64,000 bases of DNA, taken from Candidatus Omnitrophota bacterium (GTDB lineage: Bacteria > Omnitrophota > Gorgyraeia > Zapsychrales > JANLHA01). Shown piece by piece: positions 1 through 64,000 of the stretch (positions are counted from its first letter, which is position 1; the number at the start of each line of letters is the position of its first letter). The position numbers and the translations under genes were made by a program. Where the stretch lies: contig JACKFJ010000003.1 of the NCBI GenBank assembly GCA_020632535.1, forward strand, positions 230,166 to 294,165. The letters are read 5' to 3'. Under the pieces are notes generated by a model. The model was not told the origin of the DNA and searched no databases. It worked only from the letters and a program-made list of their open reading frames with translations.

Positions 1-47
1 CTAAATATGCCAACATTTTTTTGCCAAGCCGCCGCATTTTGTCACCT

Positions 48-76
48 TTGACTTTGAATGGACGCTATGTTAATAT
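48..76 (+). promoter_or_regulatory. putative sigma70-type promoter upstream of folE
   Basis: TTGACT (48-53), 17-nt spacer, TAATAT (71-76), about 30 nt before the folE ATG. Confidence 0.35.
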
Positions 77-107
77 TTTTCAACATTGACTTTAACAAGG
101 AAAAATC

Positions 108-647
108 ATGGATCAATTTTTCAAGAAATTAATTGAAGAAATCGGTGAGGACACAAACCGCGAAGGCTTACGCGCTACACCCGCGCGCGCTGCCAAAGCT
201 TTTCAGTACATCACAAAAGGTTATCGAGAAGATATTACCAAAGTTGTAAATAACGCTATTTTTGAATCCGACAATGATGAAATGATCATTGTCAAAGATA
301 TCGAACTCTATTCTCTGTGCGAACATCATCTTTTGCCATTCTTTGGCAAATGCCATGTTGGTTATCTCCCCAAAGGCAAAATCATCGGACTCTCGAAAGT
401 CGCGCGCATTGTTGACATTTTTGCGCGCCGTTTGCAAGTCCAAGAAAATCTAACTAAGCAAATCGCCGAAAGCATCATGGAAGTCACCAAAGCACAAGGT
501 GTCGGTGTTGTTATCGAAGCACAGCATTTGTGTATGATGATGCGCGGTGTTGAAAAACAAAACTCACTTATGAAAACGTCTTGTATGCTTGGACTCTTTC
601 GCAGTCAAAATCCGACTCGTTCCGAATTCTTAAGTCTCATTCAATAA
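108..647 (+). CDS. folE: GTP cyclohydrolase I
   Basis: 179 aa; characteristic block [23 protein letters not shown] and QENLT region typical of FolE. Confidence 0.9.
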
Positions 648-649
648 TT

Positions 650-1387
650 ATGTTAAAAAATCAAGCGATCCGCACAATGGGAACGATACTCATTACCGGT
701 GGCGCCAAGCGCATCGGCGCACAAATCAGCCTGCACCTGGCAAAATCAGGATATTCAATCGCCATTCATTACAATCATTCCCACAAAGAAGCCCAAAACC
801 TCGCCAAAAAAATTCGACACTATAAAGTCCGCTGTGAAATCTTTCACACAGATTTGACGAATAATGAAGAAGTTGCGGCATTAATACCAGCCGTACAAAA
901 GAAATTTTCAAACTTGCAATGCTTGGTCAACTGCGCATCAATCTTTGAAAACTCCAGTTTACTTACTGAAAACTTATCAGACTTCAATCGTCATTTCTCA
1001 ATCCATTTAAAAGCGCCGTTTATTCTCAGCAGTCAATTCGCCAAACACAGCAAAAGGGGACAAATCATTAACATTCTTGATACGAATATCGTTAAAAACA
1101 AAACAGCGCATCTTTCTTACCTTTTAAGCAAAAAATCTTTAGCAAATCTAACTTCCTTGTCCGCGGTTGAACTTGCGCCACACATTAGGGTCAATGCTGT
1201 GGCACCGGGCCTCATTTTGCCTCCAGATGGTAAAAAATCAGAATATCTAGAGAGATTAGCCAAGCATATTCCCCTAAAACGCAAGGGAGAACCGGCTGAT
1301 ATTGCCAAAGCCGTACAATTTTTACTAGAAAATACCTATATAACTGGTCAAACCATCTTTGTGGATGGGGGAGAACACCTTATTTAA
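650..1387 (+). CDS. short-chain dehydrogenase/reductase, pteridine/dihydromonapterin reductase-like (FolM/PTR1-like)
   Basis: ILITGGAKRIGAQ Rossmann motif and YLLSK (YxxxK) catalytic motif. Sits between folE and folB. ATG at 650 lies 2 nt after the folE stop; the track start at 581 overlaps folE and is probably an over-extension (ATG at 677 is an alternative). Confidence 0.65.
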   Translation: MLKNQAIRTMGTILITGGAKRIGAQISLHLAKSGYSIAIHYNHSHKEAQNLAKKIRHYKVRCEIFHTDLTNNEEVAALIPAVQKKFSNLQCLVNCASIFENSSLLTENLSDFNRHFSIHLKAPFILSSQFAKHSKRGQIINILDTNIVKNKTAHLSYLLSKKSLANLTSLSAVELAPHIRVNAVAPGLILPPDGKKSEYLERLAKHIPLKRKGEPADIAKAVQFLLENTYITGQTIFVDGGEHLI

Positions 1388-1749
1388 TGGCAACCATACG
1401 TATAACGGATCTAAAATTACAGACTATTATTGGCATTAATGCTTGGGAGCGAAAGCTAAAACAAGACATAATCATTAATGTGTTTCTAGACTTTGACTCT
1501 TCAAAAGCTGCAAAAAGCGATAATATCAAAGATACTCTAGACTATAAGGCCCTCAAGAAACAAATTATGACTTTTATTCGAAGCTCAAAGTTCTTTCTTT
1601 TGGAGAAACTTGTAGAAGAGGTGCTTACACTCATTATGAGTGACCCCAAAGTTCTTAAAGCTACCGTACGGATTGACAAACCAAAAGCTTTACGCTTCGC
1701 GAAATCCGTTTCCATCGAATCAAGCCGCACCAAGTCACTCAAAAAGTGA
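1387..1749 (+). CDS. folB: dihydroneopterin aldolase
   Basis: 120 aa; N-terminus IRITDLKLQTIIGINAWERKLKQDIIINV is typical of FolB; start overlaps the stop of the upstream SDR (TAATG). Confidence 0.8.
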   Translation: MATIRITDLKLQTIIGINAWERKLKQDIIINVFLDFDSSKAAKSDNIKDTLDYKALKKQIMTFIRSSKFFLLEKLVEEVLTLIMSDPKVLKATVRIDKPKALRFAKSVSIESSRTKSLKK

Positions 1750-1958
1750 TAAAAACTACTTTTTCAAAATTACCGCAAAACCCCCAATTCTGAAAAATTT
1801 CATGCTTTTTGCAAGGAATTAACCTAAAAATTTGCATCCTGAAACACCCCTCACGTAAACCTTTATTTTTGCCCTGTTTACAATAAATCACCAAAAAGAT
1901 AATTTTGCATTGCAATTTGGCATATGGTATTGTTGGATTCTATATGCGAGACAAAACT

Positions 1959-2369
1959 ATGATTAAAAAATCAATGATTATCACAATTTCGGCTGTTACT
2001 TTCCTTTGTACGATTTTTGCTAACACAAAGGACTACGAAGCATCCTTAATTCCTTTAGACAAGGGAATCATGGCTGGCCGTGCGTCTTGGTACTCACGAA
2101 CTGACCCGGGAATTAACCGTCACACCGCGAATATGGAAGTTTTTGATGACCAAGACATGACTTGCGCCATGTGGAATGTGCCATTTAATCAAAAATTGCG
2201 AGTGACTAATCTCGCAAATGGCAAATCAGTTATTGTACGTGTTAATGACCGTGGTCCACATAAGCGTTATGTCAGAAAGGGCCGTGTTATTGATCTGACC
2301 AAGGCCGCATTCAAAAGACTTTCCGGAAGTCACAAAGGCCTCATCCGTGTTCAAATCGAATTTCTCTAA
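1959..2369 (+). CDS. RlpA-like (double-psi beta-barrel) lipoprotein/lytic transglycosylase family protein
   Basis: GRASWYS...HTANMEVFD...VRVNDRGPHKRYVRKGRVIDLTKAAFKRL matches the RlpA DPBB pattern. N-terminal hydrophobic signal MIKKSMIITISAVTFLCTIFA. The track start at 1905 is TTG; ATG at 1944 or 1959 is more likely. Confidence 0.7.
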   Translation: MIKKSMIITISAVTFLCTIFANTKDYEASLIPLDKGIMAGRASWYSRTDPGINRHTANMEVFDDQDMTCAMWNVPFNQKLRVTNLANGKSVIVRVNDRGPHKRYVRKGRVIDLTKAAFKRLSGSHKGLIRVQIEFL

Positions 2370-2501
2370 AAACATCAAGATACCCCCTCAAACCGTACCA
2401 GCAAACTTACCTCTTAACGCATTTATTTTCAATTTTTAACTTGCAAAATCAGTTGTGATTGTTATCATACGCAAGTAATTAAACGATGAAAGAATATTAA
2501 A

Positions 2502-3242
2502 ATGAAATTTAAAAATGAAATCGTTGTTGTAACGGGCGCGACACGCGGCATTGGCAAAGCGATTGCGATGGCTTTCGCAAAACAAGATGCGGAAGTGATC
2601 TTAATTGGCCGTAGTCAAGACGCTTTGAAAGCGCTCTCCGACGAGATAAGGGCATCTGGTCAAGCTTCTGATTTTTTTGCCTGTGACGTCGCTAATGGCG
2701 AAAATGTACAAAAAACCGTTAACATAATTCTTGACAAATATAAGCGCATTGATATATTAATTAACAATGCAGGCATTACCCGTGATAATTTATTGCTCCG
2801 CATGAGTGAAAGTGATTGGGACGATGTCATCAATACCAATCTCAAAGGAGTTTTCAACTTCACCAAAGCCGTTTCTCGGCCCATGCTCAAAGCAAAAAAA
2901 GGCAAAATTATCAGCATTGCCTCGATCATTGGAATAACAGGTAATGCTGGACAGGCAAATTATGCGGCAAGCAAAGCTGGCATCATTGGTTTCACAAAAT
3001 CTGTAGCACGCGAGCTGGCTTCGCGCGGGATTACTGCAAATGCAATCGCGCCCGGATATATTGAAACCGAAATGACCGGTCAGCTTAACGAAGAATTGAA
3101 AGACAAAATTTTAAAAACCATCCCATTAGGACGGTTAGGAACAGTTGAGGACATCGCTAACATAAGTTTATTTCTCGCTTCAAAAGAAGCGGATTATATC
3201 ACGGGTCAAACCATCGTAGTTGACGGTGGTATGGCGATTTAA
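2502..3242 (+). CDS. fabG: 3-oxoacyl-ACP reductase
   Basis: [26 protein letters not shown] motifs; directly upstream of acpP-fabF. Confidence 0.9.
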
Positions 3243-3271
3243 CGCACAGAGGGCAAAAAGGAGGCTTTTGT

Positions 3272-3511
3272 ATGTCAGTTGAAGATAAAATCAGGTCGAT
3301 CATTTCTGAACAATTAGGTGTAAAGCCTGAAGAAGTCAATCCGCAAGCATCGTTTATTGATGACCTTGGCGCGGATTCGCTCGACACTGTTGAGCTTATT
3401 ATGGCCCTTGAAGAAGAATTTGGCGTTGAAATTCCTGATGAAGATGCCGAAAAAATGGCCACCGTTGGTGATGCCATCAAGTATATCGAAGAAAAAGCCC
3501 CGAACAAGTAA
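3272..3511 (+). CDS. acpP: acyl carrier protein
   Basis: 79 aa; [20 protein letters not shown] with the phosphopantetheine-attachment Ser (DSL). Confidence 0.95.
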
Positions 3512-3546
3512 GGTTCTTCTCTATATATAAGAGCATAATCGAGTAC

Positions 3547-3569
3547 GCCCCGATGATTTCTATCGGGGC
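3547..3569 (+). terminator. hairpin after acpP (possible terminator or processing site)
   Basis: GCCCCGAT (3547-3554) pairs with ATCGGGGC (3562-3569), followed by a T-rich run. The stem sequence resembles hairpin 1 of the two-hairpin repeat family. Confidence 0.3.
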
Positions 3570-3590
3570 TACTTTCTAATAGGTGAATTT

Positions 3591-4835
3591 ATGCAAAAAA
3601 GACGTGTTGTCGTAACTGGTATTGGCGTCATTTCACCGTTTGGTGTAGGGACAGAAATTTTTTGGAAATCTCTCATCGAAGGCAAAAGTGGAATACGTCC
3701 AATTACTCATTTTGATGCCGCAAAGTTTGACTGCCGCATTGCCGGAGTTGTTACCCAATATAATCCTCTTGATCATTTTTCAACAAAAGAGGCACGTCAT
3801 CTCGCCCCATTCGTTCAATATTCAGTTGTCAGTTCTCGCGAAGCCATTGCCATGGCCAAACTCGATTTAAAAAATATTAATCCCGAACGAATGGGTGTTT
3901 TAATCGGTTCAGGTATCGGCTGCCTTCACACATTAGAAGACGAGCATTCCAAACTTTTAGAAAAAGGCCCTTCGAGAATGTCGCCATTCTTTATTCCAAA
4001 AATGATTATCAATGAAGCCGCTGGACAAGTTTCAATCGAAACAGGCGCAAAGGGACCCGCGACTTGTGTTGTTACTGCGTGTGCCACCGCAACCAATGCC
4101 ATCGGGGACGCTTTTCGTTTTATCCAATTTGGTGACGCAGATATCATGCTTGCGGGAGGATCCGAAAGTGCAGCAACACCACTAGGCATTGGTGGGTTTT
4201 GCGCGTTGAAAGCTTTATCACAACGCAATGATGATCCAGAAAAAGCAAGCCGTCCTTTTGATTTAAATCGTGATGGTTTTGTAATGGCAGACGGCGCTGG
4301 TGTAACTTTACTTGAAACACTTGACCACGCGAAAGCCAGAGGAGCTAATATTCTCGCCGAAGTTGTCGGCTATGGCCGTACATCCGATGCCTTTCATATC
4401 ACTGCGCCAGAATCAAGCGGTTTGGGCGCATCGCGCTCTATGAAACTCGCGCTTGATGAGGCGGGCATACTGCCAAAAGATTTAAGCTACATCAACGCGC
4501 ATGGAACATCGACATATTTGAATGATAAAGTTGAAACACTTGCGGTTAAAAACGTGTTTAAAGAACACGCCAAATTGATCCCAATGAGTTCGACAAAGTC
4601 TATGACAGGACATTTGCTCGGGGCAGCCGGCGGAGTCGAGTTTGCTGCCAGTGTCATGACGATTCGCGATAATATCATTGCTCCGACGATTAATCTTGAT
4701 ACACCGGACCCGGAATGTGATCTTGATTATGTTCCGAATCACGCCCGCAAAGCAAACATTAATTCTGTCATGTCAAATTCTTTAGGATTTGGCGGACATA
4801 ATGCCTCGATTCTGATTAAACGTTTTAAAGAATAA
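3591..4835 (+). CDS. fabF: 3-oxoacyl-ACP synthase II
   Basis: 414 aa; active-site block VVTACATATNAIG, HGTST, GHLLGAAG, NSLGFGGHN. Confidence 0.92.
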   Translation: MQKRRVVVTGIGVISPFGVGTEIFWKSLIEGKSGIRPITHFDAAKFDCRIAGVVTQYNPLDHFSTKEARHLAPFVQYSVVSSREAIAMAKLDLKNINPERMGVLIGSGIGCLHTLEDEHSKLLEKGPSRMSPFFIPKMIINEAAGQVSIETGAKGPATCVVTACATATNAIGDAFRFIQFGDADIMLAGGSESAATPLGIGGFCALKALSQRNDDPEKASRPFDLNRDGFVMADGAGVTLLETLDHAKARGANILAEVVGYGRTSDAFHITAPESSGLGASRSMKLALDEAGILPKDLSYINAHGTSTYLNDKVETLAVKNVFKEHAKLIPMSSTKSMTGHLLGAAGGVEFAASVMTIRDNIIAPTINLDTPDPECDLDYVPNHARKANINSVMSNSLGFGGHNASILIKRFKE

Positions 4836-4851
4836 ATAAATCTCAGTATAT

Positions 4852-4927
4852 TGTCATCCCCGAATGCTTTTATCGGGGATCCATTTTTCTGATCATGGAT
4901 TCTCTCTAAGAGATTGCGAGAATAACA
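4852..4927 (+). repeat. two-hairpin intergenic palindromic element, family A copy 1 (right half degenerate)
   Basis: TGTCATCCCCGAATGCTTTTATCGGGGATCC...GATTCTCTCTAAGAGATTGCGAGAATAACA; same architecture as copies at 12056, 53476, 58690 and 60991. Confidence 0.75.
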
Positions 4928-4951
4928 ATAGTTATCTAAAAAGGAATACCT

Positions 4952-6007
4952 ATGAAAAATTATAAAATCGCAATTATTGCCGGCGACGGAACAGGGCCCG
5001 AAGTTGTTCAGGAAGGTTTAAAAGTCCTCGCAGCCGCCTCACAAAAATTTGATTTTAAATATCAAACACATGCCTATGATTTTGGTGGCGAGCGTTACTT
5101 GCGAACAAAAGAAGTCTTGCCCGATTCAGCAATTGGCGAATTAAAAACCTTTAATGCCATTTATCTTGGCGCAATTGGCCATCCTGACGTTAAACCCGGC
5201 ATTTTGGAAAAAGGAATTCTTCTTCGCTTACGCTTTGATCTCGATCAATACATCAATCTTCGTCCCGTTGAACTTTATGATGAACGATTTTGTCCGCTCA
5301 AAAACAAAAAACCTGAAGATATCAATTTTACCGTCGTACGCGAAAACTCGGAAGGTTTGTACAAAGGTTTAGGTGAATTCCAAAATAAGGGGACAGCCAA
5401 CGAAGTTGCGATTCAAATTTCGCACAATACTCGCAAAGGTGTGGAACGCTGTATCCGTTACGCGTTCGAATACACACGTAAACACGGCAAAAAGAAGAAA
5501 CTCACCCTTTGTGGCAAAACCAATGTTTTGACATTTGCATTCGATCTCTGGGAAAGAACTTTCAATGAAATCGCAAAGGAATATACTGACATCACGACCG
5601 ATTACGCGCACGTCGACGCGACTACCATGTGGTTTGTCAAAAACCCGGAATGGTTTGATGTCATCGTAACCGACAATATGTTCGGCGATATCATTACGGA
5701 TTTGGGCGCCATGATTCAAGGCGGAATGGGTATCGCAGCCGGCGGGAATATTAACCCCGAAGGCGTTTCGATGTTCGAACCGATCGGAGGATCCGCGCCA
5801 AAGTACACTGGCAAAAATGTGATCAATCCTTTAGCTGCAATCGCGGCAATTGCAATGTTGTTACGGCAAGTCGGTGAAGATAAAGCTGGTAACGCGGTCG
5901 AAACAGCTGTCAAAACTGTTTTACGCACAAAACTCAAAGATCTCGCCGCGGGGAAAATGGGTTATTCCACGACACAAGTCGGCGATTTGGTTGTTAAAGA
6001 ATTATAA
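4952..6007 (+). CDS. isopropylmalate/tartrate/isocitrate dehydrogenase-family enzyme (LeuB/TtuC-like)
   Basis: 351 aa; [12 protein letters not shown]-terminus, [60 protein letters not shown]. Exact substrate cannot be decided from sequence alone; no leuA/leuCD nearby. Confidence 0.7.
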
Positions 6008-6040
6008 TGAAGCCAAAATGTAAACAAGAGGACTTTAATA

Positions 6041-7060
6041 ATGAAAAAATATAACGTCGCCGTTGTCGGCGCAGGAGCCGTCGGAAGCGAAATGCTGCGT
6101 GTTTTAAAACAGCGGAATTTTCCTGTTGCTCAATTAAAAGTTTTAGCTCGCAGCGCGCGTGATATTAATGTCGATGGACAAAAATATCATGTCGAACCAG
6201 TCACACCAAAAAGCTTTGAAGGTATGCATGTCGCACTTTTTGCCGGCACTGAAGGTGAAAAGGGAGCAGCCGTCACTTACGCACAAGAAGCTGTCAAACA
6301 CGGATGCATCGTTATTGATAATGGCTCTGATTTTCGTATGGAAAAAAATGTTCCGCTTGTTGTTCCCGAAGTCAACGGCAAAGACGTCAGATTGGCAAAA
6401 AAGGGCCGCGGCATCATCGCGAATCCCAATTGTTCCACCATCCAAATGGTTGTGGCTTTAGCGCCTATCCATAAAATGTCAAAAATCAAGCGCGTCATCG
6501 TTTCAACTTATCAAGCCGCTTCCGGCGCTGGCAGCAAAGCTGTCGATGAATTGTTTTCACAAACCAAAGATGTCATGGAAGGCAAAACAGCCCGCCCTGA
6601 AGCGCTGTCCAAACGTATTGCCTTTAATGTTTTCCCACATATCGGTTCATTTGCCGAAAACGACTTTACAACCGAAGAGTGGAAAATGATTTTGGAAACA
6701 CAAAAAATCATGCATGACAACAAAATTCAGGTCTCATCCACAACGGTACGTGTCGGGGTTAAAATTGGCCATAGCGAATCCGTATATTTAGAAACAACCA
6801 AAGCTCTTGATATTAAGAAAGTCAAAGCCGCGCTTGCGAAAGCTCCCGGCCTTATTGTCGTGGATGACTTAAAAACATCAAACTATCCGATGCCTATCGA
6901 CTGCGAAGGAAAGGACGATGTCTTTGTCGGACGAATCCGCAAAGATCCTTTTAATCCCAAAGGTATTTGGCTCTGGGTTGTCGCTGACAATTTGCGCAAA
7001 GGCGCGGCATCCAATGCCGTACAAATCGCCGAAGAATTAGTCAAACTCAACTTGATCTGA
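6041..7060 (+). CDS. asd: aspartate-semialdehyde dehydrogenase
   Basis: 339 aa; VVGAGAVGSEM N-terminus, active-site NPNCSTIQM, DNLRKGAA near the C-terminus. Confidence 0.9.
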   Translation: MKKYNVAVVGAGAVGSEMLRVLKQRNFPVAQLKVLARSARDINVDGQKYHVEPVTPKSFEGMHVALFAGTEGEKGAAVTYAQEAVKHGCIVIDNGSDFRMEKNVPLVVPEVNGKDVRLAKKGRGIIANPNCSTIQMVVALAPIHKMSKIKRVIVSTYQAASGAGSKAVDELFSQTKDVMEGKTARPEALSKRIAFNVFPHIGSFAENDFTTEEWKMILETQKIMHDNKIQVSSTTVRVGVKIGHSESVYLETTKALDIKKVKAALAKAPGLIVVDDLKTSNYPMPIDCEGKDDVFVGRIRKDPFNPKGIWLWVVADNLRKGAASNAVQIAEELVKLNLI

Positions 7061-7815
7061 TGCGCAATATCAAACTCACCATTGAATACGACGGTACACA
7101 TTTATCCGGTTGGCAAATGCAGACACTGGATAAACGAACTGTCCAGAGTGAAATTGAACTGGCACTACAAATTATTTTCAAAAAAGATATTCGCATTACA
7201 GGTTCCGGCCGCACAGACGCTGGAGTGCACGCACAGGGTCAAGTCGCGAACTTCCACACCGATTCAACAATGAAAACAGAAGAAATTGTCCGCGCTTTAA
7301 ACGGCAATCTTCCCGAAGATATTGTGATTCTTGCCGCGCAAGACGTTCCCAAAAAATTTCACGCGCAATTTAGCGCGAAGCGAAAAACTTATCGCTATAC
7401 AATTCTCAATCGTCAAAGTCGCACAGCATTACAAAATAATTTCTTGATGCATTTGCCATACAAACTTGATCTGACATTATTAAAAAAAGAAGCAAAAGAA
7501 ATTATCGGAGAAAAAGATTTTCGTTCTTTTATGGCCACCGATCACGCACAAAAAAACAAACTTATAATTAAAGACACAATACGAAAAGTTTACAGCCTGA
7601 AAATTCGTAAAGAAAACGATCTGATTCATATCGACATTACAGCCAATGGCTTTCTCTATAAAATGGTTCGAAATATTATCGGAACGCTCCTAGAAGTAGG
7701 GACCGGATTACTCCCTCCGGGAAGTATCAAAAAGATCATCAAAGCCAAGTCCCGTGTTGCGGCAGGGATGACGGCACCAGCCAAAGGACTGACGCTTTTA
7801 AGCGTAAAATACTAA
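7060..7815 (+). CDS. truA: tRNA pseudouridine(38-40) synthase
   Basis: 251 aa; GSGRTDAGVHA catalytic-Asp motif, FLYKMVRNIIG; start overlaps the asd stop (TGATG). Confidence 0.9.
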   Translation: MRNIKLTIEYDGTHLSGWQMQTLDKRTVQSEIELALQIIFKKDIRITGSGRTDAGVHAQGQVANFHTDSTMKTEEIVRALNGNLPEDIVILAAQDVPKKFHAQFSAKRKTYRYTILNRQSRTALQNNFLMHLPYKLDLTLLKKEAKEIIGEKDFRSFMATDHAQKNKLIIKDTIRKVYSLKIRKENDLIHIDITANGFLYKMVRNIIGTLLEVGTGLLPPGSIKKIIKAKSRVAAGMTAPAKGLTLLSVKY

Positions 7816-7851
7816 TATATTTAAACTCATTTGATAGCTCATAAATATCTG

Positions 7852-7880
7852 TTGACAAGATGTAAAGAGGATGCTATATT
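7852..7880 (+). promoter_or_regulatory. putative sigma70-type promoter of rplM-rpsI
   Basis: TTGACA (7852-7857), 17-nt spacer, TATATT (7875-7880). Confidence 0.45.
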
Positions 7881-7960
7881 TTTTGGACTTTGTGGCAGCT
7901 TTATTCCCACATTTAAAGACACGACAACTGAATAATTTCACGAAAAAATTGGATTAAATC

Positions 7961-8398
7961 ATGAAAATTGCAAAGACATTTTTACCAAACGTCGCAACCG
8001 CTGAAAAGAAATGCTATGTCATCGATGCGGCAGACAAGATTTTAGGACGTGTGGCTGCGAAAGCTGCGCACTATCTACGAGGCAAGCATCGCGCGGATTT
8101 TACCACACATTTTGATAGCGGAGACTTGGTTGTCATCATCAACGCCGAAAAGATCAAAGTCACCGGCAAAAAACTGACCGACAAAATTTATCAACGCTAT
8201 TCTGGTTACCCATCAGGCCAACGCCGCGTTGCTTTTGGAGATTTACAAAAGATTGCGCCAACAGAAGCCACACGCTTAGCTGTTGAAAGAATGATTTCAA
8301 AAGGACCACTCGGTAACGCGATCAGACGTCGTCTACGAGTTTATGCTGGCGATACTCATCCGCATCAGGCTCAAAGCCCGATCGTTGTAACAATTTAA
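7961..8398 (+). CDS. rplM: 50S ribosomal protein L13
   Basis: 145 aa; WYVIDA-like KCYVIDAADKILGRVA, conserved pairing with rpsI. Confidence 0.93.
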   Translation: MKIAKTFLPNVATAEKKCYVIDAADKILGRVAAKAAHYLRGKHRADFTTHFDSGDLVVIINAEKIKVTGKKLTDKIYQRYSGYPSGQRRVAFGDLQKIAPTEATRLAVERMISKGPLGNAIRRRLRVYAGDTHPHQAQSPIVVTI

Positions 8399-8417
8399 AT
8401 TTAAAGGAAAACATAAA

Positions 8418-8813
8418 ATGGTTGAAATTGTAAAATACGCTGCAACAGGTCGTCGCAAATGCTCCATCGCTCGTGTCACGTTGACACCGGGAACAGGAAA
8501 AGTCACTGTCAACGACCGTGAATTTGCGCATTATTTCGTTCGCGAAACAGACCGTATCAGCATTTTGGATCCATTTAAAATGACCAATATCGAAAACAAA
8601 TTTGATATCGTTGCCAGCTGTAATGGCGGCGGCATGTCTGGACAAGCTGGGGCGATGCGCCTTGGACTTTCCCGAGCATTAGTACATTTTGATGAAGCTG
8701 CAAAACCCGCGTTACGCAAAGGTGATTGCTTGCGCCGCGATCCTAGAATGAAGGAAAGAAAAAAACCTGGTCAAAAAGGAGCACGGAAGAAATTCCAATG
8801 GGTTAAACGTTAA
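8418..8813 (+). CDS. rpsI: 30S ribosomal protein S9
   Basis: 131 aa; GTGRRK, GGGMSGQAGA, basic C-terminus ending KR. Confidence 0.93.
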   Translation: MVEIVKYAATGRRKCSIARVTLTPGTGKVTVNDREFAHYFVRETDRISILDPFKMTNIENKFDIVASCNGGGMSGQAGAMRLGLSRALVHFDEAAKPALRKGDCLRRDPRMKERKKPGQKGARKKFQWVKR

Positions 8814-8842
8814 CATCAAAAAAATTCTAAGTTTTATAAAAA

Positions 8843-8886
8843 ACCTATCTTGCTCCTCGATAAAAGAGTTGACGAGATAGGTTTTT
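8843..8886 (+). terminator. rho-independent terminator after rpsI
   Basis: CCTATCT (8843-8849) pairs with AGATAGG (8874-8880), extended by U.G and G-C pairs, followed by TTTTTT (8881-8886) and preceded by an A-tract. Confidence 0.7.
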
Positions 8887-8920
8887 TAATTTAATATTAA
8901 CCACATTATTTTTAAAATCC

Positions 8921-8996
8921 GTTGCGAGCCCCAAAGGGGCGTGACAATCTCTAATAGATTGCTTCGTCGCTTTGAATAATTAAATAGCTCCTCGCA
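8921..8996. repeat. composite palindromic intergenic element (TTGCGAG...CTCGCAA ends)
   Basis: Ends TTGCGAG (8921-8927) and CTCGCAA (8990-8996) are inverted. Internal hairpins GCCCC-AAA-GGGGC (8927-8939) and CAATCT-CTAAT-AGATTG (8944-8960). The 9-mer CATTGCGAG (reverse complement of its right end) recurs at 24890-24898 upstream of uvrA. The loop AATCTCTAAT is shared with family A copy 4. Confidence 0.4.
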
Positions 8997-9015
8997 ATGC
9001 GATAAGGATAACACT

Positions 9016-10047
9016 ATGAAAACCAATATGATACGAACTGGCATTATCGGAATCAGTGGCTACACCGGTTTAGCTGTTTTTGAAATTTTACTTAAACACC
9101 CTCAAGTGCGATTAACCTATATCAGCGCCCATACCACACAGGGACCTGTTGATGAAATCTGGCCGCAATTAGCCGGACGCACCGAGCTAATTTGTGAAAA
9201 AATAAACATTCAAAAAGCCATTGATCAATGCGATGTCATTTTTCTCGCTGTTCCGCATTCATCGTCAATGGACATCACGCCTAAACTTTTAAAAGCTGGC
9301 AAACGTGTCATCGACTTAAGCGGAGATTATCGACTAAAGGAAGCGAGCATCTACGAAAAATGGTATGCTCACAAACATACCGACGCCCAAAATTTAAAAG
9401 CCGCGGTATATGGCTTACCGGAACTTTATCGCGAAAAAATCAAAAAAGCACAATTACTTTCAAACCCCGGGTGTTATCCTACTGCTGCGCTTTTAGGGAT
9501 TTTGCCAATTGGAACAAGCATGACCAACGACATCACATCGATTATCATCGATGCAAAATCCGGCGTCAGCGGAGCTGGGAAGAAAGTTGCGGCAAATTTG
9601 ATGTTTTGTGAAGTCAACGAAAATTTCAAAGCCTATAAAGTTTGCAATCATCAACACAGTCCAGAAATTGAAGGGTATCTTTCTAACGCCGCCGGAAAAA
9701 ACTTAAACGTGACATTTGTTCCGCATCTTTTACCGATTAACAAAGGTATTTTAGAAACGATTTATATTCAACTTAATACAAAAACGACGGCAGAAAAGGC
9801 CCACACACTCTACACAAAATTTTATAAAAATGAACCGTTTGTGCGTGTTCGCAAATTGGATGTCCAACCAGAACTCAAAGATGTCGTCGATACTAACTTT
9901 TGTGATATCGGTATCGCGGTTAATGAAACCGGAAATCTTATTGTCGTAACAAGTGTCATTGATAATTTGATCAAAGGCGCCGCTGGGCAATCCGTTCAAA
10001 ACATGAACATTATGCATGGTTTTGCAGAAACAGAAGGGTTACTATGA
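9016..10047 (+). CDS. argC: N-acetyl-gamma-glutamyl-phosphate reductase
   Basis: 343 aa; GISGYTG, active-site SNPGCYPTA. Confidence 0.9.
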   Translation: MKTNMIRTGIIGISGYTGLAVFEILLKHPQVRLTYISAHTTQGPVDEIWPQLAGRTELICEKINIQKAIDQCDVIFLAVPHSSSMDITPKLLKAGKRVIDLSGDYRLKEASIYEKWYAHKHTDAQNLKAAVYGLPELYREKIKKAQLLSNPGCYPTAALLGILPIGTSMTNDITSIIIDAKSGVSGAGKKVAANLMFCEVNENFKAYKVCNHQHSPEIEGYLSNAAGKNLNVTFVPHLLPINKGILETIYIQLNTKTTAEKAHTLYTKFYKNEPFVRVRKLDVQPELKDVVDTNFCDIGIAVNETGNLIVVTSVIDNLIKGAAGQSVQNMNIMHGFAETEGLL

Positions 10048-11186
10048 AAGTCCTTCCTAAAGGTAGCGTCACTTCAGCAAAAGGCTTTACGGCAAACGGT
10101 GTTTCCGCTGGAATCAAAAAATCCGGAAAAAAAGATTTATCATTGATTGTTTCTGCGGTGCCATGTCCGACAGCCGGCGTGTATACCAAGAATTCCGTTA
10201 AGGCCGCACCACTGGTTCTCGCTCAAAAATATTTACAAAATAATATTTCACAAGCTGTGATTTGCAATAGCGGCAATGCCAATTGCTTTACTGGCAAGCA
10301 AGGATATTCTGTCGCACAAAAAACCGCAAATCTTGTCGGAAAATTACTCTCAATCAAACCCCAAGATGTCATTGTTGCTTCAACAGGGATTATCGGCAAA
10401 CAGCTGCCATTTGAAAAAATCGCCGCGGCGACACCAACACTCATAAAAGGATTAAGTGCGGACAATGGGCACGCTGCCGCTTTAGGCATATTGACAACAG
10501 ATTTAATTGGTAAGGAAATCGCTGTCACAATCTCATTAGGCGGCAAAAAAGTTGTCATCGGCGGATGCGCAAAAGGATCAGGCATGATTCAACCTGATAT
10601 GGCAACGATGTTGTGTTTTATCACCACCGACGCCGCCATCGATAAAAAGATACTCAAGCAGGCATTGGCATACGCAACAGACCATTCGTTTAATTGCATC
10701 ACTGTTGACGGCTGTATGAGTACCAATGACATGGTTACCGTCATGGCGAATGGTTTCGCGGGTAACGCCATCATCAAATCAAAAAATGAAGATTTTCAAA
10801 AATTTACAGCAGCGCTAACGTATGTTTGTATTTTTCTTGCTAAGAAAATTGTGCTCGATGGAGAAGGAGCCACCAAATTCATCGAAATCAAAGTTGAGGG
10901 CGGAAAAGATTTTAACCAAGCGAAGAAAATTGCTTTGGCTATTGCAAATTCCAACTTGGTCAAAACCGCAGCGTATGGCAGTAACCCCAATTGGGGACGC
11001 GTTGCCGCGGCCGTTGGGGCGCTTAATCTAGGCGTGACCGAAAATACGATTAAAATCACATTTAGCTCTTTCGCAAAAAAGCACATCAAAATCAATGTTT
11101 TGCTACGCCTAGGTAAACACAAAGCCATTGTCTACACGTCTGATCTTTCACCAGAATATGTACACATCAATGGGAAGTACACTTAA
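10044..11186 (+). CDS. argJ: bifunctional ornithine acetyltransferase/N-acetylglutamate synthase
   Basis: 380 aa; autoprocessing-site block PDMATMLCFITTDA, GSNPNWGR; ATGA overlap with argC. Confidence 0.9.
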   Translation: MKVLPKGSVTSAKGFTANGVSAGIKKSGKKDLSLIVSAVPCPTAGVYTKNSVKAAPLVLAQKYLQNNISQAVICNSGNANCFTGKQGYSVAQKTANLVGKLLSIKPQDVIVASTGIIGKQLPFEKIAAATPTLIKGLSADNGHAAALGILTTDLIGKEIAVTISLGGKKVVIGGCAKGSGMIQPDMATMLCFITTDAAIDKKILKQALAYATDHSFNCITVDGCMSTNDMVTVMANGFAGNAIIKSKNEDFQKFTAALTYVCIFLAKKIVLDGEGATKFIEIKVEGGKDFNQAKKIALAIANSNLVKTAAYGSNPNWGRVAAAVGALNLGVTENTIKITFSSFAKKHIKINVLLRLGKHKAIVYTSDLSPEYVHINGKYT

Positions 11187-11191
11187 ATCCC

Positions 11192-12049
11192 ATGCAAAAC
11201 GTCACCCAAAAGGCCGATGTCCTCGTTGAAGCGATTCCTTATATTCACGCTTTCCGTCGAAAAGTCTTTGTCATCAAATACGGCGGCAGCATCCTTGATG
11301 ACCCAAAAATCCGCAAGAATATCTTCGAGGATATCGTTTTCTTAAGTTATGTTGGCATTCGCACGATCATTGTTCACGGCGGCGGGCCGCATATTAGCAA
11401 TCGTATTAAAGAATTGGGCGGCGAAACAATTTTTCATGAAGGCATACGCGTGACAGACGCCAAAACTTTGCAAGTTGTCAGCGAAGAATTGGAGAAATTA
11501 AATAATAAAATCGTTGCTGAAATCAAAGACTTAAAAGGTGATGTCACTGGTCTTAAGGGACAGGAAAATATTATTCACGTAACAAAGAAAAAAGCTTCCC
11601 GCGACCTTGGTTTTGTCGGAACGATCACCAATGTTGATAAAAAAGCACTTGAAAAGCATTTACATGAAGGCTATATCACTGTCGTTTCACCAATGGGTGT
11701 AAGCGTAGACCAACAAACGCATAATGTTAACGCCGACGAAGTCGCCGGCGCGATTGCCGTATCATTAGAAGCGGAGAAAATTGTTCTCCTAACCAATGTC
11801 ACAGGTGTTTTGCGTGATCCCAAAGATCCCGAATCACTGATTTCTACGCTCTCAAAAGCGCAGGTGCATGAACTTATTAAAAGCGGCATCATTCAAGGCG
11901 GCATGATTCCCAAAGTCAACTCGTGCATGGAAGTTTTGGCGGGCGGTGTTAAAAAGGCTCACATTATCGACGCACGATTGCGACACGCCTTGTTACTCGA
12001 AATCTTTACCGATAAAGGTATCGGAACACAAATTTTGGCGGATGTATAA
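11192..12049 (+). CDS. argB: acetylglutamate kinase
   Basis: 285 aa; FVIKYGGS, IVHGGGP, NVNADEVAGAIA. Confidence 0.9.
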   Translation: MQNVTQKADVLVEAIPYIHAFRRKVFVIKYGGSILDDPKIRKNIFEDIVFLSYVGIRTIIVHGGGPHISNRIKELGGETIFHEGIRVTDAKTLQVVSEELEKLNNKIVAEIKDLKGDVTGLKGQENIIHVTKKKASRDLGFVGTITNVDKKALEKHLHEGYITVVSPMGVSVDQQTHNVNADEVAGAIAVSLEAEKIVLLTNVTGVLRDPKDPESLISTLSKAQVHELIKSGIIQGGMIPKVNSCMEVLAGGVKKAHIIDARLRHALLLEIFTDKGIGTQILADV

Positions 12050-12055
12050 TTTCCT

Positions 12056-12130
12056 TGTCATTCCCGCAATCTCTTAGCGGGCATCCACTTAACAAAAATG
12101 GATCCCCGATTAAAGCATTCGGGGATGACA
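12056..12130 (-). repeat. two-hairpin intergenic palindromic element, family A copy 2 (inverted orientation)
   Basis: TGTCATTCCCGCAATCTCTTAGCGGGCATCC...GGATCCCCGATTAAAGCATTCGGGGATGACA; reverse complement of the arrangement seen at 53476 and 58690. Confidence 0.8.
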
Positions 12131-12146
12131 CAAAAAGGCAATTACT

Positions 12147-13334
12147 ATGAATAAAAAAGAAGTCTTCGATAATTACGAAAATTACATTTTGTCGACATAC
12201 ACTCGTGTACCTTTGATTTTCATTAAAGGCAAGGGCATGACTTTGACCGACATCGATGGCAAAACCTATCTTGATTTTTTCCCAGGCTGGGGAGTTAACA
12301 ATGTCGGACATTGCCACCCTAAAGTCATGTCCGCCGTACGTGATCAAATCGGTAAGCTCATTTTTGTTCCTAATAATCTTTACCATTTGCATCAAGCCAA
12401 ACTTGCCAAAGAAATTATTACCAACGCATTTCCCGGTAAAGTATTTTTCTGTAACAGCGGCGCTGAAGCAGCAGAAGGGGCGATCAAATTTTGCCACGCG
12501 TATGGAAAGGACAAACGTTTTGAGATTATCACAATGCTAAATTCTTTTCACGGACGAACGATGGGAGCGATTAGCGCGACAGGTCAGACAAAATATCAAG
12601 AAGGTTTTGCGCCGCTCGTCCCGGGATTTAAGCACGTACCATTTAACGATATCAACGCACTGAAGAACGCGATCACAGAAAAAACTGTTGGTATTATGCT
12701 TGAGCCGATTCAAGGCGAAGGTGGCATTAATATTGCGAGTAAAGAATACATTCAGGAAATTCGTAAAATCTGTGATGAAAAAGATATTCTTTTGATTTTC
12801 GACGAAGTGCAAACCGGCATGGGGCGCACGGGAGAAATGTTCGCGTTTAAACATTATGGCGTCACACCCGATCTTATGACTTTGGCCAAAGCATTAGGGG
12901 GCGGATTTCCCATTGGCGCTTTAGTTGTAAAAGATAAATTTACGGACATTCTAAAGCCCGGCATGCACGCGTCAACATTCGGTGGTGGTGCCGTTATTTG
13001 TAAAGCCAGCTTAGGTGTTTTCAAAGCTATTAAAAGCGAAAAAATGCTAAAAAACACAAAACTCATGGGAGCGTACCTCCTCGAGAAATTACTCCAATTA
13101 AAAGAAAAATTTAATTGCATTCTCGAAGTACGTGGGCTAGGATTTATGATCGGTGTTGAACTTTCCCTCGAGGGAAAATCGATTGTTGATGAGTGCTTAA
13201 AAAACGGACTTATCATCAATTGTACGCAAGGAAAAGTGCTGCGAATTATGCCAGCGCTCAATGTGAATAAAAAACAAATCGAAAAAGCGATTCGCATTCT
13301 CGATAAAGCTTTCGAAACAACCACTTCTAAATAA
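12147..13334 (+). CDS. argD: acetylornithine aminotransferase
   Basis: 395 aa; class-III aminotransferase blocks DEVQTGMGRTG and TLAKALGGGFP (PLP lysine). Confidence 0.88.
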   Translation: MNKKEVFDNYENYILSTYTRVPLIFIKGKGMTLTDIDGKTYLDFFPGWGVNNVGHCHPKVMSAVRDQIGKLIFVPNNLYHLHQAKLAKEIITNAFPGKVFFCNSGAEAAEGAIKFCHAYGKDKRFEIITMLNSFHGRTMGAISATGQTKYQEGFAPLVPGFKHVPFNDINALKNAITEKTVGIMLEPIQGEGGINIASKEYIQEIRKICDEKDILLIFDEVQTGMGRTGEMFAFKHYGVTPDLMTLAKALGGGFPIGALVVKDKFTDILKPGMHASTFGGGAVICKASLGVFKAIKSEKMLKNTKLMGAYLLEKLLQLKEKFNCILEVRGLGFMIGVELSLEGKSIVDECLKNGLIINCTQGKVLRIMPALNVNKKQIEKAIRILDKAFETTTSK

Positions 13335-13351
13335 AAATAGAAAGCGCAGTG

Positions 13352-14278
13352 ATGAAACGCGACTTTATCAGTTTAAAAAGTTGTACCAATGCCGAGCTTG
13401 CTAAGCTTTTAGAAAGTGCCAGCCGCCTTAAAAGGGCGAAGAACCGCATTTCCGATGATCTCAAAGGCAAAACGGTCGGCTTGATTTTTCAAAAGCCATC
13501 GAATCGCACACGCGTTTCTTTTGAGGTCGGCATTCATCAGCTCGGGGGTAATTGCATTTATTTAGGCCCCGAAGAAATCAATCTCGGCAAGCGCGAAGCA
13601 ACATCAGACGTTGCCAAAACGCTTTCGCGCTATTTAGATGGTATTGTCGCGCGCACATTTTCGCATCATGATGTCGTTGAACTCGCAAAATTTGCAACCG
13701 TTCCCGTCATCAATGGTCTAACTGATCTTTCGCATCCGTGCCAAGCGATGGCGGACATGCTCACAATCCACGAACATTTTGGCAAATTTAAAAATATTAA
13801 ATTGGCTTACGTTGGCGACGGCAACAATGTTTGTCATTCCCTGATGATTATCAGTGCCAAACTCGGGGTCAATATGACCGTGGCACACCCTAAAGGTTAT
13901 GCGCCATTAAAAATCGTCATCGATGCTGCACAAGATTTAGCGCTTGAAACCAATGCGAAAATAAATCTAACCACTGATCCGGTACAAGCCGTTAAAGGCG
14001 CGCAAGTCATTTACGCGGACACGTGGGTGAGCATGGGGCAGGAAGAGGAAGCAAGAAAAAGGCTTAAAATTTTTGACAAATACCAAATCAACAAAAAGCT
14101 CATTGCCAACGCGGACAAAAAATTTATTTTTATGCACTGCTTACCGGCACATCGCGGACAGGAAGTGACAGAAGAGATTATCGACGGCCCGCACTCGGTC
14201 ATTTTTGATCAAGCCGAAAATCGTTTACATGCGCAAAAAGCGATTTTATTGCACTTATTAGGAAAGGGAAAGAAATGA
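13352..14278 (+). CDS. argF: ornithine carbamoyltransferase
   Basis: FQKPSNRTRVSFE (carbamoyl-phosphate site), HPCQAMAD, HCLPAHRGQEV; ATG at 13352 (GTG at 13349 is the track start). Confidence 0.9.
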   Translation: MKRDFISLKSCTNAELAKLLESASRLKRAKNRISDDLKGKTVGLIFQKPSNRTRVSFEVGIHQLGGNCIYLGPEEINLGKREATSDVAKTLSRYLDGIVARTFSHHDVVELAKFATVPVINGLTDLSHPCQAMADMLTIHEHFGKFKNIKLAYVGDGNNVCHSLMIISAKLGVNMTVAHPKGYAPLKIVIDAAQDLALETNAKINLTTDPVQAVKGAQVIYADTWVSMGQEEEARKRLKIFDKYQINKKLIANADKKFIFMHCLPAHRGQEVTEEIIDGPHSVIFDQAENRLHAQKAILLHLLGKGKK

Positions 14279-15441
14279 AAAAGGTTGTTTTAGCGTATTC
14301 TGGCGGTTTAGATACATCCTGCGCCATCAAGTGGCTGCAAGACAAAGATTATGATGTTGTGGCGATGATTGCCGACGTCGGACAGGGCGAAGACTTTGAC
14401 GCGATTAAAGAGCGCGCGCTCAAAACCGGCGCGAGTAAAGTGCATGTCTTAAATTTACAAAAAGAATTTGTCAGCGACTATGTTTTTCCCGCGATTCGTG
14501 CTAACGCCATGTACGAAAATAAATATCTTTTAGCAACAGCGCTTTCACGCCCGTTGATTGCCAAGCATCAAGTCGAAATCGCGCATAAAGAAAAAGCAAC
14601 CGCGGTGGCCCATGGTTGCACCGGAAAAGGCAATGACCAAGTCCGTTTTGAGACGACAATTCGTCTTTTGGATCCGAGCCTCGAACACATTGCTCCCGTG
14701 CGTGTCTGGGAATTTAAAACCCGCGATGAAGAAATTGATTACGCAAAAAAACACAAAATTCCTGTGAGTGTCACCAAAAAAAGTCCGTACAGCATCGATA
14801 TCAATTTGTACGGCCGCAGTATCGAATGCGGAATTTTGGAAGATCCTTGGGCTGAACCGCCGGAAGAAATTTATCATTTTACGGTGAGTCCAGAAAAAGC
14901 TCCCGATAAGCCAACGTATATTGAAGTAGATTTTAAAGATGGTACACCGGTTTCGATTGACGGCAAAGTTTATGAACCACTCGCGCTGATTAATAAACTT
15001 AATGAAGTCGGTGGAAAGAATGCTGTCGGGCGTGTTGACGCGATTGAAAATCGCTTGGTTGGAATCAAGTCGCGCGAAATTTATGAGAATCCAGCTGGGC
15101 TTATTCTTTATCTGGCTCATCAGGAATTAGAATCTTTAGTCTTAGACCGTGAAACAGCACATTATAAACAGCTTATTTCACCGAAATACGCGCAATTGAT
15201 TTATAACGGTCTGTGGGAAACACCTTTGAAGAAACAGCTCGATGCGTACATCAATGAAACGCAAAAGAATGTGACGGGAACGGTACGCTTAAAACTTTAC
15301 AAAGGCAACTGTATCGTAGTCGGTCGCAAATCCAAGTTTTCGCGCTATAAATTGCAACTCGCGACATATGGATCAGAAGATCAATTTGATCAAAAAATGG
15401 CTGAAGGATTTTTAAAATTGTGGGCCATGCCGTATTCGTAA
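14275..15441 (+). CDS. argG: argininosuccinate synthase
   Basis: 388 aa; AYSGGLDTS ATP-binding motif, GCTGKGNDQVRFE. Confidence 0.92.
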   Translation: MKKVVLAYSGGLDTSCAIKWLQDKDYDVVAMIADVGQGEDFDAIKERALKTGASKVHVLNLQKEFVSDYVFPAIRANAMYENKYLLATALSRPLIAKHQVEIAHKEKATAVAHGCTGKGNDQVRFETTIRLLDPSLEHIAPVRVWEFKTRDEEIDYAKKHKIPVSVTKKSPYSIDINLYGRSIECGILEDPWAEPPEEIYHFTVSPEKAPDKPTYIEVDFKDGTPVSIDGKVYEPLALINKLNEVGGKNAVGRVDAIENRLVGIKSREIYENPAGLILYLAHQELESLVLDRETAHYKQLISPKYAQLIYNGLWETPLKKQLDAYINETQKNVTGTVRLKLYKGNCIVVGRKSKFSRYKLQLATYGSEDQFDQKMAEGFLKLWAMPYS

Positions 15442-15462
15442 GTTTCGACATTTAAGGAAAAT

Positions 15463-16794
15463 ATGACAAAAAAACTCTGGGGTGGGCGATTCAGCAAAGG
15501 GACTCATAAACTCGTCGAAGAGTTTACGAATTCGATTCACTTTGACCAAAAGCTGGCTAAGTATGATGTCATCGGTTCGCTCGCGCATATTGATGTTTTG
15601 AAAAAAGCCAAACTTCTCAAAGCTGTAGAATATCAGGCGCTTAAAAAAGCTTTGGAATCAATTTTAAAGACGATCGAAAACGGCACTTTTAAAATTAATC
15701 CGTCGTTTGAAGACATTCATTCCTATATTCAAGAATTGGTAGAAAAAAAAGCGGGTAAGGCGGGGCTAAAACTTCACACATGCCGTTCACGCAATGATCA
15801 AGTTGCTTTTGATGTGAAAGCTTACACGTTAGAAAATCTTTTTATCACGCAAAAGCTCGTTGATGATCTAACAATTACACTTGGCAATCTTGCGAATAAA
15901 AATCGTAATCTTGTAATCCCGGGATTTACACATTTACAGCATGCGATTCCTGTTAGCGTCGTGCAATACTTGAATGCGTACGTTGAAATGCTCAACCGAG
16001 ATCATGTTCGCCTTTATAATGCGGCTGTCAATATTCATTTGACGTTGGGCGCTGGCGCTTTGGCAGGGACGTTTATTCCCGCATTAAACTATAAACAAAA
16101 GAAGAATAAATCATTACTTAAAGATATCGACTCAACCAAGAATTCCTTGGATGCTGTCAGCGACCGCGATTTTATCATTGAAAGCCTTAACGCGCTTGCC
16201 ACAACGAGCATGCATCTTTCGCGTCTGGCGGAGGACATGATCCTCTGGTCGACCAAAGAATTTGATTTTATTGATGTCGACGATGCCTTTTGCACGGGCA
16301 GTTCGCTTATGCCGCAAAAGAAAAATCCCGACGTGCTTGAACTTGTGCGCGGATACACCGGCCGACTATACGGCAATCTCGTCAATGTTTTGACAATGAT
16401 GAAGGGACTGCCGCTTTCGTATAATCGCGACATGCAATTGGACAAAGAGCCTTTGTTTGATTCGTTTGAAATTGTGCAAAAAGAACTTGCGGTTTTAACC
16501 GAACTCTTTAAGAATGTGAAATTTAAGAAAGACAATATCGTCAAGCAACTCGAAGACGAATCACTTTACGCGACGGATATGTCAGATTATCTTGTACAAA
16601 ACGGTGTGACCTTCAAAGACGCGCATAAAATTATCGGACATTTGATCCAGCACAAATTAAAGAATAATGTCGAAATCAAAACCATGACCGACGCAGAATT
16701 AAAGAAATTTCATCCCAAGCTTAATGCGAAAGTTTTAAAAAATATTATTAACCCTAAGACATCTGTTCAGTCAAAAAAATCTATTAAAAAGTAG
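15463..16794 (+). CDS. argH: argininosuccinate lyase
   Basis: 443 aa; fumarate-lyase signature GSSLMPQKKNPD, TSRNDQ-like CRSRNDQV. Confidence 0.92.
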   Translation: MTKKLWGGRFSKGTHKLVEEFTNSIHFDQKLAKYDVIGSLAHIDVLKKAKLLKAVEYQALKKALESILKTIENGTFKINPSFEDIHSYIQELVEKKAGKAGLKLHTCRSRNDQVAFDVKAYTLENLFITQKLVDDLTITLGNLANKNRNLVIPGFTHLQHAIPVSVVQYLNAYVEMLNRDHVRLYNAAVNIHLTLGAGALAGTFIPALNYKQKKNKSLLKDIDSTKNSLDAVSDRDFIIESLNALATTSMHLSRLAEDMILWSTKEFDFIDVDDAFCTGSSLMPQKKNPDVLELVRGYTGRLYGNLVNVLTMMKGLPLSYNRDMQLDKEPLFDSFEIVQKELAVLTELFKNVKFKKDNIVKQLEDESLYATDMSDYLVQNGVTFKDAHKIIGHLIQHKLKNNVEIKTMTDAELKKFHPKLNAKVLKNIINPKTSVQSKKSIKK

Positions 16795-16924
16795 TAGTTC
16801 CGGTTAACCTGCAGCCGGACGTTGCGAGACTCGCTCGCATGGAGTCAGAGCGAGTCGAGCGTCGAACGCCGTCAGCCACGCAGGGGCTGGCAAGTGTTCC
16901 GGCGAAATGATTAACCGGAACTAC
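16794..16924 (+). repeat. GC-rich structured intergenic element, subtype B copy 1
   Basis: Perfect 14-bp terminal inverted repeat GTAGTTCCGGTTAA (16794-16807) / TTAACCGGAACTAC (16911-16924). The interior GCCGGACGTTGCGAGACTCGC...GTTCCGGCG closely matches the copy at 20811. Confidence 0.8.
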
Positions 16925-16945
16925 GAAAAAAGGACTCGAGACGCC

Positions 16946-18202
16946 ATGCACGATTTTAAATTTAAGAATAAAGATTTATACTGCGAAAATGTAAAGGTCA
17001 GCGACGTGGCCAAAGCTGTCGGCACACCATTTTATCTTTACAGCCACAACACACTCGTTGACCATTTGACCAAAATCCAACGCGCCTTTGCCAAGGTCAA
17101 TCCGATCGTCTGTTTTGCCATGAAATCCAACGGCAATTTGAGCGTCCTAAAAACCCTTGCCAATTACGGCGCCGGATTTGACATTGTTTCCATGGGCGAA
17201 TTAAAAAAAGCCCTGCTAATCGGCGCTGACCCAAAGAAAATTGTTTTCGCGTCCGTTGGAAAAACCGAAGACGAAATCGCGATCGCCTTGAAAGCTGGAA
17301 TTCTTTTTTTCAACGTGGAATCCGTTCCCGAACTCGAAGAAATCAATCGCATCGCCAAAAAAATGGGGAAAGTAGCACCCGTTGCTTTGCGCATCAATCC
17401 CGACGTAGCGGCCGCGACACATAATTTCATCACAACTGGAACATTAAAGAATAAATTCGGTATTGATCTAACTTCCACACGCAGACTCTTGAAAGAACAA
17501 AAAAAGTATAAAAACATCAAGATTACTGGTCTGCATATTCATATCGGCTCACAGATCGTGACCGCCAAACCGTTTATCAATGCGATCAAGAAAGTCATAG
17601 AATTTTTAGAAAGCTTGCGTAGCGAAGGAATTCGTATAGAATATTTGGACATCGGCGGCGGCATGGGTATTATTTACAAAGATGAAAACCCACAAACCGC
17701 ACAAAATTATAGCGACGCGATTCTGCCGTATCTTGAAAAAACCGGATTAAAAATTGTAATGGAGCCGGGACGTTTTATCGTTGGGAATGCGGGCATTTTT
17801 GTCACCAAAGTTTTATATTTGAAAGACAATGGCTTTAAAAAATTTCTCATCGTTGACGGCGGAATGAACGATTTGATCCGTCCGTCATTGTACGACGCGT
17901 ATCACGAAATCGTTGCGGTCAAAGCGAGTAAAGCCAAAATAATCAAGGTGGATGTCGTTGGGCCAATTTGCGAAAGCGGCGATTTTCTGGGTAAAGCCCG
18001 CGAATTGCCGGCATTAAAAAAGAACGATCTTTTAGCTGTTCTGAGCGCCGGAGCTTATGGATTTGTGATGTCGAGCAATTATAATGTCCGTTGTCGCGTC
18101 CCGGAAGTTTTAGTCAAAGGCAAAGAATTTGCAGTGACTAAAAAGCGTGAAACATACGACGATTTATTACGGAATGAAACCATTCCGACATTTTTAAAAT
18201 AA
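16946..18202 (+). CDS. lysA: diaminopimelate decarboxylase
   Basis: FAMKSN (PLP lysine), DIGGGMG, CESGD. The track start at 16907 lies inside repeat B1; ATG at 16946, preceded by AAAGGA, is more plausible. Confidence 0.9.
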   Translation: MHDFKFKNKDLYCENVKVSDVAKAVGTPFYLYSHNTLVDHLTKIQRAFAKVNPIVCFAMKSNGNLSVLKTLANYGAGFDIVSMGELKKALLIGADPKKIVFASVGKTEDEIAIALKAGILFFNVESVPELEEINRIAKKMGKVAPVALRINPDVAAATHNFITTGTLKNKFGIDLTSTRRLLKEQKKYKNIKITGLHIHIGSQIVTAKPFINAIKKVIEFLESLRSEGIRIEYLDIGGGMGIIYKDENPQTAQNYSDAILPYLEKTGLKIVMEPGRFIVGNAGIFVTKVLYLKDNGFKKFLIVDGGMNDLIRPSLYDAYHEIVAVKASKAKIIKVDVVGPICESGDFLGKARELPALKKNDLLAVLSAGAYGFVMSSNYNVRCRVPEVLVKGKEFAVTKKRETYDDLLRNETIPTFLK

Positions 18203-18206
18203 AAGT

Positions 18207-18338
18207 AAGGCGGACGAGCGGGAACACTATTCGGCGATTTCCGCAGCCGAGCCGCATACACGTCAGACTTTTGAATTAAGTTTATGCAGCTCGAGCGAGG
18301 ACTGTCTGAGCACAAATAATGTTCCCGCTCTTGCGCCC
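18207..18338 (+). repeat. GC-rich structured intergenic element, subtype C copy 1
   Basis: Outer inverted repeat GAGCGGGAACACTATT (18216-18231) / AATAATGTTCCCGCTC (18315-18330), 15 of 16 bp. Conserved cores CGGCGATTTCCGCAGCC and GCGAGGACTGTCTGAG. Central stem 18249-18258 / 18283-18292. Confidence 0.75.
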
Positions 18339-18344
18339 AATAAT

Positions 18345-19175
18345 ATGAAAAAATCAATTCACTTCACAAAAATGGTCGGCGCGGGCAATGACTTTCTCGT
18401 CATCACGGCAGATAAAAGCCTCGATTACAAAAAGCTGGCGCTCAAGGCTTGCCATCGCACCAACGGCATCGGCGCGGACGGCATTCTTGTGCTTGATAAG
18501 TCAAAAACCGCGGATTACCGCATGCGTATCATTAACGCCGACGGTTCTGAAGCGGAAATGTGTGGCAATGGCGCCCGTTGTATCGCGACATACATTGTCA
18601 ATCGCAAGAAGCCGACGAAAAAACTATTTTCTATCGAAACTTTGGCCGGAACCATTTTAGGAGAAGCCAAAGGAGAAATAGCGCGCGTACGCTTAAGCGA
18701 ACCCACTGATTATCGCCCCAATATTTCGTTGGAACTCAACGGAAAAAAAATTCACGTACACTACATCGACACGGGCGTGCCGCACACGATCGTTTATGTC
18801 AACGGATTAGCGGATATCGATGTCAACAAAATCGGATCCACAATCCGTTATCACAAAGCATTTGCGCCGCGAGGAACTAATGCCAATTTTGTCGAACAGA
18901 TCAATCCAAATTTGGTTTCTGTCCGCACATACGAACGAGGTGTCGAAAGCGAAACCCGTGCCTGCGGAACCGGCAGTGTCGCGGCCGCGATTATTTCCTA
19001 TTTGGAAACCAATCCCGGCACTTTACAGCGCGACCAAAAAAAAGCCACGATGAATGTTTTGACGCAAAGCAGGGAAACACTTGAAGTGACGTTTGACATC
19101 ACCGCCCAAAAAATCACAAACGTCTGGTTAAAGGGCAGTGCCAAATTTATTGCACAAGGCGAATATCTTTCTTAA
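18345..19175 (+). CDS. dapF: diaminopimelate epimerase
   Basis: 276 aa; two catalytic-Cys blocks NADGSEAEMCGNGARC and ETRACGTGSVA. Confidence 0.92.
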   Translation: MKKSIHFTKMVGAGNDFLVITADKSLDYKKLALKACHRTNGIGADGILVLDKSKTADYRMRIINADGSEAEMCGNGARCIATYIVNRKKPTKKLFSIETLAGTILGEAKGEIARVRLSEPTDYRPNISLELNGKKIHVHYIDTGVPHTIVYVNGLADIDVNKIGSTIRYHKAFAPRGTNANFVEQINPNLVSVRTYERGVESETRACGTGSVAAAIISYLETNPGTLQRDQKKATMNVLTQSRETLEVTFDITAQKITNVWLKGSAKFIAQGEYLS

Positions 19176-19199
19176 AATTTTAGGAGGAAATGACAAAAA

Positions 19200-20081
19200 A
19201 TGTTCAAAGGCTCTATCGTCGCGATTGCTACACCGTTTAAGAATGGAAAAGTTGATGAGACGACTTTACGCAATCTTGTTGAATTCCAAATTAAAAGTGG
19301 AACCAACGGAATCGTTCCATGCGGAACTACCGGCGAATCTCCGACGCTTAATAATGAAGAACATGAACATGTCATCGACATTTGCATTCAAACCGCCAAA
19401 GGCCGTATTCCGATTATCGCCGGCACCGGTTCAAATTCCACAGCCGAAGCTGTCGCGTTAACCAAACACGCCGCTAAAATGGGTGCAAGCGGTGTCTTGC
19501 AAGTCAGCCCCTATTACAACAAACCAACACAGGAAGGGCTATATCGCCATTTCAAAGCCGTTTCCGAATGTGCGGACATCCCAATTATCCTTTATAACAT
19601 TGCCGGTCGTACCGCAGTCAACATTGAACCGGCAACCGTCGCACGACTAGCCAATGACTGTAAAAATATTGTTGGTGTCAAAGAAGCTTCCGGTTCCATT
19701 TCCCAAATGCAAATGACAAAATTACTTTGCCCAAAAGATTTCCTACTCCTTTCTGGCGATGACGCGCTTTTGCTACCGATTTTAAGTATCGGTGGAGTCG
19801 GAGTCATTTCGGTCGCGGCTAATATTGTTCCAGCGGATATCTTAAAAATCATTTCCAGTTTTAATTCAGGGAAAATTGACGAAGCCCAAAAGATTCATTA
19901 TAAACTTTTACCACTGTTAAAAGCCTTATTTATTGAAACCAATCCTATTCCAGTTAAAGCGGCGATGGCTTTAATGGGCTTATGCTCGTCAGAAATTCGT
20001 TTGCCTTTGTGCGAAATGTCACAGTCCAATCACGAAGATTTAAAAAAAGCTTTAAATGATTACGGGTTAATAAAAAAGTAA
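19200..20081 (+). CDS. dapA: 4-hydroxy-tetrahydrodipicolinate synthase
   Basis: 293 aa; GTTGES, YNKP, VGVKEASG (Schiff-base Lys). Confidence 0.92.
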   Translation: MFKGSIVAIATPFKNGKVDETTLRNLVEFQIKSGTNGIVPCGTTGESPTLNNEEHEHVIDICIQTAKGRIPIIAGTGSNSTAEAVALTKHAAKMGASGVLQVSPYYNKPTQEGLYRHFKAVSECADIPIILYNIAGRTAVNIEPATVARLANDCKNIVGVKEASGSISQMQMTKLLCPKDFLLLSGDDALLLPILSIGGVGVISVAANIVPADILKIISSFNSGKIDEAQKIHYKLLPLLKALFIETNPIPVKAAMALMGLCSSEIRLPLCEMSQSNHEDLKKALNDYGLIKK

Positions 20082-20091
20082 AAGGATACCT

Positions 20092-20805
20092 ATGATCAAT
20101 CTCGCTGTCAGTGGTTGTCAAGGAAGAATGGGCCAACGCATCACCGCGCTTGCCGCAGCTGATAAAAAAACATTTAAACTCTCCGCACTATTAGAACGCC
20201 CGGGATCTCACGGCAGTGTTGAGGGCATTGCAATTAGCACGTCGAATGACGCATTGAAAGGTTCTGATATTTTGATTGAATTTACCACGCCCGATGCGAC
20301 AATGGCCAATCTCAAAGCCTGCATCAAACACAAAGTCAAGATGGTCATCGGCACGACGGGTTTGACGGACGCGCAAAAAAAAGAAATCAAAAAAGCTTCG
20401 TCAAAGATTGCTATTGTTTTTTCATCCAACATGTCAATCGGTGTAAATGTTTTCTTCAAAGTCGCGGAAATGATTTCCGCAAAAACACCTAACAGTTATG
20501 AAGTGGATATGGTCGAGGCGCATCACATTCATAAAAAAGACGCCCCATCGGGAACCGCCAAGACAATTGCTGAAGTCATTGAAGCCGCTTCAAAAAAGAA
20601 AGTTAAGAATATCGAATCAATACGTGAAGGAGAAATCATCGGTGACCATAAAGTCATTTTTGAAAGTCCCGAAGACACAATTCTCATTTTTCATCACGCA
20701 AAAAATCGCGATATTTTTGTTAAAGGCTCACTCGTCGCTGCGAAATTTTTAAAAGGGAAGACCAAGGGTTTATTTAACATGCAGGATGTTTTAGGACTTC
20801 ATTAA
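20092..20805 (+). CDS. dapB: 4-hydroxy-tetrahydrodipicolinate reductase
   Basis: 237 aa; EAHHIHKKDAPSGTA signature. Confidence 0.9.
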   Translation: MINLAVSGCQGRMGQRITALAAADKKTFKLSALLERPGSHGSVEGIAISTSNDALKGSDILIEFTTPDATMANLKACIKHKVKMVIGTTGLTDAQKKEIKKASSKIAIVFSSNMSIGVNVFFKVAEMISAKTPNSYEVDMVEAHHIHKKDAPSGTAKTIAEVIEAASKKKVKNIESIREGEIIGDHKVIFESPEDTILIFHHAKNRDIFVKGSLVAAKFLKGKTKGLFNMQDVLGLH

Positions 20806-20810
20806 ACCAT

Positions 20811-20938
20811 GTCGGTACAATTGTCTGAAGCCGGACGTTGCGAGACTCGCGCGCTTGGCTTCAGCGCGAGTCTCGCATCGAGCGAAATCCAGCCGCAGGA
20901 GCTGGATGAACGTTCCGGCGCAAGACAATTATACCGAC
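20811..20938 (+). repeat. GC-rich structured intergenic element, subtype B copy 2
   Basis: Outer inverted repeat GTCGGTACAATTGTCT (20811-20826) / AGACAATTATACCGAC (20923-20938), 15 of 16 bp. Perfect internal 13-bp stem GCGAGACTCGCGC (20840-20852) / GCGCGAGTCTCGC (20864-20876). Confidence 0.8.
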
Positions 20939-20954
20939 AACCAAAGAGGATAAT

Positions 20955-22133
20955 ATGACCGTGGATACCGCATTCAATATTGAATTTTCTGACCGTCTTA
21001 AAGAATTACCTCCTTATCTTTTCGTCGAGATCGACAAAGCCAAACGGCAAGCCCGCGCGGAAGGCCGCGATATTATTGACTTAGGCGTCGGCGATCCTGA
21101 CACCCCAACATTGCCACATATTATTGAAGCCATGAAAAAATCCATCACGGATCCAGCAAATCACCGCTATGCTTTTGATGCTGGATTGCCTTTGCTTCGC
21201 ACAGAAATCGCGCTCTGGTTTAAAAACCGTTTCGGAGTTGAACTCAATCCTGACAATGAAATTTATCCTTTGATTGGTTCCAAAGAAGGTCTCGCGCATT
21301 TGCCTCTGGGAATTATCAATCCAAACGACAAAGTCATTTTGACCGACCCAGCCTATCCCGCATATCGCGCGTCTATTGCTTTTGCCGGCGGCAAAATCAT
21401 CAATTTACCGCTTAAAGAAGGCAATGGGTTTTTGCCCGATCTTAAAAAATTAGCGGAGATCAAAGATGCCAAAGCCATGTACGTGAATTATCCCAATAAT
21501 CCTACGTCCGCGACTGCCACTATTGAGTTTTATAAAGAACTCGTTGCGATCGCCCGCGAAAAAGGAATTATCCTCATTTCGGACATGGCGTATTCCGAAA
21601 TTTATTTCGACGGCGTCAAGCCACCTAGCATTTTGGAAATTGAAGGCGCCAAAGATATTGCGATTGAATTTCATTCATTTTCAAAAACTTACAACATGAC
21701 GGGCTGGCGAATCGGCTGGGCTTGCGGTAATCCAAAATTAATTGCCGCATTAGCTAAGGTCAAATCCAATTTTGATTCTGGAATTTTTCAAGCCATTCAG
21801 GTCGCTGGTATCACGGCTTTACGAACAAAACCTGAAGAACTCGATGATCTGCGCCGTATGTATGAAGAACGCCGCGATCTTTTAATCAATGGTTTGCGCA
21901 GTCTCGGCTGGAAAGTCCCTCCGCCCAAAGCCGCTTTTTATATTTGGGCGCGTTTGCCAAAGGGTTTTGACACATCGATGGAAACAGCAGCTGCCTTTTT
22001 GGAGAAAGCCAATCTCGTCGTCACGCCGGGAGTTGGTTTTGGTCCAGCAGGCGAAGGTTTTGTTCGTATGACCATCACAATGCCTTCAGAACGTTTAACC
22101 GAAGCTGTTGAACGATTGAAGAAAATTTTATAG
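20955..22133 (+). CDS. dapL: class I/II aminotransferase, probable LL-diaminopimelate aminotransferase
   Basis: 392 aa; LPPYLFVEIDKAK N-terminal block, SFSKTYNMTGWRIGW (PLP lysine). Sits directly after dapF-dapA-dapB, and no dapD/dapC/dapE is seen in the window. Confidence 0.6.
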   Translation: MTVDTAFNIEFSDRLKELPPYLFVEIDKAKRQARAEGRDIIDLGVGDPDTPTLPHIIEAMKKSITDPANHRYAFDAGLPLLRTEIALWFKNRFGVELNPDNEIYPLIGSKEGLAHLPLGIINPNDKVILTDPAYPAYRASIAFAGGKIINLPLKEGNGFLPDLKKLAEIKDAKAMYVNYPNNPTSATATIEFYKELVAIAREKGIILISDMAYSEIYFDGVKPPSILEIEGAKDIAIEFHSFSKTYNMTGWRIGWACGNPKLIAALAKVKSNFDSGIFQAIQVAGITALRTKPEELDDLRRMYEERRDLLINGLRSLGWKVPPPKAAFYIWARLPKGFDTSMETAAAFLEKANLVVTPGVGFGPAGEGFVRMTITMPSERLTEAVERLKKIL

Positions 22134-22139
22134 TTTACA

Positions 22140-22263
22140 GGCGGTTTAGGATTGCCCTTCGGCGAGTTCCGCAGCCAAGTCGCCTTCCTGAATGTCTTTT
22201 AAAATAGATAAAGCGACTTGTGCGAGGACTGTTCGAGTCCAAGAAGGGCAATCCTAAAGCGCC
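22140..22263 (+). repeat. GC-rich structured intergenic element, subtype C copy 2
   Basis: 20-bp outer inverted repeat GGCGGTTTAGGATTGCCCTT (22140-22159) / AAGGGCAATCCTAAAGCGCC (22244-22263), 19 of 20 bp. Cores CGGCGAGTTCCGCAGCC and GCGAGGACTGTTCGAG. Central stem CAAGTCGC (22176-22183) / GCGACTTG (22213-22220). Confidence 0.8.
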
Positions 22264-22276
22264 TTTAATCATAACA

Positions 22277-22690
22277 ATGCCAACTGTTTATTTAGCTTAC
22301 GGATCAAACATGGGCAACCGCCCTAGAAATATTGCTGAGGCGATTGCCTTGCTAAATAAAGCAAAAATTAATGTAACTGCTGTTTCGAAGGCAATTGAAA
22401 CCAAACCTATTGGCGGTGTACCGCAAGCCAATTATCTCAACGGTGCCTTAAAAGCAACCACTCGACTTTCCCCAATGCAGCTCTTACAACAAACCAAAAT
22501 CATCGAACAAAAAATGGGGCGTATCAAAAGTCTTAAAAATGGTCCGCGTCCTATCGACTTAGACATTCTTCTTTACGACAACATCAAAATCAAAAATAAA
22601 AACTTGCGAATCCCACATCCGGAAATTTTTAAACGCAGTTTTGTTTTCAATCCACTTAAAGAAATCGCGCCAGAAATCTTTAAAAAGTAG
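22277..22690 (+). CDS. folK: 2-amino-4-hydroxy-6-hydroxymethyldihydropteridine diphosphokinase (HPPK)
   Basis: YLAYGSNMGN, RPIDLDILLY, IPHPE motifs. The track start (GTG at 22220) lies inside repeat C2; ATG at 22277 is preferred. Confidence 0.85.
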   Translation: MPTVYLAYGSNMGNRPRNIAEAIALLNKAKINVTAVSKAIETKPIGGVPQANYLNGALKATTRLSPMQLLQQTKIIEQKMGRIKSLKNGPRPIDLDILLYDNIKIKNKNLRIPHPEIFKRSFVFNPLKEIAPEIFKK

Positions 22691-22693
22691 ATT

Positions 22694-23542
22694 ATGCTCA
22701 TCGCCACCACACTTGCGCAAATACAAAATGCTTTGGCACAAACCCGTAAACAAGGAAAGACAATCGGCTTTGTCCCAACGATGGGGGCTTTGCACGAAGG
22801 CCATCTTTCATTGCTTCGTCGCGCAAAAAAAGAAAATCATGTTTGTATCCTGAGTATCTTTATCAACCCAACACAATTTGGGCCTAATGAAGATTTCACC
22901 AAATACCCTCGAGACAAAAAAAAAGATGTTTTGTTGGCAAAGAAAGAAAATATTGATATAATCTTTTATCCGTCGGAGAAAATAATGTACCCGCCGGGAT
23001 ATTTGACATATATTGAAGTTACAAAATTAAGCGATGTCCTTTGTGGTCGAACACGGCCCGGGCATTTCAAAGGCGTCACAACCGTCATTGCCAAACTTTT
23101 AAATATTGTCCGACCCCAAACAATGTATTTGGGCGAAAAAGATGCTCAACAATGTGTCATATTAAAGCATCTTGTTAAAGATTTAAATTTTGCCACGAAA
23201 GTTATTGCTTGTCCCACGGTGCGTGAGACCGATGGGTTGGCCATGAGTTCACGTAATAAATATTTGTCCAGCACTGAACGCAAAGAAGCAACCGTATTGT
23301 ACAGTTCTTTAACTTTGGCAAAAAATGAGATCAAGCGCGGATTACGGGACGCGATGAAAATCCGTTATTTAATCGAACAAAATATTCGAACCTTAAGCCG
23401 CGGCGAAATTGATTATGTTGCCTGTGTTAACGCCGAGAATTTAGAGCCACTAACAGAAATCAAAGGTCATGTTTTGATTGCTGTCGCAGCGCGCTGGGGT
23501 ACGACACGCTTGATTGATAATGTAAGTATCAGCGTCAAATAG
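22694..23542 (+). CDS. panC: pantoate--beta-alanine ligase
   Basis: 282 aa; VPTMGALHEGHLSL (HIGH-like), GEKDAQQ. Confidence 0.92.
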   Translation: MLIATTLAQIQNALAQTRKQGKTIGFVPTMGALHEGHLSLLRRAKKENHVCILSIFINPTQFGPNEDFTKYPRDKKKDVLLAKKENIDIIFYPSEKIMYPPGYLTYIEVTKLSDVLCGRTRPGHFKGVTTVIAKLLNIVRPQTMYLGEKDAQQCVILKHLVKDLNFATKVIACPTVRETDGLAMSSRNKYLSSTERKEATVLYSSLTLAKNEIKRGLRDAMKIRYLIEQNIRTLSRGEIDYVACVNAENLEPLTEIKGHVLIAVAARWGTTRLIDNVSISVK

Positions 23543-23555
23543 AAACTACAAAACA

Positions 23556-24383
23556 ATGGCTCCAGCCGTAAAAAAATTAAAAGTTGGCATTTTAGGCTGT
23601 GGCGCAATCGGTTCGCGCATTGCTAAAAGCATTTATCAGGAATTAAAGGATTGTTGCCAACTCGTCGGGTTTTATGATTGCGATCCGGCAAAAATGACGA
23701 CACTCGCTAAAGTCTTAAAAAAAAACAATCTTAAAAAACGCTCCTTAAAAGAACTCATCCACAGTTGCGATCTTATGGTTGAAGCCGTCAACTCCGCAAA
23801 AACCGATGAATTTATCCACAAAGCCTTATCCGCTCGTCGCCATGTTTTGGCAATGAGCGTCGGAAAACTGCTTGACAACAGCAAGCTTTTTGCCACAGCA
23901 TCTAAAAACCGCTGCCAAATCCTTATTCCTTCCGGCGCGATTGCAGGACTAGATGCTCTAAAAGCCGCAAGTTTGGTCCATGTTGAAAGAATTATTCTCA
24001 CCAGCCGCAAACCCATCAATGGATTTACCCAAAATGATTACCTTGAAAAGCGAAAAATTTATTTATCTGCCTTAACTGACGAGACCGTACTCTTTGACGG
24101 CTCGGTTAAAGATGCCGTAAAACATTTTCCACAAAATATCAACGTCGCGGCAACACTAGCTCTTGCCAGCGGTATGCCGCAAAAGATTCGCGTGCGTATT
24201 GTCACTTCACCAGAGTATAAAATCAATTCCCACGAAATTGACATCAAAGGAGAATTTGGACACATCACAACCCGCGCGGAAAATGTCACGTGCCCGGATA
24301 ATCCTAAAACAAGCTGGCTCGCCGTTTTGTCGGCGATCCAAGCATTAAAAGACTTTTGTTCAGGAGCGCGTATCGGAACTTAA
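23556..24383 (+). CDS. nadX: L-aspartate dehydrogenase
   Basis: 275 aa; VGILGCGAIGSRIA Rossmann N-terminus and PSGAIAGLDALKAA block typical of the NadX family. Confidence 0.7.
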   Translation: MAPAVKKLKVGILGCGAIGSRIAKSIYQELKDCCQLVGFYDCDPAKMTTLAKVLKKNNLKKRSLKELIHSCDLMVEAVNSAKTDEFIHKALSARRHVLAMSVGKLLDNSKLFATASKNRCQILIPSGAIAGLDALKAASLVHVERIILTSRKPINGFTQNDYLEKRKIYLSALTDETVLFDGSVKDAVKHFPQNINVAATLALASGMPQKIRVRIVTSPEYKINSHEIDIKGEFGHITTRAENVTCPDNPKTSWLAVLSAIQALKDFCSGARIGT

Positions 24384-24439
24384 GGACCGCGAGGTTCTTT
24401 TGCAGTTACAAAATACTAAAGGAAGGGGGGTGAACAATT

Positions 24440-24745
24440 ATGGCTAAAAAAGTTGCTAAAGTAGGCGTCAAGAAAGAAAAGGGATACCTTTATTTCGTCG
24501 ACAAGAACGGTGACGTTTCCGCCGCTATGATGGCGCGTGGGGATAAAAAAGGTGGCAAACCTAAGAAGGTTGCTAAAGCTGGAATTAAGAAAGAGTCTGG
24601 CTTCCTTTATTTCGTCGATAAAGACGGAGACATCGCTTGTGCCGCTATGGTTCGCGGTGGTGCAAAAAAGAAGAAGTCTGCAAAAAAAGCTACAAAGAAA
24701 GTTGCTAAAAAAGCTACAAAAAAAGTCGCTAAAAAGCGCAAATAG
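24440..24745 (+). CDS. small highly basic protein with internal tandem repeat and Lys-rich tail
   Basis: 101 aa. Two ~40-aa repeats (KKVAKVGVKKEKGYLYFVDKNGDVSAAMMARG / KKVAKAGIKKESGFLYFVDKDGDIACAAMVRG) followed by KKATKKVAKKATKKVAKKRK. Strong RBS AAAGGAAGGGGGG upstream; a terminator follows. Confidence 0.7.
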   Translation: MAKKVAKVGVKKEKGYLYFVDKNGDVSAAMMARGDKKGGKPKKVAKAGIKKESGFLYFVDKDGDIACAAMVRGGAKKKKSAKKATKKVAKKATKKVAKKRK

Positions 24746-24758
24746 TCGTAAACATCAA

Positions 24759-24817
24759 ATAACCCTCAGACCTATTTTTGTCGTGTGACAAGAAAAAGTT
24801 TGGGGGTTATTTTTTTA
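24759..24817 (+). terminator. rho-independent terminator after the basic-protein gene
   Basis: ATAACCCTCAGAC (24759-24771) pairs, with G.U wobbles, with GTTTGGGGGTTAT (24798-24810), followed by a T-run to 24817. Confidence 0.6.
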
Positions 24818-24922
24818 TCCTGCGCAGCAGATGGGAGACTTGACGGTTAAAACAAATTAGCGTAAAGTTGTGCATATTAAAAATTAGTCCATTGCGAGAA
24901 ACGCAGTAACGAGGCAATCCAA

Positions 24923-27715
24923 ATGAATACTGATTTCATCACAATCCATAAAGCGCGCGAGCATAATCTCAAAAGCATTGATGTTAAGATACCGCGCAAT
25001 CAATTGACCGTTGTCACTGGTCTTAGCGGGTCAGGAAAATCTTCATTAGCATTCGATACCATATATGCCGAAGGTCAGCGTCGCTACGTCGAAAGCTTAT
25101 CCGCTTACGCGCGACAATTTCTAGAGCAATTGCAAAAGCCAGATGTCGAGTACATTGAAGGTTTGTCGCCGACAATTTCAATTGAGCAAAAAACCACAAG
25201 CCGCAACCCGCGTTCGACCGTCGCGACACAAACTGAAATCTATGATTATTTACGACTTTTATTTGCCCGCGTCGGCACACCATATTGCCATAATTGCGGC
25301 AAGCCCATCGAACGCCAAACCGTTGAAGAAATTACTCGCCAAATTTTAAGTACTCCGGAGGGGACTAAAATCAATGTCCTCGCTCCTTTAATCCGTGGCC
25401 GTAAAGGCGAATATCGTGATATCGGCAAGCAAGTATCCAAAGCTGGTTTTGTCCGCTATCGTGCCGACGGCGTGATTCACGAAGTCGAAGACAAAGTCAA
25501 ATTTGATAAATTCAAAGTCCATCATATTGAAATTGCTGTTGACCGACTCGTCATTAAAAGTACCATTAAGAAACGCTTGACCGACTCTTTAGAAACCGCG
25601 TTAAAAATTGGCGAAGGCATTGTCATCATCGATTTTCATGGCCAACAGCCGGAAAAAACGTTTAGTGAGCGTTACGCCTGCGTTGACTGCGGAACCAACT
25701 TACTGGAAATAGAACCACGAATTTTTTCGTTTAATTCACCTTACGGTGCTTGCCCAGATTGCAACGGTCTCGGCACTAAAATGGAAATAGATGCTAATCT
25801 TTTGATTCCGGACGTCAACAAGCCATGGGTCCAATCCATTGCCCCATGGAAACGTGGAAACAAAAATTATTTGATGTATTACCGCGCGGTCATGCGTGAA
25901 ATTGGTGCAAAATATCGCATTGATCAGCAAACCCTGTTTAAAGATCTGCCAACAAAGTTTAAAAATATTATTTTTAAAGGTTCCGCTGATGAAGTATGGG
26001 GGAAACCTTTCGAAGGGATTCTTAATTATTTAAAAAGACTTTTCAAAGAGACGGACAGCGAATGGCTACAAGGTGAAATCAATCAATACATGTCCGAGTC
26101 ACCATGCCCCAGCTGTGAAGGCCGCCGACTTAAAAAAGAATCTCTCGCGGTAAAAATTAGCGGTAAAAATATCGCGCAAGTCACTGAATTTTCAATTAAG
26201 GAAAGCAAGGTTTTCTTTAATTCGCTAAAGCTTAATAATGAAAAACAAAAAATCAGTGAACAAATCTTTAAAGAAATCCAGCGACGCTTAGATTTTTGTA
26301 TTGACGTCGGTCTTGAATATTTGACATTGGATCGCAAAAGCGGCACTCTTTCCGGAGGGGAAGCGGAACGAATTCGCTTAGCCACTCAAGTTGGTTCAGG
26401 TCTCGTCGGCGTTATTTATATCCTTGATGAACCATCAATCGGACTTCACCAAAAAGACAATGAACGTTTGCTTTCGACATTACATTCCTTGCGCGATATC
26501 GGCAACACTTTGATTGTCGTTGAACACGACGAAGACACAATTCGTAACGCGGATTACATTATTGACATGGGACCCGGAGCAGGAGAATTCGGAGGAGAAG
26601 TCATCTACGCCGGCGACATTGCTGGACTTTTAAAGTCGCCAAAATCTTTGACAGGACAATATCTCCGCGGCGAATTAAACATCGAAATGCCAAAAAAGCG
26701 CCGCGAAACTGTTAGAACAAAATTTTTAAAATTAAGTGGGGTCAAAGAACACAATCTCAAGAATATCGATGTATCTTTTCCATTAGGAACATTTATATGT
26801 ATTACCGGCGTATCCGGTTCCGGCAAGTCAACACTGATCAACGATGTCCTTTATAAAGCTCTCGCTCAAAAGATTAATCACGCAAATGAAAAGCCGGGAA
26901 ATTTTAAAAAACTTGATGGTGTTGAAAATGTCGATAAAGTCATTGTTGTCGATCAATCGCCAATTGGGCGCACACCACGTTCTAATCCCGCGACATACAC
27001 TGGTGTGTTTAGCTTAATTCGCGATCTTTTCAGTCAAATGCCCGAAGCGAAAATGCGTGGATACAAACCAGGCCGCTTCAGTTTTAATGTCCCCGGAGGG
27101 CGCTGCGAAGCATGTCACGGAGACGGTATCAAAAAGATTGAAATGCATTTTTTGCCAGACATTTATATTGAATGTGAAGTTTGCCACGGCAAGCGATTTA
27201 CCGAACAGACGCTTGATGTTCTTTATAAAGAGAAAAGCATCAGTGATGTTTTAAATTTGTCGGTAAACGAAAGTTTAAAAATTTTTGAAAATATCCCACG
27301 AATACGAAATGTCACACAAACATTGTGTGATGTCGGTCTCGGTTATATAAAACTTGGCCAACCAGCCACGACGCTTTCCGGAGGGGAAGCCCAGCGCGTA
27401 AAACTCGCTTCCGAACTGTGCAAGCCCGCAACCGGAAAAACTCTTTATATTCTTGATGAACCGACAACCGGTTTACACTTTGCGGACGTTGATAAACTTA
27501 TGACAGTTTTGCAAAGACTCGTTGATCGCGGTAATACCATTATTGTCATTGAGCATAATTTGGAAGTTATTAAAAACGCGGATTACATCATTGATCTTGG
27601 ACCAGATGGCGGGGACAAGGGAGGAGAAATTGTTTTTAGCGGTACGCCGGAAGCACTTTGCTTAAATAAAACTTCACACACAGCAGAATATCTTAAAAAA
27701 ATTCTTAAAGTCTAA
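24923..27715 (+). CDS. uvrA: excinuclease ABC subunit A
   Basis: 930 aa; two ABC modules ([48 protein letters not shown]) and CxxC zinc modules. Confidence 0.95.
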
Positions 27716-27739
27716 AGCCCTTGTTATAATACCTTCACT

Positions 27740-30232
27740 ATGAAAGCTAAATTTAATAAAGTTTGTATTTTTTTATTTTTCTTTACTGGCGCGGCCTTAG
27801 CAAATTCGCCTACGGTCTATGCCGACCAGCAAGAAGAAGAACTCTTTCTCGTTGCTGAAAAATCCTTCGATGATGGCTTTTACGATGTGGCCATGCGCTA
27901 TGTCGAGCAGTTTCAGCAAAAATATCCCAACTCACAAAAAAGTGTGCAGGCCAAACTGCTTTTAGGGCAGTGTTACTTTTTTAAAAATCAGTATTTAAAA
28001 GCCTTTGAAATCTTTCAGTCCCTTTCGCAATATACAGAATTTCGCGACGCGACGCTATTTTGGCTTGGCGAAACCTACTTTAAGGGTGGTGATTTTAAGC
28101 AAGCAGAAAAAAATTATCAACAGCTCATCAATACATACGCGAATTCAAACTATATCCCCCAAGGGCTTTATTCGCTCGGCTGGACATATTTTGAACAGAC
28201 ACGCTATAAAGACGCGAAAGATATATTTGCCAAACTCATTGCCCGTTTTCCGACTCACAGTTTAAGCGAAGAAGCGGCGTTCAAAATGGGCGAATGCAGC
28301 CATAATGCTGGAGAACACGAAGTGGCCATCAAATACTTTAAAGACTTTGTCACAATTTATCCAAAATCCAATCGCATTACGGAAGCCTATTTTTTTATCG
28401 CTGAATCCTACTACAACGATCAAGACTACCTGACCGCGGTCAATTTTTATGCGCAAGCCGCAAATAAAGCCTATGATCCCAAAATCACCGTTCTTTCTAA
28501 ACTTGGTATGGGATGGAGTTATTTAAAATTACAAAAGTTTGATCTCTCGCTAAAAAGTTTTCAAGAGGCAGATACCGTCGCGCGGGAGAAAAATATTCCT
28601 TCGGAAGATATCCTTCTGGGGTTGGCAACCCTTTACGCTGATGCGGGGGACAATCAAAAAGCAGGGGAGACGTATCAAAAGATGATTACGCAATATCCAC
28701 AAAGTCCCCACTTAGCCGAAGCTTTTCTTGGCAAAGCCAATTGCGATTATGCTCTTACCAAATACTCTGATGCCGTTACAAGCTATCAGCATTTGATTCA
28801 AAGTTTTGCCAAAAATACATCACAAACTGAAGTCGTTGAAAAAGCTTATTACGGCTTAGCATGGACATACTTAAAAAGTGGTAAGACCGATTTGGCCATT
28901 CAAAGCTTTCAAGATATCGTCACAAAATCGACAAGCAAAATCGCCCGCGTCAGCGCTTTAACGCAAATCGCAGATGCTTATCAAGAAATCAATCAGCTTG
29001 ATAAAGCAGTCGAAATTTATGACCAAATTCTTCGCGAATATCCCGATACCATTTATACGGATTACGCACAATTCCGTCAAGGAATCACGCTTTTAAAAGC
29101 CAATAAAATCGAAGCCGCAACGCTTTCATTCCAAAGCCTGCAAGCCAATTTTCCCAAAAGCAAATATCTTGAAGAAGTAAAATATTATCTCGGATTAGCG
29201 TATTTCAAAAAGGAAGAGTGGGAGCAGGCGATCCGTATGGTTAAAGCCTATATCGACGATCCTAGTGAAAACAAAAACTTTGTTGCCGAGGCTAACTATC
29301 TTTTGGGGCTCGCGAATTTCAACCTCAAAAAATATGAATCGGCACTCATGAATTTCCAAAAAATCGTAAAAAACTTTTCGCAGCAAAAGAGCATGGTTCA
29401 AATTGCCGAACTGTATACCGCTAAATCCTTATTCGCCATGAACAAACCAAAGGATGCACTCGAAAAATTTACCGCAATCACAAAACTATATCCTAAAACT
29501 GATAGCGCCGCGGAAGCATTAGTTTGGCTCGGTGACTATTATCTTGATAAAGCAGCGTTTCCTGAGGCGATTGAATACTATAATCAATTCATCAATTCTT
29601 TTCCTCAAAGTGAAAAAATCAATTTGATTATTTATGAACTTGGACAAAGTTATCAAGGGGCAGGACGACTTGATGAAGCTTTGAATGCTTACAAGCGTGT
29701 TACTGAAAATCCTGATAAGGAAATTTTCGCAAAAGCCAAACTCGCCGTAGCTGATATTTTTTCTCGCGATATGGATCGTCAAACCGCAATCACGACGTAT
29801 CAAAATATTGCCAAAAGCGTTCCAGAATTTAAAAAGGATGCCTTGCTGCGGATTGCCGAAATTTATCGTACGGACAAAGAATATCTGCAAGCCATTAATT
29901 CCTATGAAGAAGCTTTGAATTCCAGCAAAACCTTGTCGAAAAGTGACGCCGCGTCCATTCAATTTGAAATCGGTGATACTTATGAGCTTCTTCACAATTC
30001 AACAAAAGCTGTGGAGTCTTATTTAAAAATCTCCTATCTTTATCCTGATGAGAAGGCTTGGGTCATAAAATCTTATTTACGTCTAGCACGTATTTTTGAA
30101 GATGATTCAAAATGGGAAGAAGCCGCGACAATTTACAAAAAAGTTATTGTTTTTAACACCGATGAAGCCAAATATGCCAAAGAACGATTAGATTGGATTG
30201 CCAGCAACTCAAAAGGATCCCATCATGAATGA
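27740..30232 (+). CDS. secreted multi-TPR repeat protein (YbgF/CpoB-like repeats)
   Basis: 830 aa. Signal peptide MKAKFNKVCIFLFFFTGAALANSPTVYA. Repeated A..Y.LG..Y TPR-like units throughout. The stop overlaps the exbB-like start. Confidence 0.8.
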   Translation: MKAKFNKVCIFLFFFTGAALANSPTVYADQQEEELFLVAEKSFDDGFYDVAMRYVEQFQQKYPNSQKSVQAKLLLGQCYFFKNQYLKAFEIFQSLSQYTEFRDATLFWLGETYFKGGDFKQAEKNYQQLINTYANSNYIPQGLYSLGWTYFEQTRYKDAKDIFAKLIARFPTHSLSEEAAFKMGECSHNAGEHEVAIKYFKDFVTIYPKSNRITEAYFFIAESYYNDQDYLTAVNFYAQAANKAYDPKITVLSKLGMGWSYLKLQKFDLSLKSFQEADTVAREKNIPSEDILLGLATLYADAGDNQKAGETYQKMITQYPQSPHLAEAFLGKANCDYALTKYSDAVTSYQHLIQSFAKNTSQTEVVEKAYYGLAWTYLKSGKTDLAIQSFQDIVTKSTSKIARVSALTQIADAYQEINQLDKAVEIYDQILREYPDTIYTDYAQFRQGITLLKANKIEAATLSFQSLQANFPKSKYLEEVKYYLGLAYFKKEEWEQAIRMVKAYIDDPSENKNFVAEANYLLGLANFNLKKYESALMNFQKIVKNFSQQKSMVQIAELYTAKSLFAMNKPKDALEKFTAITKLYPKTDSAAEALVWLGDYYLDKAAFPEAIEYYNQFINSFPQSEKINLIIYELGQSYQGAGRLDEALNAYKRVTENPDKEIFAKAKLAVADIFSRDMDRQTAITTYQNIAKSVPEFKKDALLRIAEIYRTDKEYLQAINSYEEALNSSKTLSKSDAASIQFEIGDTYELLHNSTKAVESYLKISYLYPDEKAWVIKSYLRLARIFEDDSKWEEAATIYKKVIVFNTDEAKYAKERLDWIASNSKGSHHE

Positions 30233-30893
30233 AATAAGCGCACAACAATTACTTTTTGCCGGAGGGCCCATCATGGTCCCAATCATCCTTTGTTCAATCG
30301 CCGCTATAACAATTACGATCAACAAGGGTCTTTACTTTAAACGAATCCATACTGATGTGGCCTTACTAAAATCGAAAACCTTTTCCCTTATTCGTGATAA
30401 TAAAATCAAAGATGCCGTCGCTCTTTGTGAAAATAATCCAGCGCCGGCCGCCCGTATTCTCAAAGCCGGACTTCTCAAATTCGGTTCTTCCCGTGATGAA
30501 ATCAAAGACGCGATTGAATATGCCGCGTCGCTAGAAGTCCCAAATCTCGAAAAAGGCCTGATGCCATTGATCACAATCGCCAACATTACACCTTTATTCG
30601 GCATCGTTGGAACTGTTCTGGGAATGACGATCATTTTTCAAACAATCCAAGCCCAAAATGCTGGCATGCATCCCTTGACACCATCAGATCTCTTCGGAGG
30701 CATTTGGCAAGCACTTTTGACAACACTTGCAGGTCTCATCGTTGCCATTCCAACATTTGTCACATACAATTATTTTTTAAGCCGTGTAGGACGATGTCTG
30801 AATCAAATGGAACAAATCGGGGGAGAGCTAATCAATTTGCTAACACGTTTAAACGAGTCAAACAGCAGCCAAATCGCAGACCCGCTCGAATAA
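30225..30893 (+). CDS. MotA/TolQ/ExbB-family proton-channel protein
   Basis: ITPLFGIVGTVLGMTIIFQTI and LLTTLAGLIVAIP blocks typical of ExbB/TolQ. ATG at 30225 preceded by AAAAGGA; 8-nt overlap with the TPR gene. Confidence 0.85.
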   Translation: MNEISAQQLLFAGGPIMVPIILCSIAAITITINKGLYFKRIHTDVALLKSKTFSLIRDNKIKDAVALCENNPAPAARILKAGLLKFGSSRDEIKDAIEYAASLEVPNLEKGLMPLITIANITPLFGIVGTVLGMTIIFQTIQAQNAGMHPLTPSDLFGGIWQALLTTLAGLIVAIPTFVTYNYFLSRVGRCLNQMEQIGGELINLLTRLNESNSSQIADPLE

Positions 30894-30894
30894 C

Positions 30895-31299
30895 ATGAAA
30901 TTCAAATGTCAACTCAAAGTCGCAACCGGCCTTTTGCCGATCACATTCGCGCCAATCCTTAATTTGATATTACTGCTAATCATGTTTCTCATGCTCACAC
31001 CGTTTATTAGTTATCCGACGTCGATTCATACGTACCTCCCAAGAACCATCACAAGCGATATCGTTCCTGAACACACAACAACAATTACAATCACCAGCGA
31101 AGATATTATTTATTTTGAAAATGGAATTTTGACAGATAAGGAACTCCGCAAGATTCTTCAAACGCCGTCGTTAAAAAAGCAGCCTATTCTCATTAAAGCC
31201 GACGGACGTTCGTCATTGGCACGCGTCATTGACGTCTGGAATGTCTGCCGTGAGCTCGGCCTAGAACGAGTAAACATCGCGACCACAATGAGCAAATAA
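30895..31299 (+). CDS. ExbD/TolR-family protein (atypical: Asn at the conserved membrane Asp position)
   Basis: 134 aa. TM segment FAPILNLILLLIMFLML aligns with E. coli ExbD TPFIDVMLVLLIIFMV. The periplasmic part PILIKADGRSSLARVIDVWNVCRELGLERVNI fits the ExbD fold pattern. Confidence 0.8.
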   Translation: MKFKCQLKVATGLLPITFAPILNLILLLIMFLMLTPFISYPTSIHTYLPRTITSDIVPEHTTTITITSEDIIYFENGILTDKELRKILQTPSLKKQPILIKADGRSSLARVIDVWNVCRELGLERVNIATTMSK

Positions 31300-31307
31300 C
31301 AACCACC

Positions 31308-31742
31308 ATGCAGAATTACACTCAACAGAATTTCTTTAACCCTTTGAGCATTGGGCTTATCACATCACTTGTATTACATTTTTTATTTTTTCATTCGATT
31401 ACTTTTAAATTCAACCCGCTCATAAGACCAACTCATACCGAGATCACTTTTTTGGGCGCGATTCTCGATCCCTTTGAAGTCGAAGAAATCAAATCCAAGC
31501 GATCACTATCCAAAACGATCTCTGCCGATTTAGCAAGAATACCCGAACCATCCGGTCGTGCCATTACAGCACCGGCCAAACCCAGCATGACTAGTGGCAT
31601 AAACACGAATCGTTCTAAAGTTGTATTCCGTGAACGCGTTCAACCGCCAGCCAAGCCACAAGAAAAAAACTCTAAAAATGAAAATTTGATCGAAAAAGAT
31701 TTTTCCATAAAACCATATAAAAAATTAAGGTTATATCAATGA
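31308..31742 (+). CDS. TonB/TolA-like N-terminal membrane anchor protein lacking a recognisable C-terminal domain
   Basis: 144 aa. Single N-terminal TM segment LITSLVLHFLFF with the S-x3-H spacing of the TonB/TolA signal anchor. Pro/Lys-rich middle (QPPAKPQEK). No TonB C-terminal motif seen. Confidence 0.45.
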   Translation: MQNYTQQNFFNPLSIGLITSLVLHFLFFHSITFKFNPLIRPTHTEITFLGAILDPFEVEEIKSKRSLSKTISADLARIPEPSGRAITAPAKPSMTSGINTNRSKVVFRERVQPPAKPQEKNSKNENLIEKDFSIKPYKKLRLYQ

Positions 31743-31990
31743 TCCAAATTGATTTTGCCTGGACCATAACATTTTTAATTTCTCTCATACCATTGCTTGT
31801 ATTGTGGTTATGGATATTCTATACTACTGATTGTAGTCAAACAGAAAACGAATCATCTGATTTGGAGCAATGTCCGTTTTGCACATATTTATTTTTCAAA
31901 TTCACAATCAAAACATTTGTCATTTGTCCTCGTTGCAAAAGTCTTATTAATGCAGACGAAAATGTTAAGACAAATCCGGAGATAACATGA
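31739..31990 (+). CDS. small membrane protein with C-terminal four-Cys zinc-ribbon
   Basis: 83 aa; TM segment WTITFLISLIPLLVLWLWIFY, then CPFC-x17-CPRC; ATGA overlaps on both sides. Confidence 0.5.
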   Translation: MIQIDFAWTITFLISLIPLLVLWLWIFYTTDCSQTENESSDLEQCPFCTYLFFKFTIKTFVICPRCKSLINADENVKTNPEIT

Positions 31991-32322
31991 AGAAAATAAA
32001 TTCTTTAAAAAATGATAGTGGCATAATTCTCGTTACAGTTGTTATTTTGGTTCTCGTTTTATCGATTGTTGCCATTGGTGTTATGGGTCTTAACGTAAGT
32101 CAAGTCAAAACTGCATCATCCGTTGTCGACACCATTAAAGCGGAGCAATTAGCCACTGGGCTTCTTTTTCAAGATCATCAGCGTAAAATTGATGGTACTG
32201 GGACAACTCCCACTTCAATTACAATCGGTTCCACAACTTATGCCATCAACCGCAGCGAAACAGCAGGGAGTGGCGCGACGCCCAACAACGCGAACCAGAT
32301 CCAGTTTAATATTTCGTATTAA
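31987..32322 (+). CDS. PilX-N-like minor pilus/pseudopilus component
   Basis: 111 aa. N-terminus SGIILVTVVILVLVLSIVAIGVMGLN resembles the PilX N-terminal segment (no G/FTLxE cleavage motif). Thr/Ser/Gly-rich C-terminus. Confidence 0.45.
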   Translation: MKKINSLKNDSGIILVTVVILVLVLSIVAIGVMGLNVSQVKTASSVVDTIKAEQLATGLLFQDHQRKIDGTGTTPTSITIGSTTYAINRSETAGSGATPNNANQIQFNISY

Positions 32323-32471
32323 TGTCATTCCCTTCATAAAATCATCCGAATATTTTTGATAATTAACTTTATTTCAAAGAACATCTCCCTTATAATGAAA
32401 TCCAATTGATCACGTCTGTTGCTTCACAACAGATTAAACATGTACTATTACCCTAGTGATAACACTATAAA

Positions 32472-34016
32472 ATGTTTTTCTCGAAATCATCGACTGAAAA
32501 AAGCCAGCTAGGCATCTACTGGGGCAAAGACGCTTTTTGTTTTGTTGAAAGCAAAAAAGGTCAGCCTGATAAAATTGCCTATGTTAATTTTGATACACCA
32601 ATCGCAGGAGATCAGGGACAAAAAATCCCCGAAGGGCTGCGCTTAACTGCTTTAATTCAGCAAGTTATCCGTGAAAAGAAATTCACCTGCAAAAAAATAA
32701 ATCTTTCCCTCTCCGTTAAGGATGTCATTTATCGTTCATTCGTCATTCCCTTCATGCAGCCGGCAGAAGTCAAAAGCGTTGTTGACTTTGAAGCGACAAA
32801 ATACATTCCGATCAAACTGGAAGATTTAGCTTACACATTTCATGCAATCCCTTTTAGCGAAGGAGATCAGAAAAACTTACGTATTTTGTTTGTCGCGACA
32901 CGCAAAAATAGCGTTGAACGATACACCAACATTCTACAACAATCTGGATTAGAAACTGAATTCATTGAACCCGCATCGGTCAGCTTAATTCGCATTTTAC
33001 AAAAACAAGGACATATCCCCAAACAACAGGCTACTGGTATCATCGAAATCGAAAATGAAGGCGGTCGAATCACCGTAACAGATAAAGATGTCATTCAATT
33101 CGTCAGAGAGTTTCAATCGTCAATTGAAGGTACCGGACTTCCGGCAGAAAACGCAAAATTCTTCAATGACATTCATGTCGCTTTTAATTTTTATCAAAGA
33201 CAAAATCCGCAAGGAAAATTAGATCGCATTCTCACGTTATCAACAAATGATCTTAGCCCACTTGCAGCTGGATTAAGTCAGGAGTTTAAAGTCCCTGCAA
33301 CATCTTTAACCGTCGCAAAAATTCTTAAAACGGAGCAAATCAGCGACTCAGGGATGTTGAGTGCCGCCGGAGCGGCGATCCGCGAAAAGGCATCGACCAG
33401 TAAAAATTTTGATTTGACGACCAAAATCAAAACTAATAAAACTGGACTTGAAAGCAGCGGTGTTTTTGCAAATTGGAATTTAAAACTATTAGGTATTTGT
33501 GTTGGAGCTTCGATCGCTTTAATTTATTTAACGTCGTTGTGGTCGACAAGCTCAATTGCAGATGCCAAAAAACGTTCTGCAAATTTATCAAAAAAACTCG
33601 GTATTTATGAATCGTCTCCAAAAGAAAAAATTACCGAACTTAAGGACGGTGTTGTTAGTAAGCTCAATCAATATCAAGATGTTCGCACAAAAAGTAATAT
33701 CACATACTATTTAAAGAAAATCCCAAAGATGTTGCCACCTGGCGCATGGCTTAACAATTTTAATATTGAATATTACGAAGGGGCCGAGACCCAGGATGGT
33801 ATTCTTAGACGTGTTTCAAACGTAGCGCTTTCGATGGATGGCTATATTTATCTACCCACGTCTAATGAGCAACTTCGCCAAATCAATACTATGGTCGCAA
33901 AGATGAAAAATGACAAAGAACTATCAAAACTTTTTAAAGAAATCGTTTTAGCAAATGTTAAACAGGAAAATTTCAATAATTATTCTGTAACCAATTTCAG
34001 GATCGGCTGCAAATAG
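32472..34016 (+). CDS. PilM-PilN fusion (GspL/MshI-like) inner-membrane assembly protein
   Basis: 514 aa. N-terminal ~320 aa with a PilM/actin-like pattern (LGIYWGKDAFCFVE..., FEATKYIPI). Single TM segment LLGICVGASIALIYLTSLW. ~150-aa periplasmic domain. Confidence 0.6.
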   Translation: MFFSKSSTEKSQLGIYWGKDAFCFVESKKGQPDKIAYVNFDTPIAGDQGQKIPEGLRLTALIQQVIREKKFTCKKINLSLSVKDVIYRSFVIPFMQPAEVKSVVDFEATKYIPIKLEDLAYTFHAIPFSEGDQKNLRILFVATRKNSVERYTNILQQSGLETEFIEPASVSLIRILQKQGHIPKQQATGIIEIENEGGRITVTDKDVIQFVREFQSSIEGTGLPAENAKFFNDIHVAFNFYQRQNPQGKLDRILTLSTNDLSPLAAGLSQEFKVPATSLTVAKILKTEQISDSGMLSAAGAAIREKASTSKNFDLTTKIKTNKTGLESSGVFANWNLKLLGICVGASIALIYLTSLWSTSSIADAKKRSANLSKKLGIYESSPKEKITELKDGVVSKLNQYQDVRTKSNITYYLKKIPKMLPPGAWLNNFNIEYYEGAETQDGILRRVSNVALSMDGYIYLPTSNEQLRQINTMVAKMKNDKELSKLFKEIVLANVKQENFNNYSVTNFRIGCK

Positions 34017-34019
34017 AAT

Positions 34020-34667
34020 ATGCCTCCGCAACCACCCAAAAAAATCACGAGTCTGCATCAAATTGATATTTCCAAATTGGATGTCAAGGATCTGCAGAAT
34101 ATTGATTTTCAAAAAATCCTGAAAGATGCGCGTCAACGTCCAGACACGGCTATTGCTTTTGCTGTTCCAATACTCGCTCTTTTCATATGCTTCAATATAT
34201 TTACAAAATCACAAAATGAGAGAAGAATTGTTACAACTAAAATCAAGGAAATGGAAGCCAAAGTCAAATTGGTCGATGAATACAATACCGCTCAGGAAGA
34301 ATTTCAAACATTTTTGGATACCATGCCAGCAAAAATTACGGAAGATGAATTTATTACTAAAATTACCGATTTTGCTGTGAAGAACCACGTGCAGATCGAA
34401 TCATTCTCTCCAGCTCAAAACAAGAGCGATCCCATTTACGATTTAAAATTAATTAACTTGACTGCAAACGCCCAAGATTTCAATGATATGGGACATTTTA
34501 TTCAAGATATTGAAAATTCCGGTTTATCGATTCGAATCAATAGCTGGAATGGCAATATGGGGCCGCAAGCACAAGGCGGAGCACGCCGCGCAATCGATCC
34601 CAATAATCCAAACGGACTCGTCATTAATTTTCGTCTCGAAGTCGCCTCAGTGACATTTAAACAATGA
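34020..34667 (+). CDS. PilO/GspM/MshJ-like bitopic assembly protein
   Basis: 215 aa; cytoplasmic N-terminus, TM segment AIAFAVPILALFICFNIFT, coiled-coil segment, periplasmic ferredoxin-like-sized domain; position between PilMN and the secretin. Confidence 0.5.
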   Translation: MPPQPPKKITSLHQIDISKLDVKDLQNIDFQKILKDARQRPDTAIAFAVPILALFICFNIFTKSQNERRIVTTKIKEMEAKVKLVDEYNTAQEEFQTFLDTMPAKITEDEFITKITDFAVKNHVQIESFSPAQNKSDPIYDLKLINLTANAQDFNDMGHFIQDIENSGLSIRINSWNGNMGPQAQGGARRAIDPNNPNGLVINFRLEVASVTFKQ

Positions 34668-35221
34668 AAAAATTATTCATAACAACCGCCTTTACCTTTT
34701 TGCTTCTAAACCCGCTTTTGGTTTATGCTCAAAATATTTCGCAATCACCCATTACACAATTAAAATCAATCATTCAAACACCGCCACCGGACCCATTACA
34801 AACTACCCTTGAGAAAATCAACCAAAATAAAAATCAAAAAAATTCAAGAACTGACGACGATTCTGAAGAAGAAACACAAATAGAGATATTTATCAATCCC
34901 TTTGTTCCACAGATTCCAAAAGATATTAAGCCAGTCGCGGTGAACCCGCAAAACGACAACCAAAATTTGCAAACTCAACCAGTTCCCGTTATCCCTACGC
35001 CACAATTTATTGTTTCCGGATTAATTTGGAACAGTAAAAAACCAGCCGCGATTATGAACGGTCAAGTCGTAGCGATTGGTGATCAGGTAAGCAACTGGGC
35101 TATTTCTGAAATCACAAAAGATGGTGTTCGCGTCTCATATGAAGACCGCAGTTTATGGATTAAACCCATTGTAGATCCCATGAGCCAGCCGCAACAGGCA
35201 ACTCCGGGAAGACGATTTTGA
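34664..35221 (+). CDS. PilP/GspB(T2SSB)/MshK-like periplasmic secretin-associated protein
   Basis: 185 aa. Signal peptide, Pro/Gln/Asn-rich linker, C-terminal block FIVSGLIWNSKKPAAIMNGQVVAIGDQVSNWAISEITKDGVRVSYEDRSLWI typical of PilP/GspB-type domains. Confidence 0.55.
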   Translation: MKKLFITTAFTFLLLNPLLVYAQNISQSPITQLKSIIQTPPPDPLQTTLEKINQNKNQKNSRTDDDSEEETQIEIFINPFVPQIPKDIKPVAVNPQNDNQNLQTQPVPVIPTPQFIVSGLIWNSKKPAAIMNGQVVAIGDQVSNWAISEITKDGVRVSYEDRSLWIKPIVDPMSQPQQATPGRRF

Positions 35222-35250
35222 ACAGTACAAGACAGGACAAAGGAGTCATT

Positions 35251-36789
35251 ATGTTGAAAAAAAATCTTATCATATTATTTCTAGGATGCACAATACTTTA
35301 CAGTACGAACATAGCGATCGCTGCTGATATTGATATCGACACTTCAAGCTCATTTCTTTATCCTGGATTCTCGAAAAAAATATCCATGGATTTTCAAGAC
35401 GCGTCTTTAGTCGATGTCTTAAAAATATTTTCACAGCAGACAAGTATTAATCTCATATCGTCAGAAGAGATCGCTGGAAAGCGTGTTACCGTATATCTTG
35501 ACAATGTTCCAGTCGAACAAGCCCTTGAACAAGTTTTACGGGCCAACAGCTTGACATATGAATTACAACCCGATAGTAATATCTACATTGTCAAACCCCT
35601 CGCAAAACCCGAAATTGAACTCTTAACCCGTGTTTATCTACTCAAACATGCCAGCGTCAGTACGGCACGCATCGGTAAAACCTTAAAAATTGTTTATACC
35701 GTTGATCAAGGTACTACACAGGAAGTAACCGAAAGCACCAAAGGCGGATCTTCTGGTGGTTCATCTGGAGCAGGCGGAGAAGGAAGTCCTGGTATAATGA
35801 GCGCACTTAAGGGAGTTATTACGGCCAAAGGCACTATCGTTGAAGATAGCCGGACAAACAGTCTGACGATTACCGATATCGCGAGCAATTTTAAAAACAT
35901 TGAAACCGCCTTAGCAAAACTCGACACACCCGTTCCGCAAGTTTTAATTGAAGTCGAAATGCTTGAAGTTTCAAAAGAGGTGGGAGATAAAATCGGTGTC
36001 AAATTTGGCGAAACACCACTAACGTTTAATGGCGGAACGCGCGCTGTACTTTACCCCTGGAATCAGAATAAAATTCTACAAAAAGGTTTTGAATTTGAAG
36101 AGGAGTGGACAGCAGGGACGCTCAGTGCCACGGGGATGACCGCTATCCTACAATTTCTTCAAACACAAAGCGATACCAAAAATTTAGCTAGACCACGAAT
36201 TTTAACACTTAACAATCAGCCAGCACAAATTAAAATTGCAACACAGGAAGCTATTGGTTTAACAGAAAGTACGACATCATCACAAAATTTAGCAACAGCA
36301 ACGAGTTCCGCGGAGCGTGTTGAAACCGGCGTTTTCTTAACCGTCACACCACAGGTCGACATCGTTAATAATGAGATTACCATGGCCGTCGTTCCGAAAG
36401 TCATCACGACCACACCCAGCTCAATTACGACGGGTGGTGTTACCCTCAAAGATCCCGAAGAAAGAGGTTCATTGTCAATTTTGCGCGTAGCCAGCGGTGA
36501 TACAGTTGCACTTGGCGGTTTACTACGTGAAGATCACACAACCGTCGTTACTAAAATACCTTTTCTTGGCGATATTCCCTTTATTGGATCGGCATTCCGT
36601 CATAAAACCGAAAACCTTGAGAATCGTGAATTAATCATCTTTTTAACACCGCATATTCTTGAAGATGGATTACAAAAGAATGCCCAAACACCAAAGCGTC
36701 CGATTTTTCGTGAGCAGACTGAACCTTCCCAAAACCGCTTAGAAACTGTCGAACGCGAATTGTCAAACACTCAAAGAAAAAAATTATAA
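35251..36789 (+). CDS. secretin (PilQ/GspD/MshL family)
   Basis: N0/STN-like block MDFQDASLVDVLKIFSQQTSINL. C-terminal secretin signature GDTVALGGLLRED..TKIPFLGDIPFIGSAFRHK....RELIIFLTPHIL. ATG at 35251 preceded by AAGGAG (the track start at 35218 is TTG). Gly/Ser-rich insert at 35737-35793. Confidence 0.9.
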   Translation: MLKKNLIILFLGCTILYSTNIAIAADIDIDTSSSFLYPGFSKKISMDFQDASLVDVLKIFSQQTSINLISSEEIAGKRVTVYLDNVPVEQALEQVLRANSLTYELQPDSNIYIVKPLAKPEIELLTRVYLLKHASVSTARIGKTLKIVYTVDQGTTQEVTESTKGGSSGGSSGAGGEGSPGIMSALKGVITAKGTIVEDSRTNSLTITDIASNFKNIETALAKLDTPVPQVLIEVEMLEVSKEVGDKIGVKFGETPLTFNGGTRAVLYPWNQNKILQKGFEFEEEWTAGTLSATGMTAILQFLQTQSDTKNLARPRILTLNNQPAQIKIATQEAIGLTESTTSSQNLATATSSAERVETGVFLTVTPQVDIVNNEITMAVVPKVITTTPSSITTGGVTLKDPEERGSLSILRVASGDTVALGGLLREDHTTVVTKIPFLGDIPFIGSAFRHKTENLENRELIIFLTPHILEDGLQKNAQTPKRPIFREQTEPSQNRLETVERELSNTQRKKL

Positions 36790-36790
36790 A

Positions 36791-38503
36791 ATGGCGCATT
36801 TAAAGTTAGGTGAAATTCTGCTTCAGCAAGGATTGCTCAATGAAGAGCAGCTGCGCGAAGCCATACAAGTCCAAAAAAGAGATTCTGGACGTATCGGAGA
36901 AATTCTCATTAAATTGGGTTTTCTCACGGAAGAAGATATTGTTGCGGCATTGGGAAGTCAATTGAATATTCCTCATGCTAGTAGCCAAAACAATCTGCTC
37001 AAACCCCGCGTCGATCAAAATTTAGATAAAATTCTTCCATACGACTTTGCGAAAACAAATCTTGCCTTACCACTAAGCAAGGAAGACAACAAACTCACAT
37101 GCGCGGTTGATGATCCGCTTGACTTGCTAATGCTTGATAATTTGCGAATGGTCACAGGGTGCGAAGTGTCGTTAGTCCTTGCTACCCGTTCCGATCTCAT
37201 GGCTGCCATTCAAGATTTTTATACTTTAGCGCGATCCAATGCAGGGACACCTATGGCGCTGCCATCGGACAATATCGAAGGAGAAACACCTGTTCCTGCA
37301 GATCCTAAAGTTGGCCTCAAAGATAATAATTTGGATGACATGATTGAAAAAGCTGAAGAACCTCCTGTTATTAAACTTGTTGATTTGATTATCCGCCAAG
37401 CGATTGAACAGCGCGGCAGTGATATTCACATCGAATCCTATAAGGATAAAATTAATTTACGATACCGTATTGACGGTATCCTCTATCAAATTCCACCACC
37501 AGCCCGACATCTTTTATTACCAATTGTTTCTCGTCTTAAAATTCTTGCCAAACTCGATATTGCTGAAAAACGTTTGCCACAAGACGGATCCATTGCTTTT
37601 AAAATAGGTGAGAGGACTGTTGATTTGCGTATTTCAACTGTTCCGACAGTATGGGGCGAAAAAGTTGTTATGCGTATTTTAGATAAATCCGCGGTACCTC
37701 TACGTCTAGAAAATTTAGGTTTTAATGAAGTTCAGTTGGAACGCATCCGCAAAGCTCTCAAAAGACCATATGGCCTATTTTTCGTTACCGGTCCAACGGG
37801 AAGTGGAAAATCAACAACACTTTATTCCGCACTCAGTGAAGTCATGGATCCACGCAAAAATATCGTTACCGCTGAAGACCCGGTAGAATTCAAACTTGAC
37901 GGGATAAATCAGGTCGCAGTACGTCCTGACATCGGCTTAACATTTGCTTCTGTTCTGCGTGCTTTTTTACGTCAAGATCCTGATATCATCATGGTTGGTG
38001 AGGTTCGTGATCTTGAAACCGCACAAATCTGCGTTCGTGCGGCTTTAACAGGACACTTTGTTTTAAGTACCCTTCATACAAATGACGCATCCGCCGCCAT
38101 TACGCGTCTCTTGGATATCGGGATTGAATCATACCTTTTAACACCGTCGCTTTCGATGGTATTAGCACAGCGCTTGGCGCGCAGACTTTGCTCAAAATGC
38201 AAAGAGCCAATGGAACCAAATCCTGATCTTTTGGGTGGGCTTAAATTTAACAGCGACCTTATTTACAAAGCCGCGGGCTGTGATGAATGCAATCATACTG
38301 GCTACCGCGGCCGACTTGTTATTACGGAGGCCATGGTCATTGATGATAATTTGCGCGAACTTATGACCAAAAAGGCCGGCTATTCTGAAATTCTTGATGC
38401 CGCTCGCAAGGGTGGCATGGATACATTATTTGAAGACGGAATTAAAAAAGTCGAAGCAGGATTAACCAGTCTTGATGAAATTTTAAGTGTAACCGCACTT
38501 TAA
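36791..38503 (+). CDS. GspE/PilB/MshE-family secretion ATPase with MshEN-type N-terminal domain
   Basis: 570 aa; Walker A GPTGSGKSTT, Asp/His boxes, tetracysteine CSKC...CDEC; N-terminal tandem 24-residue MshEN motifs (residues 5-28 and 34-57). Confidence 0.92.
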   Translation: MAHLKLGEILLQQGLLNEEQLREAIQVQKRDSGRIGEILIKLGFLTEEDIVAALGSQLNIPHASSQNNLLKPRVDQNLDKILPYDFAKTNLALPLSKEDNKLTCAVDDPLDLLMLDNLRMVTGCEVSLVLATRSDLMAAIQDFYTLARSNAGTPMALPSDNIEGETPVPADPKVGLKDNNLDDMIEKAEEPPVIKLVDLIIRQAIEQRGSDIHIESYKDKINLRYRIDGILYQIPPPARHLLLPIVSRLKILAKLDIAEKRLPQDGSIAFKIGERTVDLRISTVPTVWGEKVVMRILDKSAVPLRLENLGFNEVQLERIRKALKRPYGLFFVTGPTGSGKSTTLYSALSEVMDPRKNIVTAEDPVEFKLDGINQVAVRPDIGLTFASVLRAFLRQDPDIIMVGEVRDLETAQICVRAALTGHFVLSTLHTNDASAAITRLLDIGIESYLLTPSLSMVLAQRLARRLCSKCKEPMEPNPDLLGGLKFNSDLIYKAAGCDECNHTGYRGRLVITEAMVIDDNLRELMTKKAGYSEILDAARKGGMDTLFEDGIKKVEAGLTSLDEILSVTAL

Positions 38504-38529
38504 ACAAATTTTTTAAGGAGTTTCCGCAC

Positions 38530-39777
38530 GTGCCACGTTTTCATTATGTTGCCAAAGATTCAAACGGAAAAAATATAACTGAAGAAACTGAAGCTTTTGA
38601 TAAAGCAAGCCTCATTCAATCACTTCAACAAAAAGGATACTTCATTCTCTCTGTTGAAGAGCAAGCCGCTACCTCAACACACATCGCAACAACAGAAGAA
38701 AGTACCAAAAAATTTACCCACTCGGGTATCAAGTTACTGGACATGCTCAACTTTGCCAATCAATTGGCAACAATGCTTGATTCCGGAATTACCATTTTAC
38801 GCGCACTGGAAGTTATTGTTGATCAGGTCGAAAGTAAAAACTTTTATGCGATTTTGCAGAAAGTTAATGCAGATGTTGAGCAAGGTAGTTCACTGAGCGA
38901 AGCCTTATCACGTTTTCCTAAAGTTTTTGACCAGTTGTGGGTCAGTCTTATCGAAGTCGGGGAAGCTTCCGGAACAATGCCAATGGTTCTTAAAAAACTG
39001 GCTTTTTATCTCGAACAAAAAGCCGCCTTTCGCGCAACCGTCACGTCGGCTGTTATGTATCCAGCTGTTCTTTTTGTCGTCTGTCTCGGCGCCATCGCCT
39101 TTTTCGCATTATTTATCGGCCCGCGTTTTGAAAGTATTTTTAACACAATGAACGTTGAATTGCCTTTGATTACCAAAGTCCTGCTTTCAACATTCCGTTT
39201 CATTAAAGAAAAATTTTTAATGCTAGTCATGAGTGTTGTCATTGGTATTTTCCTATTCCGCAAATACAGTAAAACGCCTATGGGCCGCGCGCATGTCGAA
39301 CAATTCCTATTTGGTTTGCCCGTTATCGGCAATATTGCCAAACTCATTGTTATCGAAAGATTTACTTCACAAATGTCCATTTTAGTCGACAGCGGGGTTC
39401 CTATTCTCTATGCTTTAGATATTACACAAAGGCTTGTAGATAATTCCATTTGCGCGGGCGTTATCAATGATATTAAAGAAAGTGTCCGACAGGGCGAATT
39501 GCTCGTCGCACCCATGCAACGCAGCAAATTTTTCCCTTCGATGTGTATTCAAATGATTTCCGTCGGCGAAGAAACCGGTGAATTGAGTAAAATGCTTACG
39601 CACGTTGCGACATATTATCAACAAACTGTCGAAACTTTTATGAAACGCCTTGGAACGCTCATTGAACCATTCATGCTTGTATTTATGGGGGGCGTTATTG
39701 GCGTCATTGTTCTTGCCATGTTCCTTCCCATGTTTAATATTGCGCAATTAGGTGGGGCAGGAGGGGCAAGACATTAA
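38530..39777 (+). CDS. GspF/PilC/MshG-family platform protein
   Basis: 415 aa; N-terminus PRFHYVAKDSNGK, duplicated T2SSF-type blocks (LSEALSRFPKVFD..., GEETGELSKML); GTG start preceded by AAGGAG. Confidence 0.9.
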   Translation: MPRFHYVAKDSNGKNITEETEAFDKASLIQSLQQKGYFILSVEEQAATSTHIATTEESTKKFTHSGIKLLDMLNFANQLATMLDSGITILRALEVIVDQVESKNFYAILQKVNADVEQGSSLSEALSRFPKVFDQLWVSLIEVGEASGTMPMVLKKLAFYLEQKAAFRATVTSAVMYPAVLFVVCLGAIAFFALFIGPRFESIFNTMNVELPLITKVLLSTFRFIKEKFLMLVMSVVIGIFLFRKYSKTPMGRAHVEQFLFGLPVIGNIAKLIVIERFTSQMSILVDSGVPILYALDITQRLVDNSICAGVINDIKESVRQGELLVAPMQRSKFFPSMCIQMISVGEETGELSKMLTHVATYYQQTVETFMKRLGTLIEPFMLVFMGGVIGVIVLAMFLPMFNIAQLGGAGGARH

Positions 39778-39804
39778 AATACCCCTGATTCGCAACCTCG
39801 CTTA

Positions 39805-41571
39805 ATGAATTCACAACCTTTTAACCGCATACACAACTACTCTACGGCTTTTTTTCTCATCATTGTCATTGTGCTTTGCCATGGTCTAAGTGTTAAAGCA
39901 CAATTTATGGTCGACGATTTTGATTATTTGCCCCAAGGCCAAAAACAAGCAATCTATCAAAATCTACCCGATCTTTTCCTCAAGTCAGAAGTCCATCATT
40001 ACAATCCTTTGAATATCGCACTCAATATTTCCTTGTTCAAAACGTACAAATCCGCCTCAAGCCTTTACGCAATCAATCTCTTGCTATTTTACGGAAATAC
40101 TCTTTTACTTTTTATTCTTGTCACACGTTTAACGCAAAATTTAGAAATAGGCGCGCTGACTGCAATACTATTCGCTGTTCACCCTGTAAATGCGGAAATG
40201 TTAAGCCATATAACATTAAATACTGTAATGGTCTGTGCCGCATTTCTGCAGACTAGTATGATTTTATTCTGGCGCCACATTACCTCTCCCCAAAAGACAG
40301 TAAAAAGTATTTTACTAAGCCTCATCCTTTTCCTATTTGCTCTATTGTTTCTTGAAACAGCCTTACTTTTCCCTATCTATCTAAGCCTATTGTGCCTTGT
40401 AAACAAAAATGACCGCTGGCAAAATTTGCGTCAGACAATACCATTCTGGATCACTGCATTTTTATATTTTGGCCTTTGGTGTTTGATGGCTGGTCCAGCA
40501 GGGCAATGGAACGATAAAATTCAGCATTTACAATTTTCTTTTGAAAGTTATACCGCAACATTAAGTTTTTTACTTCAGTGGTATTTTCAAAATTTAATTA
40601 TCCCAAATAATTTTGTGTTAATAAAGAATTCTCCGGCACTATCTCATTCAATACTCTTTTGGAATAGCGCATTGCTATTAGGGATTTTTTTGACAATTTG
40701 CCTATTATGGTTCTGGCGAAAGAATATAAAGAAATTTGCGTTGGCATGGTTTATCTCAGGTTTTACTTTTATGCTCCCAGCAAGCATCGTCCACGCATAC
40801 AGCATGGGCATTGTCATTGAACCTCATTGGTTTTATTTTTCATCGATGGGATTCTTTATGCTTTTTGCGTTATCTCTCAATGATCTTAAACCACGGATTC
40901 AAACAATACTTTATCGCTCACTTATATGTGTCCTCGTAATTTTCTGGGGATTAACATCTTTTCGACACCATGTCATTGCACGTACCGAAATCAGTTATCT
41001 TGAATATTGGTTAAAAAACAGTCCGAACAATAGACTCCCAGCCTCAAAACTCGGCCTTTTATACGGTTCAAATAATGGCCTTACCATTCCAGCTGAATTA
41101 ATTTCCGATATGGACAATCAAACAGATTACTTTATAAAAGCGAATCACTATAGTGAATCCATTGATCTTTTAGAAAAACTTGTAAAGCAAAATCCAATGA
41201 ATCCTAAGCACAATATATGGGATGATAGATTATCCGCTTTATACTTAAAAGTAGGCGAGACTGTCACTGCTGAAAATCGATTTAAACTGCGTTTTACCAA
41301 AAAACTGCCTTTAAAAGAGTACCTTATGCTGGCTCAATTGTTAGAACAGCTTGAAATCCGTGAAAAAGCTCTTACTGTCCTTGATCAGGGCCTGATCTAC
41401 TATCCACAACAGGTGGATTTAGTCTATCTTAAAGCCGTAATTCTCGCTAACCAAAACCGCTTTTCTGAAGCAGAATCGCTATTAAAAGCACAAAATCACG
41501 TAGAAAAAGACGAACGCTACTTAAAATTATTAAAGGATATTGAAACAATAAAATTAAAGACACAAAAGTAA
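39805..41571 (+). CDS. TMTC-like (DUF1736-type) GT-C fold glycosyltransferase with C-terminal TPR domain
   Basis: 588 aa. About 11 predicted TM segments. First-loop FMVDDFDYL acidic motif. LFAVHPVNAEMLSHI resembles the TMTC/DUF1736 HPxxxE block. TPR-like C-terminus. Confidence 0.65.
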   Translation: MNSQPFNRIHNYSTAFFLIIVIVLCHGLSVKAQFMVDDFDYLPQGQKQAIYQNLPDLFLKSEVHHYNPLNIALNISLFKTYKSASSLYAINLLLFYGNTLLLFILVTRLTQNLEIGALTAILFAVHPVNAEMLSHITLNTVMVCAAFLQTSMILFWRHITSPQKTVKSILLSLILFLFALLFLETALLFPIYLSLLCLVNKNDRWQNLRQTIPFWITAFLYFGLWCLMAGPAGQWNDKIQHLQFSFESYTATLSFLLQWYFQNLIIPNNFVLIKNSPALSHSILFWNSALLLGIFLTICLLWFWRKNIKKFALAWFISGFTFMLPASIVHAYSMGIVIEPHWFYFSSMGFFMLFALSLNDLKPRIQTILYRSLICVLVIFWGLTSFRHHVIARTEISYLEYWLKNSPNNRLPASKLGLLYGSNNGLTIPAELISDMDNQTDYFIKANHYSESIDLLEKLVKQNPMNPKHNIWDDRLSALYLKVGETVTAENRFKLRFTKKLPLKEYLMLAQLLEQLEIREKALTVLDQGLIYYPQQVDLVYLKAVILANQNRFSEAESLLKAQNHVEKDERYLKLLKDIETIKLKTQK

Positions 41572-41605
41572 TACTTTACATCTTTAGGTACAGGATCAGC
41601 TGAGG

Positions 41606-41634
41606 TTGACATTCCCTATTTGACATGTTATACC
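41606..41634 (+). promoter_or_regulatory. putative promoter of the pilin leader transcript
   Basis: TTGACA (41606-41611), 17-nt spacer containing a TG at 41626-41627 (extended -10 type), TATACC (41629-41634). Confidence 0.35.
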
Positions 41635-41654
41635 TTACCTAGAAAATTGGTATT

Positions 41655-41738
41655 GCTCGAAAAGGGTAAACTATCCGTAAGGGTAGGGCACAAAACTATA
41701 GGGTCCCGGCAAATTGTGGGGGATAGCCAGTTACCAGC
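41655..41738 (+). promoter_or_regulatory. candidate c-di-GMP-I (GEMM-I)-like riboswitch aptamer in the pilin leader
   Basis: Blocks occur in the same order as in the V. cholerae Vc2 aptamer as I recall it. AAAAGGGTAAA, then a 6-bp hairpin CTATCC-GTAA-GGGTAG (GNRA loop, 41671-41686). Next GGCACAAAAC (compare GACGCAAAGC). Next helix CTAT...ATAG (41696-41699 / 41723-41726). Finally CCAGTTACC (compare GGGGTTACC). GGTAA (41665-41669) can pair with TTACC (41731-41735). The core differs at several normally conserved positions. Confidence 0.4.
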
Positions 41739-41757
41739 AAAAAAAATTGCATAATGT

Positions 41758-41803
41758 GCCTATTCTAGGGTAGAATGAAACAAAATTAGAATAGGCATTT
41801 TTA
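41758..41803 (+). terminator. intrinsic-terminator-like hairpin (possible riboswitch expression platform)
   Basis: Perfect 10-bp stem GCCTATTCTA (41758-41767) / TAGAATAGGC (41787-41796) followed by ATTTTTA; lies between the candidate aptamer and the pilin start codon. Confidence 0.5.
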
Positions 41804-41918
41804 TTGAAACCTGACAACCCCTAAAGGAGGGATGACGAGACAAGAGAGAAGTGACACAGAATTTAACCAAATTAATAAAAATGAAAACAATGAAGTTTAA
41901 TATAAAGGGAGTATTTAA

Positions 41919-42341
41919 ATGAATATCAAATCTAAGAAAAGTGGTTTTACGTTGCTCGAAATTATCATCGTTGTTATTATCGTTGGTGTTTTAGCCAGCT
42001 TGGCTTTACCAAAATTCTTCAGCACGGTTGAATTCTCACGCGCTCAAGAAGGTTTATCCGCCCTCGCAACTATCCGCGGCGGTTTGGAACGTTTTTATGT
42101 TTCAAAAGGTAATACCTATAGCGGGGCAACAACTGCAAATATTGATACGGGTGACCCTTTAGCTGGTCAACCTAACGCGCATTTTACTTGCGCTGTTACT
42201 GCGGCTTCTGCGACAGGTTATACAATCACCGCGACTCGTAATAGTGTTGATGGTGGTACGGCTGGTAACACCATTGTTATTCAACAAACAACTGCTACTA
42301 TTACACGTTCTGGTACAACAGCATTTGCTGGTATTAACTAA
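41919..42341 (+). CDS. major prepilin/pseudopilin (type IV pilin-like, GspG/MshA-like)
   Basis: 140 aa. Leader MNIKSKKSG then FTLLEIIIVVIIVGVLASLALPKF (G/FTLxE cleavage motif with Glu+5). Thr/Ala/Gly-rich C-terminal half. First and best-RBS pilin gene. Confidence 0.85.
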   Translation: MNIKSKKSGFTLLEIIIVVIIVGVLASLALPKFFSTVEFSRAQEGLSALATIRGGLERFYVSKGNTYSGATTANIDTGDPLAGQPNAHFTCAVTAASATGYTITATRNSVDGGTAGNTIVIQQTTATITRSGTTAFAGIN

Positions 42342-42362
42342 TACGCAGTTTAGAAGTTTAAA

Positions 42363-42418
42363 ACATCAAAGCAACATCGGAGATATTAACATAGTGCGCT
42401 CTGATGTTGCTTTGATGT
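42363..42418 (+). terminator. strong hairpin after the major pilin gene (attenuator or stabiliser; no clear U-tract)
   Basis: Perfect 16-bp stem ACATCAAAGCAACATC (42363-42378) / GATGTTGCTTTGATGT (42403-42418). Confidence 0.5.
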
Positions 42419-42449
42419 CTTAGATTCAATCAATACTGGATTAAAACCT

Positions 42450-42860
42450 ATGAAGAAAATACACGTGCAAGGCGGTTTTACAATCATGGAAATTTTAATT
42501 ACAGTCCTCATTGTTGGTATTATCGCAGCATTTGCAATTCCAAACTACGGGAAATCTGTCGATCAAACTCATATCCAAGATGCAGTCATGCAGCTTTCGG
42601 CTATTCGCACCGCAAATCAAGTCTATTACGCGCGTAGATCCGAATATTGGCCAAGCACGTCGACTCATCCGGTTAATGAAATCAATGCAAATTTAAGTTT
42701 AAGCATAATTGAAAATGGTAAAACTTACAATTGTGATGGCAACGGAACAACTTTTACATGTACAGCAAAGCGTTCTGGCGTTCAAATTGCTGGGGTAACA
42801 GAAGCTCCGTTAAGTACGACAAACCCGGGGTGTCCTAGTGCAGGGACCGCGTGTAATTAA
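42450..42860 (+). CDS. prepilin-type protein (second pilin)
   Basis: 136 aa; MKKIHVQGG then FTIMEILITVLIVGIIAAFAIPNY; four Cys in the C-terminal part. Confidence 0.8.
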   Translation: MKKIHVQGGFTIMEILITVLIVGIIAAFAIPNYGKSVDQTHIQDAVMQLSAIRTANQVYYARRSEYWPSTSTHPVNEINANLSLSIIENGKTYNCDGNGTTFTCTAKRSGVQIAGVTEAPLSTTNPGCPSAGTACN

Positions 42861-42882
42861 CATTTGCGTGAATTGATATTTT

Positions 42883-43254
42883 ATGAAAATTCTTGCTCAA
42901 AACTGTAAAAAAAATAACCGCACAGGTTTTACAATTACCGAAGTTATCATTTCCACACTGATTTTTTCGCTAGCCATGGCTGGCGTTTTTTCCAGCATTT
43001 CCCAATTACGGCAACCTGCGGTTGAATCAAGCCAAGAAGTCACAGCCGCATTTCTTGGCAAAAAGATATTGGATGATTTGCGTGGTGACGTCAGTCAAGA
43101 CACATGGAATTCCGGAAACTTGGTCGCTGGCACAACGTATGGACCATATACGCAGACAATTGGAGGCAAACAATATTTTTATTCTTATGACGTTATCGCT
43201 GATCCCGACGGAACACGAGCCCGACAAGTTACACTCAATGTAACATGGAACTAA
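42883..43254 (+). CDS. minor prepilin-type protein (GspI/MshC-like size)
   Basis: 123 aa; leader ending NNRTG then FTITEVIISTLIFSLAMAGVF. Confidence 0.7.
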   Translation: MKILAQNCKKNNRTGFTITEVIISTLIFSLAMAGVFSSISQLRQPAVESSQEVTAAFLGKKILDDLRGDVSQDTWNSGNLVAGTTYGPYTQTIGGKQYFYSYDVIADPDGTRARQVTLNVTWN

Positions 43255-43898
43255 TAATGAATATCCACTTTAAAAAAGGGATGACGCTCACCGAACTCAT
43301 CATCGCCACAGTACTCGTTGGAATTGTGACGTTAGGACTGGTTGCTGCAGAACAAGCGGTACGAATGTCCCGTCAATCGTCCATGCGTGACAGTCAAATT
43401 TCTGGACAAATGCAAGCGACAATGCTCGTTTTAAACAGAAGTGCCAGCCTGACAGTAGGCGATTCTGCAAATACCGGAATTTATCAATACCTTTCTAGCA
43501 ATGATATGACAACATGCTTTCGACAAGGTGCCGGTGACGTGAATGTTTATACCGACGATGTGTGGACATGTTGGTGGGTTGACATATCATCGGGCGGAAA
43601 CCCCGTATTAACAAGCTGTGAAAATCTCAACAGCCCTGTGACCACTTGCAACGGACAGGCAAGTTTGCGAGAATGGGTCACACTGGTTTTTGAAGGATCT
43701 TATACGCAATTCTGCTCTGTTGTTGATACTGGTGGTTTTACAATTACCCCTCCCAATGCCATTATAACGGGAACAAAAGTTGCATACATTCAACTCACCC
43801 TTCAGTCTCGTCATAATAAAGACAAAGCAGCGCACCCCATTGAAAATCCCGATTATACTCTTACCGCCAATATTAGTCCGTCTGGACTAAGTCGCTAA
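43245..43898 (+). CDS. minor prepilin-type protein (GspJ/PilW/MshD-like size)
   Basis: 217 aa; ...HFKKG then MTLTELIIATVLVGIVTLGLV; alternative ATG at 43257. Confidence 0.7.
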   Translation: MELIMNIHFKKGMTLTELIIATVLVGIVTLGLVAAEQAVRMSRQSSMRDSQISGQMQATMLVLNRSASLTVGDSANTGIYQYLSSNDMTTCFRQGAGDVNVYTDDVWTCWWVDISSGGNPVLTSCENLNSPVTTCNGQASLREWVTLVFEGSYTQFCSVVDTGGFTITPPNAIITGTKVAYIQLTLQSRHNKDKAAHPIENPDYTLTANISPSGLSR

Positions 43899-43917
43899 GC
43901 ATAAAAATATTTTGCAA

Positions 43918-52957: not shown

Positions 52958-53436
52958 TCCCGTCAGATGATGAAAAAAAAAGTTTGAGTCTGGCTAAGGC
53001 GGTAGTCTACCGCCTTTTTAAATTCCGGCCACGCAGCGAAAAAGAAATAATCGCTAAACTTAAAGACAAAGATTTTGATAGTGCTATTATTGAGCAAGTT
53101 GTTTCTTTTTTTGTAAAGTGCGGACTGATAAATGACGCGATTTTTGCCAAAGGCTGGATCAGTTCACGACTCAATAAACCAATGGGATTTAAGCGCATTC
53201 GGCTCGAATTAAGAGACAAGGGCGTCGCTGACGAAATCATCAGCGCCGAATTCGCTAAAATTAAAACGAATTACAACGAACTTGAATCTGTTACGAAAAT
53301 CGCGCAACGGCGAATAAAAATTTATCACGGGATTGATCGCGCAACAACACGTCGAAGATTGGAAGGGTATTTGCTTCGCCGCGGATTTGCGCCAGAAGTC
53401 ATTTATAAAGTATTGAAGGCAGGGATGCGACAATAG
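52954..53436 (+). CDS. recX: RecX regulatory protein
   Basis: 160 aa; repeated helical units (A..YRLFKFRPRSEKEI...LINDAIFAKGWISSRL...) typical of RecX; ATGA overlap with htrA. Confidence 0.7.
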   Translation: MIPSDDEKKSLSLAKAVVYRLFKFRPRSEKEIIAKLKDKDFDSAIIEQVVSFFVKCGLINDAIFAKGWISSRLNKPMGFKRIRLELRDKGVADEIISAEFAKIKTNYNELESVTKIAQRRIKIYHGIDRATTRRRLEGYLLRRGFAPEVIYKVLKAGMRQ

Positions 53437-53475
53437 TCCCCTACGAATTTGGCGAGCATAGCAATTTCAGTATTA

Positions 53476-53552
53476 TGTCATCCCCGAACGCTTGTATCGG
53501 GGATCCATGTTTTCAGATTTTGGATTCCCGCTAAGAGATTGCGGGAATGACA
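53476..53552 (+). repeat. two-hairpin intergenic palindromic element, family A copy 3
   Basis: TGTCATCCCCGAACGCTTGTATCGGGGATCC...GGATTCCCGCTAAGAGATTGCGGGAATGACA; hairpin stems ATCCCCGA/TCGGGGAT and ATTCCCGC/GCGGGAAT. Confidence 0.85.
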
Positions 53553-53629
53553 GTGCTATTGAGATTGCCAACGAAGTTAGTCCCATTTGGACTTCGCCAC
53601 TACGCTCGCAATGGAAAATTGAAAAATAT

Positions 53630-56236
53630 ATGATGACCGCTAACGAAATTAGACAAAAGTTCTTAGACTTCTTTAAATCCAAGAACCATTCGGTAATCGC
53701 CAGTGATTCCGTAGTCCCTAAGGACGATCCGACTGTACTGTTTACAACTGCCGGGATGCAGCAGTTTAAGCGTCAATTCCTCGGACACATTGACGGCTTT
53801 ACACGTGCCGCGACATCCCAAAAATGCCTGCGCACCGATGACCTTGATCAAGTCGGCGTCACCGCGTTTCACCATACGTTTTTTGAAATGCTCGGTAATT
53901 TTTCTTTCGGCGATTATTTTAAAAAAGAAGCCATTGAATGGGCGTGGGAATTTTTAACACAAGTCCTTAAAATTTCGCCTGAAAAACTTTGGGTCTCAGT
54001 TTATAAAGAAGATGATGAAGCCAAAAGAATTTGGAGAGATCATATTAAAATCCCAGAGAACCGCATTGTCGCCCTCGGGGACAAAAGCAATTTTTGGCCG
54101 TCGAACGCCAAATTAAACGGTCCAAACGGGCCATGCGGCCCATGCTCAGAGATTTTCTTCGATTACGGCGTCAACCCCAATTGCGACAAAAATGATCAAT
54201 GCGATCCGGATTGCAGTTGCGGACGCTTCAGTGAAATTTGGAATCTTGTTTTTACACAATTTAACCGTAAAGACGGGGGCGTGCTTGAACCATTACCCAA
54301 TAAAAATATCGATACCGGAATGGGTCTTGAACGTCTAGTTGCGGTCATTCAAGGAAAAAAAACGAATTACGATACCGATCTTTTTATGCCGATCCGTGAA
54401 GCCATACGTTCAGAAATTTGTCGTGACGCAATTCAACTTGGCAATCGTGACGAACTGGTTATTGCCGATCATATTCGCGCGATTGTTTTCGCGATTAGTG
54501 ACGGTGTTATTCCGTCGAACAAAGAACGTGGTTCCGTCGTCAAACGTCTTATCAACGACAGCACCAATCTCGTGTTAAGCGCGGGAGAAACAACGCCAAG
54601 TATTTACAAATTGGTGCCGGCTACAATCGAAGTGTTTAAATTGCAATATCCGGAAATTGTCGGAAAGAAAAACGATTTGATGTCGCTGATACAAAAGACG
54701 GAAGAAGCTTTTATTCAAGTCCGAAAAGAACGACTGCCAGAATTCAAACTCAAGTATCCCGTCGCCGAAACCGCAGAGGAACGCGGCAAATTATATTTTA
54801 TGTATCATGACACATACGGATTACCAATCTCAACTATTTGCGGAACCGTCATCAAGGATCTTGCAACGACGGAACAGCAGAATGAAGAAAATCTTGTCTT
54901 CTATCACAAATTGATGAAGGAACAGCAAGATCGCGCGCGCGCTTCAAGTAAAATGATGGGTGATGTTTTTGTGGATACGGAACTACAAATGGATGTGCCC
55001 AAAACGGATTTCGTCGGCTACACCCATTTGAGCGCCAAAGCGAAACTTTTAAAAATTTTTATCAATGATAAAGAAGTCCAAGAGGCCAGCGAAGGGGATA
55101 TGGTTAAGATCGTTTTAGACAAGACACCTTTTTATGCCGAGTCCGGTGGACAAATCGGTGACAGCGGTCATTTATTAACAGGTGTCGCTAAAATCGACAT
55201 TGTAGATACCAAAAAGCTCAACGATGTTTATATTCACGCCGGAAAAGTTATCGAGGGTATTGTTCGCGCAGGGGATCCGATTCATGCCGAAGTTGACGCC
55301 ACGCGACGACTCTCAATCATGCGTAATCATACCGCGACACATATTTTACAAGCGGCATTGCGAAGAATTTTAGGCACGCATGTGCAACAGCAGGGCTCAC
55401 TCGTTGCGGAAGACCGTTTGCGTTTTGACTTTACACATCCAAGCGCGATTACGCCAGAACAAAAAGTGCAGATTGAGGAATTTGTTAATCAATCAGTAAA
55501 AGCGGGGGACACCGTCGTCAAAAAGGAAATGGCGATCGAAGAAGCCAAAACATTGGGCGCCTTATCTTTCTTTGCGGAAAAATATGGCGCAAAGGTGCGC
55601 GTCATTTCAATCGGCAATTTTTCAAAAGAATTTTGCGGAGGCACGCATCTAGACTCAACGAGCCAAATCGAAAAGTTTAAGCTCACCAGCGAAGGCGCCG
55701 TAGCTCAAGGCATTCGCCGTGTCGAAGCCAAAACCGGAGATTTTGCGACACAATTTGAAGCTGAGCAAAAACGTCTTGAAACCGAAAAATTACAGCGCGA
55801 AAAAGAAAAAACTTTGCAAAAAAAACAAGCCAAACGACGTTTTGAAGAAATTAAGGCTGACTTAGACGATCTTATTAAAAAAGCCAAAACATTTGGAACA
55901 TCAAAAATACTCGCAGAGGAATTTACAAATGTTGAAATGGAAGATTTGCGAAAAATCGCGGATTTGATTAAACAAAAAGAAAAAAGTTCCATTATATTAC
56001 TCGCAACAAAATCAAACGCCGGCGCATATTTCTTAGCCGCGATCACTGACGATTTGAATTCAAAAGGAATCAACGCCAATGAAATCATCAAAGACGTCAC
56101 ACAAAATTTCAAAGGCAATGGTGGCGGGCGACCACAAATCGCGCAAGCGGGCATTGCTGATCCCACACAATTAACGGCGGCCTTGGCGAAGGCTCAAGAA
56201 TTGGCGACACAAAAACTAAAGGCTAAAAACGTATGA
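53630..56236 (+). CDS. alaS: alanine--tRNA ligase
   Basis: FTTAGM, HHTFFEMLGNFSFGDYFK, HTATHIL...CGGTH editing-domain motifs. The track start at 53492 reads through repeat A3; MMTANEIRQKFLDFF at 53630 is the expected AlaRS N-terminus. Confidence 0.93.
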   Translation: MMTANEIRQKFLDFFKSKNHSVIASDSVVPKDDPTVLFTTAGMQQFKRQFLGHIDGFTRAATSQKCLRTDDLDQVGVTAFHHTFFEMLGNFSFGDYFKKEAIEWAWEFLTQVLKISPEKLWVSVYKEDDEAKRIWRDHIKIPENRIVALGDKSNFWPSNAKLNGPNGPCGPCSEIFFDYGVNPNCDKNDQCDPDCSCGRFSEIWNLVFTQFNRKDGGVLEPLPNKNIDTGMGLERLVAVIQGKKTNYDTDLFMPIREAIRSEICRDAIQLGNRDELVIADHIRAIVFAISDGVIPSNKERGSVVKRLINDSTNLVLSAGETTPSIYKLVPATIEVFKLQYPEIVGKKNDLMSLIQKTEEAFIQVRKERLPEFKLKYPVAETAEERGKLYFMYHDTYGLPISTICGTVIKDLATTEQQNEENLVFYHKLMKEQQDRARASSKMMGDVFVDTELQMDVPKTDFVGYTHLSAKAKLLKIFINDKEVQEASEGDMVKIVLDKTPFYAESGGQIGDSGHLLTGVAKIDIVDTKKLNDVYIHAGKVIEGIVRAGDPIHAEVDATRRLSIMRNHTATHILQAALRRILGTHVQQQGSLVAEDRLRFDFTHPSAITPEQKVQIEEFVNQSVKAGDTVVKKEMAIEEAKTLGALSFFAEKYGAKVRVISIGNFSKEFCGGTHLDSTSQIEKFKLTSEGAVAQGIRRVEAKTGDFATQFEAEQKRLETEKLQREKEKTLQKKQAKRRFEEIKADLDDLIKKAKTFGTSKILAEEFTNVEMEDLRKIADLIKQKEKSSIILLATKSNAGAYFLAAITDDLNSKGINANEIIKDVTQNFKGNGGGRPQIAQAGIADPTQLTAALAKAQELATQKLKAKNV

Positions 56237-57459
56237 AAGTCATCAAACCCAACGGCAGCGGCGCGCAAAAACTTTACGATCGCTACAGCTGTAACCACAA
56301 ACGTCACGTCGAAGAAAAAGTCCGTAAAATCCTCGAGGACGTAAAAGTCAACGGTGATGCCGCGATTGTGCGCTACACACGCAAGTTTGATCACGCGCAA
56401 ATGGAAAGCAAAGATATCAGGGTCGCCGAAAGCGAAATCAGCGGCGCGTTCCAAAACATCACGAGTGATTTTATTGCGAACTTAAAGCAAATCAACCATA
56501 ATGTCACCGGCTTTTATAAGAAGCAATTGCCCAAGCCTTGCCGCATCAAGGAAGCAGAAGGTATTTTGCTAACCGAAAATATTTTGCCACTTGATTCGGT
56601 CGGGATTTATATTCCCGCCGGCACCGCGCCACTTGTTTCTACCGTTTACATGACGGTCATTCCAGCCAAAGTTGCGGGCGTCAAACGCGTGATTATTGCC
56701 ACACCGCCAGACAAAAACGGTCAAGTCAATCCTTATATTCTCGCGGTCGCGAATCTTTTGAAGGTAAATGAAATTTATAAAGTCGGTGGTGCGCAGGCGA
56801 TTGCAGCGATGGCGTTCGGAACAAAAACCATTCCCAAGGTTGATAAAATCGTGGGACCGGGGAATATGTTTGTCACCGAAGCCAAGCGCCAACTTTTTGG
56901 TCATGTCGGAATTGATATGCTCGCTGGTCCGTCAGAATTGGTCGTGATTGCCAATCGCTCAAGCAATCCCGAATATGTAATTGCTGATTTAGAGGCACAA
57001 ATGGAACATTTGGGTGGATTATCAATTCTCATCACCAATTCACGACAATTGCTGAAAATTGTTCGCCAACGTGTATCCGGTGGGTATGGAATTTATGCCA
57101 AAACTATGGACGAAGCCATCGATATTGCCAATAAGATAGCTCCCGAGCATTTGCAAATCTTAACGAGTAATCCTAAAAGCATTGCTTCAAAAATCCGCAA
57201 CGCCGGCGCAATTTTTTTAGGACCATACAGTCCAACCGCTCTGGGTGATTACGCGGCAGGCCCAAGTCACGTTTTGCCAACGCTGGGAACGGCGCGTTTC
57301 TTTTCTGGAATTTGCACGTCGGACTTTACCAAAAAAAGCCACGTTATTTCATACAGCAAAAAGGCGCTCGAAAAAATCCGTGAGCCGATTGAAAAAATTG
57401 CCCTTATTGAAGGGCTTAAAAAACATTCTGATTCGATTCATGTCCGTTTTACACACTAA
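56233..57459 (+). CDS. hisD: histidinol dehydrogenase
   Basis: 408 aa; GGAQAIAAMAFGT, IDMLAGPSE, APEHLQI blocks. Confidence 0.92.
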   Translation: MKVIKPNGSGAQKLYDRYSCNHKRHVEEKVRKILEDVKVNGDAAIVRYTRKFDHAQMESKDIRVAESEISGAFQNITSDFIANLKQINHNVTGFYKKQLPKPCRIKEAEGILLTENILPLDSVGIYIPAGTAPLVSTVYMTVIPAKVAGVKRVIIATPPDKNGQVNPYILAVANLLKVNEIYKVGGAQAIAAMAFGTKTIPKVDKIVGPGNMFVTEAKRQLFGHVGIDMLAGPSELVVIANRSSNPEYVIADLEAQMEHLGGLSILITNSRQLLKIVRQRVSGGYGIYAKTMDEAIDIANKIAPEHLQILTSNPKSIASKIRNAGAIFLGPYSPTALGDYAAGPSHVLPTLGTARFFSGICTSDFTKKSHVISYSKKALEKIREPIEKIALIEGLKKHSDSIHVRFTH

Positions 57460-57474
57460 GCAAAGGACGCAACT

Positions 57475-58086
57475 ATGACACAACGTCAGGCAACATTTGA
57501 AAGAAAAAGTAAAGAAACCGAAATTCAAATCAATCTCAATGTCGATGGCACCGGCAAAACAAAAATTAAAACGCCGATTGGCCTGCTTGATCACATGCTT
57601 GAACTGTTCGCGTTTTGGGGTCTTTTTGATCTCGAGCTTACCGTCAAAGGCGATACACATATCGACATTCACCACACCAATGAAGATATCGGTATCGCTT
57701 TAGGCAAAGCTTTTAAAAAAGCTTTGGGTGAAGAGCGCATTGGCATTCGCCGATTCGGATCAGCATTTGCCCCAATGGAATCAACCGTTGGGCAAACTGT
57801 CATTGATTTAAGCGGTCGCGGATATTTTTGTTTTCGAACTGATACGAACAAAAGTTTGGTCAAAGCGCAAGACGGGTATGCCTTAAGCGATTTGGATCAT
57901 TTTTTGGAATCGTTTGCTCACAATTTAGGGGCTACGCTCAATGTTAAAATTGAAGGTTTGGCGGAAGACTTGCACACCGATTTAGAAACGATCTTCAAAT
58001 CGCTCGGGATGGCTTTGGATCAAGCGACACAAATTGATCCGCGACGCGAGGGCACAGTTCCGTCAACAAAAGGAATTATTGATTAA
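57475..58086 (+). CDS. hisB: imidazoleglycerol-phosphate dehydratase
   Basis: 203 aa; DHMLELFAFWG, HHTNEDIGIALG, HTDLETIFKSLG-type blocks. Confidence 0.9.
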   Translation: MTQRQATFERKSKETEIQINLNVDGTGKTKIKTPIGLLDHMLELFAFWGLFDLELTVKGDTHIDIHHTNEDIGIALGKAFKKALGEERIGIRRFGSAFAPMESTVGQTVIDLSGRGYFCFRTDTNKSLVKAQDGYALSDLDHFLESFAHNLGATLNVKIEGLAEDLHTDLETIFKSLGMALDQATQIDPRREGTVPSTKGIID

Positions 58087-58685
58087 TGATCGCAATTATC
58101 GACTATGGCATGGGAAATTTGCGCAGCGTCCAAAAAGCTTTTGAGAAAGCAGGTGGCGACGCCATCATAACTCAAGACGCGTCCGAAATTAAAAACGCAA
58201 AGAAAATCGTTCTTCCCGGTGTTGGCGCGATACGGCCGGCGATGGAGAAATTAAGAAATCTCAACCTTATTTCCGTCATTGAGGAAACCATTAGAAATGA
58301 AAAACCATTTTTAGGGATTTGTTTAGGTTTACAACTTCTCTTTGAAAAAAGTGTCGAAGGCGGGGAAGTTAAGGCTTTAGGTATCCTGAAAGGAAATGTC
58401 ACACGCTTTAAGTCACTCAAAGTGCCGCACATGGGTTGGAATCAAATCGCGATCAAAAATTTCGCTAATCCCATTTTCAAAGGAATTGAAAATAACGCGG
58501 ATGTTTATTTTTGCCATTCCTACTTTGTCGAACCTGCGGACTCGACCGTTTCTGCGGCGACAACAGACTATGGTCGAAACTATACGTCGGCAATCACACA
58601 AAAGAATATTTTCGGGGTCCAGTTCCATCCCGAAAAAAGTCAAAGCGTAGGAATAAAGATTTTGGAGAATTTTGTTAACTTATAA
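58086..58685 (+). CDS. hisH: imidazole glycerol phosphate synthase, glutaminase subunit
   Basis: 199 aa; GICLGLQLL nucleophile Cys, VQFHPEKS. Confidence 0.92.
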   Translation: MIAIIDYGMGNLRSVQKAFEKAGGDAIITQDASEIKNAKKIVLPGVGAIRPAMEKLRNLNLISVIEETIRNEKPFLGICLGLQLLFEKSVEGGEVKALGILKGNVTRFKSLKVPHMGWNQIAIKNFANPIFKGIENNADVYFCHSYFVEPADSTVSAATTDYGRNYTSAITQKNIFGVQFHPEKSQSVGIKILENFVNL

Positions 58686-58689
58686 TAAT

Positions 58690-58763
58690 TGTCATCCCCG
58701 AAATCTCTAATCGGGGATCCACTTTCCAACATAGATTCCCGCTAAGAGATTGCGGGAATGACA
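58690..58763 (+). repeat. two-hairpin intergenic palindromic element, family A copy 4
   Basis: TGTCATCCCCGAAATCTCTAATCGGGGATCC...GATTCCCGCTAAGAGATTGCGGGAATGACA; splits hisH from hisA. Confidence 0.85.
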
Positions 58764-58773
58764 GACCAACTAT

Positions 58774-59520
58774 ATGATCATTTTCCCAGCTATTGATATC
58801 AAAGACGGTAAAGTCGTTCGCCTGCGCCAAGGAGAATTCTCCGACGTCACTGAATATTCTCTTGACCCGTTAAACGTCGCGCAAAAGTGGGTGGACGCGG
58901 GAGCCCAATGGATTCACATTGTTGACTTAGACGGCGCGTTACACGGCGAAATGAAAAATTTTGAAATTATTGCCAAAATCGCGAAAGAAATCTCAATTCC
59001 AATTGAAATGGGCGGCGGTGTTCGCGGCGAAGACGAAATTATAAAACTGATTGATGCCGGTGTTAAACGGGTCATCTTAGGAACAAGAGTTGTCCAAGAC
59101 CGGACATTTTTAAGAAAGATCATTGAAAAATTTGGCGACAAAATCGCGGTCAGCCTTGACTGCAAAGACGGCAAAGTAACACAAAAAGGTTGGACAGAAA
59201 CAACAAAAGTCAAAGGCACCGATTTTGCCAAAGAACTAGAAAATTTAGGTCTGCAATGTTTGATTTATACCGACATCAAGCGTGACGGAATGCTGACAGG
59301 CCCCAACTGGGAAGCACTTTCCGAAATTTTAAATACCGTCACAGTTCCCGTTATCGCCTCGGGCGGAATTTCGAATATCGCAGATATTAAAAAGCTTTTA
59401 ACGATTCAGCCGCGAAAAGTATTGGGAGTCATAACCGGCAAAGCGATTTATGAAGGTAAACTGGATTTAAAAGAAGCTATCACCATTGCAAGGAGCCCTC
59501 AGGGCGACGCGGCAATGTAG
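58774..59520 (+). CDS. hisA: 1-(5-phosphoribosyl)-5-[(5-phosphoribosylamino)methylideneamino]imidazole-4-carboxamide isomerase
   Basis: 248 aa; IFPAIDIKDGKVVRL, VDLDGA, ASGGIS blocks. Confidence 0.9.
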   Translation: MIIFPAIDIKDGKVVRLRQGEFSDVTEYSLDPLNVAQKWVDAGAQWIHIVDLDGALHGEMKNFEIIAKIAKEISIPIEMGGGVRGEDEIIKLIDAGVKRVILGTRVVQDRTFLRKIIEKFGDKIAVSLDCKDGKVTQKGWTETTKVKGTDFAKELENLGLQCLIYTDIKRDGMLTGPNWEALSEILNTVTVPVIASGGISNIADIKKLLTIQPRKVLGVITGKAIYEGKLDLKEAITIARSPQGDAAM

Positions 59521-59534
59521 AATAAAAAAATTCT

Positions 59535-60290
59535 ATGTTAAAAAAACGAATCATTCCTTGCCTTGACGTTAAAGATGGACGTGTCGTCAAAGGTGTCAAC
59601 TTTGTTGAGTTGCGAGACGCCGGCGATCCCGTCAGCGTAGCCGAAGCCTATGACAAGCAAGGTGCGGATGAAATTATCTTTCTCGATATCACCGCAAGCC
59701 ACGAAAAACGGCCAATCATTTTGGATATCGTAAAACACACAGCGGAAAAAGTCTTTATGCCTTTGACCGTCGGTGGAGGGATTCAATCGGTTGACGACAT
59801 CCGTGAACTTTTAAGTGCGGGCGCCGATAAAGTTTCCCTCAATTCATCAGCGATTAAGAATCCACAATTGATTACCGAAGCGGCGAATCGCTACGGCAGT
59901 CAATGCATTGTGGTTGCCATCGACGCGAAAAAAAATGGCAGTCATTGGGACGTTTATATTAACGGCGGCCGCGTCAAAACGGACAAAGAAGCCATCATCT
60001 GGGCTAAAGAAGTCGAACAACTCGGCGCAGGTGAAATCCTTTTGACGAGCATGGATGCAGACGGAACCAAAAACGGATTTGATTTGGCTTTAACAGACGC
60101 CGTTTGCAAAGCCGTAAATATTCCCGTAATTGCGTCAGGTGGAGCTGGCAAAATCGAAGATTTTGCGGATGTTTTTATAAAAACAAACGTGGACGCCGCG
60201 CTGGCCGCATCCGTATTTCATTACGGTGAATTGACGATCCCACAGGTTAAAAATTTTTTATATCAAAAATCGATCGAGGTTAGATTATGA
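59535..60290 (+). CDS. hisF: imidazole glycerol phosphate synthase, cyclase subunit
   Basis: 251 aa; [29 protein letters not shown] blocks. Confidence 0.93.
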
Positions 60291-60652
60291 GTGAAATGAC
60301 AGAGGCGGAAAAAATCCAAATCACATCAGCCAATTTAGACAAATTAAAATTTAATAACGACGGACTTATTCCCGCGATCGTGCAAGATATCGATAACAAT
60401 GAAGTCCTCATGATGGCCTACATGAATCTGGATTCACTCAAGGAAACGATCAAAGTCGGAAAAACATGTTTCTGGTCGCGTTCACGCCAGAAGTATTGGG
60501 TCAAAGGCGAGACATCAGGACATTTTCAAACCGTCAAAAACATTTATTACGACTGCGACTGCGACACACTCTTAATCAAAGTCGTACAAATTGGCGCGGC
60601 TTGTCACACAATGAAACGCAGTTGTTTTTATCGTGAAATTAAAAATGGCTAA
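60287..60652 (+). CDS. hisI: phosphoribosyl-AMP cyclohydrolase
   Basis: 121 aa; [28 protein letters not shown]...C.. zinc site; no fused HisE part. Confidence 0.88.
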
Positions 60653-60986
60653 ACAACCACTGACGATTCAACGGCTGATATTTTTATTTATTCTTGTCGC
60701 GGTTTTTCTATATACTTATTTAGCGGACTTAAATATTTTCGCGGCTGTTGTAGAATCATTATCATTCGCGTCACCGTATGTCGAACACTTTATGATGCTG
60801 TTTTTAATTTTAAGCTTCGCGAGTTTAAGTGTTTATTATTATTTAAAGCAAGTCAGCAACCGACAAATATCCCAGCGCTTTTTGTGGTGGTTGAAAATCA
60901 TTGCGATTGCATTTTTTGCCGGATTTGTACTTTCGGCATTGATTATTTACTTTAATATTTACTGTAACAAAACATTTGACACCTAA
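60645..60986 (+). CDS. small hypothetical membrane protein (3 predicted TM segments)
   Basis: Hydrophobic segments [54 protein letters not shown]; no recognisable family; ATG at 60645 (the track start is GTG at 60633). Confidence 0.4.
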
Positions 60987-60990
60987 CGCA

Positions 60991-61061
60991 GGTCATCTCC
61001 GAATGCTCTTATCGAGGATCTCTTTAAAACAGACCCCCGATTTAAGATTTCGGGGGTGACA
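60991..61061 (+). repeat. two-hairpin intergenic palindromic element, family A copy 5 (diverged)
   Basis: GGTCATCTCCGAATGCTCTTATCGAGGATC...ACCCCCGATTTAAGATTTCGGGGGTGACA; second hairpin perfect 8 bp, first degenerate. Confidence 0.65.
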
Positions 61062-61073
61062 AGAAAAAAAATC

Positions 61074-62597
61074 ATGATATTCCCATCTGAAAAAGAATTC
61101 TTAAAATTAAGCCAAAAGGGCAATCTTGTCCCTGTGTACAAGGAAATCCTTGGCGACTTGGACTCACCGGTTTCGGCTTACTACAAATTGACCGAAGGGG
61201 AGAGACACGCGGACAAAAAATCTTTTTCGTTTTTACTCGAATCCGTTGAAGGCGAAGAAAAAGTCGCGCGATATTCCTTTCTCGCTAAAAATCCTGAACT
61301 CATCGTGCAAAGCAAAGATCAGACTTTGCAAATCACCCGTTTTTCAGGAAAAACCAAAGAAATTAAAACTCAAAAGATCAAAGACACACCCCTGACAACT
61401 TTGCGTGAAATCATGTCGCGCTACAATTTTGTCAATATTCCGGGATTACCGCGTTTTTGCGGCGGCATGGTCGGCTACATTGCTTATGACTGTGTCCGAT
61501 TTTTTGAAAACCTCCCCAATAAACCAAAAGACGACTTAAATCTTCCCGACCTTTTACTTGTCCTCGCAAAGACACTGATTATTTTTGATCACAGCAATCA
61601 CCGCATTAAAGTTGTCAATTGTGTTGAAATTCCTAAAAATGCGACGCCGTCACAAAAAAAGGCGGCTTATCAAAAGGCCGTGACACAAATCGAAAAACTT
61701 TCTATTGAACTCAAACAACCGCTCGTTACTGACAAAAGAGAAAATAAGAAACCCGCCATTTCGCAAACACATTCCAACTTTACTGAAAAGCAATTTTGCC
61801 GCATTGTTGAAGAAGGCAAAAAGAAAATCAAGGCCGGCGATATTATTCAGATTGTTTTGTCCCAGCGTTTTGAAGTTAAACTCAATACCGATCCGTTTCA
61901 TATTTATCGCATGCTGCGCGCACTGAATCCTTCGCCGTATATGTACTACTTGCATTTTGGCGATGTACAAATTATCGGATCGTCACCGGAACTTCTGGTA
62001 CGCTGTGAAAACAGTGTGGTCGAAACACGACCAATTGCCGGTACACGCAAACGCGGCAAGAATGATACACAAGACCAATCCCTTGCCAAAGAACTTTTGG
62101 CTGATCCTAAAGAGAAAGCAGAGCACATCATGCTTGTTGATTTAGGCCGCAATGATCTGGGGCGTGTATGCGAACTAGGCTCTATTAAAATTTCGGAATT
62201 TATGAACGTGGAAAAATATTCGCACGTCATGCATATTGTCAGCAATGTTAAAGGAAAGCTCAAACGCGGACACGATGCTTTTGATGTTCTTAAGGCAACT
62301 TTTCCAGCTGGGACTGTCTCGGGCGCGCCCAAAATTCGCGCCATGGAAATCATTGATCGATTAGAAAACGTTTCACGTGGACCATACGCGGGATGTATTG
62401 GCTATTTTAGTTTTTCCGGAAATTTTGATTCTTGTATCACAATTCGAACCATTGTCGCGACAGAGGGTAAGGCCTATATTCAAGCCGGCGCGGGAATCGT
62501 TGCCGATTCCGACCCTAAAAAAGAATACGAAGAAACCAAGAACAAAGCCCGAGCTCAAATCCTCGCGATCGAAGCCGCGCACAAAGAATTTGCTTAA
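61074..62597 (+). CDS. trpE: anthranilate synthase component I
   Basis: SPVSAYYKL, FLLESVEG (Trp-feedback region), chorismate-binding C-terminus GAGIVADSDP. The track start (GTG at 61056) lies in repeat A5; ATG at 61074 is preferred. No trpG follows in the window. Confidence 0.85.
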   Translation: MIFPSEKEFLKLSQKGNLVPVYKEILGDLDSPVSAYYKLTEGERHADKKSFSFLLESVEGEEKVARYSFLAKNPELIVQSKDQTLQITRFSGKTKEIKTQKIKDTPLTTLREIMSRYNFVNIPGLPRFCGGMVGYIAYDCVRFFENLPNKPKDDLNLPDLLLVLAKTLIIFDHSNHRIKVVNCVEIPKNATPSQKKAAYQKAVTQIEKLSIELKQPLVTDKRENKKPAISQTHSNFTEKQFCRIVEEGKKKIKAGDIIQIVLSQRFEVKLNTDPFHIYRMLRALNPSPYMYYLHFGDVQIIGSSPELLVRCENSVVETRPIAGTRKRGKNDTQDQSLAKELLADPKEKAEHIMLVDLGRNDLGRVCELGSIKISEFMNVEKYSHVMHIVSNVKGKLKRGHDAFDVLKATFPAGTVSGAPKIRAMEIIDRLENVSRGPYAGCIGYFSFSGNFDSCITIRTIVATEGKAYIQAGAGIVADSDPKKEYEETKNKARAQILAIEAAHKEFA

Positions 62598-62669
62598 ATC
62601 ATAAAATTTTAGTATATTATTGGCTCAAATTTAGATCTAACAGTTGGTAACCATAAAAGGGAGAAGTTC

Positions 62670-62921
62670 ATGGAAGTTCGTATTCGCTTACAAAAAGCCG
62701 GCAAACCTGCCAGCAAACGCTACAATTACCGCATTGTCGCCATCAGCCGCGCAGCCGCGCGTCAAGGCCGCAATTTGGCTACCATTGGTTATTATGATCC
62801 GGCCAAAAAACCAGCAACACTGTCTGTCGATCACACGAAATTACAGACATGGCTAGACAAAGGCGCGCGCATGACCGACACAGTCAAGTCTCTCGTCAAA
62901 AAAGACAAGAAAAAAGTTTAA
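62670..62921 (+). CDS. rpsP: 30S ribosomal protein S16
   Basis: 83 aa; MEVRIRLQKAGKPASKRYNYRIV... GYYDP typical of S16. Confidence 0.93.
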   Translation: MEVRIRLQKAGKPASKRYNYRIVAISRAAARQGRNLATIGYYDPAKKPATLSVDHTKLQTWLDKGARMTDTVKSLVKKDKKKV

Positions 62922-62957
62922 AAATAATTCTACCCATTTTTGATTGGAGAACATCTT

Positions 62958-63233
62958 ATGCCCCCAGAGACAGCGGCTAATCCACTAATTCAATTGGTTC
63001 CATTCGCATTGATGGCGGCTATTTTTTATTTCATCGTATTATTGCCAGAAAAAAAGAAACAAAAAGCGCACAAAGAAAAAATTTCGCAACTCAAAAAAAA
63101 TGACGCTGTTGTCACAGCCGGCGGCATTCATGGGACAGTTGTAAGTGTCAAAGATACCACACTTATTGTACGTATCGATGACAGTGTCAAAATTGAAGTT
63201 GATCGCGAAGCCATTACATCCGTCAAAGCCTAA
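62958..63233 (+). CDS. yajC: preprotein translocase subunit YajC
   Basis: LVPFALMAAIFYFIVLLPEKKKQK...GGIHGTVVSV typical of YajC; ATG at 62958 preceded by GGAGA (the track start is TTG at 62940). Confidence 0.85.
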   Translation: MPPETAANPLIQLVPFALMAAIFYFIVLLPEKKKQKAHKEKISQLKKNDAVVTAGGIHGTVVSVKDTTLIVRIDDSVKIEVDREAITSVKA

Positions 63234-63264
63234 CGACCACCCCGCATTATAAAAGGAAGAGTGC

Positions 63265-64000
63265 ATGAGTAAGCAATTGCAGTTTCGAATTTTTGTAGTT
63301 TTAGCCTCCATAGCCGCGTCTTTATATTTTACATTCCCGCTTGAAAAGCGAATCAATTTGGGTCTTGATCTTAAAGGCGGCATGCACCTTGTCCTGAGAG
63401 TCGAATTAGAAAAAATCACTGAAGAAGCCAAAAAAGACGCTGTTGTCCGCGCCATCGAAATTTTACGCAATCGTATCGATAGCTTAGGATCCGGTGAAAC
63501 GGTTATTCAACGTCAAGGCGAAGACCAAATCATTGTTCAACTTCCGGGTGTCACGGATCGACAAAAAGCTTTAAACATGATCGGTCAAGTCGCGCAACTC
63601 GAGTTTTCGCTTGTTAATGATGATCCCGCGCTTCTTCGCGAAGCCCTTGCCGGCAAAATTCCCGAAGGCTACGATCTTAAATATGTCAAAGGCAAAGGGA
63701 GTCCTGTTCTTCTTGATAAAAGTATTTCCGTTAAGGGAGAAGGCATTAGTGACGCGCGCGTAGACATGTCCGCAAACGGATTTATGGAGCCGCATATTGC
63801 CTTAACATTTAATGCCAAAGGCGCCAAAGATTTTGCCGATTTAACTCGTAAACACGTTGGCGAACAATTAGCCATCGTTCTTGATGGCGAAGTCCTTTCG
63901 CACCCAAATATTCAAGAAGCGATTTTAGACGGCCACGCTCAAATCACCGGCCAATTTACATTTGATGAAGCGTCGTTATTAGCTTTGTCCTTACGATCCG
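63265..64000 (+). CDS. secD: protein translocase subunit SecD (5' part, runs off the window end)
   Basis: Own translation from ATG at 63265: MSKQLQFRIFVVLASIAASLYFTFPLEKRINLGLDLKGGMHLVLRVE...RNRIDSLGSGETVIQRQGEDQIIVQLPGV...AQLEF. Not in the ORF track because there is no stop before the window end. Confidence 0.85.
   Translation, partial: MSKQLQFRIFVVLASIAASLYFTFPLEKRINLGLDLKGGMHLVLRVELEKITEEAKKDAVVRAIEILRNRIDSLGSGETVIQRQGEDQIIVQLPGVTDRQKALNMIGQVAQLEFSLVNDDPALLREALAGKIPEGYDLKYVKGKGSPVLLDKSISVKGEGISDARVDMSANGFMEPHIALTFNAKGAKDFADLTRKHVGEQLAIVLDGEVLSHPNIQEAILDGHAQITGQFTFDEASLLALSLRS

Follow-up and report, generated by a model that had tools for sequence, protein, structure and literature searches.

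Type C elements: a widespread family of bacterial intergenic hairpins with free stems and an invariant asymmetric core

The window analysed here, a stretch of 64,000 nucleotides from a Candidatus Omnitrophota genome, contains three copies of a GC-rich intergenic element, termed type C, and raises the question of what kind of genetic element fixes the sequence of its internal loops while leaving its stems free to vary. Our results show that type C is a real and widespread family, larger than the first-pass annotation of this DNA could reveal, and that its members are mobile hairpins with an invariant asymmetric core.

All three copies lie on the + strand, at the places at which they were originally reported, and match both core blocks with 0-1 mismatches. 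In a pattern search of the window, core 1 (GCGAKTTCCGYAGC) was found without mismatches at 18234, 22162 and 50170, and core 2 (GYGAGGACTGTYYGAG, used as a search pattern starting with GC) with 0, 0 and 1 mismatch at 18295, 22222 and 50221, respectively. A two-block search of both strands, allowing ≤2 and ≤3 mismatches, returned no further copies in the 64 kb. We infer that three exact or near-exact 14-16-mers at fixed spacing in a sequence of this length cannot have arisen by chance. Copy 1 (18209-18337) folds as one hairpin and fills the spacer between lysA and dapF (18203-18344). It comprises core 1 (GCGATTTCCGCAGC, 18234-18247), an inner stem-loop, P3 (18248-18293), with arms at 18248-18258 (CGAGCCGCATA) and 18283-18293 (TATGCAGCTCG), and core 2 (GCGAGGACTGTCTGAGC, 18295-18311). 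Copy 2 (22139-22264), with z-scores of -8.8 as RNA and -9.1 as DNA, likewise fills its spacer, between dapL and folK (22134-22277), and contains core 1 (GCGAGTTCCGCAGC, 22162-22175), P3 (22176-22220; arms CAAGTCGC at 22176-22183 and GCGACTTG at 22213-22220) and core 2 (GCGAGGACTGTTCGAG, 22222-22237). Copy 3 (50143-50265) is located between the stop codon of a GT-C/TPR gene (50127) and the recA promoter. Its core 1 (GCGAGTTCCGTAGC, 50170-50183) is of a GTAG variant, its P3 (50186-50217) has arms at 50186-50196 (CTGAGCTTACC) and 50208-50217 (GGAAGCTCAG) and is identical in L173, the closest relative found, and its core 2 (GTGAGGACTGTTCGAG, 50221-50236) accounts for the single mismatch.

Each of the three elements forms a single long hairpin, in which an outer stem, P1, is followed by an asymmetric internal region made up of the two cores and by the inner stem-loop P3. 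The z-scores of these folds range from -5.8 to -8.8 for RNA and from -4.4 to -9.1 for DNA; none of 200 shuffles matched this stability on either strand, and the two strands have about equal DNA fold stability. The central stems indeed differ in sequence and still pair in all three copies (CGAGCCGCATA/TATGCAGCTCG, with one C.A mismatch in copy 1, CAAGTCGC/GCGACTTG and CTGAGCTT(A)CC/GGAAGCTCAG). The outer repeats, which had been described as unrelated yet pairing, do pair, but those of copies 1 and 2 are alike in their start (AGGCGG) and end (GCGCC); the hairpin bases of the window copies read GGCGG.../...GCGCC or TTTTCAAC.../...GTTGAAAA. With a G+C content of 47-51%, compared with 41.7% in the window and ~30-35% in ordinary AT-rich spacers, the elements also stand out as the GC-rich islands that they had been taken for. 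In the arg-lys cluster, type C elements alternate with elements of another type, B. The true start of lysA is at 16946, so that the list of open reading frames understates the length of the adjacent type B element.

Comparison with related genomes reveals sites with and without the element. Relatives that lack copies 1 and 2 have the same arg-lys gene order and LysA proteins with 88-91% identity, and their lysA/dapF spacer measures 1 nt (TAA-T/A-ATG; L167, L170, L172 and L176), compared with 142 nt in the window, whereas their dapL/folK spacer measures 3 nt (L167-L172), compared with 144 nt. Because the genes of the relatives nearly abut, the longer spacers represent whole insertions directly after stop codons, and the two gene pairs that they split were probably translationally coupled. 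The site of copy 3 is filled at the orthologous position in L173, whose GT-C protein is 90% identical, and empty in the more distant L175. Similarly, an intergenic site in the Eggerthellaceae (Adlercreutzia) is filled in two species (L063 and L039) and empty, with a 9-nt spacer, in a third (L047). At three of six orthologous filled sites, the element has the opposite orientation, with a different P3 or distal P1. In the pair L017+1142 and L109+5100, P1 was kept and P3 exchanged, and at two loci a complete element is nested where the P3 of another should be. Since spacers in compact genomes are tiny, the repeated use of the same site may simply reflect where insertions are tolerated, without any targeting. 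At copy 1, the junction leaves room for a target duplication of 0-5 bp (the options A, TA, TAA and AATAA vary with the relative chosen as ancestral), and at copy 2 it is ambiguous. Judging from these filled, empty and flipped sites, type C elements are mobile DNA in the form of small hairpins. The first-pass annotation had contrasted them with MITEs on account of their conserved interior and variable ends. This pattern is real, but it is no ground for assuming that the elements are immobile, given that copies 1, 2 and 3 are all insertions absent from relatives. Two further ideas about their origin were rejected. Types B and C do not constitute the two ends of one unit, because type C loci in other genomes lack type B and the genes between the elements are syntenic in relatives; nor does the outer stem derive from a pre-existing terminator or an inverted copy of the target, because the empty sites contain no hairpin and bear no likeness to its arms.

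To determine the extent of the family, a public genome collection was scanned with the pattern TTCCGYAGC-N30-60-GAGGACTGT, whose 18 bases are invariant by construction in the resulting set. The scan returned at least 120 loci (L001-L120), representing at least ~100 distinct, non-identical copies. Across ~100 copies, conservation extends to features that the pattern did not ask for, namely AG before TTCC, GY before GAGG, YYGAGC after core 2 and complementary flanks. A more tolerant search of 0.92 Mb of fetched loci identified 118 core pairs, of which 101 contain an exact AGTTCCGCAGC and a handful are decayed. The hosts among the matches listed include many Adlercreutzia and other Eggerthellaceae, Myxococcota/Polyangia, Omnitrophota, Gemmatimonadota and Latescibacterota, and also Bdellovibrionota (with a variant), Krumholzibacteriia, 'Eisenbacteria', Phycisphaerales and other Actinobacteria, so that the same cores occur in at least 10 bacterial phyla. 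The whole hairpin has a median length of 118 nt (range 60-256). Its density reaches 3 copies per 64 kb in the window and up to 3 per 8-kb locus among the matches listed, in which Adlercreutzia and a deltaproteobacterial metagenome-assembled genome (MAG) are represented by many loci per genome. In the latter, the element lies within a larger repeat, which proved to be a mosaic of non-coding modules, ~500 bp in all, and its interpretation as an insertion sequence was rejected on this basis. Among 2.9 million viral contigs, the same pattern has 46 matches, none of which (0/46) shows extended cores or flanking stems; since all of them lack these extensions, they measure the chance background, and the element is not phage-borne. 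A search of Rfam 15 returned no family match for type C, either in the window at the gathering threshold or in a permissive scan of 16700-22400, and for eight diverse loci and two isolated elements it yielded only generic miRNA-hairpin noise at E-values up to 10. The core strings, searched as DNA or RNA in full texts, match only unrelated primers in the literature, and keyword searches on MITE and REP elements brought up no description that fits. The family is thus apparently undescribed. The element also creates spurious open reading frames, in which the translated motif ...SEDCLS... recurs.

The proposal of invariant internal loops within free but pairing stems holds far beyond the window. 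In a register-anchored alignment of 41 non-redundant copies, all 18 tested pairs of P1 and P3 show compensatory changes on both sides. Overall, 89% of the cells are paired, as opposed to 37-51% in controls with slid partners, and the covariation score is 0.765, as opposed to 0.166 in shuffles, with 0 of 500 shuffles reaching it. Choosing the stem register sequence by sequence favours pairing, but this is far from sufficient to account for so large a difference from the controls. Conserved cores in at least ~100 further copies and statistically clear covariation are thus the opposite of what would be expected if the pattern were peculiar to the three window copies. Before P3, every copy reads CCG(C/T)AG-C, with the GTAG form confined to copy 3 and its counterpart in L173 and GCAG in all others; after P3, the sequence GGACTGT is invariant. 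Within the cores, a proposed short helix, P2 (AGUUCCGC with GCG-A-GGACU), is 99% paired and never changed on both sides. The few natural changes in it (copy 3, L013 and L023) replace C by U and give G-U wobbles on the strand that reads from core 1 to core 2; in copy 3, this applies to both C-to-T changes in core 2. Next to P1, the junction commonly reads either GCGAG or GCGCAG, and the register of pairing with YUGAGC differs between the two. In k-turn modelling, GCGAG opposite YUGAGC can give tandem G.A pairs, without a 3-nt bulge, and the GCGCAG variant represents the other register.

The composition of the stems is informative as well. Across the family, P3 comprises 630 Watson-Crick pairs, 2 G.T pairs (0.3% of P3 pairs) and 6 A.C pairs. 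In distal P1, 90% of the positions are Watson-Crick, and G-U pairs make up ~2-7% of P1 pairs. In typical structured RNAs, wobble pairs are far more frequent, and the type C stems accordingly look more like DNA palindromes than like drifting RNA helices. G.T pairs outnumber A.C pairs in distal P1 (91 vs 25 overall; 24 vs 12 outside and 67 vs 13 inside the Eggerthellaceae, where the count is inflated by common ancestry), which hints, if modestly, at the fold of the core1-to-core2 strand as the relevant one. The termini vary across the family, including the Omnitrophota copies (L070, L081, L102, L103 and copy 3), and P1 arms are common to many copies within some genomes, as in the deltaproteobacterial MAG, the Gemmatimonadota and subfamilies in Adlercreutzia.

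Apart from being mobile, type C elements can be retained with little change. Comparing copy 3 with its counterpart in L173, 113 of 119 positions (95%) are identical over the whole element and 66 of 67 (98.5%) over the cores and P3, including the 'variable' stem and loop. The corresponding values are 67.5% and 72.5% for third codon positions of the flanking genes and 92% for the remainder of the region upstream of recA. Copy 3 is therefore under strong purifying selection in place, and a dead selfish repeat would not stay so unchanged. Its surroundings differ from those originally assumed: whereas copies 1 and 2 sit inside an operon, copy 3 does not occupy a spacer within an operon but separates a stop codon from a perfect recA promoter (TTGACA-17-TATAAT, 50288-50316) downstream of it. 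The placement within mRNAs, between co-directional genes, that had been seen as typical applies to the window, but elsewhere, among the matches listed, 26 elements are oriented sense and 45 antisense to the flanking genes, and orientations flip at orthologous sites. Only 4 of the 71 oriented cases lie in divergent spacers, with co-directional and convergent ones being far commoner. A role as an intrinsic (Rho-independent) terminator was rejected, because the hairpins are not followed by a T-tract and a terminator scan made no call for any of the three window elements. The core1-to-core2 strand is the locally C-rich strand in 64 loci, as against 28 with the opposite arrangement. This bias holds within both orientation classes, although local GC skew is only a proxy for replication direction and the 64:28 ratio is confounded with gene orientation.

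Several known systems share parts of this design. Like the REP, BIME and REPIN-RAYT elements, type C elements are multi-copy extragenic palindromes that lie within operons and at gene 3' ends, occur in both orientations, at times as adjacent inverted pairs (here in L010 and L019), and persist for long periods within lineages. TnpA-REP, the IS200/IS605 transposases, integron integrases and relaxases all read folded single-stranded substrates, and those of TnpA-REP are hairpins guided by a 5' GTAG, cleaved at CT and dependent for activity on conserved unpaired bases (PMC8266576). Type C resembles REP in format, with G(T/C)AG just 5' of a perfect palindrome (3-5-nt loop) and CT on its 3' side, even though most copies have GCAG instead of GTAG; and just as the REP hairpin is read as a folded single strand via unpaired features, we propose the same for type C. 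However, REP and REPIN sequences conserve the stem, in a species-specific manner, whereas type C leaves its stems free and keeps its two asymmetric loops, each of ~14-17 nt, invariant across phyla. Moreover, the REP-like unit of type C is nested in a second, longer and variable stem, and no RAYT gene is found in the window or the 0.92 Mb of loci. With hairpin MITEs (Correia/NEMIS, ERIC/IRU, RUP and BOX), type C shares its length of 100-150 nt, non-coding nature, long hairpin, intergenic or intercistronic position and insertion polymorphism among close relatives. These MITEs, by contrast, end in conserved terminal inverted repeats, create defined target duplications, exist as near-identical copies within a genome and have a narrow host range, whereas type C varies at its ends and is constant in its interior. 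Integron attC sites, which are recognised as folded single-stranded DNA, are similar in that structure and a few unpaired bases matter rather than stem sequence, and in their variable terminal stem-loop, but type C lacks R/L boxes, a cassette array and an integrase, and its flanks are core metabolic genes. The Rfam motif Actinomyces-1 RNA (RF02928) shows no similarity to type C. The type B element at 20824-20926, on the other hand, can be aligned along its entire model, sharing the closing stem (GCCGGA...UCCGGC) and two-hairpin layout, but at 25.1 bits it remains below the gathering score of 39.1 and is not a member by the Rfam criterion.

Which of these affinities best explains the element? 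We favour, with slightly less than even confidence, a REP/REPIN-like non-autonomous element whose asymmetric loops allow it to be recognised as a folded single strand. Type C would then be a widespread family of small (~110-140 nt), non-coding and non-autonomous mobile DNA palindromes of the REP/REPIN/MITE kind, with the order of an outer stem P1 of free sequence, core 1 ((G)CGAG-TTCCGCAGC), an inner perfect palindrome P3 of free sequence, core 2 (GC-GAGGACTGT-YYGAGC) and the second arm of P1. The element would be read in its folded single-stranded form, most likely as DNA, and its asymmetric loops, together with G(C/T)AG before P3 and the CT of GGACTGT, would serve as strand-specific determinants of recognition and cleavage. 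The enzyme would act in trans and be encoded elsewhere, belonging to the HUH/Y1 type (TnpA-REP/RAYT or IS200/IS605-like) or a functionally similar one. As stems would only need to pair, master copies could drift with compensating changes; the identical cores would allow copies to swap P3 by gene conversion; and effects on the host, such as hairpins at transcript 3' ends or insulation between genes, may explain why copies are retained. Reading of folded single-stranded DNA by a sequence-specific protein fits best because it accommodates mobility, persistence under apparent purifying selection, stems that merely have to pair, strictly conserved unpaired bases that are asymmetric and strand-specific, occurrence irrespective of transcription direction and the scarcity of G-U pairs. 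Between RNA and DNA, the balance thus tilts towards folded single-stranded DNA as the form in which this mobile element is recognised.

Several observations sit uneasily with this REP-like reading. The partner protein of RAYT/TnpA type suggested by the first-pass annotation did not turn up in the window or the 0.92 Mb of loci, where a tblastn search with an IS200 TnpA sequence as the query found no IS200-like TnpA. A Pfam scan of the 30 window proteins not annotated through relatives detected no transposase, HUH or integrase domain, and the window genes have housekeeping, pilus and secretion functions only; the genes bracketed by inverted element pairs are recG, an RNA methyltransferase gene and rpmE (L31). 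The active strand of IS200/IS605 elements is located on the lagging-strand template, and the strand bias of type C, as judged from local GC skew, is opposite to this. The junctions, moreover, allow any target duplication of 0-5 bp. Normally, a REP family does not extend beyond one species or genus. A ~30-nt core unchanged across >10 phyla is, to our knowledge, unlike any described REP or IS end and more like the core of a ribozyme or riboswitch, and the strong purifying selection on an orthologous copy is unexpected for a purely selfish repeat.

These last points lend themselves to a different explanation, in which the conserved asymmetric loops and the short invariant P2, with its possible tandem G.A pairs, constitute a functional RNA motif carried on a mobile DNA module. 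Such an RNA might serve as a handle for protein binding, act in processing or stability within 3' UTRs and intercistronic regions, or be a new self-cleaving ribozyme. Around 30 nearly invariant nucleotides across phyla, combined with covarying stems, are a classic structured-RNA signature, and copy 3, sense-oriented in a 3' UTR, is strongly selected down to its own P3 and loop. The excess of G.T over A.C on the core1-to-core2 strand and the C-to-U core changes in copy 3, L013 and L023, which keep P2 paired through G-U wobbles, point in the same direction, as does the resemblance of the sister type B to Actinomyces-1, an RNA motif with a proven k-turn. An RNA would, however, hardly be expected to lie antisense more often than sense (45 vs 26) or to flip at orthologous sites with its cores kept. 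Its G-U content (0.3% of P3 and ~2-7% of P1 pairs) would be far below that of known RNAs, P2 never varies on both sides, T-tracts and terminator calls are absent and isolated elements find no Rfam 15 family even at E = 10. All in all, we consider a structured RNA rather unlikely, although it is the foremost competitor of the REP-like reading. A generic host-selected hairpin, whose mobility would be incidental and which could act as a transcription insulator, mRNA 3'-end protector or nucleoid-protein site, would account for locations immediately downstream of stop codons and between the genes of operons, for the conservation of copy 3 in place just upstream of the recA promoter and for the persistence at orthologous sites in the Eggerthellaceae. 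But such a role needs no 30 invariant unpaired bases and again finds no T-tract, and close relatives manage without copies 1 and 2, which makes it improbable.

We give equally little credence to the idea that type C is an ordinary MITE, with P1 as the terminal inverted repeats of an internally deleted insertion sequence (IS630-like or IS5-like, with TA/TAA duplication) and the cores as subterminal leftovers of the parent. It draws on the presence or absence of these small, non-coding elements among close relatives, on the compatibility of the copy 1 junction with a TA, TAA or AATAA duplication, on the common AGGCGG...GCGCC termini of copies 1 and 2 and on the arms common to many copies within some genomes. 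Yet the termini are conserved neither across the family nor among the Omnitrophota copies, the conserved part is internal, and a mere relic would change in sequence between phyla and at orthologous sites. Furthermore, the 0.92 Mb of loci contain no core pair around an open reading frame (0.13-4 kb apart) and no parent with solitary cores. Finally, integron-type attC sites or those of another cassette system might be suspected from the sequence-free stems with conserved unpaired bases, the hairpins between co-directional genes and the alternation of types B and C in the arg-lys cluster. The synteny of the flanking housekeeping genes in relatives without the elements effectively refutes this notion, the hairpin base lacks RYYYAAC/GTTRRRY boxes, the window encodes no integrase, and the family is abundant in Actinobacteria, from which we know of no integrons; cassette sites are thus a highly implausible explanation.

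Bacteria commonly carry interspersed palindromic repeats, yet what is conserved in these is, as a rule, the stem or the ends, with a given family restricted to one species or genus. Type C reverses this logic, in that ~30 unpaired bases are fixed from Coriobacteriia to Omnitrophota and Myxococcota and the pairing parts are free, which suggests a conserved cellular reader of the folded strand. It is possible, if on the doubtful side, that new machinery or a new functional RNA stands behind the family. In a similarly tentative vein, the asymmetric bubble could be the working part of an undescribed class of elements, either as a catalytic or protein-recruiting RNA on a mobile hairpin or as the substrate of a transposase or recombinase for single-stranded DNA that is yet to be discovered, is conserved across >10 phyla and accepts any stem that pairs. 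If either form of this idea is true, the Actinomyces-1-like type B elements of the same operon would be a sister class of the same design. Type C insertions split gene pairs in core operons that were probably translationally coupled. Given the absence of type C from Rfam, intergenic screens based on GC content versus length will continue to pick it out as a candidate riboswitch or small RNA. The family makes it testable what mobilises and maintains REP-like DNA outside the Proteobacteria. With copy 3 conserved like a regulatory site and copies 1 and 2 as recent arrivals, it also makes it testable whether such elements are selfish, domesticated or both.

Among the type C matches in public genomes are nested copies at loci L113 (about 2840-3110) and L016 (about 2150-2400), both on the reverse strand, in which the inner stem-loop P3 of one element is replaced by a complete second element, whose own minimal P3 (GGCGAAGCC or AGCGAAGC) resembles the very stable GCGAAGC DNA mini-hairpin. 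In the deltaproteobacterial MAG MFD06435, the type C element lies within a larger repeat of ~500 bp (loci L003, L007, L028, L035, L076 and L114). This repeat is assembled from several non-coding modules, which reappear in varied orders and orientations in the manner of a BIME-type mosaic. Among the copies from Eggerthellaceae (L004, L010, L011, L017, L033, L038, L053, L085, L111 and others), sequence conservation reaches beyond the hairpin, with a left tail that reads (A/T)RGRWWGAGC(N0-5), GCGTAGA or AAGTAG and a right tail that reads GGACAG or GACC. These tails travel with the element where its orientation differs among species.

The window also contains a second class of GC-rich hairpins, type B (16795-16945 and 20806-20954), which share with type C the design of a conserved core inside a variable outer stem. 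Their core reads GCCGGACGTTGCGAGACTCGC...CATCGAGCG...CAGCC-CGCAGG-GCTGG...GTTCCGGCG and gives a full-length but weak match to the Rfam family Actinomyces-1 (25.1 bits, compared with a gathering score of 39.1). Because close relatives lack both of them, the type B copies are recent insertions as well. The longest lysA ORF begins within a type B outer stem (16907-16945). Comparison with relatives and with the protein P0001, which is 100% identical to the LysA of the window, shows translation to start in fact at the ATG at 16946 (ATGCACGATTTTAAA).

Elsewhere in the window, a c-di-GMP-I riboswitch (41655-41738, plus strand; 56.1 bits, gathering score 35) follows a type IV pilus/type II secretion gene cluster (31987-39777), and a small pilin-like ORF (41919-42341) lies downstream of it. 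Upstream of recA, positions 50288-50316 match the sigma-70 promoter consensus perfectly (TTGACA-17 nt-TATAAT), and a long 5' leader with 92% conservation comes after them.

Several other spacers are occupied by a third interspersed repeat family, made up of short palindromes of the TGTCATCCCCGAA...ATCGGGGATCC type (4836-4951, 12050-12146, 53437-53491, 58686-58773 and 60987-61055). In Omnitrophota relatives, the arg-lys operon carries other hairpin or tandem repeats at sites where the window has none (L167, 4836-5000; L172, 7090-7177; L176, 7590-7678), namely two tandem units of ~80 nt each between argH and lysA and a hairpin insert of ~65 nt between dapF and dapA. Every lineage carries a distinct set of intercistronic insertions.

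Follow-up and report, generated by a model that had tools for sequence, protein, structure and literature searches.

The 64-kb stretch of DNA analysed here, referred to below as the window, carries an operon, conserved in Omnitrophota, that encodes an envelope module of the Tol/Ton class and heads a type IVa pilus gene cluster (Table 1). In the 5′ to 3′ direction, the genes encode a TPR protein, an ExbB/TolQ-like and an ExbD/TolR-like subunit, a 144-aa anchor, a membrane Zn-ribbon protein and a PilX_N protein, followed by pilMN-O-P-Q-B-C. The gene identities given in an earlier, sequence-only reading of this DNA were right, with PF01618, PF02472 and PF14341 all scoring above their cut-offs.

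Table 1 Features of the module and of the adjoining pilus cluster (window coordinates)
Feature	Position	Strand	Evidence and remarks
TPR protein, 830 aa, secreted, CpoB/YbgF- and BamD-type TPR_6 repeats	27740–30232	+	Pfam, NCBIfam; first gene of the conserved unit
ExbB/TolQ-like stator subunit, 222 aa	30225–30893	+	PF01618, 95.5 bits (cut-off 22.9)
ExbD/TolR-like subunit, 134 aa	30895–31299	+	PF02472, 60.0 bits (cut-off 25.4)
Headless TonB/TolA-like adaptor (anchor), 144 aa	31308–31742	+	TM helix ~12–30, S20-x3-H24, FLGAIL, PYKKLRLYQ
Membrane Zn-ribbon protein (ZnR), 83 aa	31739–31990	+	N-terminal TM, WIFY, four Cys: C45, C48, C63, C66 (nt 31871–31936)
PilX_N (PilX/GspK-type) pilin-like protein, 111 aa	31987–32322	+	PF14341, 27.7 bits (cut-off 25.5)
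Type IVa pilus machinery	32472–39777	+	Starts after a 149-nt gap; Pfam, NCBIfam, gene order
PilM-PilN fusion	32472–34016	+	Pfam PilM_2; NCBIfam pilM
PilO	34020–34667	+	Pfam PilO
PilP-like	34664–35221	+	Within pilus gene order
Secretin with STN/N0	35218–36789	+	Pfam Secretin/Secretin_N/STN; NCBIfam PilQ
PilB ATPase	36791–38503	+	Pfam T2SSE/MshEN
PilC platform	38530–39777	+	T2SSF on relatives' orthologue; gene order common with window gene

The junctions along the six-gene unit, from TPR to PilX_N, measure −8, +1, +8, −4 and −4 nt. The ATG of the exbB-like gene at 30225, which is backed by the N-termini of homologues (MNEISAQQ/MNQIDAKQ), precedes the TPR stop codon (TGA, 30230–30232), and the overlap proposed previously was confirmed (ATGAATGA; 8 nt). 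The exbB stop (TAA, 30891–30893) is separated by a single base from the exbD ATG at 30895; the reported distance of 2 nt was off by one in counting. The earlier reading was also right about the 8-nt spacer between the end of exbD (31299) and the anchor ATG (31308), and about the two ATGA stop/start overlaps, one at 31739–31742 between the anchor and Zn-ribbon genes and one at 31987–31990 between the Zn-ribbon and PilX-like genes. Short distances between genes are common in this genome (of the window's 57 same-strand junctions, 25 measure ≤10 nt and 16 are overlaps), so the packing marks an operon and nothing exceptional. Among relatives, the median spacing between exbD and the anchor gene is −1 nt.

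The first protein of the unit begins with a signal-like sequence, as read from its translation, and matched Pfam TPR_6 (5.4e-76 over 11 stretches) and YfiO (1.6e-32), as well as the NCBIfam model tol_pal_ybgF with 269 bits (cut-off 90), summed over 11 stretches. A TPR gene lies upstream of exbB in every relative with enough sequence.

The headless adaptor and the Zn-ribbon protein

Residues 17–28 of the anchor, LITSLVLHFLFF, hold S20 (nt 31365–31367) and H24 (nt 31377–31379) within the TM helix, followed by a FLGAIL strand (48–53), a variable Pro/Lys-containing linker and the C-terminal PYKKLRLYQ (nt 31713–31739). The corresponding Omnitrophota family comprises 411 cluster representatives (E ≤ 1e-3), almost all of 129–174 aa; its members combine the TM His with a FLGxIL strand, a variable linker and, at the C-terminus, PYKxLxLY. 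Residues H24, F48, L49, G50, I52, L53 and L140 are invariant in the family alignments, and Ser precedes the TM His by four positions in 67 of 94 cases, S-x3-H being the usual form. Profile searches with the anchor returned no TonB_C, TolA or related Pfam family at E ≤ 1, the sole Pfam match being the unrelated, sub-threshold YuiB (E = 0.14; 13.2 bits, with the cut-off at 27); the NCBIfam search, run to E ≤ 10, was empty. Its AlphaFold2 model, built from a 19-sequence alignment, contained one helix, at 12–30, and was otherwise devoid of secondary structure (mean pLDDT 62.7). Both parts of the previous description, a TonB/TolA-type S-x3-H signal anchor and the lack of a TonB_C or TolA-III domain, were borne out. 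The short, headless form is a conserved trait of the family and not an accident.

When the Zn-ribbon proteins of six lineages are aligned, 22 columns are invariant, the four Cys among them; the motifs WIFY, QCPxCTY and CPRCxSLI are invariant among relatives, the Pfam and NCBIfam matches are weak and of Zn-ribbon type only, and the ORF is a real gene. The anchor and Zn-ribbon genes overlap at 44 of the 59 loci, with a median junction of −4 nt, and two loci (L104 and L076) are devoid of both genes; the Zn-ribbon gene is gained or lost together with the overlapping adaptor gene. Public gene callers often skip the Zn-ribbon gene.

As in TonB and TolA, the His-bearing TM helix of the adaptor would pack against the ExbB-like ring, and its unstructured periplasmic arm would reach a partner and dock via the C-terminal PYKxLxLY, probably as an added β-strand or a TPR-bound peptide and not as a globular TonB_C domain. 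The Zn-ribbon protein is predicted to have the opposite topology; because of the positive-inside pattern in relatives, the ribbon is placed in the cytoplasm, where it could form the cytoplasmic handle of the complex.

Replaced carboxylates in the ExbB/ExbD-like pair

The best NCBIfam match of the ExbB-like protein was TolQ (87.7 bits, against 55.2 for ExbB, both under cut-off), and TolQ outscored ExbB in the relatives as well. In the alignment to the ExbB and TolQ sequences from the PDB, Q162 (CAA, nt 30708–30710) occupies the position of E. coli ExbB E176, and the Thr residues that correspond to T148 and T181 are retained. In the ExbD-like protein, alignment to the ExbD of 6TYI matches N23 (AAT, nt 30961–30963) to D25, the TM Asp that is essential in E. 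coli ExbD. The family alignment has E or Q in the first of these columns and D, N or S in the second. The Glu/Asp pair is kept in 62 of 73 relatives, which suggests that the stator was ancestrally proton-driven; Asp was lost to Asn or Ser independently at least five times, and Glu to Gln at least three times, with the Q/N clade on long branches.

Comparison of the window with a second Q/N genome (L002), at a dS of about 0.4–0.6, gave dN/dS values of 0.04 for ExbB, 0.08 for ExbD, 0.26 for the anchor, 0.15 for the Zn-ribbon protein and 0.13 for the PilX-like protein, and the low values for ExbB and ExbD mean that these genes are still constrained despite the carboxylate loss. The laboratory mutants ExbD(D25N), TolR(D23) and MotB(D32N) have the same Asp-to-Asn change at the single conserved TM carboxylate; in contrast to these inactive mutants, the change in the window is natural, has recurred and was followed by strong purifying selection. 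In E. coli, neither ExbD(D25N) nor TonB(H20A) is active (PMC11658791), and since both canonical carboxylates are replaced in the window, it is doubtful that the module energises anything in this lineage. With its headless TonB-like arm and both proton-handling acidic residues replaced, the module is probably a fixed scaffold; in the window clade, where the amides Q162 and N23 coincide with purifying selection on all five genes, it would most likely be a non-rotating, envelope-spanning tether or scaffold. A second ExbD with the Asp, or another ion path, may be present elsewhere in the genome, beyond the window.

The pilus neighbourhood and the preferred explanation

Nearly all Omnitrophota have type IVa pili (PMC10066038). 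The order TPR-ExbB-ExbD-anchor-ZnR-PilX-PilMN-O-P-Q-B-C was found at 13 of 13 genome loci and at 26 of 28 long metagenome loci. However, the whole neighbourhood is syntenic: the unrelated uvrA lies directly upstream of the module in 27 of the 28 loci and pilMN downstream in 26, so the pilus adjacency carries little weight. In relatives, more than 25 nt always lie between the PilX-like gene and pilM (median 367 nt), often with an excisionase-type HTH gene in the gap, and the closely packed genes end with the Zn-ribbon/PilX pair, before pilM. Moreover, two loci, L087 and L099, have TPR-exbB-exbD-anchor-ZnR intact, with an E/D stator and no pil gene within 9 kb downstream; the sequence-only reading had regarded such modules without nearby pilus genes as telling against its own proposal, and they form a minority.

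The PilX-like gene is kept among relatives and lies close behind the module in most lineages (ZnR to PilX spacing variable, median 17 nt; overlap in the window), which gives some support for a pilus link. The encoded protein has a Gly before its hydrophobic helix and no Glu at +5, and single-sequence AlphaFold2 predicted, at low confidence (pLDDT 61.7), a long N-terminal helix and a hairpin.

Inspection of the window's ORF list, part of which was profile-scanned, turned up no TonB-dependent receptor, TolB or Pal, and none was identified in the related loci examined; likewise, no TonB_C gene or receptor was seen among the window ORFs on inspection or in the Pfam lists of the relatives' called genes, the remaining related loci having been screened for homologues of the window cluster only. 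The earlier suggestion that the motor may energise the pilus/secretin apparatus is weakened by N23/Q162, by the uvrA synteny, by the gap between the PilX-like gene and pilM, and by L087 and L099.

We tentatively favour a fixed, non-rotating Tol/Ton-type envelope scaffold in the window lineage, with the type IVa pilus as its likeliest client. The scaffold itself is probable and the pilus role possible; the client would be the secretin/PilP side of the adjacent pilus machine, or the TPR protein acting on it, and this is the weakest step. We know of no type IV pilus system that needs its own ExbB/ExbD. Two TonB paralogues, TonB3 (PA0406) of Pseudomonas aeruginosa and TonB2 of Acinetobacter baumannii, each possess a C-terminal domain. 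They offer a precedent for a pilus link, having been tied functionally to the assembly of type IV pili, to twitching and to natural transformation, by a mechanism that is unknown (PMC8811193). Unlike them, the module has its own ExbB/ExbD at the head of pilMNOPQ, and its pilus link is positional only. The Agl-Glt gliding system of Myxococcus xanthus, with the AglRQS stator and the TonB-like GltG/GltJ, is a case in which a TolQR/ExbBD-type stator serves an envelope-spanning machine other than a transporter; it differs from the Omnitrophota module in its other partner proteins, its Asp-retaining, PMF-driven stator and the lack of any known connection to pilus genes.

Other explanations of the module

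Somewhat unlikely, in our estimate, is that the module represents the lineage's Tol-like system for envelope maintenance or division, in which a CpoB-like TPR protein, TolQ, TolR and a minimal TolA act on the outer membrane or peptidoglycan independently of pili, the adjacency to pilus genes being frozen chromosomal gene order only. The TolQ and TolR names of the best NCBIfam matches, the co-encoded TPR protein matching the YbgF/CpoB model, the TolA/TonB-like S-x3-H anchor, a uvrA adjacency as well conserved as that of the pil genes, the retention of the module without pil genes in L087 and L099, and the clear operon break before pilM are all consistent with it, and separate TolQ/R/A/B/Pal entries are absent from two Omnitrophota KO lists (PMC10066038 supplement). 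However, TolB and Pal were found neither in the window nor at any locus examined, all scores are far under the TolQ/TolR equivalog cut-offs, and the adaptor lacks domain III of TolA as well as its long helical domain II. The TPR protein, with 830 aa and at least 11 repeats, also differs from CpoB (~260 aa), and, unlike Tol-Pal, the module adjoins pilus genes, with the pilin-like PilX_N gene usually packed directly behind the Zn-ribbon gene. Moreover, Tol function is PMF-dependent, but strong purifying selection acts on the Q/N stator.

It is improbable that the pair is the general Ton motor of the cell, serving TonB-dependent transporters and a canonical TonB whose genes lie elsewhere, with the short anchor and the Zn-ribbon protein as accessory or regulatory subunits. 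The module resembles E. coli ExbB-ExbD-TonB in its MotA_ExbB and ExbD domains, the single-pass adaptor with the S-x3-H TM signature, the stator-then-adaptor gene order and the retained TM2/TM3 Thr residues of ExbB; only one ExbB/ExbD pair was seen per locus, and two Omnitrophota genomes, which may lie outside this clade, list K03559/K03561 (ExbD/ExbB), K03832 (TonB) and K02014 (TonB-dependent receptor) (PMC10066038 supplement). In contrast to the E. coli system, no TonB_C domain or nearby transporter accompanies the module, a co-inherited membrane Zn-ribbon subunit and a large TPR protein are added to the operon, and the scores are far under the ExbB/ExbD equivalog cut-offs. Additionally, the window stator does not have the Asp needed for Ton activity (N for D25, with Q for E176), and most lineages couple the translation of their dedicated adaptor to that of exbD.

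We give a similarly low probability to a trans-envelope signalling device that generates no force, in which the adaptor arm would sense the state of the TPR protein or secretin and the Zn-ribbon protein would relay it to the cytoplasm, for example to PilM/PilB or a regulator. Such a device would suit the coupled, co-inherited anchor and Zn-ribbon genes, the opposite topologies predicted for their products from charge distribution, the tolerated carboxylate loss and the small HTH regulator genes located between the module and pilM in many relatives; however, these regulator genes are absent from the window, neither protein has a known signalling or DNA-binding domain (Pfam, NCBIfam), and the whole basis of the proposal is architectural. 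Finally, the loss of both canonical carboxylates and the long branches of the Q/N clade might indicate a decaying, functionless relic in the window lineage, but this is very improbable, since all ORFs are intact, dN/dS between the two Q/N genomes is 0.04–0.26, and the invariant anchor and Zn-ribbon motifs are retained.

Layout and class of the module

Reading of the region 30100–32500 and listing of its ORFs bore out the gene layout that the sequence-only reading had proposed for 30225–32322, in which a TPR gene, exbB/tolQ-like and exbD/tolR-like genes, a short anchor gene, a Zn-ribbon gene and a PilX_N gene are closely packed upstream of the pil genes. This genome often packs its genes tightly, with junctions of at most 10 nt making up 25 of the 57 same-strand junctions counted in the window, and the packing of the module indicates an operon and nothing unusual. 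A promoter/terminator scan of 24300–42000 returned counts close to the shuffled expectation, and the same scan, uninformative overall, gave no plus-strand terminator within the module. In the relatives, the unit is tight up to the Zn-ribbon gene, and PilX is linked more loosely (median 17 nt). A small gene lies between AspDH and UvrA in the relatives; its counterpart in the window encodes a Lys-rich protein with an internal duplication (KKExGxLYFVDKxGD...A.M.RG twice), a basic tail and no Pfam match.

Coordinates of the features discussed, in the window and in related loci from genomes and metagenomes (L handles)
Feature	Record	Position	Strand	Remark
101-aa Lys-rich protein	window	24440-24745
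830-aa TPR ORF	window	27740-30232	+	overlaps the exbB-like ATG at 30225, sequence ATGAATGA
exbB-like gene	window	end 30893	+	exbD-like start at 30895
144-aa anchor ORF	window	start 31308	+	8 nt past exbD
83-aa Zn-ribbon ORF	window	31739-31990	+	start within ATGA overlap
111-aa PilX-like ORF	window	31987-32322	+	start within ATGA overlap
Pilus machinery	window	after 149-nt gap	+	PilM-PilN fusion, PilO, PilP-like, secretin with STN/N0, PilB, PilC
PilM-PilN fusion, 514 aa	window	32472-34016
Secretin, 523 aa	window	35218-36789
First two prepilin genes past the machinery	window	41919-42341, 42450-42860		ComP_DUS matches
TPR membrane paralogues and methyltransferase	window	39805-41571 (+), 43918-45936 (-), 48289-50127 (+), 45949-47283 (-)
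Zn-ribbon ORFs skipped by public gene calls	related loci	L001:3490-3723, L002:10432-10683, L008:3027-3263
Long anchors	sister clade	L064:10399-11031, L087:10279-10905, L099:10399-11019		further members in alignment A8
HTH_17 / winged-helix-like genes	related loci	L064:11299-11505 and 12136-12327, L007:11617-11802, L010:3717-3902
exbD followed by pilus genes	related loci	L104:244-2710, L076:698-2610		anchor and Zn-ribbon genes missing
Module lacking adjacent pil genes	related loci	L087:6549-20274, L099:6780-20321

The ExbB-like protein matched PF01618 (MotA_ExbB) with 95.5 bits (cut-off 22.9) and the ExbD-like protein matched PF02472 with 60.0 bits (cut-off 25.4). The scores with the NCBIfam equivalogs lay below the cut-offs, both for the ExbB-like protein (TolQ, 87.7 against 221; ExbB, 55.2 against 206) and for the ExbD-like protein (TolR, 31.9 against 127; ExbD_2, 30.0 against 123), and the same was true of relatives of the E/D type, named for the residues at the ExbB Glu and ExbD Asp columns (TolQ 111–119, TolR 59–70). 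Throughout the family, the ExbB-like proteins scored higher with TolQ than with ExbB, and the ExbD-like proteins about equally with TolR and ExbD. The TPR protein gave very strong matches of the TPR_6/YbgF/BamD type, where TIGR02795 reached 269 bits (cut-off 90), a score added up over 11 repeats of the 830-aa protein; the full-length CpoB model gave 98.8 against a cut-off of 383. CpoB/YbgF itself, a protein of about 260 aa, begins with a coiled coil; the module's protein appears to share its repeat type and is three times longer. The module is most aptly classed as a Tol/Ton-type system in its own right, a member of neither equivalog.

A headless anchor family and its Zn-ribbon partner

At its N-terminus, the 144-aa protein has a signal anchor bearing the S-x3-H motif (S20 and H24). 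The transmembrane His was invariant in the aligned family members (19/19 and 29/29), and Ser stood at -4 from it in 67 of 94 anchors, being otherwise mostly replaced by Ala or Thr. In the family alignments, an FLG(A/S)IL segment follows about 20 residues past the His-containing helix, and is itself followed by a variable linker, in which a KP motif occurs, and by the (P)Y(K/Q)xLxL(Y) motif at the C-terminus. Word-indexed searches with the anchor matched only Omnitrophota proteins of 137–170 aa free of Pfam domains, and when a profile of 19 anchor sequences was searched exhaustively by HMMER, 411 cluster representatives matched at E≤1e-3, 239 of them at E≤1e-10. Among the best 150 of the 411, nearly all were 129–174 aa long, which is too short to leave room for an added TonB_C domain. 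Shortening of the anchor by an assembly error was ruled out, as hundreds of family members are equally long.

A canonical TonB_C or TolA domain III was absent from the 144-aa protein by Pfam, NCBIfam and AlphaFold2: Pfam TonB_C (PF03544) gave nothing at E≤1, NCBIfam, including TIGR01352, gave no match at E≤10, and the sole Pfam match was the unrelated YuiB, sub-threshold at E=0.14. AlphaFold2 with the family alignment modelled a single helix (residues 12–30) and no other structure, and neither the long helical domain II nor the globular domain III of TolA appeared in this model or in the profile searches. When the anchor was aligned by hhalign with E. coli TonB, only the S-x3-H segment aligned, not significantly. 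The earlier description of a TonB/TolA-like anchor lacking a head domain was thus right, and this is the conserved state of a family of at least 411 sequence clusters, which would mean that a TonB/TolA-type arm can work via a short terminal motif and not a globular domain.

Longer anchors of 205–235 aa were observed in a sister clade, in which the same S-x3-H anchor is joined by a further conserved stretch of about 85 aa at the C-terminus (YPxLPYxFxLYFKDRQxVHIE...RKISSGNLEADLLxMRYI...WQTVKIDLS). On visual inspection, this segment resembles TonB_C (YP...SSGNLExD...); the alignment of the long forms gave no Pfam, NCBIfam or PDB profile match to it, and hhalign against E. coli TonB aligned the transmembrane segment alone. 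In this clade, a 68-aa winged-helix-like gene, missing from the window, follows the Zn-ribbon gene.

The headless adaptor is accompanied by a previously unannotated Zn-ribbon partner, in which the four Cys, like the motifs around them, do not vary between lineages. Its ORF is skipped by the public gene calls in several of the related assemblies (loci in the table) and is therefore absent from the protein databases for those genomes. An artefactual ORF was ruled out by this conservation, and a PqiA-like protein was ruled out as well, the match being just 17.9 bits and confined to the Cys motif. The anchor and Zn-ribbon genes overlapped in 44 of 59 loci (median -4 nt), and in two loci, L104 and L076, both were missing while exbD and the pil genes were kept. 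The gap between exbD and the pilus genes is just 80 nt in L104; in L076, about 600 nt hold no intact ORF. The Zn-ribbon gene is real and belongs with the anchor. The charge distribution in the relatives suggests opposite topologies, the anchor being N-in and the Zn-ribbon protein N-out with a putatively cytoplasmic ribbon.

Carboxylate loss under constraint

The most surprising element of the module is its naturally 'decharged' yet constrained stator. In the ExbB-like protein, Q162 aligns with E. coli ExbB E176 and TolQ E173, so that the conserved TM3 Glu is missing, while the Thr positions (T148 and T181 equivalents) are retained in the alignment to ExbB and TolQ; in the ExbD-like protein, N23 aligns with D25 of the solved E. 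coli ExbD (6TYI), and the essential transmembrane Asp (TolR D23) is missing. Both columns are unambiguous within the family alignments. Among the metagenome loci, collected with the ExbD alignment as the query, the Glu column held E in 65 of 66 scorable loci and the Asp column held D in 78 of 79; Q occupied the former in the window's clade and in two related loci, L020 and L024, and N or S occupied the latter in the window's clade. In the 73 loci with both genes readable, the combinations were E/D (62), Q/N (6), E/N (3) and Q/D (2), a count whose motif match missed L001, which is Q/S. Parsimony on a neighbour-joining tree, in which the window falls in a long-branch, all-Gln clade, required at least five changes in the Asp column and at least three in the Glu column.

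ExbD(D25N) is a standard inactive mutant (PMC11658791). Between the window and L002, a related locus that is likewise Q/N (dS about 0.4–0.6), dN/dS was 0.04 for ExbB, 0.08 for ExbD, 0.13 for the PilX-like protein, 0.15 for the Zn-ribbon protein and 0.26 for the anchor. Given low dN/dS together with lost carboxylates, the module proteins of the window's lineage are still needed, though the role as a proton-driven motor has probably been lost there. Stators of the 5:2 Tol/Ton/Mot type are regarded as strictly dependent on a single transmembrane Asp; repeated loss of this residue and of the ExbB Glu under strong constraint provides a natural test of what a stator can do without proton flow.

Pilus genes, candidate clients and a proposed mechanism

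A type IVa pilus machinery (PilM, PilN, PilO, secretin, extension ATPase and platform protein) was found encoded together by Pfam and NCBIfam, with the PilC call based on T2SSF matches to orthologues in relatives, and four prepilin-type genes lie further downstream. The PilX-like protein matched PF14341 (PilX_N) with 27.7 bits against a cut-off of 25.5; it has a Gly ahead of the hydrophobic helix and no Glu at +5, and its single-sequence AlphaFold2 model was of low confidence, with the globular part unmodelled. PilM and PilN are fused, and the secretin is short, with no Pfam match to an AMIN domain at E≤1. Inspection of the ORFs of the 64-kb window brought no PilT-like gene to notice, the one T2SSE-type ATPase being PilB. 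ComP_DUS, the fold seen in the DNA-binding minor pilin ComP, is matched by the first two prepilins (the first with 35.7 bits, cut-off 27.3), a hint at possible DNA uptake by the pilus. The pilin genes are flanked by three paralogues with a polytopic membrane domain and C-terminal TPRs, one with a PMT_2 glycosyltransferase match, and by an ICMT/PEMT-like membrane methyltransferase; these might serve pilin or envelope modification.

The sequence-only reading had proposed that the motor may energise something other than a TonB-dependent receptor, possibly the adjacent pilus/secretin apparatus, through the short anchor. Of all elements of the analysis, this link to the pilus would have the largest consequences and is the least secure. 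The order TPR-ExbB-ExbD-anchor-ZnR-(PilX)-PilMN-O-P-Q-B-C was found in 13 of 13 species-representative genome loci and in 26 of the 28 metagenome loci that extend 2.5 kb or more downstream. UvrA lies directly upstream in 27 of 28 loci, and an aminotransferase-HPPK-PanC-AspDH block also recurs upstream in the relatives; as these housekeeping genes are equally fixed, adjacency to the pil genes says little. A gap before pilM is always present in the relatives (median 367 nt, never ≤25 nt). In many of them, an excisionase-family HTH_17 gene, missing from the window, stands just before pilM; its best NCBIfam match, below the cut-off, is the MADS1 antiphage HTH. Modules lacking adjacent pilus genes were found in a minority of relatives, namely L087 and L099 of one subclade, where TPR-ExbB-ExbD-anchor-ZnR is kept with E/D intact, no homologue of the window's pil genes was detectable within 9 kb downstream, and the following ORFs are NadE-, Lrp-, aminotransferase- and GlnA-like (by eye from N-terminal sequences). 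The sequence-only reading had named such an outcome, the module in relatives with no pilus genes nearby, as refuting its proposal, and a minority of the relatives show it.

In favour of a pilus link, a pilin-like gene is usually close behind the module in the relatives, and almost all Omnitrophota have type IVa pili (PMC10066038). TonB paralogues of P. aeruginosa and A. baumannii influence pilus assembly and transformation (PMC8811193). Overall, the pilus machine is tentatively regarded as the likeliest client. An independent Tol-like role in the envelope, to be weighed with the TolQ-leaning scores and YbgF-type repeats on the one side and, on the other, with the failure to identify TolB or Pal in the window ORFs (by inspection) or the loci examined, is considered somewhat less likely. 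Smaller shares fall to a signalling device and to a general Ton motor; neither the window ORFs (by inspection) nor the loci examined yielded a TonB_C protein or a TonB-dependent transporter, and a fragment of a supplementary table (PMC10066038) lists ExbB, ExbD, TonB and TonB-dependent receptor KOs, with no Tol-Pal KOs among its entries, for two Omnitrophota genomes that may lie outside this clade. A relic, likewise given a small share, agrees with the lost carboxylates and poorly with the constraint.

A mechanism built on the observed composition, conservation, coupling, charge loss and purifying selection of the module would have the anchor's His-containing helix bind the ExbB-like ring in the manner of TonB and TolA, while the flexible arm would dock via its C-terminal motif on a partner in the periplasm, which may be the TPR protein of the same operon or the secretin/PilP side, and the Zn-ribbon partner would supply a cytoplasmic contact. 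The system would be ancestrally PMF-driven and a static tether in the window's lineage. With the pilus as client, the fullest version, which we consider doubtful as a whole, is that a dedicated Tol/Ton-type stator could be an integral accessory of Omnitrophota type IVa pili, with the arm strand-docked on the secretin/PilP/TPR side and the Zn-ribbon cytoplasmic, ancestrally using protons to gate, anchor or remodel the envelope around the pilus and converted in several lineages, the window's among them, to a charge-free, non-rotating structural ring. Such a conversion, if true, would be a natural case of a 5:2 motor turned scaffold. If the pilus is the client, the module would help to explain mechanistically why TonB paralogues and type IV pili are linked, a long-standing puzzle, and would bear on how the ultra-small, host-attached Omnitrophota, whose pili are thought to mediate attachment, build them.

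The module arrangement and the headless anchor family were not found described before: the literature yielded no description of such a family, or of ExbB/ExbD beside pilMNOPQ in Omnitrophota or elsewhere, and Seymour et al., who reported F-type ATPases adjoining pilus clusters, do not mention the present module (PMC10066038). Relatives lie on contigs named Omnitrophota, and several species-representative genomes with a locus of the Omnitrophota type (L013-L015, L017-L020, L022, L024) have records titled 'uncultured Planctomycetales bacterium'; these titles are probably a submission-level label and not a placement.

Follow-up and report, generated by a model that had tools for sequence, protein, structure and literature searches.

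In V. cholerae, the type IV pilus extension ATPase MshE (5HTL) carries at its extreme N-terminus two 24-residue MshEN motifs separated by a spacer of 5 residues. The consensus of the motif, RLGxx(L/V/I)(L/V/I)xxG(L/V/I)(L/V/I)xxxxLxxxLxxQ, occurring twice with the 5-residue spacer, was described together with a count of more than 10,000 proteins with such domains (Wang et al. 2016, PMC5013675), and its start was later widened in the literature to (R/K/L)LG. Lysine is found at position 1 of motif I in the GSPII-B domain of T. thermophilus PilF (8PDK/8PKZ), where the change K167R weakens binding, in C. thermophilum PilB (KD 53 nM) and in D. geothermalis PilB2 (KD 13.5 nM); the KD values of these motif-I-Lys proteins are about 6-53 nM. 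The cost of exchanging Leu for Ile at positions 17 and 21 of the motif is only 2.4-fold, and M. xanthus PilB, a proven c-di-GMP binder, has RIG in motif II. Two domains of the same fold, PilF GSPII-A (9G1W) and the N-domain of Xanthomonas XpsE (2D27/2D28), are non-binders. GSPII-A remained a non-binder when its consensus was restored, owing to structural blocks, and by this analogy a perfect MshEN motif is not always sufficient for binding.

The same messenger is also read by RNA. In C. difficile, a monoderm Firmicute, the class II riboswitch Cdi-2-4 and a terminator lie directly upstream of the major pilin gene, pilA1, in a type IV pilus cluster, and an ON switch has been demonstrated. For the class I aptamer Vc2 of V. 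cholerae (RF01051), it has been reported that G20, A47 and C92 contact the ligand and that wild-type G20 aptamers discriminate against cGAMP (PMC6140456).

The window, which is the whole 64-kb stretch of DNA analysed here, is from a Candidatus Omnitrophota MAG. One of its genes encodes an assembly ATPase in which both motifs are found:

36791..38503, + strand: PilB/GspE/MshE-class assembly ATPase gene, 570 aa (Pfam T2SSE, NCBIfam PilB model)
36803..36874, + strand: MshEN motif I, aa 5-28, KLGEILLQQGLLNEEQLREAIQVQ (consensus match)
36875..36889, + strand: 5-residue spacer, aa 29-33, KRDSG (translation)
36890..36961, + strand: MshEN motif II, aa 34-57, RIGEILIKLGFLTEEDIVAALGSQ (consensus match)
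37004..37234, + strand: MshEN C-terminal alpha/beta subdomain, aa 72-148 (Pfam PF05157, 69 bits)
37349..38485, + strand: ATPase core, N2 and C-terminal domain, aa 187-565 (Pfam T2SSE, catalytic motifs)

The core was matched by Pfam T2SSE over aa 187-565 (458 bits, E = 2.5e-137). The NCBIfam PilB model TIGR02538 was matched over aa 5-568 with 611.2 bits and the GspE model TIGR02533 with 595.7 bits, both below the equivalog cut-offs (675.65 and 630.25, respectively); by its sequence, the ATPase is assigned at the superfamily level only (Pfam T2SSE). The Walker A motif (GPTGSGKS at 334), the Asp box (EDPVE at 362), the His box (TGHFVLSTLH at 420) and the tetracysteine zinc motif (CSKC at 467 and CDEC at 497) were all identified and are invariant among the ATPase orthologues.

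An earlier note on this DNA had claimed both MshEN motifs at aa 5-57 of this protein, and the translation of 36803-36961 (+) agrees with it, reading KLGEILLQQGLLNEEQLREAIQVQ-KRDSG-RIGEILIKLGFLTEEDIVAALGSQ, a 53-residue unit in which KRDSG forms the 5-residue spacer. The consensus given in the note is word for word the one published by Wang et al. 2016 (PMC5013675). Motif I departs from it by R1K and L21I and by no other change, just as the note had said. For motif II, the named types of change (L to I, L to F) hold and their count has to be corrected, since L to I occurs twice (L2I and L17I) besides (L/V/I)11F. Both motifs fit the relaxed pattern of Wang et al., and all deviations are conservative or have a precedent. 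For the HMM check suggested in the note, NCBIfam has a model dedicated to the c-di-GMP site of 53 residues (NF053729, 'cyclic di-GMP-binding domain, MshE-related'); aa 5-57 aligned with all 53 of its positions and passed with 61 bits (cut-off 38; E = 7e-17). A scan of all six frames of the 64-kb window with the relaxed motif gave no second occurrence, and the match is far above chance. The Pfam model named 'MshEN' (PF05157) was dropped as a motif test, because it spans aa 72-148, the C-terminal subdomain alone, and its match therefore says nothing on the motif.

Conservation was assessed in 55 orthologues of the ATPase (65-91 % identity). G7, R34, G36, L54, Q57 and D108 are invariant among them, Lys or Arg is kept at position 5 in 54 of 54 and Gln at position 28 in 54 of 55; the spacer has 5 residues in 52 of the 55, and in 49 the motif begins after just 4 residues. 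With 0.55 and 0.68 bits, the fixed positions of the two motifs have lower entropies than the x positions (1.44 and 1.03 bits). Comparison with a sibling genome (~88 % nucleotide identity) gave 9 synonymous and 0 non-synonymous codon changes in the 53-residue motif, and 135 and 2, respectively, in the whole gene. The ligand-contact residues of the MshEN site are under purifying selection in the 55 orthologues. The orthologue alignment was also used to scan a genome collection with generic Walker-A-type peptides as patterns; the 80 loci obtained, mostly from other phyla, were kept as a background set.

The structure of the N-domain was predicted with AlphaFold (AF2, pLDDT 86.1) and compared with the PDB by Foldseek. 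In the model, the N-subdomain consists of helices 6-12, 18-30, 35-42 and 47-58 after a non-helical stretch (aa 1-5), and the C-subdomain is of the alpha/beta type, with three strands and flanking helices. The latter contains Asp108 (37112-37114), which aligns with the D-P-R of PilF GSPII-C. The superposition that had been proposed as a check gave the MshE/c-di-GMP complex 5HTL as the best match (TM 0.81/0.87, rmsd 2.1 A, 141 columns), followed by c-di-GMP-bound PilF GSPII-B (TM 0.77-0.84). The GSPII-A study warned that AlphaFold misses subdomain packing of the GSPII-A type, and the 5HTL-like orientation of the subdomains in the model is therefore weak evidence.

With MshE the protein shares the two-subdomain fold, both Gln, both Gly and the Asp of the C-subdomain. 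It differs from MshE in overall sequence (28 % identity), in having Lys for Arg in motif I, in three of the six triangle leucines, which are Ile here, and in a Leu at the position of MshE A110; moreover, it belongs to another phylum and its cluster is not an msh operon. The motif-I Lys is shared with PilF GSPII-B, C. thermophilum PilB and D. geothermalis PilB2, which are likewise PilB-type ATPases. PilF, unlike this ATPase, has three tandem GSPII domains; motif II of its GSPII-B is shorter by one residue and has Leu as its first, and its Arg268 pre-organises the Asp, whereas Leu110 stands at this place here. The single-MshEN PilB architecture is that of M. xanthus PilB (model 3JC8) and Geobacter PilB (5TSG), the top sequence scores among single-domain PDB entries, although identity to them is about 40-45 % and the Geobacter PilB spacer has 7 residues.

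All ligand-contact positions are filled in both motifs (K5, G7 and Q28; R34, G36 and Q57), and neither the changes that disable XpsE nor those that disable PilF GSPII-A (Q to H/R, R to S, G to A) are present in the N-domain. Because Lys is present at motif-I position 1 in the tightest known binders, the Arg-to-Lys change, the one deviation that is not conservative, is by analogy not a defect. As far as sequence can tell, the ATPase carries an intact and evolutionarily conserved putative c-di-GMP site.

It could be argued that subdomain packing occludes this site, as in PilF GSPII-A, and that the N-domain is mainly a protein-interaction module. Such a module could link the ATPase either with the PilM/PilC platform or, following the Xanthomonas PilB-PilZ pair, with a PilZ-type adaptor. 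GSPII-A has a similar hydrophobic interface, and its inter-subdomain cluster F63, L113 and L116 is matched in the alignment by L58, L110 and L113, known binders having A, R or S at the position equivalent to L110. The failure of GSPII-A to regain binding with a restored consensus also fits occlusion, as does the presence of the Xanthomonas PilB N-domain/PilZ complex 7LKO among the structural matches (TM 0.72). However, the latter N-domain has 17-18 % identity and is without the motif, and the N-cap turn added in GSPII-A cannot form in the ATPase because just 4 residues lie ahead of its motif. Furthermore, GSPII-A and XpsE have lost exactly the ligand contacts (Gln, Arg or Gly) that are all kept here, and Q28, Q57, K/R5, R34, G7 and G36, whose only known role is ligand contact, are invariant or nearly so in the 55 orthologues while the x positions beside them vary freely. 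Occlusion is in our judgement improbable.

Ligand binding is the reading we prefer. The first ~150 residues would then be a genuine MshEN (GSPII) domain whose four-helix N-subdomain (aa 5-57) takes up one c-di-GMP. The two guanines would stack against Lys5 and Arg34. Backbone amides (Leu6/Gly7 and Ile35/Gly36) would touch bases and phosphates, the hydrophobic triangles L6/I50/L54 and L21/I25/I35 would sandwich the bases, and hydrogen bonds to the ribose-phosphate would come from Gln28 and Gln57; one further contact may be made by Asp108 of the C-subdomain. Given the Lys at motif-I position 1, an affinity in the range of tens to hundreds of nM is expected. Occupancy of the site would tune filament assembly, most likely by favouring extension or stabilising the motor, on the model of V. 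cholerae MshE, T. thermophilus PilF and M. xanthus PilB. The output of binding varies among described proteins: the ATPase activity of C. perfringens PilB2 is unaffected, and M. xanthus mutants are inconsistent with V. cholerae. What the analysis shows is the sequence, fold and conservation of the domain and the presence and conservation of the riboswitch described below; c-di-GMP binding, how tight it is, and the direction of either control, on the motor and on the pilin genes, are inferred.

The ATPase gene lies in a cluster with the following genes:

32472-34016, + strand: PilM-like gene, 514 aa (Pfam PilM_2)
34020-34667, + strand: PilO gene (Pfam PilO)
34664-35221, + strand: unknown 185-aa ORF
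35218-36789, + strand: secretin gene, directly upstream of the ATPase (Pfam Secretin/Secretin_N/STN)
38530..39777, + strand: PilC/GspF platform protein gene (Pfam T2SSF, E = 1.4e-54)
41919..42341, + strand: prepilin gene 1, 140 aa, leader MNIKSKKSG/FTLLE, the slash marking the cleavage site (N_methyl, TIGR02532)
42450-42860, + strand: prepilin-type gene 2, leader G/FTIME (N_methyl, cleavage motif)
42883-43254, + strand: prepilin-type gene 3, leader G/FTITE (N_methyl, cleavage motif)
43245-43898, + strand: prepilin-type gene 4, leader G/MTLTE (N_methyl, cleavage motif)

The synteny of the genes at 32472..36789 with the ATPase is conserved at 8 other loci. Prepilin gene 1 matched the prepilin-type domain TIGR02532 above its cut-off. 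No PilT or PilD/prepilin peptidase was found in the 64-kb window, and no machine component reached an NCBIfam equivalog cut-off that would separate T4aP from T2SS. The ATPase would act as the extension/assembly motor of a type-IV-filament machine made up of the PilM-like protein, PilO, the secretin, PilC/GspF and the four prepilins.

The machine might be type II secretion-like and not a surface pilus, in which case c-di-GMP would gate protein secretion; P. aeruginosa PA14_29490 is a case for which this has been proposed. The question concerns the predicted output, not c-di-GMP binding. The GspE score of the ATPase is close to its PilB score (596 versus 611 bits), the platform protein scores best with GspF (352 bits, against 339 bits for PilC, both under the cut-off) and the first two prepilins with GspG, yet the GspE, GspF and GspG scores are all under the curated cut-offs. 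The PilB model aligns with the ATPase from one end to the other and takes in the N-terminal motif region; the GspE model does not extend that far. The secretin has its highest score with PilQ. With 514 aa, the PilM-like protein could accommodate a GspL-like PilM-PilN fusion, and the lack of PilT and PilD in the window would also suit a type II system; the PilM_2 and PilO domains in the cluster count against it. A preprint has described conserved 'T2SS-like' loci in Omnitrophota, but these differ in that they contain RcpC and a rotamase and adjoin giant genes. A type II identity is in our judgement less likely than not.

Directly upstream of the four prepilin genes, and in the same cluster as the ATPase, lies a riboswitch, prepilin gene 1 being the first gene after it:

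41620..41647, + strand: putative promoter-like element 5' of the riboswitch (consensus scan, 10/12 matches)
41655..41738, + strand: c-di-GMP-I (GEMM-I) riboswitch aptamer, 84 nt (Rfam RF01051)
41756..41805, + strand: terminator-type expression platform, 13-bp hairpin then U-run (sequence, fold)

The aptamer matched RF01051 over its full length (model positions 1-87) with 56.1 bits against a gathering threshold of 35, and the model scored 53-62 bits at 8 further orthologous loci. The riboswitch is present at 9 of the 10 orthologous loci, in each case 5' of a prepilin gene. The promoter-like element overlaps TGnTATAC(C)TTA, which 6 loci have in common within the 40 nt that precede the aptamer. 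In the aptamer helices, 97.4 % of the cells are paired, compared with 33-48 % when the partners are slid; six pairs show compensatory changes, and the observed covariation values were reached by none of 500 shuffles.

Like Vc2, the aptamer has a GNRA-capped P1b helix besides the full-length model match and the G20, A47 and C92 equivalents. It differs from Vc2 in the closing pair of P1, which is U-A for C-G (a compensatory change), in the variable length of distal P2 and in the pilin genes downstream. All 10 aptamers have G at model position 11, A at 38 and the 3' CC, and according to our own Rfam-to-Vc2 mapping these columns correspond to Vc2 G20, A47 and C92. An RNAalifold consensus that paired the G20 and C92 columns was rejected; the Rfam structure was preferred because both nucleotides contact the ligand.

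The discriminating column also bears on the identity of the ligand. A cGAMP-type (GEMM-Ib) aptamer was ruled out by the G present there in all 10 aptamers. That the domain responds in the cell to a different cyclic dinucleotide, for instance 3',3'-cGAMP, has some precedent in that cGAMP signalling with GEMM-Ib riboswitches is known in some bacteria and that VcMshEN is reported to bind cGAMP weakly (PMC5013675). Against this, all the cluster-associated aptamers have G at the G20 position, where cGAMP riboswitches have A, and recognition of guanine O6/N7 by MshEN backbone amides disfavours adenine, so that we give this alternative very little credence.

For c-di-GMP itself, neither a six-frame regex scan of the 64-kb window nor Pfam searches with nearly every ORF of 120 aa or longer found a GGDEF, EAL, HD-GYP or PilZ gene; GGDEF and PilZ genes have been reported from Omnitrophota genomes. 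Since a conserved c-di-GMP riboswitch lies in the same cluster, c-di-GMP very likely exists in this organism and targets the filament machine.

A hairpin and U-run equivalent to those of the expression platform are found at 8 loci (dG -15.5 to -19.7 kcal/mol). The riboswitch with its intrinsic terminator would control transcription into the pilin genes and provide a second readout of c-di-GMP. In full-length MFE folds the terminator is retained regardless. When truncated transcripts were folded, an antiterminator of 5-6 bp appeared at no more than 4 of the 8 loci, with GGCAC:GUGCC (GUGCC at 41756-41760) as the candidate pairing, and this modelled antiterminator weakly suggests an OFF switch. 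If the riboswitch is OFF, c-di-GMP would engage the motor and at the same time curtail the supply of fresh pilin. Such an incoherent arrangement, if true, could make piliation come in a pulse, or turn the motor to another use, attachment or secretion for example, in these ultra-small and possibly host-dependent cells.

As in C. difficile, a c-di-GMP riboswitch and a terminator here stand directly 5' of a pilin gene in a type-IV-filament cluster; the riboswitch is of class I with a different fold, and in this cluster it occurs together with an MshEN-bearing ATPase. We know of no riboswitch in the M. xanthus and Geobacter PilB clusters. MshEN on PilB-type ATPases is widespread and has a dedicated NCBI HMM, and therefore the motif finding alone is a correct but routine annotation. 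The domain on this ATPase is of a well-known kind, and what is added is the two-tier context. We have good confidence that the window encodes a type-IV-filament assembly ATPase with a c-di-GMP-binding MshEN domain together with a riboswitch on the pilin genes, by which one signal, c-di-GMP, probably controls the filament machine at two levels. More tentatively, and with distinctly less than even confidence, we suggest a lineage-wide two-tier circuit in this Omnitrophota family, composed of a class I riboswitch on the pilin genes and a Lys-type MshEN of predicted high affinity on the motor.

The Omnitrophota are an uncultivated phylum of very small cells that are suspected to be predatory or host-dependent, and to our knowledge nothing is known experimentally about their signalling. 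One conserved cluster holds two independent c-di-GMP sensors, a protein on the motor and an RNA on the pilin mRNA. The 150-residue domain and the 84-nt RNA are small, synthesisable objects, with which c-di-GMP signalling could be checked without cultivation of the phylum. Given two sequence-level sensors for the same messenger, c-di-GMP very likely decides when these cells build their filaments.

The MshEN domain was described as two 24-residue motifs and a 5-residue spacer that together make a 53-residue domain (Wang et al. 2016, PMC5013675), and the consensus given in the earlier note has identical wording in that paper. Both motifs, separated by KRDSG, had been reported at the N-terminus of the PilB/GspE/MshE-class ATPase, and the translation agrees.

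36791-38503 (+): ATPase ORF, 570 aa
36803-36961 (+): KLGEILLQQGLLNEEQLREAIQVQ-KRDSG-RIGEILIKLGFLTEEDIVAALGSQ, residues 5-57 of the ORF

The departures from the consensus were R1K and L21I in motif I, the same R to K (first position) and single L to I that had been noted, and L2I, 11F and L17I in motif II, where L to I and L to F changes had been read. All of them are tolerated by the relaxed search pattern of Wang et al. (2016), which matched only these two sites in six frames of the 64-kb window, and the two-motif match is not chance. In the proposed HMM check, all 53 positions of NF053729, the NCBIfam model dedicated to the site, aligned with residues 5-57 (61 bits vs cut-off 38). The match of the Pfam 'MshEN' model PF05157 was confined to residues 72-148 (window 37004-37234), with the motif outside it. 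The Pfam annotation is therefore uninformative on the motif or c-di-GMP binding, and NF053729 is the relevant model for the c-di-GMP site.

The C-terminal 380 residues form the T2SSE ATPase core (Pfam, E = 2.5e-137), and the protein carries Walker A, Asp box, His box and a CxxC...CxxC zinc motif. Since the PilB equivalog model (aligned end to end, 611 bits) and the GspE model (aligned from residue 81 on, 596 bits) both scored under their curated cut-offs, the ATPase was assigned at the superfamily level only. Its nearest database proteins come from Candidatus Omnitrophota MAGs (65-91 % identity, >100 clusters). A near-identical orthologue on an Omnitrophota-labelled contig (L001 10001-11713), a database protein reported as '100 % identical', differs by two residues, I81L and N179S. 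This contig belongs to a sibling genome with DNA ~88 % identical to the window. Between the two ATPase genes, 135 codons differ synonymously and 2 non-synonymously (9 and 0 within the 53-residue motif), with 132 of the 138 nucleotide differences at third codon positions. The ATPase is the most constrained gene of its cluster.

Among 55 orthologues, G7, R34, G36, L54, Q57 and D108 were invariant, Q28 was kept in 54, and the spacer had 5 residues in 52. Mean entropy was 0.55 and 0.68 bits at the consensus-fixed positions vs 1.44 and 1.03 bits at the free x positions. Hydrogen-bonding to the ligand is the sole role described for the two Gln side chains; both are lost (H33, R62), along with S39 and A41, in GSPII-A, the natural non-binding domain of Thermus thermophilus PilF (PMC12002112), and XpsE has lost eight such ligand-site residues. 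Lys is the majority residue at position 1 of motif I (42 K vs 12 R). It is no obstacle to the predicted binding, because Lys167 stacks on guanine in the structure of GSPII-B, the c-di-GMP-binding domain of PilF, where K167R weakens binding, and because Ct-PilB and Dg-PilB2, which also have Lys at this position, show affinities of 53 nM and 13.5 nM; the consensus was widened to (R/K/L)LG by the same authors (PMC11731258). Similarly, the Leu to Ile changes are benign, since reverting two Leu/Ile positions in engineered GSPII-A cost only 2.4-fold (PMC12002112) and RIG also occurs in motif II of M. xanthus PilB, a proven c-di-GMP binder.

An AlphaFold2 model of residues 1-150, with 28 orthologue fragments as input (mean pLDDT 86.1), showed helices at 6-12, 18-30, 35-42 and 47-58, and after them an alpha/beta subdomain with three strands, which is the published MshEN architecture. 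The structural superposition suggested earlier gave the expected result: the top PDB match in Foldseek was the MshE/c-di-GMP complex 5HTL (TM 0.81/0.87, rmsd 2.1 A, 141 columns), followed by c-di-GMP-bound PilF GSPII-B structures (TM 0.77-0.84) and, lower, the non-binders GSPII-A (TM 0.65) and XpsE (0.59-0.69).

A perfect consensus is, however, insufficient for binding: in GSPII-A two additional features block the site, an extra, N-cap-stabilised helix alpha1 turn (L4-T5-I6-G7-D8-K9) immediately before R10 and an inter-subdomain hydrophobic cluster of I6, L11, I59, F63, L113 and L116 (PMC12002112). The first is impossible in the ATPase because only four residues precede the motif, as in 49 of the 55 orthologues; residues 1-5 were non-helical in the model. 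As to the second, L58, L110 and L113 of the ATPase are hydrophobic like F63, L113 and L116 of GSPII-A, and the equivalent of L110 is A, R or S in known binders but Leu here. We regard c-di-GMP binding by the ATPase N-domain as quite probable, and put it no higher because of these GSPII-A-like residues and because AlphaFold misses this type of subdomain packing, as PMC12002112 warns.

The genes around the ATPase were arranged as follows.

5' part (+): UvrA, large TPR protein, ExbB, ExbD, two small ORFs
Middle (+): PilM-like (514 aa), PilO, 185-aa ORF, secretin, ATPase, PilC/GspF
3' part (+): polytopic TPR membrane protein, four prepilin genes

The four prepilins have canonical G|F(M)T leaders, and the same gene order was found in eight other Omnitrophota loci. 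No accessory protein of the cluster reached a T4aP/T2SS equivalog cut-off (NCBIfam), and PilT and PilD were not found in the 64-kb window. We call the cluster a type-IV-filament machine, which may be a pilus or a pseudopilus. In the PilM-like protein (32472-34016 (+)), PilM_2 spans only residues ~50-215, and fusion to a PilN-like or GspL-like part could account for the long extension at its C-terminus. ExbB, ExbD and an unassigned 144-aa ORF (30198-31742 (+)) lie directly upstream of the filament genes and downstream of UvrA and the TPR gene (830 aa, YbgF/BamD-like). The ExbB/ExbD arrangement recurs in L001, L083, L084, L085 and L089, and this synteny across the orthologue family points to a proton-motive module of the Tol/Ton type that goes with the machine.

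The polytopic membrane protein that follows PilC and precedes the riboswitch described below (39805-41571 (+)) has 588 aa and carries TPRs at its C-terminus. Only the window, L001 and L083 have it; its place in L086 is taken by a spermine-synthase-like gene of 1028 aa. Its paralogue at 48289-50127 (+) may be a glycosyltransferase, given its PMT_2 (GT39/ArnT-like) domain. A 596-aa gene without Pfam match, found in two close relatives between the last prepilin and a minus-strand TPR gene (L001 17134-18924 (-), L083 17723-19513 (-)), is absent from the window (~43900), indicating an indel between sibling genomes. Downstream of the cluster there is a tRNA gene (47417-47489 (+), Rfam 66 bits), and one is similarly placed past the pilin genes in L003, L005, L006, L084, L085, L087 and L088. 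The other genes of the window have housekeeping roles (biosynthesis of arginine, lysine, histidine and folate; RecA; AlaS), and no GGDEF, EAL, HD-GYP or PilZ gene was found in the 64 kb.

The Rfam scan of the window revealed a second candidate c-di-GMP sensor, a full-length c-di-GMP-I aptamer (56.1 bits vs gathering 35) located in the gap that separates the TPR membrane protein gene from the first prepilin gene (ATG 41919); the earlier note does not mention it.

41655-41738 (+): c-di-GMP-I aptamer
41756-41805 (+): terminator-type hairpin, 13 bp, with U-run, from sequence and fold

The leader reads promoter-like element with TGnTATAC(C)TTA box, aptamer, hairpin with U-run, RBS and ATG. The box (window 41628-41647), 17-25 nt upstream of the aptamer and kept in L001, L083, L006, L087 and L085, resembles a promoter of the extended -10 type, suggesting transcription of the pilin genes apart from the ATPase operon. 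Of 10 loci of the ATPase orthologue family (ATPase identity 66-100 %), 9 have the aptamer with a score over the gathering threshold, invariably just 5' of a prepilin gene. The Rfam matches in the other loci were:

L001 14865-14946
L006 13110-13192
L083 14838-14944
L084 13107-13187
L085 9115-9199
L086 12846-12939
L087 9070-9148
L089 9064-9173

The alignment supported the Rfam structure: 97.4 % of cells were paired vs 33-48 % with slid partners, and compensatory changes occurred at six pairs of the alignment. G was present in 10/10 aptamers at the column that we mapped to G20 of Vc2, the V. cholerae reference riboswitch, and the CC containing C92 was kept in all; G20 reads one guanine, and A there marks cGAMP sensors (PMC6140456). 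A model built from the cluster's aptamers gave only three matches in ~73 PilB-type loci of other phyla. GEMM-I-like aptamers occur at most a few kb away from genes for PilB-type ATPases in a Planctomicrobium (L050 300-379), an Actinomycetota MAG (L046 15070-15149) and a Desulfovirgula MAG (L013 12854-12942), and another in a more distant Omnitrophota cluster (L049 6165-6253). The pairing of pilus genes with a GEMM-I riboswitch recurs sporadically outside the Omnitrophota orthologue family.

The most likely reading is a double action of c-di-GMP, on the motor and on pilin transcription: it would tune filament assembly by binding the four-helix bundle at the N-terminus of the ATPase, and in parallel would set transcription read-through into the pilin genes. 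More c-di-GMP favours extension by MshE in V. cholerae, twitching and adhesion depend on high-affinity binding in T. thermophilus, binding stabilises PilB in M. xanthus, and ATPase activity is unchanged by c-di-GMP in C. perfringens. Since the effects differ across these species, any sign or mode of action ascribed to this ATPase is an inference. For the RNA, truncated-transcript folds of four loci paired GUGCC, the first five bases of the terminator 5' arm, with GGCAC of the aptamer core. This candidate helix excludes the ligand-bound core and would give an OFF switch; it is short and missing in other loci, and the full-length MFE retains the terminator regardless. The precedent, C. difficile Cdi-2-4 upstream of pilA1, is a class-II ON switch, whereas the Omnitrophota riboswitch is class I.

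An MshEN site on such an ATPase is a well-known kind of feature: the count of MshEN proteins, many of them encoded in pil/gsp operons, already exceeded 10,000 in 2016 (PMC5013675), and a 2024 review took it as established that PilB N-domains bind c-di-GMP. Pilin genes under a c-di-GMP riboswitch are likewise known from C. difficile. For Omnitrophota, our literature search found no published description of riboswitches or of pili controlled by c-di-GMP; their genomes are reported to contain GGDEF and PilZ genes. A conserved RNA sensor for c-di-GMP implies that the organism very probably makes c-di-GMP and that the filament cluster is among its targets. Without introducing a new principle, the occurrence of both c-di-GMP sensors together in a single conserved cluster, and in an uncultivated phylum, is a neat and testable circuit.

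Follow-up and report, generated by a model that had tools for sequence, protein, structure and literature searches.

A probable class I c-di-GMP riboswitch in the major pilin leader of an MSHA-like type IV pilus locus of Candidatus Omnitrophota

Introduction

C. difficile has seven functional class I c-di-GMP riboswitches, every one of them an OFF switch that acts by termination. In Vibrio, binding of c-di-GMP to MshEN motifs activates extension of the MSHA pilus. Weinberg et al. reportedly chose the name GGC (PNAS, 2017) to refer to positions 20, 47 and 92 of the RNA. An A at position 20 is the mark of GEMM-I RNAs that are selective for cGAMP. The sources of this A20 rule are Kellenberger 2015 and Nelson 2015, both cited in PMC7266159.

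GEMM RNAs were tied from the outset to pilus genes, among them pilM, pilO, pilQ, pulF and cpaA, and many GEMM leaders are thought to be ON switches, with a terminator that shares sequence with the aptamer's 3' hairpin (PMC1950547). The roles of the nucleotides that contact the ligand and of the interhelical pair have been described (PMC4744006, PMC5888326), and the Watson-Crick pair C44-G83 is universally conserved according to PMC4744006. The riboswitch of C. difficile pilA1, which belongs to class II and is an ON switch, is the only pilin riboswitch that has been studied experimentally (PMC6366702). Our search of the literature on riboswitches in Omnitrophota found no paper linking the two, incidental mentions aside. 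Here, we describe the leader of a major pilin gene from this phylum, in which an aptamer of the GEMM-I type very probably controls pilin transcription by attenuation.

Results

Pilus locus and organization of the pilin leader

The window analyzed in this study is a contiguous stretch of 64,000 nucleotides (64 kb) from a Candidatus Omnitrophota bacterium. On the basis of the Pfam assignments collected in Table 1, it contains an MSHA-like type IV pilus locus in which the riboswitch heads the structural pilin block. An earlier note, made from the sequence alone, had assigned an MshEN domain to the ATPase of this locus, and Pfam finds both MshEN and T2SSE in that protein. The N-terminus of the ATPase reads KLGEILLQQGLLNEEQLREAIQVQ followed by RIGEILIKLGFLTEEDIVAALGSQ, which we take, by resemblance only, to be a tandem c-di-GMP-binding MshEN motif (Wang et al. 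2016). A crude motif search for GGDEF within the 64-kb window returned no match. A contig from the assembly of run SRR12358675 encodes an identical pilin.

A spacer of 347 nt (41572-41918) separates the stop codon of the preceding gene from the pilin ATG. Every sequence block that the earlier note had listed in it was found in place when the sequence was re-read, including a promoter with an extended -10 element; its pattern, TTGACA-N16-18-TGnTATAC(C/T/A)TT, recurs 5' of the aptamer in most orthologous leaders. A simple promoter scan missed this conserved promoter, whose -10 box ends in C, and comparative analysis was used in its place. Transcription would start near 41641, approximately 12 nt before helix P1.

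Table 1. Predicted features of the pilus locus and of the pilin leader
Feature	Position in window	Strand	Basis or detail
Secretin	35218-36789		Pfam
MshEN + T2SSE ATPase	36791-38503		Pfam
T2SSF platform protein	38530-39777		Pfam
TPR protein	39805-41571		Pfam
Promoter	41606-41634	+	Sequence, conservation
Promoter elements	-35 TTGACA 41606-41611; 17-nt spacer; TG 41626-41627; -10 TATACC 41629-41634	+	
c-di-GMP-I aptamer (probable)	41653-41740	+	RF01051, own model R1, covariation
P1	41653-41659 (C41658 bulged) with 41735-41740	+	
GGGTAAA	41664-41670	+	Read from sequence
Two-pair helix	G41666-C41691, U41667-A41690	+	
P2 hairpin CTATCC-GTAA-GGGTAG	41671-41686; 41671-41676 with 41681-41686, GUAA loop 41677-41680	+	
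GGCACAAAAC	41687-41696	+	Read from sequence
P3 (second helix)	41694-41707 with 41720-41732	+	
CCAGTTACC	41727-41735	+	Read from sequence
Small alternative hairpin GCAA-AAAAAA-UUGC	41737-41750	+	Minimum-free-energy folds
Antiterminator partner strand (predicted)	41755-41773	+	Folding, complementarity, compensatory changes
Intrinsic terminator (predicted)	41756-41806	+	Folding, 35/35 orthologs
Post-terminator leader motif AACCTGACAACCCCTAAAGGAGGGATG	41808-41834	+	Conservation
Pilin ribosome-binding site AAAGGGAG	~41904-41911	+	
Major type IV (MSHA-like) pilin, 140 aa	41919-42341	+	Pfam N_methyl, ComP_DUS
Four N-methyl prepilins	41919-43898		Pfam; major pilin and three further prepilin genes

The aptamer matches the class I c-di-GMP family

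The Rfam c-di-GMP-I model (RF01051) matches the + strand of the window at 41655-41738 with 56.1 bits where the gathering score is 35, thus 21 bits over the curated threshold. The match covers the full model (positions 1-87), and its E-value in a search of both strands of the 64-kb window is 2.7e-8. This is the only riboswitch match in the 64-kb window, the other match at the gathering level being a tRNA (47417-47489). Within 41500-42000, searched on both strands with E up to 10, the c-di-GMP-II model had no match and other RNA families gave chance-level hits only (CRISPR-DR8 with E 0.71, serC leader with E 7.4). A covariance model of our own, R1, matches 41651-41742 with 87.2 bits.

The earlier note had held that several normally invariant core nucleotides differ from Vc2, the Vibrio cholerae aptamer, and this was not borne out. 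In the RF01051 alignment, the unpaired G that precedes the GU of GGGUAAAC (G41665) aligns to Vc2 G20, the first A past CAC (A41692) to A47 and the C of UUACC (C41734) to C92, while C41689 and G41726 align to the interhelical pair C44-G83, the pairing of which in three dimensions is a prediction here. All five equivalents are canonical.

Two differences from Vc2 lie outside these nucleotides. One is the pair U41667-A41690, which occupies paired model positions equivalent to Vc2 C22-G45 and which RF01051 scores as a compatible pair; the T of GGGTAAA and the A of GGCACAAAAC, suspected of compensating each other in the earlier note, are these two partners. The other is the P2 tetraloop, which is GUAA (a GNRA loop), together with the deletion of the receptor segment of the model (CUAA...uAuG) in the alignment of the window. 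A P3 receptor is to be expected only beside GAAA loops. GYRA tetraloops of GEMM RNAs are almost never accompanied by a receptor (PMC1950547), and the GUAA loop with the absent 11-nt P3 receptor thus places this RNA in the receptor-less GEMM subtype known since 2007 (PMC1950547). Judged by alignment, the aptamer is hardly divergent and is an ordinary class I c-di-GMP riboswitch (GEMM-I, RF01051).

Membership in two neighboring classes was considered and rejected. The c-di-GMP-I-GGC model (RF03167) scores 55.2 bits, below its gathering score of 59, and the window has A, not G, at the A47 position; three relatives (L003, L012 and L032) cross the RF03167 threshold yet carry A47, so this score reflects the shared short P3. 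The cGAMP-sensing GEMM-Ib class needs A at position 20, where the window has G41665 and, among the orthologs, only L020 has A.

Covariation across orthologous pilin leaders

Searching the T2SSF protein against species-representative genomes yielded 42 related loci, all from Candidatus Omnitrophota MAGs, some of which are labelled 'uncultured Planctomycetales', with T2SSF identities of 44-88%. A covariance model was built from 15 aptamers and then run over all loci, which gave 35 aptamers, from 33 of the 42 related loci plus the window, all of them on the pilin strand. In 35/35 cases, the aptamer is followed at a distance of 89-390 nt by the start of an orthologous pilin of approximately 140 aa. 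Tested on their own, 10 of 12 orthologous loci pass an Rfam threshold within the c-di-GMP-I clan.

The helices are supported by covariation across these 35 leaders. Paired cells amount to 92.3% and both-side changes occur in 15/25 pairs, in an alignment that was fitted to our own model and hence favors the structure; 0 of 500 shuffles reached the observed pairing and covariation values, and controls with slid partners were 31-48% paired. RNAalifold, applied to an unfitted MAFFT alignment, recovered P2 and P3 independently and with covariation. The pair equivalent to C22-G45 is UA in 30 aptamers, UG in 3 and CG in 1, by which comparison U-A is a true compensatory change and the norm of the clade. 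Position 20 is G in 33/35 orthologs, the exceptions being A in L020 and U in one other, and positions 47 and 92 are kept in all.

Loci without an aptamer match are mostly truncated contigs. A search for a diverged aptamer with E up to 10 in L015, L016, L021 and L035, which have enough flank, and in two short loci found none. The pilin leader of L035 is a decayed version without P3, the second pilin of L021 has kept the promoter and lost aptamer and terminator, and the pilin leaders of L015 and L016 are of a different, riboswitch-less type.

A predicted terminator downstream of the aptamer and a putative competing strand within it

The hairpin downstream of the aptamer, which the earlier note had read as an intrinsic terminator, has a stem (41756-41767 with 41787-41798) of 11 Watson-Crick pairs, four of them G-C, and one G-U, with an energy of -15.4 kcal/mol and an unusually long loop of 19 nt (41768-41786). 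The sequence directly 3' of the hairpin is TTTTTATT, and the U-run is UUUUUAUU (41798-41805). A simple terminator scan, which allows loops of up to 8 nt, missed this hairpin on account of its loop, but the hairpin forms in the minimum-free-energy folds of the full-length transcript. In 35/35 leaders, the aptamer is followed within 0-45 nt by a stable hairpin (-9 to -27 kcal/mol) with a U-run. Together with the RF01051 match and the covariation, this upholds the reading of the pilin leader as a c-di-GMP-I aptamer followed by an intrinsic terminator, and identity as a c-di-GMP-I riboswitch that controls by attenuation is very likely, c-di-GMP being the predicted ligand.

The 5' flank and 5' strand of the terminator are conserved in sequence, not just in structure, as UGUG(N)CCUAUUCUA. 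This sequence complements AGGGUAGG(G)CACA in the aptamer, a segment made up of the P2 3' strand, the junction that includes C44, the 3' side of the two-pair helix, and A47. The window has UGUGCC (41755-41760) complementary to GGCACA (41687-41692), which contains the A47 equivalent, extended by CUAUUCU (41760-41766) with AGGGUAG (41680-41686), and the terminator loop holds a GGGUAG (41768-41773) that would pair with CUAUCC, the 5' strand of P2. The energy of the predicted antiterminator duplex is -13.5 kcal/mol for the window and between -12 and -14.5 kcal/mol for most orthologs, and in 27/35 leaders nothing else from the aptamer to the pilin start pairs as well with the aptamer segment as this site does. 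Compensatory changes were observed in L006 (GGCGC with GCGCC) and L013 (CGCA with UGCG); in L037 the partner follows the aptamer (GGGCU with AGUCC), and L030 and L028 stay compatible through G-U wobbles. Few independent compensatory events back this helix because both partner segments are highly conserved. The terminators of L010, L011 and L042 differ in sequence and are less complementary to the aptamer.

Folding of growing transcripts of the window placed these structures in order: GGCACA:UGUGCC forms once 41760 has been made, the antiterminator extends to both P2 strands from 41777, and not until 41797 is the terminator the structure of lowest free energy. When the aptamer pairs were imposed on the window transcript, nothing hindered folding of the terminator. 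Of the 35 orthologs, only 19 show the antiterminator when the truncated transcript is folded to minimum free energy. At full length and without the aptamer constraint, the terminator fold has -46.6 kcal/mol versus -37.9 kcal/mol for the antiterminator fold; the terminator is thus favored thermodynamically at full length in either state, and regulation must be kinetic. The small hairpin at the 3' end of the aptamer takes the P1 3' strand and fits inside the ligand-free fold. Similar hairpins across the 3' strand of P1 are recognizable in the leaders of L005, L003, L010, L011 and L014, and from the modelled folds we infer that the hairpin of the window competes with P1 when ligand is absent.

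Past the terminator, the motif given in Table 1 stands at the same relative place in 16/35 leaders, is almost absent elsewhere in the loci and has no Rfam match. It may be a Shine-Dalgarno-like mRNA stabilizer. Its reading as a small ORF was rejected: the ORF that follows is unconserved, varies from 3 to 22 codons and has a Shine-Dalgarno-ATG distance of approximately 2 nt.

Discussion

Proposed mechanism and direction of the switch

Our results suggest the following model. Transcription would begin at the conserved promoter, so that the aptamer is made first, and the aptamer would control the intrinsic terminator further downstream. With ligand absent, the aptamer core would be loose, and GGCACA, containing the nucleotide that is normally stacked between both guanines of the ligand, would pair together with the P2 3' strand with UGUGCCUAUUCU (41755-41766); in this lineage, the P2 5' strand would also pair with the GGGUAG copy in the terminator loop. 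This antiterminator would hold the 5' strand of the terminator, and polymerase would read through into the pilin gene. Upon binding of c-di-GMP, the aptamer would be locked, no antiterminator would form, UGUGCCUAUUCUA would be freed and transcription would end before the pilin gene.

We consider it probable from this anatomy that the riboswitch is an OFF switch, with c-di-GMP leading to termination before the pilin gene. The geometry is of the OFF type because terminator and aptamer do not overlap and can coexist, and the direction is further suggested by UGUGCCUAUUCU, since it is complementary to aptamer nucleotides including A47 and the pairing covaries, and by the order in which the structures form in growing transcripts. 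Such a direction is counter-intuitive because the ATPase of the same locus has motifs like those of c-di-GMP-binding MshEN and would probably respond positively to c-di-GMP. The same riboswitch operating as an ON switch, with the terminator as default and c-di-GMP promoting read-through, would be biologically coherent: pilin synthesis would rise with c-di-GMP activation of the MshE-type ATPase, whose N-terminus has two such motifs, the C. difficile pilA1 riboswitch is ON, and the equilibrium favors the terminator fold even without ligand. Against this, window folds revealed no structure that both tolerates the ligand-bound aptamer and blocks the terminator; the terminator is wholly outside the aptamer, whereas ON-type GEMM terminators overlap the aptamer 3' hairpin; and the aptamer core, which the ligand would sequester, is all that competes in a conserved way for the 5' strand of the terminator. 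An ON switch is, in our assessment, unlikely.

It is improbable that aptamer and terminator are real but bypassed, with the pilin mRNA arising mainly from a promoter downstream of the terminator and the riboswitch only tuning read-through from upstream. A conserved element just past the terminator, the approximately 115 nt between the terminator and the pilin start, and the riboswitch-less L015 and L016, in which a comparable Shine-Dalgarno-like core stands shortly after a TATAAT box, would agree with such a promoter, but a promoter scan of the + strand from 41806 to 41918 found no hexamer pair, and promoter, aptamer, terminator and pilin are conserved as a block in the 35 leaders and duplicated as a block in L031. 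The TTGCAT/TAGAAT pair, put forward in the earlier note as an alternative start, did not hold up either: its -35 box matches at 3/6 positions, and the pair is absent from the promoter scan and unconserved in orthologs. That note had also raised a variant class with altered specificity, and a GEMM-I fold sensing 3'3'-cGAMP, c-di-AMP or another compound could draw on the clade-wide U-A pair adjoining the binding pocket, on an RF03167 score nearly equal to that of RF01051 (and at least at threshold in three relatives), and on the two orthologs that have lost G20. The pocket of the window is canonical, though, with the c-di-GMP triad G20, A47 and C92; its G41665 stands where cGAMP-selective GEMM-I RNAs have A, the window and all 35 orthologs have A where the GGC consensus is G, RF01051 accommodates the U-A pair, and a type IV pilus is a classic c-di-GMP gene context (PMC1950547), all of which makes another ligand quite improbable. 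Decayed relatives such as L035 and the second pilin of L021 show that the element can be lost, but chance resemblance or a relic devoid of regulatory function is hardly credible for the window itself, given its score over the curated threshold, its fully intact core nucleotides, and the strong covariation and synteny over 35 leaders despite T2SSF identities of just 44-88%.

Implications

The pilin operon of an uncultured lineage would be wired directly to c-di-GMP through its RNA and, probably, through the ATPase as well, which offers a testable handle on surface behavior in Omnitrophota, a lineage without genetics. The 35 aligned leaders constitute a natural data set of an expression platform co-evolving with a c-di-GMP-I aptamer. 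Routine Rfam annotation would flag the riboswitch of the window, and what is described here is a new example, with a phylum-wide set, of a well-known class of RNA switch, with no new RNA class or ligand. What is new about it amounts to three things: the lineage of the host, a U-A pair specific to the clade, and a predicted antiterminator that mimics P2 and would give a pilin gene OFF logic.

A bolder reading, that Omnitrophota hold their pilin under a lineage-specific form of the c-di-GMP-I riboswitch combining U22-A45, terminator strands that mimic P2 and OFF logic, is offered tentatively, as a possibility that we ourselves find somewhat doubtful. If true, the ligand-free RNA would swap strands between two look-alike hairpins, and high c-di-GMP would turn pilin transcription off. 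Together with an MshE-type ATPase that binds c-di-GMP and is encoded in the same locus, this would amount to incoherent, pulse-like control of pilus production, operating in ultra-small, possibly host-dependent bacteria. On the same reading, the few relatives in which A or U replaces G20 may have shifted toward a different cyclic dinucleotide.

Comparison with known systems

The closest variant RNAs, c-di-GMP-I-GGC (RF03167) and the GEMM-Ib RNAs of Geobacter, resemble the aptamer of the window in overall scaffold, in the short P3 and in the lack of a receptor, and differ from it at position 47, where the window has A and not G, and at position 20, where it has G and not A. Cdi-2-4, the riboswitch of C. 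difficile pilA1, likewise is a c-di-GMP riboswitch in the leader of a major type IV pilin that acts via a terminator; by contrast, its aptamer is of class II with an unrelated fold, and it is ON where the anatomy of the window points to OFF. Cd1 and the other class I riboswitches of C. difficile have the same class of aptamer and ligand-favored termination at an intrinsic terminator, as predicted for the window. Whereas Cd1 acts on flagellar genes and its antiterminator uses the P1 3' strand, the RNA of the window would control a pilin, and its putative antiterminator would consist of the P2 3' strand, pocket nucleotides and a P2-like duplicate in the terminator.

The aptamer of the window differs from Vc2 in the U-A pair in place of C22-G45 next to the pocket, in the GUAA (GYRA) loop with a P3 that lacks the 11-nt GAAA receptor, in the bulged C of P1, and in its host, Candidatus Omnitrophota. 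It shares with Vc2 the three-helix fold of RF01051, the GNRA-capped P2, the AAA linker between the hairpins, the G20, A47 and C92 contacts and the interhelical pair C44-G83, and, as is classic for GEMM RNAs, it stands in the 5' leader of a gene for pili, motility or the cell surface.

Leader elements beside the aptamer and terminator

Four sequence elements of the MSHA-like type IV pilus locus are collected in the table. The element that directly follows the terminator U-run is conserved in 16 of the 35 orthologous pilin leaders and has no match in Rfam. From its AUG runs a short ORF of variable length, 3 to 22 codons, and the element may act as a Shine-Dalgarno-like sequence that stabilises the mRNA. 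A Shine-Dalgarno-like core akin to it was also observed shortly after a TATAAT box in the leaders of two related loci without the riboswitch (L015 and L016).

The partial copy of the terminator 3' strand within the loop, (G)GGUAGAAU, occurs at the same place in the closest relatives of the window (L001, L003, L005 and L020), and it has two possible alternative partners, namely the terminator 5' strand or the 5' strand of aptamer helix P2.

The hairpin behind the major pilin gene lacks a clear U-run; the region that holds it (42342-42449) folds at -39.5 kcal/mol, with a z-score of -7.6. Its probable role is that of an attenuator or stabiliser governing how much major pilin is made relative to the minor pilins.

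Sequence elements of the pilus locus
Element	Window positions	Location
Two back-to-back 24-residue motifs, KLGEILLQQGLLNEEQLREAIQVQ and RIGEILIKLGFLTEEDIVAALGSQ	36791-36970	Start of the pilus ATPase (gene 36791-38503)
Partial copy of the terminator 3' strand, (G)GGUAGAAU	41768-41777	Inside the long terminator loop
Conserved leader motif, AACC(C)-N3-4-(C/U)AACC(C)-N3-5-AAGGAG(U/G)GAUG	41808-41834	Directly 3' of the terminator U-run
Perfect 20-bp hairpin	42363-42418	Directly 3' of the major pilin stop codon, 5' of the next prepilin gene

Variation among orthologous units

At the position of the ligand-contact residue G20 (Vc2 numbering), two orthologous aptamers are altered, carrying A in L020 (4110-4223), a cGAMP-type change, and U in L022 (11426-11562). 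Each change occurs in only one sequence, and as both come from metagenome-assembled genomes, an assembly error is possible. Three further aptamers (L003 7160-7259, L012 5479-5576 and L032 11369-11447) pass the Rfam gathering score of RF03167, the c-di-GMP-I-GGC variant family, despite having A rather than G at the A47-equivalent position; automatic annotation could therefore wrongly call them that variant.

In one Omnitrophota genome (L031), the whole riboswitch-terminator-pilin unit was observed in two tandem copies (14331-14451 and 15336-15457). Decayed relatives were observed in L035 (about 11400-11590), whose leader lacks P3 and retains P1, a P2-like hairpin, GGCAC and the UGUGCCUAUUCUAC terminator, and in L021 (about 2050-2270), whose second pilin has lost both aptamer and terminator and retains the conserved promoter.

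Comparison with MshE

The N-terminal motifs of the pilus ATPase, KLGEILLQQGLLNEEQLREAIQVQ and RIGEILIKLGFLTEEDIVAALGSQ, resemble the c-di-GMP-binding motif of MshE, a likeness in sequence suggesting that the pilus locus may have two c-di-GMP sensors, one an RNA and the other a protein.
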